DNA of 64,000 nt, taken from assembly GCA_964016885.1 (NCBI GenBank), contig CAXHJY010001257.1, positions 124,001-188,000 of the forward strand, given 5' to 3'. The stretch is from Eledone cirrhosa. Taxonomy: Eukaryota. Shown here one piece after another: positions 1 to 64,000 of the stretch. A model generated the notes under the pieces. That model saw only the letters and a list, made by a program, of their open reading frames with translations. It did not search any database and had not been told where the DNA came from. The position numbers were made by a program, and so were the translations under genes. Every line of letters begins with the position of its first letter. The first letter of the stretch is position 1.

Positions 1-13137: not shown

Positions 13138-14130
13138 GTGGTGGTGGTACTGACGTAGTGGTAGTGGTGGTGGTGTTGTAGTGTTGGTGGTACTGTTGTA
13201 GTGGTGGTGGTGGTGGTGTAGTGGTACTGTTGTAGTGGTGGTGGTGGTGTAGTGGTGGTACTGTCGTGGTGGTGGTGTTGTAGTGTTGGTGGTACTGTTG
13301 TTGTGGTGGTGGTGGTGGTGTTGTAGTGTTGGTGGTACTGTTGTTGTGGTGGTGGTGGTGTAGTGTTGGTGGTACTGTTGTGGTGGTGGTGGTGTTGTAG
13401 TGTTGGTGGTACTGTTGTAGTGGTGGTGGTGGTGGTGTAGTGGTACTGTTGTAGTGGTGGTGGTGGTGTAGTGGTGGTACTGTCGTGGTGGTGGTGTTGT
13501 AGTGTTGGTGGTACTGTTGTTGTGGTGGTGGTGGTGGTGTTGTAGTGTTGGTGGTACTGTTGTTGTGGTGGTGGTGGTGGTGTAGTGTTGGTGGTACTGT
13601 TGTAGTGGTTGTGGTGGTGGTGGTGGTGGTGGTGTAGTGGTGGTGATACTGTTGTAGTGGTGGTGTTGGTGGTACTGTTGTGGTGGTGGTGGTGGTGGTT
13701 GCCATGGTAACAATAATTGTTTTGTTGGTGTTGGCATAGAAGTTGTGGTTGTAGTGGTAGTGGTTGTGGTGGTAGTGGTAGGAGTGGTGGTGGTAGGAGT
13801 GGTGGTGGTGATTGTTTAGTTGATGTTTGCATAGTAGTAGTAGTAGCAGCAGTAGTAATAGTAGTAGTAGTAATGGTGGTAGTGGTATTGGTGGTAGTAG
13901 TAGTGGTGGTAGTGGTGGTAGTAGTAATGGTAGTAGTGGTGGTAGTAGTAGTGGTATTAGTGGTAGTAGTAGTGGTGGTAGTGGTGGTAGTGGTGGTAGT
14001 AGTAGTGGTGACAGTAGTAGTAGTAGTAGAGGTGGTGGTGACCGTAGTGGTAGTGGGGTGGTGGTGACAGTAGTAGTGGTGGTGGTAGTGGTAGTGTGGT
14101 GGTAGTAGTAGTAGTGGTGGTAGTAGTAAC

Positions 14131-14163
<33 letters not shown>

Positions 14164-14205
14164 GGTAGTAACAGTAGTAGTAGTGGTAGTAACAGTAGTA
14201 GTAAT
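13138..14205. repeat. (GGT/GTA/GTT)n compound trinucleotide array
   Basis: Direct reading; poly-T/P/H ORFs are artefacts. Confidence 0.92.
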
Positions 14206-14339
14206 TGTTAGTCATTGGACAATAAACTTAATTAAAAAAGCGACTCGTTAGTCTTCCTCTTTGTCAACCTTCCTCGTTACTTAATTAAACTAATTAGTGT
14301 TGAGGCCACATTCTAATTATGTAAACAACAACAGATCTT

Positions 14340-14735
14340 GATTCAGGCACAAGGCTAGCAATATAGGGGGAGGAGTAAGTTGATTAAATCAGCCCAGTGT
14401 ATTACTGGTACTTTATTTTATCAACCCCTGAAATAATTGTTTCTACTTTAGGCACAAGGCCAGCAATTACCCCAGTGTATTACTGGTACTTTATTTTATT
14501 GACCCCGTAAGGATGAAAGGCAAAGTTAACCTTGGCGGGATTTGAACTGAGACCGTTAAGGGCCGTAACTCTATGCTGCAAAGCATGGCGTCAGACCCTC
14601 TACCGATACTCTGCTAATACCCCGCCCTTAATGCTAATAATGGTTTCTGATTTTGGTACAAGACTACCAATTGTTTTAGGGGGAAAGTAAATTTAACTGA
14701 CCCCAGTGTGCTACTGGTACTTTATTTTATCGACT
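14340..14735 (-). mobile_element. SINE family B copies and fragments
   Basis: ccccagtgtattactggtactttattttatcgacccc...gggatttgaact (reverse-strand B box); related copies at about 16505, 48160 and 58330-59030. Confidence 0.7.
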
Positions 14736-14737
14736 TA

Positions 14738-15333
14738 CCCAGACTCTGCTGCACATCGGGCCATGGAGGGTCAACTCTCCAAATATCGGTTGTTCTCAGA
14801 TAGGTTTGCAGTCGAGCCCCTAGCATTGGAGACTTCTGGTGTCCTTGGCCCTAGGACCACTTACCTACTGACCACAGAGTTGGTTACCTGTAGCAGTGGA
14901 GACTTCTGGTGTCCTTGGCCCTAGGACCACCTCCCTCCTGACCACAGAGTTGGCTACCTGTAGCAGTGGAGTCTTCTGGTGTCCTTGGCCCTAGGACCAC
15001 CTCCCTACTGACCACAGAGTTGGCTACCTGTAGCAGTGGAGTCTTCTGGTGTCCTTGGCCCTAGGACCACCTCCCTACTGACCACAGAGTTGGCTACCTG
15101 TAGCAGTGGAGACTTCTGGTGTCCTTGGCTCTAGGACCACCATCCTACTGACCACAGAGTTGGCTACCTGTAGCAGTGGAGACTTCTGGTGTCCTTGGCC
15201 CTAGGACCACCATCCTACTGACCACAGAGTTGGCTACCTGTAGCAGTGGAGACTTCTGGTGTCCTTGGCCCTAGGACCACCTCCCTACTCACCACAGAGT
15301 TGGCTACCTGTAGCAGTGGAGTCTTCTGGTGTC
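14738..15333 (+). repeat. 70-bp tandem array (about 7 copies) continuing from a probable CRE-like restriction-like-endonuclease (RLE) coding fragment
   Basis: Period 70 (14831, 14901, 14971...15321); the lead-in translates SAAHRAMEGQLSKYRLFSDRFAVEPLALETSGVLG. Confidence 0.75.
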
Positions 15334-15374
15334 TGTTCGTTGGGTCCACATGGGCCCCATTTGCTCATAATAGT

Positions 15375-16465
15375 GAGAGATGGGAAAAGATGGAGGCAGT
15401 GACAGTAGGATTTTGGTTCCTTTGTGTTCAGACCTGGGGTATATGAGAGATGGGGAGAGACAGAGGCCATGGCAGTGGGAGTTTGATTCCTCTGTGTTGG
15501 GACCTGGGGTATATGAGAGATATGGAGAGGCAGTGATAGTGGGGGTTTGGTTCCTCTGTGTTGGGACCTGGGGTATATGAGAGATATGGAGAGGCAGTGA
15601 CAGTGGGAGTTTGATTCCTCTGTGTTGGGACCTGGGGTATATGAGAGATATGGAGAGACAGAGGCAGTGACAGTGGGGGTTTGGTTCCTCTGTGTTGGGA
15701 CCTGGGGTATATGAGAGATGGGGAGAGACAGAGGCAGTAACAGTGGGGGTTTGGTTCCTCTGTGTTGGGACCTGGGGTATATGAGAGATGGGGAGAGACA
15801 GAGGCAGTGACAGTGGGAGTTTGGTTCCTCTGTGTTGGGACCTGGGGTATATGGGAGATGGGGAGAGACAGTGACAGTGGGAGTTTGGTTCCTCTATGTT
15901 GGGACCTGGGGTATATGAAAGATGGGGAGAGACAGAGGCAGTGACAGTGGGAGTTTGGTTCCTCTGTGTTGGGACCTGGGCTATATGAGAGATGGGGAGA
16001 GACAGAGGCAGTGACAGTGGGAGTTTGGTTCCTCTGTGTTGGGACCTGGGGTATATGAGAGATGGGGAGAGACAGTGACAGTGGGAGTTTGGTTCCTCTG
16101 TGTTGGGACCTGGGGTATATGAGAGATGGGGAGAGACAGTGACAGTGGGAGTTTGGTTCCTCTGTGTTGGGACCTGGGGTATATGAGAGATATGGAGAGA
16201 CAGAGGCAGCGACAGTGGGGGTTTGGTTCCTCTGTGTTGGGACCTGGGGTATATGAGAGATGGGGAGAGACAGAGGCAGTGACAGTGGGGGTTTGGTTCC
16301 TCTGTGTTGGGACCTGGGGTATATGAGAGATGGGGAGAGACAGAGGCAGTGACAGTGGGGGTTTGGTTCCTCTGTGTTGGGACCTGGGGTATATGAGAGA
16401 TGGGGAGAGACAGAGGCAGTGACAGTGGGGGTTTGGTTCCTCTGTGTTGGGACCTGGGGTATATG
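15375..16465 (+). repeat. G-rich 64-72-bp minisatellite, about 16 copies
   Basis: Unit ggggtatatgagagatggggagagacagaggcagtgacagtgggggtttggttcctctgtgttgggacct. Confidence 0.92.
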
Positions 16466-16574
16466 TGTTTCTCAGACACACACTTATAACTGTCTTTTTA
16501 TAGTGTTTTATCGACACCAGGCGGATGAGAGGTCAAGTTAACCTCAGTGGGATTTGAACTCAGAACCTAGAAGG

Positions 16575-16880
16575 CCACTACCACCACCACTACCACTACT
16601 ACCACTACTACTACTACCACTACTACCACCACCACTACCACTACTACCACCACCACTACTACTACTACCACCACCACCACTACAACTACCACCACTACAA
16701 CTACTACCACTACCACCACCACCACTACTACAACCACTACCACTACCACCACCACTACTACTACAACTACTACTACTACTACCACCACCACCACTACTAC
16801 CACTACTATTACCAGCACCACTACTACCACCACCACTACCACTACTACAACTACCGCCACTACTACCACCACCACAACTA
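16575..16880. repeat. (CCA/CTA)n trinucleotide tract
   Basis: Direct reading. Confidence 0.92.
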
Positions 16881-16908
16881 CAGATTAACGAAAGCTCTTG
16901 ATTATTAA

Positions 16909-16983
16909 CTGTCTCTCTGTCTGTCTCTCTGTCTGTCTGTCTGTCTCTCTGTCTGTCTCTCTGTCTGTCTGTCTGTCTGTCTC

Positions 16984-17034
<51 letters not shown>

Positions 17035-18963
17035 GTCTGTATGTCTCTCTCTCTCTCTGCCTCTCTGTCTCTCTCTCTCTGTGTCTCTCTGTGTGTCTCT
17101 CTCTCTCTGTGTCTCTCTGTCTGTCTGTCTCTCTGTCTGTCTGTCTCTCTGTGTGTCTGTGTCTCTCTCTCTGTCTCTCTGTCTCTCTCTCTGTCTCTCT
17201 CTTTCTGTCTCTCTGTCTGTCTCTCTGTCTGTCTCTCTGTCTGTCTCTCTGTCTGTCTCTCTGTCTGTCTCTCTCTCTGTCTCTCTCTGTCTCTCTCTCT
17301 GTCTCTCTCTCTGTCTCTCTCTCTGTCTCTCTCTCTGTCTCTCTCTTTCTGTCTCTCTGTCTGTCTCTCTGTCTGTCTCTCTCTCTGTCTCTCTGTCTGT
17401 CTCTCTGTCTGTCTCTCTCTCTCTGTCTCTCTCTCTGTCTCTCTCTCTGTCTCTCTCTTTCTGTCTCTCTGTCTGTCTCTCTGTCTGTCTCTCTGTCTGT
17501 CTCTCTGTCTGTCTCTCTCTCTCTCTGTCTCTCTCTCTGTCTCTCTCTCTGTCTCTCTCTTTCTGTCTCTCTGTCTCTCTCTCTGTCTCTCTCTCTGTCT
17601 CTCTCTTTCTGTCTCTCTCTTTCTGTCTCTCTGTCTGTCTCTCTCTCTGTCTCTCTGTCTGTCTCTCTCTCTGTCTCTCTCTCTGTCTCTGTCTCTCTCT
17701 CTGTCTCTCTCTCTCTGTCTCTCTGTCTGTCTCTCTGTCTGTCTCTCTGTGTGTCTCTCTGTCTGTCTCTCTCTCTGTCTCTCTGTCTGTCTCTCTCTCT
17801 GTCTCTCTGTCTGTCTCTCTGTCTGTCTCTCTCTCTGTCTCTCTGTCTGTCTCTCTGTCTGTCTCTCTCTCTGTCTGTCTCTCTCTCTGTCTCTCTCTCT
17901 GTCTCTCTCTCTGTCTCTCTCTCTGTCTCTCTCTTTCTGTCTCTCTGTCTGTCTCTCTGTCTGCCTCTCTGTCTGTCTCTCTGTCTGTCTCTCTGTCTGT
18001 CTCTCTCTCTGTCTCTCTCTCTGTCTCTCTGTCTGTCTCTCTCTCTGTCTCTCTCTCTGTCTCTCTCTCTGTCTCTCTCTTTCTGTCTCTCTGTCTGTCT
18101 CTCTCTCTGTCTCTCTGTCTGTCTCTCTCTCTGTCTCTCTGTCTGTCTCTCTGTCTGTCTCTCTCTCTGTCTCTCTCTCTGCCTCTGTCTCTCTCTCTGT
18201 CTCTCTCTTTCTGTCTCTCTGTCTGTCTCTCTGTCTGTCTCTCTGTCTGTCTCTCTGTGTGTCTCTCTCTCTGTCTCTCTGTCTGTCTCTCTCTCTGTCT
18301 CTCTGTCTGTCTCTCTGTCTGTCTGTCTCTCTGTCTGTCTCTCTGTCTGTCTCTCTCTCTGTCTGTCTCTCTCTCTGTCTCTCTCTCTGTCTCTCTCTCT
18401 GTCTCTCTCTCTGTCTCTCTCTTTCTGTCTCTCTCTCTCTGTGTCTCTGTCTGTCTCTCTCTCTGTCTCTCTGTCTGTCTCTCTCTCTGTCTCTCTCTCT
18501 GTCTCTCTCTCTGTCTCTCTCTCTGTCTCTCTCTCTCTCTCTGTCTCTCTGTCTGTCTCTCTGTCTGTCTCTCTGTGTGTCTCTCTGTCTGTCTCTCTCT
18601 CTGTCTCTCTGTCTGTCTCTCTGTGTGTCTCTCTGTCTGTCTCTCTGTGTCTCTCTGTGTGTCTCTCTGTGTGTCTCTCTGTCTGTCTCTCTGTCTCTCT
18701 GTCTCTCTGTCTGTCTCTCTCTCTGTCTCTCTCTCTGTCTCTCTCTCTCTGTCTCTCTGTCTGTCTCTCTCTCTCTGTCTCTCTGTCTGTCTCTCTCTCT
18801 CTGTCTCACTGTGTGTCTCTCTGTCTGTCTCTCTGTGTCTCTCTCTGTCTGTCTCTCTGTGTCTCTCTCTGTCTGTCTCTCTGTGGCTCTCTCTGTCTGT
18901 CTCTCTGTGGCTCTCTCTGTCTGTCTCTCTGTGGCTCTCTCTGTCTCTCTCTCTTCTCTCTCT
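16909..18963. repeat. 2-kb (CT)n/(CTGT)n compound microsatellite
   Basis: Direct reading; the ERQR/SLSV ORFs of 600-700 aa are artefacts. Confidence 0.95.
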
Positions 18964-19085
18964 GAAGTGAGTTTTATTGTAGTACAATAAAGCAATGCAG
19001 ATATCGGATAAGAAGCACTCAACAGTTTGTAGGACTGGAGTATACATAATATATAAAATCAAAAGATGGTTAAAAGAGTTCCATG

Positions 19086-19156
19086 TATTTTATTATGCGC
19101 ATTTCAAAAACAAATATCATCATGCAATAACATTTGCGTTTTCGTCAGATAAAATA
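19086..19156 (-). ncRNA. Type I hammerhead ribozyme motif
   Basis: tattttat-CTGACGA-aaacgcaaatgttatt/gatgatatttgttttt-GAAA-tgcgca-TA^ataaaata. Confidence 0.75.
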
Positions 19157-19601
19157 GGGAGACATGATATGAAGGTTAAAACACACTTATTCTTAATACA
19201 TATTAACAATTTCTTTTCATTGCACATATTATTAAACCCTTCAATATACAAACCTTAACTTAACATTATTTTTCTCTTCGTTAATTTTCAAATTCTTTTA
19301 ATTTATATATTATCTTCCAACGTTTTTTCAACCTCTCTCTCTGTAAAACAATATATTTTTCTCAGTTGTAAAAGCTATCTCTCTCTCTCTCTATCACCCA
19401 TCTCTCCTCCTATCTCATCCTTCCTTATTATATTCCTCACCCTTCATTCTTTACTCTCGTCTCCTCCTCTTTTTCATCCTTTCCAACGCCCCCTCACATT
19501 TTTTTTTCCAAATATCACACATCAATCTAAAACTACTTTTCATATGTTGATTTAAAACTGCACTATTCACAAGTGTTTTTAACCTTCATAGCATGTCTTC
19601 C

Positions 19602-19672
19602 TGTTTTATCTGACGAAAACACAAATGTCATCGCATGATGATATTTGTTTTTGAAATGCGCATAATAAAATA
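19602..19672 (+). ncRNA. Type I hammerhead ribozyme motif
   Basis: tgttttat-CTGACGA-aaacacaaatgtcatc/gatgatatttgttttt-GAAA-tgcgca-TA^ataaaata. Confidence 0.75.
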
Positions 19673-19787
19673 CATGGAACTCTTTTAACCATCTTTTGAT
19701 CTTATATATAATACATATAGGTATATATATATATTTATGCATATATATATATACATACATTATATATTTATACACACACATACACCA

Positions 19788-22700
19788 TCATCATCATCAT
19801 CATCGTTTAACGTCCATCTTCCACGCTTGCATGGGTTTGGACGGGAGTTTTCCCACTTGAGGCAAGAGTGGTTGTCTTGTTCGCATAGGACTGTCTGGCG
19901 GGTTTTCTACAGCTTGATGCCCTTCCTAACAACAACCACATTTACAGTGTGGGGCTGGGAGGTTTTAACCGTGTTACCTACACGGCCACATTACAGCGTG
20001 GACTGTGTGTTTTTTTGTCGTGACACCTACACGATCTCATTTGTTTCGGCCTGGATTTTGTGGCACCAACATAACTTTACATTGAAAGGGGCGGTGTGGA
20101 TGGGGTGGGGGGACGGGGGGTGTATTTTGTTAGAGATGCCTACTGACTGTAGTAGGTTTGACTTTGTATTTAGGTAAGGCGGGTCTTCTCTGTTACTGAG
20201 TACTGCCAAAGGTCTCGGTCCAGTGACATTGTCTTGGAGAGGTGTAAGTGTGTGAGGTCGGAATTTATCAGCTCGTCCCAGGTTTTTCTGGGTCTGCCTA
20301 CTCCGTGGCTACCGTCTATCTTTATTGCCCTGCACTTTGCTATACAGCTGTCGTCTTTCATGCGCATCACGTGACCATACCAACGTAGCCTTCTCTCGAG
20401 TAAACAACATCTGATCCCTCTTATTTCTAATTTTTCCCTTAGTTCGTTTATGCTTTGCCGTTCGCGTATATTACTATTACACATCCAGCGGAGCATGCAA
20501 GCTTCGTTCCTCTCTAGTCTGCGTATATCCTCTGCACACAATGCCCAGGTCTCACTGCCATGCAACATTGCTGTTCGTATGCAGGCATCATACAACCTGC
20601 CTTTCATTTTTAGGGAGAACCCTTTAGCGGCTAATAGTGGTATAAGCTCTCTGAACTTTTTCCATCCAGTTCTGACTCTAGCTACTGTACTTTCAGAGCA
20701 CCCTCCCCCACTGCTGATTTTGTCACCCAGGTAACGGAAGCTGTCCACTATTTCTATAGAACCCTCTGCGCAGTTGAAAGAGCTAGTATTTTGTGGGCAC
20801 TTGCTGCTACTTATTGCACCAGAGCACCGGCCACATGTAAAATCTGTGGTCTTAGTTAGCTTACCTGTGATCCTACTACATCTTTTATGCACCCATACTT
20901 TGCATTTGGGACATAAAATGGAGTTTCTACCTACGCCTTTCCTACACACTGAGCATGGCCATTTCCCGGAAGGGACCGGCGCCTTATTTTCTTTCCTATA
21001 AACTAGAACTTTAGTCTTAGCCAGGTTAATTTTAAGGCCTTTTGATTCTAGGCCGTGCTTCCATGTTTGGAATTTCTTCTCTAGCTCGGCCATTAATTCA
21101 GCTATGAGCGTTAGGTCATCTGCGTATAGGAGTTCCCATGGGCAGCCGGTCTTGAACTCCTCTGTTATAGCCTGAAGAGCAATAATAAATAGTAGGGGGC
21201 TAAGAACAGAGCCCTGATGGACACCAACTTTTACGCTAAACTCTTCACTATATTCGTTGTTAATTCTAACCTTCCTCACTGTTTCTTTATACATGGCTTG
21301 TATAGCTCTCACAAGCCATTCGTCAACACCTAGTTTTCTAAGAGCCCATCAGATAATGGAACGGGGGACTCTGTCGAAGGCTTTCTCCAAGTCGACAAAG
21401 GCTAAGTATAGGGGTTTACTTTTAGCTAGGTACTTCTCCTGTAGTTGTCGTACAATGAAAAGAGCGTCTGTGGTACTTTTGCCTGACACAAACCCGAACT
21501 GCATTTCATCTAGATCGATTCTCTCTCTGATTAGTTGCACTATTACTTTTTCCGTGACCTTCATGACCTGGTCGATTAATTTAATGCCTCTATAGTTACT
21601 CCTATCTAGGGCGTCTCCTTTACCCTTGTAACAGTTAATGATGATGCTGCTACTCCAGTCCTTCGGAACAACCCCATTCTGTATGACTTGGTTTACTATC
21701 CGGGTGACCATGGTGTGTCCTACCGTTCCAGAGGCCTTCAGCATCTCAGCAACTATTTCCGAAGGCCCAGCCGCCTTACCCGTCTTCATATCTTTGATTG
21801 CCTTACTTATTATACTACCTTCAACTAACACTGCTGGTCCCTCTATTGGATTGATCTGGGGGAGACTATCCTTCTCCCATTTATTCTCCTCATTTAGTAG
21901 CCTCTCGTAGTGACACTTCCAAGCGACCTTCTTGTCAGTGATGGCGAGTACGCCATCATCATTTAGTACACACTTCTCCCCAACAATATCACGGTTTTCC
22001 TTGACACATTGCCTAGCAATCCTGAACACCTCACGTTTTTGGTCCTCGCGTTGTAGAACATGCTTGAACTTTCTTTCCTCTGCTTCCCTTCTTGCGAAGT
22101 ACACTTGTCTCCTAGCTTCCCTCCTGGCCACTTGATAGTCTTCTCTACTTCCCCCATCCCGCCATACTTTCCAAGCCTGCTTTTTGGCCTTAATCGACTC
22201 CTCCACCTTACTGTTCCACCACCATGTTACTCTCCTCCTACCTATAGGCCTGCTCCGGCCACAGACTTCGTCTGTCGCCATCAGCAGGTTTGCTTTCAGA
22301 AATTCCCACTGTCCCTCTATATTGTCCGACTCTAAATGCTCTTCCTTACTGTCGAAAGCATCAAGTAATATGCTTTGAAATTTATTTCTGGCTGTGGGGT
22401 CCTTTAGCTTCCATATTTTTCTCCTGAGGATAGTCCTCTTCTGCTGTCGAGTACGTCTCGTCTTGACTATGAGGTCGCTAATTATCAGTCTATGTTGGGA
22501 GGTGCATTCTTCATGGGGGAGGGATTTAGTGTTTACGACAGACACTCTGTCACGTCTTCTGGTAAGGATATAATCTACCTGGCTGGTATGTTCCTCTGAT
22601 CTATAGGTGATCAAGGGATTGTCTCGTTTTTTGAAGTTAGTGTTACAGATAGTTAGGTTATTTGCGTCACAGAATTCCAGGATTCTGGAGCCTTCCTCAT

Positions 22701-23730
22701 TTCTAGTACCAAACCCATAGCCTCCATGGATTTCATCATAGCCGTCACAATGTTGTCCAACGTGACCATTTAGGTCGCCAGCAATAATTATATAGTCACT
22801 GTCGGTTATTTGGGAGGTAGTGAGCATCAGTGTCTCATAGAAAGTGTCTTTTATAGCGCCAGGCAGTCCGGATTGGGGTGCGTACGCAGATATTATCGTC
22901 ACAGTAGTTCTATTTAGAACAAGTCTTATTTTAATTATTCTGTCGTTTACTCTATTTACGTCTATCTTATCCACCCATTTTTCTGCTAACATGATTCCTA
23001 CCCCACCCAGCCCATTGTCATTTCCCACCCAGAAAAGCTTATAGCATCGTTTTTTACCCACAATGAATCTAGCAGACCCGCCCTCCACCTGGTCTCTTGG
23101 ATGCAGCAGACATCAACCTCCTTATGTTCAAGCATTTCTACAACCTCGTTTTGCGGCCTTTTAAGGTCCCTACATTCATGGTACCAACTCTGAAGTTTTG
23201 GATTGCGTTTGGTGGGTGGGGTGCAGGGAGGGGTGTGGTTGATGGGGTTGGGGTTATGTTGACCATCCGCGGCCGCAACAAAGAGGGTGGAGCTTTGCCC
23301 TTTCGTCCGGCAGCATGAGGTGAATTTGTCGTTATCTTTTGCATTGTCTTCGGGTGTCCAGATTCTTCTGACTCTCCAGAAAATTCCCTAGTTCATCCAT
23401 CATATCGAAAAAGCAACCAGAAGTGCTAGCATAGGTCGTTTACTTGTGATTGGTCCAAATAATAAGGTGGAGAGTGGGGGCGGGAGGGAGGGGTATGGGG
23501 TAGTTTGCGAGGAGCAGAATTATTTTTAGAACAACGGTGAGACATTTTTAGAACAACGGTGAGACGGAACAGAATTATAGAAAGCCAATTTTGAATACGA
23601 TTTTTTGATTCTGGGGGATTGTAAGATATATAGATGAATGAACCGAATGTGGAGAGTTGAGAAGAAATGAATATGTACGTTACATTTCGTAGAAGAAAAC
23701 TGAACAAGCGACCATCAATAATAGGAGACA
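19788..23730 (-). mobile_element. Near full-length RTE-clade LINE (RTE-1) with a long 3' UTR and (GAT)n tail; 5' boundary approximate
   Basis: APE and RT coding segments 23138-23344, 21349-23088 and 20170-21312; (cat)n at 19788-19803. Confidence 0.9.
20170..23344 (-). pseudogene. RTE-1 ORF (APE endonuclease, reverse transcriptase, Cys-rich insert), frameshifted
   Basis: GTMNVGTL, SAYAPQ, GDLNGHVG, VDYIL, SQHRL, YRGIKL, VDLEKAFDRV, GVHQGSVLSP, YADD, RRLRWYGHV; at least two frameshifts. Confidence 0.92.
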
Positions 23731-24648
23731 AATATATATATATACTTACATTATATATTTATACACACACATACACCATATATATATATATATATACATA
23801 CATTATATATTTGTACACACGCATACACCATATATATACATACATTATATATTTATACACACACATACACCACATATATATATATATACATTATATATTT
23901 ATACACACGCATACACCATATATATACATACATTATATATTTATACACACATACACCATATATATATATATATACATACATTATATATTTATACACACAT
24001 ACACCATATATATATATATACATTATATATTTATATACACATATACACCATATATATATATATATACATACATTATATATTTATACACACACATACACCA
24101 TATATATATATACATACATTCTATATTTATACACACATATACACCATATATATATACATACATTATATATTTATACACACACATACACCATATATATATA
24201 CATACATTATATATTTGTACACACGCATACACCATATATATACATACATTATATATTTATACACACACACATACACCACATATATATATATATATACATA
24301 CATTATATATTTATACACACATACACCATATATATATATATATACATACATTATATATTTATATACACACATACACCATATATATATATATATATATACA
24401 TACATTATATATTTATACACACACATACACCATATATATATATACATACATTCTATATTTATACACACATATACACCATATATATATATATATACATACA
24501 TTATATATTTATACACACACATACACCATATATATATATACATACATTATATATTTATACACACACATTATATATTTATACACACACATACACCATATAT
24601 ATATATATATATATATATACATACATTCTATATTTATACACACATATA
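23731..24648 (+). repeat. Minisatellite of about 45 bp (TA)n-catacattatatatttatacacacacatacacca; also at 19740-19787 and 28165-28270
   Basis: Direct reading. Confidence 0.9.
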
Positions 24649-27600
24649 CATCATCATCATCATCATCATTTTACGTCCGCCCTTCCCTGCTTGCAAGGGT
24701 GGGACGGGTCTTATTCAGTACAGCATCTCTCCACTCGTCACGGTCCCTCGTCATCTCCACCGTGAGCTTCAATGATCTGAGGTCTGTTCTCACCACCTCC
24801 GCCCATGTTTTTCGTGGTCTACCTCTACCACGTCTTCCTTCAACTGGCAATTCCTGGCACTTCTTCACCCATCGGTCATCCTCCATGCGCATCACATGTC
24901 CATACCACCTCAGTCTCCTCTCCCGTACACTACATTCTATCCCTCTCAGACACAGTTTCTCTCTCAACACATTTATGCTGGGTCATTCATGCACATTTAC
25001 ACTGCACAGCCGACGGAGCATGCTTGCCTCATTTCTCTCCAGTCGTCGCATATCCTCTGCAGTTGCTGCCCATGTCTCACTACCATGGAGCATCGCGCTC
25101 CTCACACAGGCATCATTCAACCGGCCTTTCGTACGCAGGGAGAAACCCTTCTTCGTCAACAGAGGAAGCAGCTCCCTAAACTTCTTCCAACCCGTCCTTA
25201 TTCTAGATAATATGGCCTCAGAACACCCTCCCTCCATGCTAATCTGATCTCCTAGGTACTGGAAGCTATCCACCACTTCTATAGCGCCCTCTTGCATTTG
25301 AAAAATGTGTCTATCAGTGCGACTTCTAGTGTCTAATTTCCCTGTACATCTACTGCATACATATTTCTCCCTACCTGTTAGTTTGCCTGCTATCCCGCTA
25401 CATCTCTTGTGTACCCAGGATCTGCATTGTGTGCATTTTATAGAATTTATGCCAGTTCCTTTTCTGCATACGAACATGGCCATTTCCCTGACGGAATCAG
25501 GGCTTTGTCCTCTTTTCTACTCATCAACACTTTTGTCTTAGCTAGATTCACTCTCAGTCCTCTTGCTTCCAACTGCTGTTTCCATAGCCAGAATTTATTC
25601 TCTAGCTCCTCTACTGATTCTGCTATAAGAACCAGATCGTCAGCACAGAGAAGTTCCCATGGACAGCCAGTCTTAAACTCCTCTGTTATGGCTTGGAGGA
25701 CTATAATGAACAAGAGCGGGCTGAGGACCGAACCCTGATGTACTCCTACTTGTATCTGGAATTCCTCACTAAACTCCATTCCTACCCTGACTTTACTGAG
25801 AGTACCTCTGTACAAAGTTTGCACTGTCCTCACAAGCCATTCCTCAACACCCAGCTTGCTTAGGGACCACCAGATGACAGATCGGGGTACCCTATCAAAG
25901 GCCTTCTCTAGGTCAACAAAGGCTAAGTATAGTGGCTTATTCTTCTCTAAGAACCTCTCTTGCAATTGTCTCACCAAGAAGAGGGCATCTGTTGTACTCT
26001 TCCCAGGCACAAAACCAAACTGCATCTCATCTAGTTTGACCCTTTCTCTAATTAGTTGTGCTAAAATCCTTTCTGCCACTTTCATAACCTGATCTATCAG
26101 TTTTATACCCCTATAATTGCTCCTCTCCAAAGCATCCCCTTTACCTTTGTAGCAATTTATGAGAATACTGCTGCACCAGTCTTTGGGTATGACACCACCA
26201 TATATAGCCTGATTGATGATGCGTGCAACCAGTTTAGTGCCTACGTCCCCTGATGCCTTCAGCATCTCAGCAACTATTCCCAATGGTCCGGCAGCCTTAC
26301 CATTTTTCATTTCCCTAATCGCCTCTTGGACCCTATATTCGTCAATCTCAATAGCTGGTCCCTCTGTCGGATCCACCAAGGGTAATTTCTCTCTCTCCCA
26401 TTCGTTCTCCACATTCATCACTCTCTCATAATGACATTTCCAGGCCTCCTTTTTCTGATCATTCGTGACACTAAGTACACCGGCATCATCCCGGACACAT
26501 TTATCTCCAACAACATCCTGATTTGCATTGACACACTGCCTTGAAATGTGGAACACCGCACGCCTCTGATCTTCCCGTCGCAGAACATTGGGAAACCTTC
26601 TACTCTCTGCTTCCCTGCGTGCTAAGTACACCTGACGTCTAGCTTCTCTCTTAGTGGCTGTATATTCTTCCCTACTCCCACCCTTTTTCCAAGCATTCCA
26701 TGCTAGTCTTTTGTCTCTAATAGCCTTATCTACTGTGCTGTTCCACCACCAGGTCACTCTCTGTCTGGTTGGAGCTCTGCTCCAGCCACAGGTTTCATCA
26801 GTAGCCTGCAGCAAGTTGTCACGTAAGAAATTCCAGTTATTATCTATGTCATACGTCTCTAAATCATGTTCTTTTTCGTCATATACATCTTGAAGGGCTT
26901 TCCTAAATTTGTATTTTAGTGAAAGGTCTTTTAGCTTCCAGACCTTTCTTCTCCACACCTTCCTATATGTCTCATTCCATCTTTTGCTTACTGAGATATC
27001 ACTAACAACTAACCTATGCTGTGGGGTACATTCTTCCCCAGGGTATGCCTTGGTATTAGACACTATCTGCCTGTCCCGCTGCCTAACTAGCAGGAAGTCA
27101 ATCTGGCTTATGTGCTCACCAGATTTGTAGGTTATTAGGTGATTGGCAGGTTTCTGGAAGTTTGTGTTGCAAATAGTCAATGTACCCGCATCACAAAATT
27201 CAAGAAGTCTCACTCCTTCTTCATTTCTTGAACCGTAACCGTGCCCACCATGTACCCCAGTGTAACCATCCTGGAGCTGTCCAACATGACCATTGAAGTC
27301 TCCTGCTAGCATAACAATGTCTCCGTCCTCTGTCATTGCGGTTGTTTGCAGAAGTTGCTCATAAAAGCAGTCTTTCTCATCTTTGCCTAGGCCTGCTTGG
27401 GGAGCATAGGCCGAGATGATTGTCAGTAGTCTCCTACCTACAACTAATCTAAGCTTAATTATTCGATTACTAACTCAAACTACCTCTATTGTCTTATTGA
27501 TCCATTTCTCAGCCAGGAAAATGTCTACTCCCCCTAGCCCATCATCCTTACCTACCCAGAATAGCTTATAGCTAAGACGCTTGCCTACGACTAGTCTCGC

Positions 27601-27930
27601 AGAGGCACCTCTCCATCTCACCTCTTGCACGCAGCACACATCCCCATGCCTTCTCTCCAGCATCTCCACTATTTCAGCAGATCTACCTCTGAGAGTGCCA
27701 ACATTAAGTGTTGCAACTCTGAGATGCGACGTCTTCATATTTTGTTGTTGTTCCTATCTGTTGCTGTGCTGATAAGCGTTTTGGCATTGATACACTGGTT
27801 GGATGCCCTTCCTAACACCAGCGCCACTTTACAGCATGGACTGGGTGCTTTTATTTGTGCCTCCAGCACTAGAGAGGATGTCTTACTAGACTCAAGGGCC
27901 CTCTCTACCCCTCCATTTTACAGCATGGTC
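24649..27930 (-). mobile_element. Near full-length RTE-clade LINE (RTE-2), degenerate, with 5' UTR and (GAT)n tail
   Basis: LRVATLNVGTL, VCCVQEVRW, GDFNGHVG, DLEKAFDRV, QGSVLSP, CADD in place of YADD; frameshifts and an in-frame stop near 24983; 5' UTR carries GGTGTTAGGAAGGGCATCCA. Confidence 0.92.
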
Positions 27931-28271
27931 ATTAAAAAAAAAAAAAAAAAAAACTTATTCACACGACGCACACACACACACACACACTCACACACCAACA
28001 CTCATGCATACAAACCACAACCACACACACGCCACTCACATACCAACACTCATTCATGCATACAATCACACACACCACTCACAAACACATATATATACAT
28101 ATATTACCGACAGTACTGATACAAATACAAAATCAAAATCAATATTATGTCAACTGTTGACCTTTACCATATATATATACATACATTATATATTTATACA
28201 CACACATACACCATATATATATATATATATATACATACATTATATATTTATACACACGCATACACGCACAC

Positions 28272-28303
<32 letters not shown>

Positions 28304-28745
28304 ACATGCATATATACACACATACACATGCATATGTATGTATGTATGCATGTATGTATGTAATGTATACACACATATATTTATAGTACAGTCTATAATT
28401 TTACCAAAAATATATTTGGCAGCAACCCCTTTCAGGTTTTGTTTAATTACTTAAATTTAACGAGAAGACTTTTGATTCTTTACCAAAAAAAGAAAGAAGT
28501 CCCCTCACACCTCTGTTCCCCTCACCCCTCTGTTCCCCTCACCCCTCTGTTCCCCTCACCCCTCTTGACCCCTCACCCCTCTGGTCCCCTCGCCTTTTGT
28601 CCCCTCCCCATCAGGGAAACATTATTCTTTTAAGAAAAATAAAATAAATGTATAAACTGATGTTTAGATGTTAAATATATTTTAGGTAGAGACCATACTT
28701 TGATTTTTTTTAGCGGGGAAATTATTTATATATCTAATGTCTGTC

Positions 28746-31700
28746 TTAACTCTTTAGTATTTACATTACTCTATATATACTATTGTATTTTCACAGTAAA
28801 GACTTTACCTCCCATAATATCTCACATAACATTTACATTACTCTAAATATACTATTGTATTGTCACAGTAAAGGCTTTACCTCACATAATATCTCACATA
28901 ACATTTACATTACTCTATATATACTATTGTATTTTCACAGTAAAGACTTTACCTCCCATAATATCTCACATAACATTTACATTACTCTAAATATACTATT
29001 GTATTGTCACAGTAAAGGCTTTACCTCACATAATATCTCACATAACATTTACATTACTCTATATATACTATTGTATTTTCACAGTAAAGACTTTACCTCC
29101 CATAATATCTCACATAACATTTACATTACTCTATATATACTATTGTATTTTCACAGTAAAGGCTTTACCTCACATAATATCTGACATAACATTTACATTA
29201 CTCTATATATACTATTGTATTTTCACAGTAAAGGCTTTACCTCACATAATATCTCACATAACATTTACATTACTCTATATATACTATTGTATTTTCACAG
29301 TAAAGACTTTACCTCCCATAATATCTCACATAACATTTACATTACTCTATATATACTATTGTATTTTCACAGTAAAGGCTTTACCTCACATAATATCTGA
29401 CATAACATTTACATTACTCTATATATACTATTGTATTTTCACAGTAAAGGCTTTACCTCACATAATATCTCACATAACATTTACATTACTCTATATATAC
29501 TATTGTATTTTCACAGTAAAGGCTTTACCTCACATAATATCTGACATAACATTTACATTACTCTATATATACTATTGTATTTTCACAGTAAAGGCTTTAC
29601 CTCACATAATATCTGACATAACATTTACATTACTCTAAATATACTATTGTATTGTCACAGTAAAGGCTTTACCTCACATAATATCTCACATAACATTTAC
29701 ATTACTCTATATATACTATTGTATTTTCACAGTAAAGACTTTACCTCCCATAATATCTCACATAACATTTACATTACTCTAAATATACTATTGTATTGTC
29801 ACAGTAAAGGCTTTACCTCACATAATATCTCACATAACATTTACATTACTCTATATATACTATTGTATTTTCACAGTAAAGACTTTACCTCCCATAATAT
29901 CTCACATAACATTTACATTACTCTATATATACTATTGTATTTTCACAGTAAAGGCTTTACCTCACATAATATCTGACATAACATTTACATTACTCTATAT
30001 ATACTATTGTATTTTCACAGTAAAGGCTTTACCTCACATAATATCTCACATAACATTTACATTACTCTATATATACTATTGTATTTTCACAGTAAAGGCT
30101 TTACCTCACATAATATCTCACATAACATTTACATTACTCTATATATACTATTGTATTTTCACAGTAAAGGCTTTACCTCACATAATATCTGACATAACAT
30201 TTACATTACTCTATATATACTATTGTATTTTCACAGTAAAGGCTTTACCTCACATAATATCTCGCATAACATTTACATTACTCTATATATACTATTGTAT
30301 TTTCACAGTAAAGGCTTTACCTCACATAATATCTCACATAACATTTACATTACCCTATATATACTATTGTATTTTCACAGTAAAGACTTTACCTCACATA
30401 ATATCTCACATAAAATTTACATTACCCTATATATACTATTGTATTTTCACAGTAAAGACTTTACCTCACATAATATCTCACATAACATTTACATTACTCT
30501 ATATATACTATTGTATTTTCACAGTAAAATCCTTACCTCACATAATATCCCACATAACATTTACATTACTCTATATATACTATTGTATTTTCACAGTAAA
30601 GGCTTTACCTCACATAATATCTCACATAACATTTACATTACTCTATATATACTATTGTATTTTCACAGTAAAGGCTTTACCTCACATAATATCTCACATA
30701 ACATTTACATTACTCTATATATACTATTGTATTTTCACAGTAAAGGCTTTACCTCACATAACATTTACATTACCCTATATATACTATTGTATTTTCACAG
30801 TAAAGGCTTTACCTTACATAATATCTTACATAACATTTACATTACTCTATATATACTATTGTATTTTCACAGTAAAGGCTTTACCTTACATAATATCTTA
30901 CATAACATTTACATTACTCTATATATACTATTGTATTGTCACAGTAAAGGCTTTACCTCACATAATATCTCGCATAACATTTACATTACTCTATATATAC
31001 TATTGTATTTTCACAGTAAAGGCTTTACCTCACATAATATCTCACATAACATTTACATTACTCTATATATACTATTGTATTTTCACAGTAAAGGCTTTAC
31101 CTCACATAATATCTCACATAACATTTACATTACCCTATATATACTATTGTATTGTCACAGTAAAGGCTTTACCTCACATAATATCTCACATAACATTTAC
31201 ATTACTCTATATATACTATTGTATTTTCACAGTAAAGACTTTACCTCACATAATATCTCACATAACATTTACATTACTCTATATATACTATTGTATTTTC
31301 ACAGTAAAGGCTTTACCTCACATAATATCTCACATGACATTTACATTACTCTATATATACTATTGTATTTTCACAGTAAAATCCTTACCTCACATAATAT
31401 CTCACATAACATTTACACTACTCTATATATACTATTGTATTTTCACAGTAAAGTCTTTACCTCACATAACATTTACATTACTCTATATATACTATTGTAT
31501 TGCCACAGTAAAGGCTTTACCTCACATAATATCTCACATAACATTTACATTACTCTATATATACTATTGTATTTTCACAGTAAAGACTTTACCTCACATA
31601 ATTATCTCACATAACATTTACATTACTCTATATATACTATTGTATTCTCACAGTAAAGGCTTTACCTCACATAATATCTCACATAACATTTACATTACTC

Positions 31701-31905
31701 TATATATACTATTGTATTTTCACAGTAAAGGCTTTACCTCACATAATATCTCACATAACATTTACATTACTCTATATATACTATTGTATTGTCACAGTAA
31801 AGGCTTTACCTCACATAATACCTCACATAACATTTACATTACTCTATATATACTATTGTATTGTCACAGTAAAGGCTTTACCTCACATAATATCTCACAT
31901 AACAT
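28746..31905 (+). repeat. 72-bp satellite, block 1 (about 44 units), starting at a TTAA plus TIR-like sequence
   Basis: Unit actctatatatactattgtattttcacagtaaaggctttacctcacataatatctcacataacatttacatt; 24-aa periodic ORFs. Confidence 0.96.
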
Positions 31906-32116
31906 CTCGTATACGAGAGACGTGTGTTGACGTGTGTGAACAAGCTCGGCTACCGAGTCGGATTTACTTACTCAAAAAGTGAGTTTTGATTAATTTTTTT
32001 ATACTGTAATATACGTTAACCCCTTGCCTTGGTCGTCAAACTTTGAGTTTATTTATTTTCGCCCCTTTTTGGGGCGAATTTTCCAGTTAAAAATTTATTA
32101 CGGCAAACTAATAGAA

Positions 32117-33859
32117 ATGGACGGAATTTTCACATCTCATCCTAACGTGAAAGCCACGCCCCCTAAGAAAGGTGATACAGAGAAGCTAGAAGCACAAGGC
32201 TCTAAGTCTTCCCTCCTGACTTCTGCAAAAGAAACATGGAACACGGAATTAAAAGAAAAATTTGAAAAAATGGGTGAAAACACAGAAAGTCACATAAACG
32301 CAGACAAAAACAACAACGACAATAACAGCAATAGTCACAACACCAACCAAGGAAAAAATAACGATAACACCAAACAAAGCGAACCCACTACTGGTACCTC
32401 CTTTGCACAGGCGGTCCGGAAAACACAAACCTGCAAGCAACTGGACATTACAACTCTGAGAGAAAAGATGAAGGAAGCGAAACAGTATGTAACTTTCAAA
32501 GAAGGAGGAGACTTCACAATCACCTCCCCACAAGAAATCAAAAGAGACACGACGCTAAGAACGATATCTTTCAGAACAATTTCCAACATAACAAGGAAAC
32601 CAACTCAATTATCCCAAAAAGAGATTGAGCTGGTCCTAAAAAATGTGTGGAGTGATATATCGTTCATACAAAAAGGGCCACTCTATGGGAATATAACGGT
32701 CCTAATGAAGGATCAATTGACGGCCAGGAAATACTCTGTGGCACCAATTGTTTCCAAGCTACATACATTTTTCCCCACATATTTAGGGAAAAGAACGCAG
32801 AAGATAAGGGTCTCCGGAATCCGGCCAAATGCATGCATTTCCTGGGTACTAACAGGGTTTTTAGAAGACGAGGACGGAATCCTCTCAGTAGGAGAAGTCA
32901 CCACAGACGTTTTCGGCGGTTTGAGCGTGGAGGTTCTGGTCCAAATGAGACCAGAACGAATCGCTAGAATACCACAGAGGGTGTCCCTCGATGGAGAAAC
33001 ATTTATATATATTTCAGCCGAGGGTAGGAGGCCCATATGTTACTACTGTTCAAGCAGGGGTCATCTAAGGGCTGCTTGTCCTCAATTGACAAAAAAAAAG
33101 GCTCTTTTGCCTACACCCCACACACCACCACCGCCACCACCACCACCACCACCACCTCCACCACCACCACCACAACAACAACAAAAACAACAGGGAAAAA
33201 TAACACAAGACACGGCCCCACCCAAAACAACTCCCAAAACACACACAAATACAACAAAACCCCAAAATACACCACTACCCGACAGCACGGACGAGGACCC
33301 AGCGGAAACGGCACCTAGTGACGAAGAGGGGGAACCCTTCCAACCTGTAAAAAGGAAAAAAAGAAAGCACCACTCGAACATAAACGAAACAAACACACAA
33401 CCACCAACAAAAACAAAACAAACAGAACAAACAAAATCCGCCCCACCCCAAAACATAACACATACAACAAAACGTAAGCACACACAAGAACAACAAACAA
33501 ACACAACACAAATAAAACAGTATACATACATTAACACAAATAACAAAGAACTAGTAAAAACAATACACAAAGACCCTTTGGTGGAAACTGAAGGACAATT
33601 CTTTGCAAGCGCGGCCAACAAACCGCATTTAAAAATGATAAGACTCCCAATGGACACCTATGCAAAACTAAGAGAGAACTTTCCTGAGGACGTGGGGAAA
33701 ACATGTACTCGACCCTATAACCGCGTCCTCTTGAAACGTTTCCCCACCCACACCTCACCAAACACCCCCACTCCACCACAGAACAACACCCCACCAAACA
33801 ACCCCTCCAATACGCCCATGGATATTGTGCAACCTGCTCCTCAGGAGCCGAACAGGTAG
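32117..33859 (+). CDS. Tx1-type ORF1p (about 580 aa) with a gag-like CCHC zinc knuckle and poly-Pro/Gln tract
   Basis: First ATG at 32117; CYYCSSRGHLRAAC fits CX2CX4HX4C; SFAQAV motif; basic KRKKRK patch. Confidence 0.9.
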   Translation: MDGIFTSHPNVKATPPKKGDTEKLEAQGSKSSLLTSAKETWNTELKEKFEKMGENTESHINADKNNNDNNSNSHNTNQGKNNDNTKQSEPTTGTSFAQAVRKTQTCKQLDITTLREKMKEAKQYVTFKEGGDFTITSPQEIKRDTTLRTISFRTISNITRKPTQLSQKEIELVLKNVWSDISFIQKGPLYGNITVLMKDQLTARKYSVAPIVSKLHTFFPTYLGKRTQKIRVSGIRPNACISWVLTGFLEDEDGILSVGEVTTDVFGGLSVEVLVQMRPERIARIPQRVSLDGETFIYISAEGRRPICYYCSSRGHLRAACPQLTKKKALLPTPHTPPPPPPPPPPPPPPPPQQQQKQQGKITQDTAPPKTTPKTHTNTTKPQNTPLPDSTDEDPAETAPSDEEGEPFQPVKRKKRKHHSNINETNTQPPTKTKQTEQTKSAPPQNITHTTKRKHTQEQQTNTTQIKQYTYINTNNKELVKTIHKDPLVETEGQFFASAANKPHLKMIRLPMDTYAKLRENFPEDVGKTCTRPYNRVLLKRFPTHTSPNTPTPPQNNTPPNNPSNTPMDIVQPAPQEPNR

Positions 33860-33880
33860 GTCCTTCCTCTTTTAACCAAC

Positions 33881-36800
33881 ATGGCTGATATAAGAGTTGG
33901 GTGTCTGAATGTACGTGGCCTGGGACTGTCTTGGAAACAAGGCAAACTTTTAAACGATCTCAGGTCGCATAGAATGGATGTAATGGCTATTTGCGAGTCC
34001 AGGATCAGCAGCGAGCACCAACTGGCGCCCCTCTTCGACGACTTTGAGATCTTCGCATCTCTCTGTCAACCGGGGGGTGGGGGTGGAGTTGTCGTTCTGC
34101 TGCGAAAACACCTGGGCCTCGCCATACAGAAGGTGCACCTGGACCCGGAGGGTCGACTGGTGGTTTTAGACGTCGGCAGTAGTGAAAGTGGAGCCCTTAG
34201 ACTAATAGCTGTGTACGCCCCTTTTTGGGCAGCGCGGCCGGAATACTTCCAACGTCTGGAAACTTTTCTGGGAACGTCCCGCTCCTTGCTTTTAGTGGGG
34301 GACTGGAATGGTATCCTGGATGCACGTTGGGACTATGTAGGGGCATGTGCCAATAGAGGGGGGTGTAAAAGCCTCAAAAGGTTAATCGGCCGATTTGACC
34401 TGGCCGATAGATATCGACTAGATTTTCCGACTGTACCACTATGGACGTGGACCAATCGCAGTGGAACATCTAGGTCGTACCTAGATAGGGTCCTAGTTAG
34501 AGAGAACGATAGGGACACATTTAGCTGTCCAAAAATGTTCATGGTTGACTATTCGGATCACAAGTTAGTGACCTGCATAGCCAACCTTGATAGAAGCCAT
34601 AGACAGGGACCCGGTTACTGGAAGCTGAACTTGTCCTTACCGAGAAGCAAAGCTTACAGTAAACGGATTAGCACGTTAGTCAAGCAGAGTTTGACAGGGG
34701 CAATTGTCAACAACAGGTGGTGGAGCTCTCTTAAGAGAGCAATTAGAATAGAATCGATAGGTTTTAGTCAGGAATTAGCAAGGGATAGGAACAAGACGGA
34801 AAGGGAATTAGTAGATAGAGTAGAAGAGGCGATTAGGAGTGGCAATGTAGCCGGCGTGCTGGCATCAAGAATGGCCTTAGACCAGTTCTTTGAGGTGAAG
34901 CATGAAGGCTGCGTTGTCAGGAGTAAAATACGTGCTCTGGGTAATGAGGGAGCCAAAGCTGTAAGCTGGGCCCGAGTGACAGAGGCAAAAAGTGGGAACA
35001 AGTCCACGATTCGGTCTTTGAAGGACCAGGATGGGCGTGTGATCCTTGAACCTGGGCAGATGTGTGCGGCCTTTCAGCGGCACTTTGCACGACTGTTCGA
35101 GAGGGGCGGCGCGCCGGGTGAGACTATGGATTTCAATCCATACCTCGACGGTCTGCCGCGCCTCTCGGACGCGGAGGCGAAGTCCTGCGAAAGGACGATT
35201 TCAGCTGCTGAGATAGGGGTGGCGCTGAGCCAATGCGGCAAACGCAAATCCCCGGGTCTCGATGGTCTACCATACGAGCTATATGTAGCGATGCCGGACT
35301 TGTTCTCCGATATCCTCGAAGCGGTCTACTGCAACTGGCAGCAGAACGGGAGAATTCCCAGTTCTGTGACCAAGGGCGTAGTTACGCTGGTGAGGAAGGA
35401 TGAGAACAAGGGGGATGACATAAGTAACTTCAGGCCCATAACTCTGCTAAATACAGAGTTAAAGATTTTGGCCAAGGTGTTAGCGAAGAGGTTGGCGCTT
35501 GTCGTTGGAAACCTGGTGGGAGAAGCGCAGACATGCGCAATCCCGTCCAGGTCCATTCACGACAATCTCCACCTTATGCGATACATCATAGAGAGGGTAG
35601 GGAATGAACCCGGCTTTGGTGGGGCCCTGATCAACTTGGATCAATCTAAAGCTTTCGATAGGGTTGACCATCGTTACCTGGATGCGGTGCTCGCGGCGGC
35701 AGGCTTCGGACCCGTTTTCAGGGGTTGGATTGCTGCGATGCACAGCAGCAACGTCTGCTCAAGGGTCAAGGTGAACGGCCACCTCTCGGAGCCGTTCCAA
35801 ATCATGCGATCCATCCGACAGGGATGCCCTCTCTCCTCCCTACTGTATGTGCTGGCTCTTGAGCCCCTACTGCGGAAGTTGGAGCGGTTGCAGGGCATCC
35901 CTTTGGAACCGGGATTGCAGAAAGCGGCGTCGGCCTACGCCGATGACGTGACAGTAATGGTGTCGAAAACCTCGCAAATCGGTGAGATCGGCACCTTACT
36001 GGAGGAATATGAAAGGTTTACAGGAGCCAAGCTGAACCGGGACAAGTCCGTCGGTTTGCAACTCGGAACATGGAGAGGCAAACCGATGCCCTCCAACGAC
36101 GTCGTCGGACGCTGGACGGAGGGCCCGGTGAAGCTGCTTGGGGTCTGGTTCGGACCAGACCTCCAGGTGGAGAAAAACTGGAACGAGGTAACGGCCAGGG
36201 TGTTTGCACTCACCCAGAAGTGGGCCCAGTGCAAACTATCCCTGAAAGGTCGAGCGGAGGTGGCGAATACTTATATAGCATCCGTCATCTACTACCGCTT
36301 GACCGTCGTGCCTTGCCCAGTGAAAAGACTCGCCAAAATGGAGTGCGCGCTGTTCCAATTTCTTTGGAACAAGCGGACCCCTTTGGTGAGGAGATCCATC
36401 TGCTGTCAACACCCTTCGAAAGGAGGGCTGGGGATGCCGTGGCTACAGATGCGTAAACACGCATTAAGGCTACGGCACCTCCAGGTATTCCTCACCGGTC
36501 AACCGGTGTGGGCCCCGTTTGTGAGGCGAGCCTTTCCCAGACTCGTCTCGCTCACCGAGCTGCAATCCTGGGTCAAGCAAAGACCGAGAAAAGTGGGCGA
36601 CTGGCACATTGAATGTGCCCAGGCGCTCACGGCCCTCTGGAAAGCGGACCCGGCAATCAGTGGAGACTCCACCTCGACATTCTATAGAGGGTTGGTACGC
36701 AGCAGGTGCGACGATGCTCTCGGAGAAGCTCTAGGCATGGAGGAAGATGAACTGGCCAGTCTGTTCGGTAGGACGTTTGGCCCTGGACCGATGGACAACT

Positions 36801-37318
36801 TCCAAAAGTCCCTGGCTTGGCAGTGCTACCGAGGGGCTCTACCCGTTCGAGACAAGCTCCACAGGCATGGGAGCCTGGGTAGAGATCCTTTGAATAAGAT
36901 CTGTCCGAGATGCGTGCATGATGACGAAACCGTTGCGCACGCATTCGTACACTGCCCAGGCATTGCTGACCTGTGGGGCTATGTGGAACGACTACTGTCG
37001 AGGGTGGGACCAATCCGGTTGACCACCGAGTCCATTGTCACGATCAAACCGCCTCCCCCTTTCAAAAACGAAGGAGAGGCGGTTTTTCTCTGTGTGGTAG
37101 CCATGGCTAAAGAAGTTGTATGGTGGACGAGGCTGAAAGGGCTGAGGTCAGACACCTTTCTCTCCGGCCAACAACTGGTCCCCTTTTTCAAATACCATTT
37201 TAAAAGAAGGATCAGAATGGAGAGAGAGGTGCTCTACCCCAGCAAGTTTTATGAAAGGTGGGTGAAAGTAGGGAGAATGGCCAGAGTGAATGGGTCTTCT
37301 CTCTATATCAGCCTGTAG
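33881..37318 (+). CDS. ORF2p: AP-like endonuclease, reverse transcriptase, C-terminal CCHC finger (1145 aa)
   Basis: LNVRGL, VYAP, GDWN, SYLDRV, SDH; SPGLDG, FRPITLLN, DQSKAFDRV, RQGCPLS, YADD; CPRC...ETVAHAFVHC. Confidence 0.96.
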   Translation: MADIRVGCLNVRGLGLSWKQGKLLNDLRSHRMDVMAICESRISSEHQLAPLFDDFEIFASLCQPGGGGGVVVLLRKHLGLAIQKVHLDPEGRLVVLDVGSSESGALRLIAVYAPFWAARPEYFQRLETFLGTSRSLLLVGDWNGILDARWDYVGACANRGGCKSLKRLIGRFDLADRYRLDFPTVPLWTWTNRSGTSRSYLDRVLVRENDRDTFSCPKMFMVDYSDHKLVTCIANLDRSHRQGPGYWKLNLSLPRSKAYSKRISTLVKQSLTGAIVNNRWWSSLKRAIRIESIGFSQELARDRNKTERELVDRVEEAIRSGNVAGVLASRMALDQFFEVKHEGCVVRSKIRALGNEGAKAVSWARVTEAKSGNKSTIRSLKDQDGRVILEPGQMCAAFQRHFARLFERGGAPGETMDFNPYLDGLPRLSDAEAKSCERTISAAEIGVALSQCGKRKSPGLDGLPYELYVAMPDLFSDILEAVYCNWQQNGRIPSSVTKGVVTLVRKDENKGDDISNFRPITLLNTELKILAKVLAKRLALVVGNLVGEAQTCAIPSRSIHDNLHLMRYIIERVGNEPGFGGALINLDQSKAFDRVDHRYLDAVLAAAGFGPVFRGWIAAMHSSNVCSRVKVNGHLSEPFQIMRSIRQGCPLSSLLYVLALEPLLRKLERLQGIPLEPGLQKAASAYADDVTVMVSKTSQIGEIGTLLEEYERFTGAKLNRDKSVGLQLGTWRGKPMPSNDVVGRWTEGPVKLLGVWFGPDLQVEKNWNEVTARVFALTQKWAQCKLSLKGRAEVANTYIASVIYYRLTVVPCPVKRLAKMECALFQFLWNKRTPLVRRSICCQHPSKGGLGMPWLQMRKHALRLRHLQVFLTGQPVWAPFVRRAFPRLVSLTELQSWVKQRPRKVGDWHIECAQALTALWKADPAISGDSTSTFYRGLVRSRCDDALGEALGMEEDELASLFGRTFGPGPMDNFQKSLAWQCYRGALPVRDKLHRHGSLGRDPLNKICPRCVHDDETVAHAFVHCPGIADLWGYVERLLSRVGPIRLTTESIVTIKPPPPFKNEGEAVFLCVVAMAKEVVWWTRLKGLRSDTFLSGQQLVPFFKYHFKRRIRMEREVLYPSKFYERWVKVGRMARVNGSSLYISL

Positions 37319-37555
37319 GTGAAAGAAGAGGAAAAAGAGGAGACGAGGGAAGCACCTACTCTTTGTGCTCCTGAGGAGAAGGGTTACACATTTTTTCCGG
37401 GGTGTGTGCGACCCATGTTAATGCCCCCTCCCTATTGAGGACTTCGTTTGTTGTTGTTATTTCATTGTTATATTTTTGTACTCGTTAATTATATGTAAAC
37501 TTCCCCCCTTGTATCTGTCCCTACCTTTTGTGCCCTAGTGGCAAATAAAGAAACC

Positions 37556-39050
37556 ACTCTATATATACTATTGTATTGTCACAGTAAAGGCTTTACCTTA
37601 CATAATATCTCACATAACATTTACATTACTCTATATATACTATTGTATTTTCACAGTAAAGGCTTTACCTTACATAATATCTTACATAATATTTACATTA
37701 CTCTATATAGACTATTGTATTTTCACAGTAAAGGCTTTACCTTACATAATATCTTACATAATATTTACATTACTCTATATATACTATTGTATTGTCACAG
37801 TAAAGGCTTTACCTCACATAATACCTCACATAACATTTACATTACTCTATATATACTATTGTATTGTCACAGTAAAGGCTTTACCTCACATAATACCTCA
37901 CATAACATTTACATTACTCTATATATACTATTGTATTGTCACAGTAAAGGCTTTACCTCACATAATATCTCGCATAACATTTACATTACTCTATATATAC
38001 TATTGTATTGTCACAGTAAAGGCTTTACCTCACATAATATCTCACATAACATTTACATTACTCTATATATACTATTGTATTGTCACAGTAAAGGCTTTAC
38101 CTCAAATAATATCTCACATAACATTTACATTACTCTATATATACTATTGTATTGTCACAGTAAAGGCTTTACCTCACATAATACCTCACATAACATTTAC
38201 ATTACTCTATATATACTATTGTATTGTCACAGTAAAGGCTTTACCTCACATAATACCTCACATAACATTTACATTACTCTATATATACTATTGTATTGTC
38301 ACAGTAAAGGCTTTACCTCACATAATATCTCACATAACATTTACATTACTCTATATATACTATTGTATTGTCACAGTAAAGGCTTTACCTCACATAATAT
38401 CTCACATAACATTTACATTACTCTATATATACTATTGTATTGTCACAGTAAAGGCTTTACCTCACATAATACCTCACATAACATTTACATTACTCTATAT
38501 ATACTATTGTATTGTCACAGTAAAGGCTTTACCTCACATAATATCTCACATAACATTTACATTACTCTATATATACTATTGTATTTTCACAGTAAAGGCT
38601 ATACCTTACATAATATCTTACATTACTCTATATAGACTATTGTATTTTCACAGTAAAGGCTTTACCTCACATAATATCTCACATAACATTTACATTACTC
38701 TATATATACTATTGTATTTTCACAGTAAAGACTTTACCTCACATAATTATCTCACATAACATTTACATTACTCTATATATACTATTGCATTCTCACAGTA
38801 AAGGCTTTACCTCACATAATATCTCACATAACATTTACATTACTCTATATATACTATTGTATTTTCACAGTAAAGGCTTTACCTCACATAATATCTCGCA
38901 TAACATTTACATTACTCTATATATACTATTGTATTGTCACAGTAAAGGCTTTACCTCACATAATACCTCACATAACATTTACATTACTCTATATATACTA
39001 TTGTATTGTCACAGTAAAGGCTTTACCTCACATAATATCTCACATAACAT
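37556..39050 (+). repeat. 72-bp satellite, block 2 (about 21 units)
   Basis: Same unit as block 1. Confidence 0.96.
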
Positions 39051-39261
39051 CTCGTATACGAGAGACGTGTGTTGACGTGTGTGAACAAGCTCGGCTACCG
39101 AGTCGGATTTACTTACTCAAAAAGTGAGTTTTGATTAATTTTTTTATACTGTAATATACGTTAACCCCTTGCCTTGGTCGTCAAACTTTGAGTTTATTTA
39201 TTTTTGCCCCTTTTTGGGGCGAATTTTCCAGTTAAAAATTTATTACGGCAAACTAATAGAA

Positions 39262-41005
39262 ATGGACGGAATTTTCACATCTCATCCTAACGTGAAAGCC
39301 ACGCCCCCTAAGAAAGGTGATACAGAGAAGCTAGAAGCACAAGGCTCTAAGTCTTCCCTCCTGACTTCTGCAAAAAGAAACATGGAACACGGAATTAAAA
39401 GAAAAATTTGTAAAAATGGGTGAAAACCCAGAAAGTCACATAAACGCAGACAAAAACAACAACGACAATAACAGCAATAGTCACAACACCAACCAAGGAA
39501 AAAATAACGATAACACCAAACAAAGCGAACCCACTACTGGTACCTCCTTTGCACAGGCGGTCCGGAAAACACAAACCTGCAAGCAACTGGACATTACAAC
39601 TCTGAGAGAAAAGATGAAGGAAGCGAAACGGTATGTAACTTTCAAAGAAGGAGGAGACTTCACAATCACCTCCCCACAAGAAATCAAAAGAGACACGACG
39701 CTAAGAACGATATCTTTCAGAACAATTTCCAACATAACAAGGAAACCAACTCAATTATCCCAAAAAGAGATTGAGCTGGTCCTAAAAAATGTGTGGAGTG
39801 ATATATCGTTCATACAAAAAGGGCCACTCTATGGGAATATAACGGTCCTAATGAAGGATCAATTGACGGCCAGGAAATACTCTGTGGCACCAATTGTTTC
39901 CAAGCTACATACATTTTTCCCCACATATTTAGGGAAAAGAACGCAGAAGATAAGGGTCTCCGGAATCCGGCCAAATGCATGCATTTCCTGGGTACTAACA
40001 GGATTTTTAGAAGACGAGGACGGAATCCTCTCAGTAGGAGAAGTCACCACAGACGTTTTCGGCGGTTTGAGCGTGGAGGTTCTGGTCCAAATGAGACCAG
40101 AACGAATCGCTAGAATACCACAGAGGGTGTCCCTCGATGGAGAAACATTTATATATATTTCAGCCGAGGGTAGGAGGCCCATATGTTACTACTGTTCAAG
40201 CAGGGGTCATCTAAGGGCTGCTTGTCCTCAATTGACAAAAAAAAAGGCTCTTTTGCCTACACCCCACACACCACCACCGCCACCACCACCACCACCACCA
40301 CCTCCACCACCACCACAACAACAACAACAAAAACAACAGGGAAAAATAACACAAGACACGGCCCCACCCAAAACAACTCCCAAAACACACACAAATACAA
40401 CAAAACCCCAAAATACACCACTACCCGACAGCACGGACGAGGACCCAGCGGAAACGGCACCTAGTGACGAAGAGGGGGAACCCTTCCAACCTGTAAAAAG
40501 GAAAAAAAGAAAGCACCACTCGAACATAAACGAAACAAACACACAACCACCAACAAAAACAAAACAAACAGAACAAACAAAATCCGCCCCACCCCAAAAC
40601 ATAACACATACAACAAAACGTAAGCACACACAAGAACAACAAACAAACACAACACAAATAAAACAGTATACATACATTAACACAAATAACAAAGAACTAG
40701 TAAAAACAATACACAAAGACCCTTTGGTGGAAACTGAAGGGCAATTCTTTGCAAGCGCGGCCAACAAACCGCATTTAAAAATGATAAGACTCCCAATGGA
40801 CACCTATGCAAAACTAAGAGAGAACTTTCCTGAGGACGTGGGGAAAACATGTACTCGACCCTATAACCGCGTCCTCTTGAAACGTTTCCCCACCCACACC
40901 TCACCAAACACCCCCACTCCACCACAGAACAACACCCCACCAAACAACCCCTCCAATACGCCCATGGATATTGTGCAACCTGCTCCTCAGGAGCCGAACA
41001 GGTAG
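39262..41005 (+). pseudogene. ORF1 of copy 2 with a +1 frameshift in an A-run near 39372; downstream frame 39416-41005 is open
   Basis: ttctgcAAAAAgaaac versus ttctgcAAAAgaaac in copy 1; could be a homopolymer sequencing error. Confidence 0.8.
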
Positions 41006-41026
41006 GTCCTTCCTCTTTTAACCAAC

Positions 41027-44000
41027 ATGGCTGATATAAGAGTTGGGTTTCTGAATGTACGTGGCCTGGGACTGTCTTGGAAACAAGGCAAACTTTTAAA
41101 CGATCTCAGGTCGCATAGAATGGATGTAATGGCTATTTGCGAGTCCAGGATCAGCAGCGAGCACCAACTGGCGCCCCTCTTCGACGACTTTGAGATCTTC
41201 GCATCTCTCTGTCAACCGGGGGGTGGGGGTGGAGTTGTCGTTCTGCTGCGAAAACACCTGGGCCTCGCCATACAGAAGGTGCACCTGGACCCGGAGGGTC
41301 GACTGGTGGTTTTAGACGTCGGCAGTAGTGAAAGTGGAGCCCTTAGACTAATAGCTGTGTACGCCCCTTTTTGGGCAGCGCGGCCGGAATACTTCCAACG
41401 TCTGGAAACTTTTCTGGGAACGTCCCGCTCCTTGCTTTTAGTGGGGGACTGGAATGGTATCCTGGATGCACGTTGGGACTATGTAGGGGCATGTGCCAAT
41501 AGAGGGGGGTGTAAAAGCCTCAAAAGGTTAATCGGCCGATTTGACCTGGCCGATAGATATCGACTAGATTTTCCGACTGTACCACTATGGACGTGGACCA
41601 ATCGCAGTGGAACATCTAGGTCGTACCTAGATAGGGTCCTAGTTAGAGAGAACGATAGGGACACATTTAGCTGTCCAAAAATGTTCATGGTTGACTATTC
41701 GGATCACAAGTTAGTGACCTGCATAGCCAACCTTGATAGAACCCATAGACAGGGACCCGGTTACTGGAAGCTGAACTTGTCCTTACCGAGAAGCAAAGCT
41801 TACAGTAAACGGATTAGCACGTTAGTCAAGCAGAGTTTGACAGGGGCAATTGTCAACAACAGGTGGTGGAGCTCTCTTAAGAGAGCAATTAGAATAGAAT
41901 CGATAGGTTTTAGTCAGGAATTAGCAAGGGATAGGAACAAGACGGAAAGGGAATTAGTAGATAGAGTAGAAGAGGCGATTAGGAGTGGCAATGTAGCCGG
42001 CGTGCTGGCATCAAGAATGGCCTTAGACCAGTTCTTTGAGATGAAGCATGAAGGCTGCGTTGTCAGGAGTAAAATACGTGCTCTGGGTAATGAGGGAGCC
42101 AAAGCTGTAAGCTGGGCCCGAGTGACAGAGGCAAAAAGTGGGAACAAGTCCACGATTCGGTCTTTGAAGGACCAGGATGGGCGTGTGATCCTTGAACCTG
42201 GGCAGATGTGTGCGGTCTTTCAGCGGCACTTTGCACGACTGTTCGAGAGGGGCGGCGCGCCGGGTGAGACTATGGATTTCAATCCATACCTCGACGGTCT
42301 GCCGCGCCTCTCGGACGCGGAGGCGAAGTCCTGCGAAAGGACGATTTCAGCTGCTGAGATAGGGGCGGCGCTGAGCCAATGCGGCAAACGCAAATCCCCG
42401 GGTCTCGATGGTCTACCATACGAGCTATATGTAGCGATGCCGGACTTGTTCTCCGATATCCTCGAAGCGGTCTACTGCAACTGGCAGCAGAACGGGAGAA
42501 TTCCCAGTTCTGTGACCAAGGGCGTAGTTACGCTGGTGAGGAAGGATGAGAACAAGGGGGATGACATAAGTAACTTCAGGCCCATAACTCTGCTAAATAC
42601 AGAGTTAAAGATTTTGGCCAAGGTGTTAGCGAAGAGGTTGGCGCTTGTCGTTGGAAACCTGGTGGGAGAAGCGCAGACATGCGCAATCCCGTCCAGGTCC
42701 ATTCACGACAATCTCCACCTTATGCGATACATCATAGAGAGGGTAGGGAATGAACCCGGCTTTGGTGGGGCCCTGATCAACTTGGATCAATCTAAAGCTT
42801 TCGATAGGGTTGACCATCGTTACCTGGATGCGGTGCTCGCGGCGGCAGGCTTCGGACCCGTTTTCAGGGGTTGGATTGCTGCGATGCACAGCAGCAACGT
42901 CTGCTCAAGGGTCAAGGTGAACGGCCACCTCTCGGAGCCGTTCCAAATCATGCGATCCATCCGACAGGGATGCCCTCTCTCCTCCCTACTGTATGTGCTG
43001 GCTCTTGAGCCACTACTGCGGAAGTTGGAGCGGTTGCAGGGCATCCCTTTGGAACCGGGATTGCAGAAAGCGGCGTCGGCCTACGCCGATGACGTGACAG
43101 TAATGGTGTCGAAAACCTCGCAAATCGGTGAGATCGGCACCTTACTGGAGGAATATGAAAGGTTTACAGGAGCCAAGCTGAACCGGGACAAGTCCGTCGG
43201 TTTGCAACTCGGAACATGGAGAGGCAAACCGATGCCCTCCAACGACGTCGTCGGACGCTGGACGGAGGGCCCGGTGAAGCTGCTTGGGGTCTGGTTCGGA
43301 CCAGACCTCCAGGTGGAGAAAAACTGGAACGAGGTAACGGCCAGGGTGTTTGCACTCACCCAGAAGTGGGCCCAGTGCAAACTATCCCTGAAAGGTCGAG
43401 CGGAGGTGGCGAATACTTATATAGCATCCGTCATCTACTACCGCTTGACCGTCGTGCCTTGCCCAGTGAAAAGACTCGCCAAAATGGAGTGCGCGCTGTT
43501 CCAATTTCTTTGGAACAAGCGGACCCCTTTGGTGAGGAGATCCATCTGCTGTCAACACCCTTCGAAAGGAGGGCTGGGGATGCCGTGGCTACAGATGCGT
43601 AAACACGCATTAAGGCTACGGCACCTCCAGGTATTCCTCACCGGTCAACCGGTGTGGGCCCCGTTTGTGAGGCGAGCCTTTCCCAGACTCGTCTCGCTCA
43701 CCGAGCTGCAATCCTGGGTCAAGCAAAGACCGAGAAAAGTGGGCGACTGGCACATTGAATGTGCCCAGGCGCTCACGGCCCTCTGGAAAGCGGACCCGGC
43801 AATCAGTGGAGACTCCACCTCGACATTCTATAGAGGGTTGGTACGCAGCAGGTGCGACGATGCTCTCGGAGAAGCTCTAGGCATGGAGGAAGATGAACTG
43901 GCCAGTCTGTTCGGTAGGACGTTTGGCCCTGGACCGATGGACAACTTCCAAAAGTCCCTGGCTTGGCAGTGCTACCGAGGGGCTCTACCCGTTCGAGACA

Positions 44001-44464
44001 AGCTCCACAGGCATGGGAGCCTGGGTAGAGATCCTTTGAATAAGATCTGTCCGAGATGCGTGCATGATGACGAAACCGTTGCGCACGCATTCGTACACTG
44101 CCCAGGCATTGCTGACCTGTGGGGCTATGTGGAACGACTACTGTCGAGGGTGGGACCAATCCGGTTGACCACCGAGTCCATTGTCACGATCAAACCGCCT
44201 CCCTTTTTCAAAAACGAAGGAGAGGCGGTTTTTCTCTGTGTGGTAGCCATGGCTAAAGAAGTTGTATGGTGGACGAGGCTGAAAGGGCTGAGGTCAGACA
44301 CCTTTCTCTCCGGCCAACAACTGGTCCCCTTTTTCAAATACCATTTTAAAAGAAGGATCAGAATGGAGAGAGAGGTGCTCTACCCCAGCAAGTTTTATGA
44401 AAGGTGGGTGAAAGTAGGGAGAATGGCCAGAGTGAATGGGTCTTCTCTCTATATCAGCCTGTAG
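41027..44464 (+). CDS. ORF2p of copy 2 (APE-RT-zinc finger, 1145 aa, intact)
   Basis: Same motifs as copy 1; six amino-acid differences seen. Confidence 0.96.
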   Translation: MADIRVGFLNVRGLGLSWKQGKLLNDLRSHRMDVMAICESRISSEHQLAPLFDDFEIFASLCQPGGGGGVVVLLRKHLGLAIQKVHLDPEGRLVVLDVGSSESGALRLIAVYAPFWAARPEYFQRLETFLGTSRSLLLVGDWNGILDARWDYVGACANRGGCKSLKRLIGRFDLADRYRLDFPTVPLWTWTNRSGTSRSYLDRVLVRENDRDTFSCPKMFMVDYSDHKLVTCIANLDRTHRQGPGYWKLNLSLPRSKAYSKRISTLVKQSLTGAIVNNRWWSSLKRAIRIESIGFSQELARDRNKTERELVDRVEEAIRSGNVAGVLASRMALDQFFEMKHEGCVVRSKIRALGNEGAKAVSWARVTEAKSGNKSTIRSLKDQDGRVILEPGQMCAVFQRHFARLFERGGAPGETMDFNPYLDGLPRLSDAEAKSCERTISAAEIGAALSQCGKRKSPGLDGLPYELYVAMPDLFSDILEAVYCNWQQNGRIPSSVTKGVVTLVRKDENKGDDISNFRPITLLNTELKILAKVLAKRLALVVGNLVGEAQTCAIPSRSIHDNLHLMRYIIERVGNEPGFGGALINLDQSKAFDRVDHRYLDAVLAAAGFGPVFRGWIAAMHSSNVCSRVKVNGHLSEPFQIMRSIRQGCPLSSLLYVLALEPLLRKLERLQGIPLEPGLQKAASAYADDVTVMVSKTSQIGEIGTLLEEYERFTGAKLNRDKSVGLQLGTWRGKPMPSNDVVGRWTEGPVKLLGVWFGPDLQVEKNWNEVTARVFALTQKWAQCKLSLKGRAEVANTYIASVIYYRLTVVPCPVKRLAKMECALFQFLWNKRTPLVRRSICCQHPSKGGLGMPWLQMRKHALRLRHLQVFLTGQPVWAPFVRRAFPRLVSLTELQSWVKQRPRKVGDWHIECAQALTALWKADPAISGDSTSTFYRGLVRSRCDDALGEALGMEEDELASLFGRTFGPGPMDNFQKSLAWQCYRGALPVRDKLHRHGSLGRDPLNKICPRCVHDDETVAHAFVHCPGIADLWGYVERLLSRVGPIRLTTESIVTIKPPPFFKNEGEAVFLCVVAMAKEVVWWTRLKGLRSDTFLSGQQLVPFFKYHFKRRIRMEREVLYPSKFYERWVKVGRMARVNGSSLYISL

Positions 44465-44701
44465 GTGAAAGAAGAGGAAAAAGCGGAGACGAGGGAAGCA
44501 CCTACTCTTTGTGCTCCTGAGGAGAAGGGTTACACATTTTTTCCGGGGTGTGTGCGACCCATGTTAATGCCCCCTCCCTATTGAGGACTTCGTTTGTTGT
44601 TGTTATTTCATTGTTATATTTTTGTACTCGTTAATTATATGTAAACTTCCCCCCTTGTATCTGTCCCTACCTTTTGTGCCCTAGTGGCAAATAAAGAAAC
44701 C

Positions 44702-45643
44702 ACTCTATATATACTATTGTATTTTCACAGTAAAGGCTTTACCTCACATAATATCTCACATAACATTTACATTACTCTATATATACTATTGTATTGTCAC
44801 AGTAAAGGCTTTACCTCACATAATACCTCACATAACATTTATATTACTCTATATATACTATTGTATTGTCACAGTAAAGGCTTTACCTCACATAATATCT
44901 CACATAACATTTACATTACTCTATATATACTATTGTATTGTCACAGTAAAGGCTTTACCTTACATAATATCTCACATAACATTTACATTACTCTATATAT
45001 ACTATTGTATTTTCACAGTAAAGGCTTTACCTTACATAATATCTTACATAATATTTACATTACTCTATATAGACTATTGTATTTTCACAGTAAAGGCTTT
45101 ACCTCACATAATATCTCTCATAACATTTACATTACTCTATATAGACTATTGTATTTTCACAGTAAAGGCTTTACCTCACATAATATCTCACATAACATTT
45201 ACATTACTCTATATATACTATTGTATTTTCACAGTAAAGACTTTACCTCACATAATTATCTCACATAACATTTACATTACTCTATATATACTATTGTATT
45301 CTCACAGTAAAGGCTTTCCCTCACATAATACCTCACATAACATTTACATTACTCTATATATACTATTGTATTCTCACAGTAAAGGCTTTACCTCACATAA
45401 TACCTCACATAACATTTACATTACTCTATATATACTATTGTATTGTCACAGTAAAGGCTTTACCTCACATAATATCTCACATAACATTTACATTACTCTA
45501 TATATACTATTGTATTGTCACAGTAAAGGCTTTACCTCACATAATACCTCACATAACATTTACATTACTCTATATATACTATTGTATTCTCACAGTAATG
45601 GCTTTACCTTACATAATATCTTACATAATATTTACATTACTCT
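44702..45643 (+). repeat. 72-bp satellite, block 3 (about 13 units)
   Basis: Same unit as block 1. Confidence 0.96.
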
Positions 45644-46079
45644 TCGGCCCGTTTTTCTTCATTCCTGGCTGCACGCCGTCGCCGCTGTACTTCACTGTTT
45701 GATAAAGTCGAATTGCTCTTACTTTCTGTGGAACGCTGCACGCACGCACACACACATAAACATACGCGCACGTACATACACGCGTACACATGGTAATAGT
45801 TACAGCGTTCACTTTGCCTCTCTGTTTCTTACTCTCCCCTCTCACTCCCTCATTGGCATTATACATATTAATTTAAGTTTGGCGTCGTTGAGGTGGGCAG
45901 AGTCGTTTGAAACCTATGAACCAATGATAATCGAGAATTATGACACACGGAATACTGACATTGTTGAAATTAATATATAGATATATATATGTATATAAAA
46001 GGTAAACAGAAATAACAACACTCAGTACAGTATATGGAAGGTATATATTAAGTTAACGCTTGACATAGCAGGAAGAGGG

Positions 46080-46115
46080 TCTTAACGTTTCGGACGCTAG
46101 TCTTTCATCAGAAGA
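46080..46115 (-). ncRNA. Minimal hammerhead-like motif
   Basis: tctt-CTGATGA-aagactagcgtcc-GAAAC-GTT^aaga; the helices are short. Confidence 0.45.
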
Positions 46116-46332
46116 AAGAATGAGAAATAAAATAGATTGAAGGGACGGGTGGGGTGGAATTGGAAAAAATGTCTTTAGATAAAAATAACAGGTCCATTCA
46201 TGTTGACATAATCATCATCGTTTAATGTCCATCTTGCACGCTAGCATGGGTTAAACGGTTTTGTTCCATTTGATGTGGGATTGGTCGGGAGACCGTGTCT
46301 ATATATGTATATATATATATATGTGTGTGTGT

Positions 46333-46897
46333 CATCATCATCATCATCATCATTTTACGTCCGCTTTTCCCTGCTTGCAAGGGTGGGACGGGTCTTATTC
46401 AGCACAGCATCTCTCCACTCGTCACGGTCCTTCGTCATCTCCACCGTGAGCTTCAATGATCTGAGGTCTGTTCTCACCACCTCTGCCCATGTTTTTCGTG
46501 GTCTACCTCTACCACGTCTTCCTTCAACTGGCATTTCCTGGTACTTCTTCACCCATAGGTCATCCTCCATGCGCATCACATGTCCATACCACCGCAGTCT
46601 CCTCTCCCGTACACTACATTCTATCCCTCTCAGACACAGTTTCTCTCTCAACACATTTATGCTGGGTCGTTCACGCACATTGACATTGCACATCCAATGG
46701 AGCATGCTTGCCTTATTTCTCTCCAGCCGTCGCATATCCTCTGCAGTTGCTGCCCATGTCTCACTACCATGCAGCATCGCGCTCCTCACATAGGCATCAT
46801 ATAACCGGCCTTTCGTATGTAGGGAGAAACCCTTCTTTGTCAACAGAGGAAGCAGCTCCCTAAACTTCTTCCAACCCGTCCTTATTCTAGATAATAT
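46333..46897 (-). mobile_element. 5'-truncated copy of the RTE-2 family with (GAT)n tail
   Basis: Closely matches 24649-25212. Confidence 0.92.
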
Positions 46898-46914
46898 GGC
46901 CATTATATACCATT

Positions 46915-47442
46915 ATGTATCAGCTTACGCACCCCAATCAGGGTTGCCAGACGAACTTAAGGATAGGTTTTACGAGTCCCTAATGCACACTACTGCTCTA
47001 ACAAACGACAATGACTTCCTAATCATCGCAGGAGATTTTAACGGACACGTAGGTAAACACAGTGACTGCTTCTATAGAGTCCATGGAGGCCACGGTTTTG
47101 GCCCAAGAAATGAAGAAGGATTCAGAGTTCTAGAATTCTGCGACGCCAATGACATGTTGATATGTAACACAAACTTCTAGCTGCAAAAGGCTTCTCCCTC
47201 AAAATGAAAGGCAGACTGTATGATGCGTGTATCCGAACAGCAATGTTACATGGTAGTGAGACCTGGGCGCTGAAGGTGGAAGACTTACGTAGATTAAAGA
47301 GAAACGAAGCCTGCATGCTCCGATGGATGTGTAATAGTAATATACGCGAACGACAAAGCATAAATGAATTGAGAGAGAGACTGAGCATAAGAGGAATCAA
47401 ATGCTGTGTGCAGGAGAGGCGGTTGCGTTGGTATGGACATGT
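46915..47442 (+). mobile_element. Internally deleted RTE fragment, with an APE segment fused to a C-terminal segment
   Basis: SAYAPQ...GDFNGHVG...ICNTNF joined near 47178 to LAAKGFSLKMKGRLYDAC...RRLRWYGH. Confidence 0.85.
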
Positions 47443-47494
47443 AAGTAAAGTATTCTATATATTAGTGGAAGCCATTTCTATATTAAACATTTGT

Positions 47495-47523
<29 letters not shown>

Positions 47524-47526
<3 letters not shown>

Positions 47527-47639
47527 GGAAAAAGTATGACCCCGACGGCAGAGCTCAAGCCGTTTTGATGGCTATTTCAGTCCAGAAATAGCTGTCGGAA
47601 TGGCTTGAGCTCTGCCGTCGGGGTCATACTTTTTCCTAT
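47524..47639. repeat. Inverted repeat with 55-bp arms and a 6-nt loop
   Basis: Arms 47524-47578 and 47585-47639; part of an arm recurs at about 55918-55951. Confidence 0.88.
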
Positions 47640-48444
47640 TTCCCACTCTACTACCCTAAGTATTGAGTACTCCGGTGCGTTATGGTCCATCTGGTTCCTA
47701 ACCACAATTCCTTTGTTATATATATATACATATATATATACATATATATATATATATAAAAATGAGCGGAACAAGTAAACATTAAACAATCTTTTAAATG
47801 AATTAAAATGCTATTTAAATATTCACCTGTTCTAATGCTGTTACCCACGGTTTCACTAATCAAAAGATTGGAAATTCAGAGAATTTCCAATGAAAAGAAA
47901 TAGCTCTCCATGAACCAAAGTATCGTCTTCCTGTCTTCCTCCGGTTGCAACGTTTTTTTAAATATTCACTTCTGCGTTCACAGATTGACTTTGTTAGTTT
48001 CAGAAGATCCCGTTAAGGGTGAAAGCAGCGATTCTTTGCTTAAACTTTAATCTTTTATTTTAATAAATATTTGCTCTACGGTTCTTATATATTTGATATA
48101 TATTTATCCTTATCGAGCCCTCTTTGGATTCTAGTCTTCACGTTTATTATTATTACTATAGCCTTACGGGGTCGATAAAATAAAGTACCAGTAATGTACT
48201 GGGTATTTGCTGGCCTTGTGCCTAAAGTAGAAACAATTATTATTACTATATATATAACAGCTGAGAGAGATATTTAAGGTGATAGGTAGATATAGGCTGT
48301 GAAGCTGTGTTAAAGGTGTGTATATTAGTATGGTGGTGGTGTGGTGGTGGTGGTGTGGTGCCGACAGTGTGGTGTGGTGGTGCTGACAGTGTTGTTGTTG
48401 TGGTACACTGGATATTTCTGTTTTAAGAACTGGGACACAGGTAA

Positions 48445-49335
48445 ATAGGGTGTTGTGTGTGTGGGGTGTGTTGTGGAGAGGGATGTGTGTGTGTTTGAGG
48501 AAAGGTTGTGTGTGTGGGGTGTGTTGTGTGTAAAGGGACTGTGTGGAGGGGATGTGTGTGTAGAAGGGGTTGTGTGTGTGGAGGGGGCGTGTGTGGAGGG
48601 GGTTGTGTGTGTAAAGGGACTGGGGGATGTGTGTGTGTGGAGGGGGTTGTGTGTGTGTAAAGGGACTGTGGGGGGATGTGTGTGTGTGGAGGGGGTTGTG
48701 TGTGTAGGGTGTGCTGTGTGTTTGAGGAAGGGTTGTGTGTGTGGAGGGGGCTGTGTGTAAAGCGACTGTGGGGTTATGTGTGTGTGGAGGGGGTTGTGTG
48801 TGTAAAGGGACTGTGGGGGGGGGGGGGTTGTGTGTGTGTGGGGGGTGTGTTGTGTGTGGGGTGTGTTGTGTGTGGGGGTGTTGTGTGTGTGGAGGGGGTT
48901 GTGTGTAAAGGGACTGTGGGGAGGGTGTTTGAGGAAAAGTTGTGTGTGGAAGGGGCTGTGTGTAAAGGGACTGTGGGGGGATGTGTGTGTGGAGGGGGTT
49001 GTGTGTGTAAAGGGACAGTGTGGGGGGATGTGTGTGTGTGGAGGGGGTTGTGTGTGTGTGGAGGGGTTGTGTGTGTGTGTGAGGTGTGCTGTGTTTGAGG
49101 AAAGGTGTGTGTGTGGAGGGGGTTGTGCGTGTGGGTCGTGTTGTGTGTGTAAAGGGACTGGGGTGGAGGGTGTGTGTGTGTGAGGTGTTGTGTGTGTAAA
49201 GGGACTGTGGGGGGATGTGTGTGTGGAGGGGTTGTGTGTGTAAAGGGACTGAGGGGGGGGGGGGGGGGCTGTGGGGGTGTGTGTGTGGGGTGAGTTGTAT
49301 GTGTAAAGGGACTGTGTGTGTGTGTGTGGAGGTTT
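48445..49335 (+). repeat. Degenerate G/T-rich minisatellite
   Basis: Recurrent gtgtgtaaagggactgtggggggatgtgtgtgtggagggggtt. Confidence 0.85.
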
Positions 49336-61323: not shown

Positions 61324-62337
61324 CAGTTGACCTATACTAAAGGGCTTCACTGATAGGGTTATATGTTATAATTTCCCTGTTGACCTATATTAAAGGGCTT
61401 CACTGATAGGGTTACATGTTATAATTTCCCTGTTGACCTATACTAAAGGGCTTCACTGATAGGGTTACATGTTATAATTTCCCTGTTGACCTATACTAAA
61501 GGGCTTCACTGATAGGGTTACATGTTATAATTTCCCAGTTGACCTATACTAAAGGGCTTCACTGATAGGGTTATATATGTTATAATTTCCCAGTTGACCT
61601 ATACTAAAGGGCTTCACTGATAGGGTTATATGTTATAATTTCCCAGTTGACCTATACTAAAGGGTTTCACTGATAGGGTTATGTGTTATAATTCCCCAGT
61701 TGACCTATACTAAAGGGCTTCACTGATAGGGTTATATGTTATAATTTCCCAGTTGACCTATACTAAAGGGCTTCACTGATAGGGTTATATGTTATAATTT
61801 CCTAGTTGACCTATACTAAAGGACTTCACTGATAGGGTTATATGTTATAATTTCCCAGTTGACCTATACTAAAGGGCTTCACTGATAGGGTTATATGTTA
61901 TAATTTCCCAGTTCACCTATACTAAAGGGTTTCACTGATAGGGTTATATGTTATAATTTCCCTGTTGACCTATACTAAAGGGCTTCACTGATAGGGTTAT
62001 GTTATAATTTCCCAGTTGACCTATACTAAAGGGTTTCACTGATAGTGTTATATGTGTTATAATTTCCCAGTTGACCTATACTAAAGGGCTTCACTGATAG
62101 GGTTATATGTTATAATTTCCCAGTTGACCTATACTAAAGGGTTTCACTGATAGGGTTATATGTTATAATTTCCCAGTTGACCTATACTAAAGGGTTTCAC
62201 TGATAGGGTTATATGTTATAATTTCCCTGTTGACCTATACTAAAGGGCTTCACTGATAGGGTTATATGTGTTATAATTTCCCAGTTGACCTATACTAAAG
62301 GGTTTCACTGATAGGGTTATATGTTATAATTTCACAG
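61324..62337 (+). repeat. 53-bp minisatellite, about 19 copies
   Basis: Unit gttgacctatactaaagggcttcactgatagggttatatgttataatttccca. Confidence 0.95.
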
Positions 62338-62588
62338 AACCTGTGCACCAATTTACAGGAAACTTGTTTTATCCCATTTGTATTCCCATTTCAGGGGCAA
62401 CTTCCTTTCAAAGTATTTTCCCATTATGCCCCGTTTTGGCTGTATTATATTACAGAGAAGCAAGCAAGCAATCACAGAGTTTTAGTAGTATATAGATAGA
62501 TATATGTTGTTGTGACAGCTCACACCTTTGCAGGTTTAGCTGGCCTCCCCCAAGGTATATCTCGTTAGAGGTATCTTGGGTAATTTAA

Positions 62589-62757
62589 TGATAGGGACCC
62601 CAGTCCTATCATCTCATTTCTACAGCTGAGTAAACTGTAGCAATGTGAAATAAAGTGTCTTGCTCAAGGAAACAACACATCACTCGGTCTGAGAATTGAA
62701 CTCACAACCTTTCGATTGCAAGGCCAATGCTCTAACCATTAAACCATGCGCCTTCAC
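62589..62757 (-). mobile_element. SINE family A, 5' half
   Basis: Reverse complement of the head and core of the 50168 copy. Confidence 0.85.
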
Positions 62758-62822
62758 ATATATTACTGGAATTTTATAAGAATCCAGCTTCTATAATTTT
62801 TGGTGAAAGCATGGGAGTACAT

Positions 62823-62864
62823 GGCTCTGATGAACGGCAACAAGCGTGAAACAGACTGTCAGCT
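62823..62864 (+). ncRNA. Minimal type I hammerhead motif
   Basis: ggct-CTGATGA-acggcaacaagcgt-GAAA-cagactg-TC^agct. Confidence 0.6.
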
Positions 62865-62960
62865 TCTCTCCCTTTTTTCGCCGAAAAGTGACATAGTCAC
62901 TACTTTAAAACCGTTAGCGTAAGGTCTTCAAAATGTTTTTAATTAAACATACGGTATATT

Positions 62961-63080
62961 GTACTGTCTGTCTAAGGTCCCTGTTGGGTCCTGTATATAT
63001 AAAGCCAGGGAGTACTGTCTGTCTAAGGTCCCTGTTGGGTCCTGTATATATAAAGCCAGGGAGTACTGTCTAAGGTCCCG
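62961..63080. repeat. Short 51-bp tandem repeat (about 2.3 copies)
   Basis: gtactgtctgtctaaggtccctgttgggtcctgtatatataaagccaggga. Confidence 0.85.
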
Positions 63081-63257
63081 GTTGAGACTTGACAGACAGT
63101 AGATCAAGTAATTATAATATTTACTGTGTAAACCATCAATAATAATCATCATCATCATCGTTTAATGTCTATCTTCCACGCTAGCATTAATAATAGTAAT
63201 AGTGGTGATGGTAAGAATATTGATACCAGTGACATATATATACATATATATATGAGT

Positions 63258-63592
63258 GTGAAGGAGCATGGCTTAGTGGTTAGAGCATTGGGCTTACAAT
63301 CGAAAGGTTGTGAGTTCAATTCTCAGACCGGGTGATGTGTTGTTTCCTTGAGCAAGACACTTTATTTCACATTGCTCCAGTTTACTCAGCTGTAGAAATG
63401 AGATGATAGGGACTGGGGTCCCTATCATTCCACTGTAAAGTGGTCGTGGAGGTGCCACGGCAAAAAAGCACCCAGCACTCACTGTAAATGAGGTTGGTGT
63501 TAGGAAGGGCATCCAGCTGTAGAAATCAAGCCAGAGTCAGTTCCCGTCTCACCCTTGCAAGCAGGGAAAAGCGGACGTAAAATGATGATGAT
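63258..63592 (+). mobile_element. Full-length SINE family A
   Basis: A and B boxes, RTE-like 3' end, (GAT)n tail. Confidence 0.9.
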
Positions 63593-63644
63593 ATATATAT
63601 AAATAGTTGTAAAAAGCTGTCAGGTTATATCCGTAGTTGGTAGG

Positions 63645-63950
63645 GCAACTTTATTTCACGTTGCTCCAGTTTACTCAGCTGAAAAATGGGTAGCAGCGAT
63701 AGCTGGGGGTGTAACCCTGCGAATGACTGGCATCCTGTCCAGGGGGGAGTCTTGTACTCTCAGTCGCTTCAGGCCATAAAGCCGGGATAAGCACCGGCCA
63801 AATAAGCCTTCTTAAGACAGACTTTAGACTTATGGCCTGCCTGCCCAGCCAGTGAGATGGCGTCATTGTACGGCTAAAACAGCACGTGTTGTGACCAGTG
63901 GCACCGAGTGGGTCCCGACAGACTGGTTGGTCAAGGTGGAAGGTGATATA
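63645..63950 (+). mobile_element. SINE sharing the family A core but with a different 3' body
   Basis: ctttatttcacgttgctccagtttactcagctg followed by unrelated sequence. Confidence 0.55.
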
Positions 63951-64000
63951 TATATGTGTGTGTGTATATATATATATATGTATATATATATGTGTATATA

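What the first reader, a model, noticed from the sequence alone, without database searches (positions are those of the whole stretch)
28746..45643. Two intact Tx1-clade retrotransposons at the identical nucleotide of a MITE-derived 72-bp satellite: candidate satellite-targeting LINE
Seen: both 5.65-kb copies are full length with open ORF2. Each interrupts the unit as ...cataacat|element|actctatat... in the same orientation. They are the only intact elements in a window of decayed ones. Known: the Tx1 clade contains many sequence-specific APE elements, and Xenopus Tx1L inserts into internal tandem repeats of a TTAA-flanked non-autonomous DNA transposon (Tx1D). Inference: this may be a parallel LINE-in-MITE-satellite system in an invertebrate with a new target sequence. 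The two copies alone do not prove specificity, because the flanks suggest duplication (see the flank-haplotype finding).
Basis: partly seen in the sequence, partly recalled or inferred. Interest (0 to 1): 0.85.

Follow-up and report, generated by a model that had tools for sequence, protein, structure and literature searches.

The report
Octopod LINE targeting a MITE-derived satellite
A young jumping gene, probably from an octopus, sits at the same base of a 72-base repeat that matches the end of a small DNA transposon, and sequencing data show nearly all of its copies running into that same repeat, so it is likely a site-specific element of a kind already known from frogs and crocodiles.

Summary
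Two 5.65-kb APE-RT LINEs (17 differences) interrupt the 72-bp array at the same base, with a 7-nt target loss, no duplication and no poly(A). ORF2 is open in both, but copy 2 has an ORF1 frameshift. The unit is 88% identical to one end of a 200-bp TTAA-flanked MITE in this window. The pair alone is weak evidence: the upstream flanks match (rank 1 of 73 sites), though the downstream flanks do not, so local duplication is likelier (about 0.6). Public runs carry the case. In a deep run, family depth is about 2,560 in the 3' UTR and 2,506 just past the junction. A second organism has the same junction. Sister families share the tail but run into (TATC)n. Most copies look full length. Best reading: a target-specific, Tx1-like LINE whose RNA likely carries target sequence. 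Passive amplification with the repeat is not excluded, and Tx1 membership could not be tested by tree. Known parallels are Xenopus Tx1L in Tx1D and crocodilian Tx1-Mar. The scan noted what looks like this system twice before on other pieces of this genome.

The parts
28746..28767 (+). TTAA and terminal-repeat-like end of a non-autonomous DNA transposon (MITE) that leads into the array
   Evidence: Matches the MITE-like end at 5123 (21 of 23 nt). Contigs and reads with varied outer flanks show the same end before the unit (loose ends at 37556).
28759..31905 (+). 72-bp satellite, segment 1 (44 units)
31906..37555 (+). LINE copy 1, full length, both ORFs open
31905..31918 (.). 14-bp perfect palindrome at the 5' junction (same in copy 2)
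   Evidence: the first 115 nt fold at z -3.3; no Rfam match
32117..33859 (+). ORF1 of copy 1, 580 aa, one CCHC knuckle at aa 308
   Evidence: (zf-CCHC E 0.007, below cut-off)
33881..37318 (+). ORF2 of copy 1, 1,145 aa: APE endonuclease, reverse transcriptase (YADD), C-terminal Cys-His motif
37319..37555 (+). 3' UTR with AATAAA at 37544-37549; tail shared with sister families up to 37553; CC at 37554-37555 is not in the common target unit
37556..39050 (+). 72-bp satellite, segment 2 (21 units)
39051..44701 (+). LINE copy 2, full length; ORF1 frameshifted at 39372; ORF2 (41027-44464) open
44702..45643 (+). 72-bp satellite, segment 3 (13 units); its first six units look like the empty-site version of copy 1's context; no second MITE end follows
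60441..60640 (-). Separate 200-bp TTAA-flanked MITE whose end is homologous to the 72-bp unit (outside the finding; shows the unit's origin)

Best explanation
This is a young, multicopy, two-ORF APE-RT LINE of a probable octopod whose copies nearly all end at one base of a 72-bp sequence from the end of a TTAA-flanked MITE, likely because its endonuclease nicks that site and its RNA, predicted to carry a little target sequence at its ends, anneals there to prime insertion. Shown: the anatomy, the junctions, the MITE homology, and the shared 3' junction in public runs. Inferred: AATAAA lies 6 nt before the element end, so 3' cleavage would fall inside the downstream unit; the RNA would then end in target sequence, pair with the nicked strand and give a fixed junction without poly(A), as proposed for R1Bm and SART1. 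Inferred: upstream satellite on the RNA would give uniform, full-length 5' junctions with a fixed 7-nt loss, as in many R2 elements. The two copies in this window most likely (about 0.6) come from one insertion plus a local tandem duplication, otherwise (about 0.4) from a second target-primed event.
For: (1), run X1, 286 contigs laid: depth 2,565-2,583 at 37460-37479, 2,506 at 37560-37569 and 2,209 at 37570-37573. (2), run X2: one contig at depth 37, against 41-57 for the family-level contigs along the element body, runs from the 3' UTR 12 nt into the target. (3), run X5 (another organism label): one contig spans the junction with 1 difference in 284 nt. (4) Sister families share the tail to 37553 and then run into (TATC)n (X5, 1 contig) or a mixed consensus (X7, 26 contigs, agreement 0.55), which looks like target switching. 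(5) Majority-contig depth is nearly flat: 2,027 near the 5' end and 2,487 near the 3' end in X1. (6) Family variation leans synonymous: 6 of 11 ORF1 differences between copy 1 and the run majority, against 26% expected, p 0.04; three intermediate-frequency sites in RAD reads (89%, 71%, 44%) are all synonymous. (7) The 3' flanks of the two copies differ (rank 46-50 of 72-74 sites). (8) Precedent: PMC4494074, PMC7265360 (passages), PMC3774820 (abstract).
Against: The evidence is contig depth, not counted loci; the tool warns that summed depth is no copy number, and 156 loose-end rows,901 were not shown. No 5'-truncated copy joined to the satellite appeared among the rows shown. No listed contig bridged the 5' junction. 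The synonymous bias is marginal (5 of 9, p 0.055, on the one contig whose differences are all listed), and organism A may not be the window's species or population. The two window copies differ neutrally (3 of 13 codon changes synonymous) and share their upstream flank. There is no RNA or enzyme evidence.
Confidence: 0.75

Rival explanations
1. Passive amplification: one or a few old insertions were multiplied at the DNA level with the satellite or as a LINE-in-MITE composite, so the shared junction reflects descent and not targeting.
For: Copies are mostly full length with one junction, no duplication and no poly(A). The upstream five units of copy 2 are the best match to those of copy 1 among 73 sites (2 differences, median 12). 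Differences between the two copies look neutral.
Against: Synonymous lean in family variation. The 3' flanks differ, so duplication needs a later three-unit change starting close to an element 3' end. No second MITE end was found after the array. Sister families keep the tail and change target.
Confidence: 0.17
2. Specificity comes mainly from RNA-target pairing or local DNA structure (an AT-rich unit, 27% GC) with a loosely specific endonuclease, so the element prefers the unit without a sequence-reading nuclease.
For: The AATAAA position predicts target sequence on the RNA. The fixed CC before the target looks RNA-templated. In SART1, target-like sequence on the RNA raised accurate initiation from 36% to 76% (PMC7265360, passages).
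Against: Tx1L endonuclease nicks almost only at its site (PMC1950540, passages). One-base precision at close to 100% of depth is easier to reach with a specific nick.
Confidence: 0.08

Closest known systems
Xenopus laevis Tx1L in Tx1D
   Same: APE-RT LINE at a fixed site in a non-autonomous piggyBac-type (TTAA) transposon (PMC4494074, PMC1950540, passages).
   Different: Here the host is a probable octopod, the target is a 72-bp sub-terminal MITE sequence grown into a 78-unit array, and there is a 7-nt target loss. A target duplication for Tx1L is recalled, not read.
Crocodilian Tx1-Mar, Tx1-9_AMi and SINEU-2/3 (PMC4494074, passages)
   Same: Tx1 families that prefer positions inside DNA transposons; SINEU-2B copies carry a 5' extension derived from the target transposon, and transcription from flanking target is proposed.
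   Different: Those targets are Mariner and Harbinger elements, and the preference is for a region. Here it is one base of a tandem unit.
Kibi, Koshi and satellite-targeting Tx1 families (PMC4494074, passages and Fig. 3 legend)
   Same: Tandem repeats as targets; the legend lists 'Sat, satellites' among known Tx1 targets.
   Different: Kibi and Koshi use (TC)n and (TTC)n. I did not see which satellites the legend refers to.
R2 with upstream 28S on its RNA (PMC3774820, abstract); R1Bm and SART1 (PMC7265360, passages)
   Same: Target sequence on the RNA gives uniform 5' junctions (R2) or accurate 3' priming (R1Bm, SART1): the mechanism proposed here.
   Different: Different clades and targets; R2 uses an HDV-like ribozyme, and no Rfam match was found here.

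Membership tests
APE-type non-LTR retrotransposon, L1 group | ORF2 with APE endonuclease, RT and C-terminal Cys-His motif | tested here: met
   Pfam hits; motifs GDWNG, SDH, YADD and a Cys-His motif; human L1 ORF2p E 1.5e-52 against R2 E 4e-23
APE-type non-LTR retrotransposon, L1 group | ORF1 with a nucleic-acid-binding module | tested here: met
   CCHC knuckle at aa 308; Atlas neighbours at 0.90-0.92 carry zf-CCHC, some RRM or ZCCHC3-type domains
Tx1 clade | RT groups with reference Tx1 families in a tree or by RTclass1 | not testable with these tools
   No protein labelled Tx1 among the listed hits; the nearest named hit is an Argonauta hians hypothetical protein, 68% in the RT region
Target-specific family (criterion of PMC4494074: over 20% of flanks of one type) | Shared flank type at the 3' junction | tested here: met
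   About 98% of family depth continues 5-14 nt into the target and 86% to 18 nt (X1); measured by contig depth, not by counted loci
Target-specific family | Independent insertions (5'-truncated copies or unrelated flank haplotypes at the same site) | tested here: inconclusive
   None among the rows shown; the window pair shares upstream but not downstream flanks
Target-specific family | Endonuclease nicks the target site | not testable with these tools
   Needs a nicking assay
Non-autonomous piggyBac-like MITE (the target) | TTAA at both ends and CCC-starting inverted ends | tested here: inconclusive
   The element at 60441-60640 has TTAA at both ends with imperfect inverted ends; the array has only one such end; the CCC rule is recalled; no transposase partner was sought

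The most novel reading that the evidence does not exclude
The LINE builds its own landing array. It is transcribed from inside the satellite, carries several upstream 72-bp units on its RNA and delivers them with each insertion. Copy 2 would be such an event: its upstream five units match copy 1's, its downstream units do not, and three units appear on both of its sides. Satellite growth here would then be partly driven by retrotransposition.
Probability: 0.2. Interest if true: 0.75.

Novelty: new member of a known kind. Interest (0 to 1): 0.42.

Why it matters
It adds a young family with an intact copy and a sharply defined, non-essential target in an invertebrate. Sister families with the same tail use other repeats, so comparing their endonucleases would test how APE LINEs change targets. 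The missing poly(A), the fixed 7-nt loss and the high share of full-length copies make it a clean test of target-on-RNA integration outside R1 and R2. The principle (a Tx1-type LINE inside a DNA transposon or repeat) is already published.

Tried and rejected
No whole genome is held for this window, so flanks could not be tabulated by locus. No RNA holder was listed, which says nothing on expression. Run X6 had only 2 contigs on the 3' stretch and none across the junction. The metagenome scan gave 71 distant loci, none carrying any of three 12-14-nt MITE or unit words. Rfam over 31700-37700 gave 4 matches, all far below gathering score, so no ribozyme was found. The 3' end folds no better than shuffles (z 1.75 and 0.04). 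No second MITE end was found after the array. Two sequence look-ups in earlier findings and one by place returned nothing, so I could not confirm that the earlier loci are this exact family. A chimeric copy 2 is not indicated: 10 differences lie in the 5' half and 6 sites in the 3' half. A 209-bp target duplication at copy 2 was considered; the three-unit stretch is not unique (another match with 1-2 differences at 38348, of 60 stretches). ORF2 variant sites with heavy cover from diverged relatives were left out of the synonymous test. Searches gave mostly unrelated papers.

Full report
Observation. The array has three segments of 44, 21 and 13 units of 72 bp. Two elements interrupt it at 31906-37555 and 39051-44701; they differ at 17 of 5,656 positions. 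Both sit as ...CATAACAT|element|ACTCTATAT..., so the unit lacks TTACATT. There is no target duplication and no poly(A); AATAAA ends 6 nt before the element end. ORF2 is open in both (1,145 aa; APE, RT and zf-RVT). ORF1 is open in copy 1 (580 aa, one CCHC knuckle) but ends at codon 54 in copy 2 after an extra A. The nearest solved relative is human L1 ORF2p (E 1.5e-52). The nearest named protein is from Argonauta hians (68% in the RT region), which points to an octopod host. No labelled Tx1 sequence was among the listed hits, so the Tx1 label rests on architecture and behaviour, not on a tree.

The target. The array begins with TTAA and an end that matches another MITE-like end at 5123 in 21 of 23 nt. 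A separate 200-bp element at 60441-60640 has TTAA at both ends; one end matches the unit at 88% over 58 nt (E 1e-15), the other matches the 5123 end at 88% over 42 nt. In public runs, contigs and reads that enter the unit from outside show the same TTAA end with varied outer flanks (loose ends at 37556: 30 contigs in X2, 2,309 reads in X18). So the unit is a sub-terminal MITE sequence that exists dispersed and in arrays, and the LINE sits 22 nt in from the start of the TTAA. The array's right side ends at 45643 with no second MITE end. Calling the MITE piggyBac-like rests on TTAA and a CCC start, a rule that I recall.

Are the two copies independent? Probably not. The five units upstream of copy 2 are the best match to those upstream of copy 1 among 73 sites (2 differences, median 12), and include a 73-bp variant found in 3 of 78 units. 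Differences between the copies look neutral (3 of 13 codon changes synonymous, 26% expected). But the downstream flanks do not match (rank 46 of 74 over three units, 50 of 72 over five). The first six units after copy 2 look like the empty version of copy 1's site: the 209 nt after copy 2 differ at 1 position from the 209 nt before copy 1, and at 13 from those after copy 1. Duplication therefore needs a later three-unit change that starts near an element 3' end. A second retrotransposition that carried upstream units needs no such change, but it must land in the same array, which is unlikely if targets are many. I put duplication at about 0.6. One further point against pure duplication: copy 1's letter at 32857 may be shared with up to 11% of family reads in one RAD run (4,108 of 36,968 reads lack the majority A; their letter was not shown, and most reads come from one stack).

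The family. One search listed 20 runs, 14 of which hold the stretch or part of it. I laid 7 of the 20: X1, X2, X3 and X18 on the whole element, and X1, X5, X6 and X7 on the last 284 nt. In X1, majority contigs have depth 1,959-2,487 along the element while diverged single pieces have 5-28, which suggests roughly 100-250 copies; this is a rough inference, and the tool warns against reading depth as copy number. Depth is nearly flat (X1 2,027 near the 5' end and 2,487 near the 3' end; X3 2,167 and 2,696), so most copies look full length. At the 3' junction in X1, depth is 2,565-2,583 in the family-specific UTR, 2,506 at 5-14 nt into the target and 2,209 at 15-18 nt. In X2, a contig of depth 37 crosses 12 nt into the target. 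In X5, a different organism label, one contig of depth 12 spans the junction with 1 difference. X7 gives 226-337 before and 266 after the junction, which is noisy. X6 was uninformative. Related families match the tail to 37553 and then run into (TATC)n (X5, 1 contig) or a mixed consensus (X7, 26 contigs). The tables are cut (156 and 2,901 loose-end rows, and 269 joints, not shown), so rare off-target copies and 5'-truncated copies could be hidden.

Targeting or hitch-hiking? A shared junction could come from descent. Against that, differences between copy 1 and the run majority in ORF1 are synonymous in 6 of 11 (p 0.04; 5 of 9, p 0.055, on the one contig with all differences listed), and three intermediate-frequency RAD sites are all synonymous. 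That is what selection on active lineages gives, but it is marginal, and organism A may differ from the window's species. Two earlier notes of this scan (e1-8671301, e1-9516603) report a Tx1 LINE at one base of a 72-bp repeat on other pieces of this genome. They are unchecked leads, and sequence look-ups did not link them.

Mechanism. Shown: junction anatomy, MITE origin, shared 3' junction. From established knowledge: APE LINEs insert by target-primed reverse transcription, and Tx1L endonuclease nicks almost only its own site (PMC1950540, passages). Inferred: cleavage 10-30 nt after AAUAAA (a recalled rule) would fall inside the downstream unit, so the RNA ends in target sequence, pairs with the nicked strand and leaves no poly(A); R1Bm needs downstream target for accurate priming (PMC7265360, passages). 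The fixed CC before the target, where the unit has TT, fits an RNA-templated end. Inferred: upstream target on the RNA would explain uniform full-length 5' junctions, as in R2 elements that cleave upstream in 28S (PMC3774820, abstract); SINEU-2B carries such a target-derived extension (PMC4494074, passages). The idea that the RNA carries its landing site came from e1-8671301; the AATAAA spacing and the flank asymmetry are my own tests. No ribozyme was found and no RNA data were available.

Known and new. PMC4494074 (passages) lists Tx1 in the non-autonomous piggyBac Tx1D, Tx1-Mar in Mariner-N4_AMi, Kibi and Koshi in microsatellites, and satellites among known targets. PMC13282606 (passages) counts 13 recently active L1-Tx1 families with 421 insertions in Octopus vulgaris and has no occurrence of 'target' or 'satellite' in its main text. 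Searches listed no paper on this target. I did not open any supplement, and Repbase was not available, so the family may already be catalogued. Christensen 2000 and Garrett 1989 were seen only in reference lists. Verdict: a real, likely site-specific family, a new member of a known kind, interest 0.42.

Noticed in passing
window 60441-60640: 200-bp MITE with TTAA at both ends; its unit-like end lacks 19 nt between two ACTCT words compared with the array start.
   Followed up: yes
window 5123-5164: Another copy of the MITE's other end; no matching far end was found nearby.
   Followed up: partly
window 61324-62337: 53-bp satellite (19 units); six units carry an exact 13-nt match to the MITE terminal sequence, so it may be a second satellite born from a MITE end.
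   Followed up: partly
window 31905-32020: 14-bp perfect palindrome at the LINE's 5' junction; the first 115 nt fold better than all 200 shuffles (z -3.3), but the effect drops to z -1.2 when 16 nt of satellite are added.
   Followed up: partly
window 37490-37549: Depth rises sharply over parts of the LINE tail in runs X1, X5 and X7 (up to 225,000 in X7), so abundant elements share this tail; this fits the SINE-LINE pairing in e1-9580941.
   Followed up: partly
window 33852-33881: Between ORF1 and ORF2 (21 nt apart) there is a splice-donor-like word over the ORF1 stop and a pyrimidine tract before the ORF2 ATG, like the cassette in e1-9540324.
   Followed up: no
window 3172-4629 and 54498-55582: The same 48-bp satellite occurs twice in opposite orientation; a 51-bp satellite at 8190-10287 has a look-alike at 62961-63071.
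   Followed up: no
window 20170-23112 and 24983-27474 (minus strand), 46355-47440: Broken endonuclease-RT LINEs of another kind; one frame has a PHD-like hit after the RT.
   Followed up: partly
window 45644-45800: The array ends abruptly in CpG-rich sequence with no match elsewhere in the window apart from simple repeats.
   Followed up: partly
run X5: A different organism label holds a 99.6% identical 3' end with the same junction at low depth (12); a close species, a low-copy family and contamination cannot be told apart.
   Followed up: no
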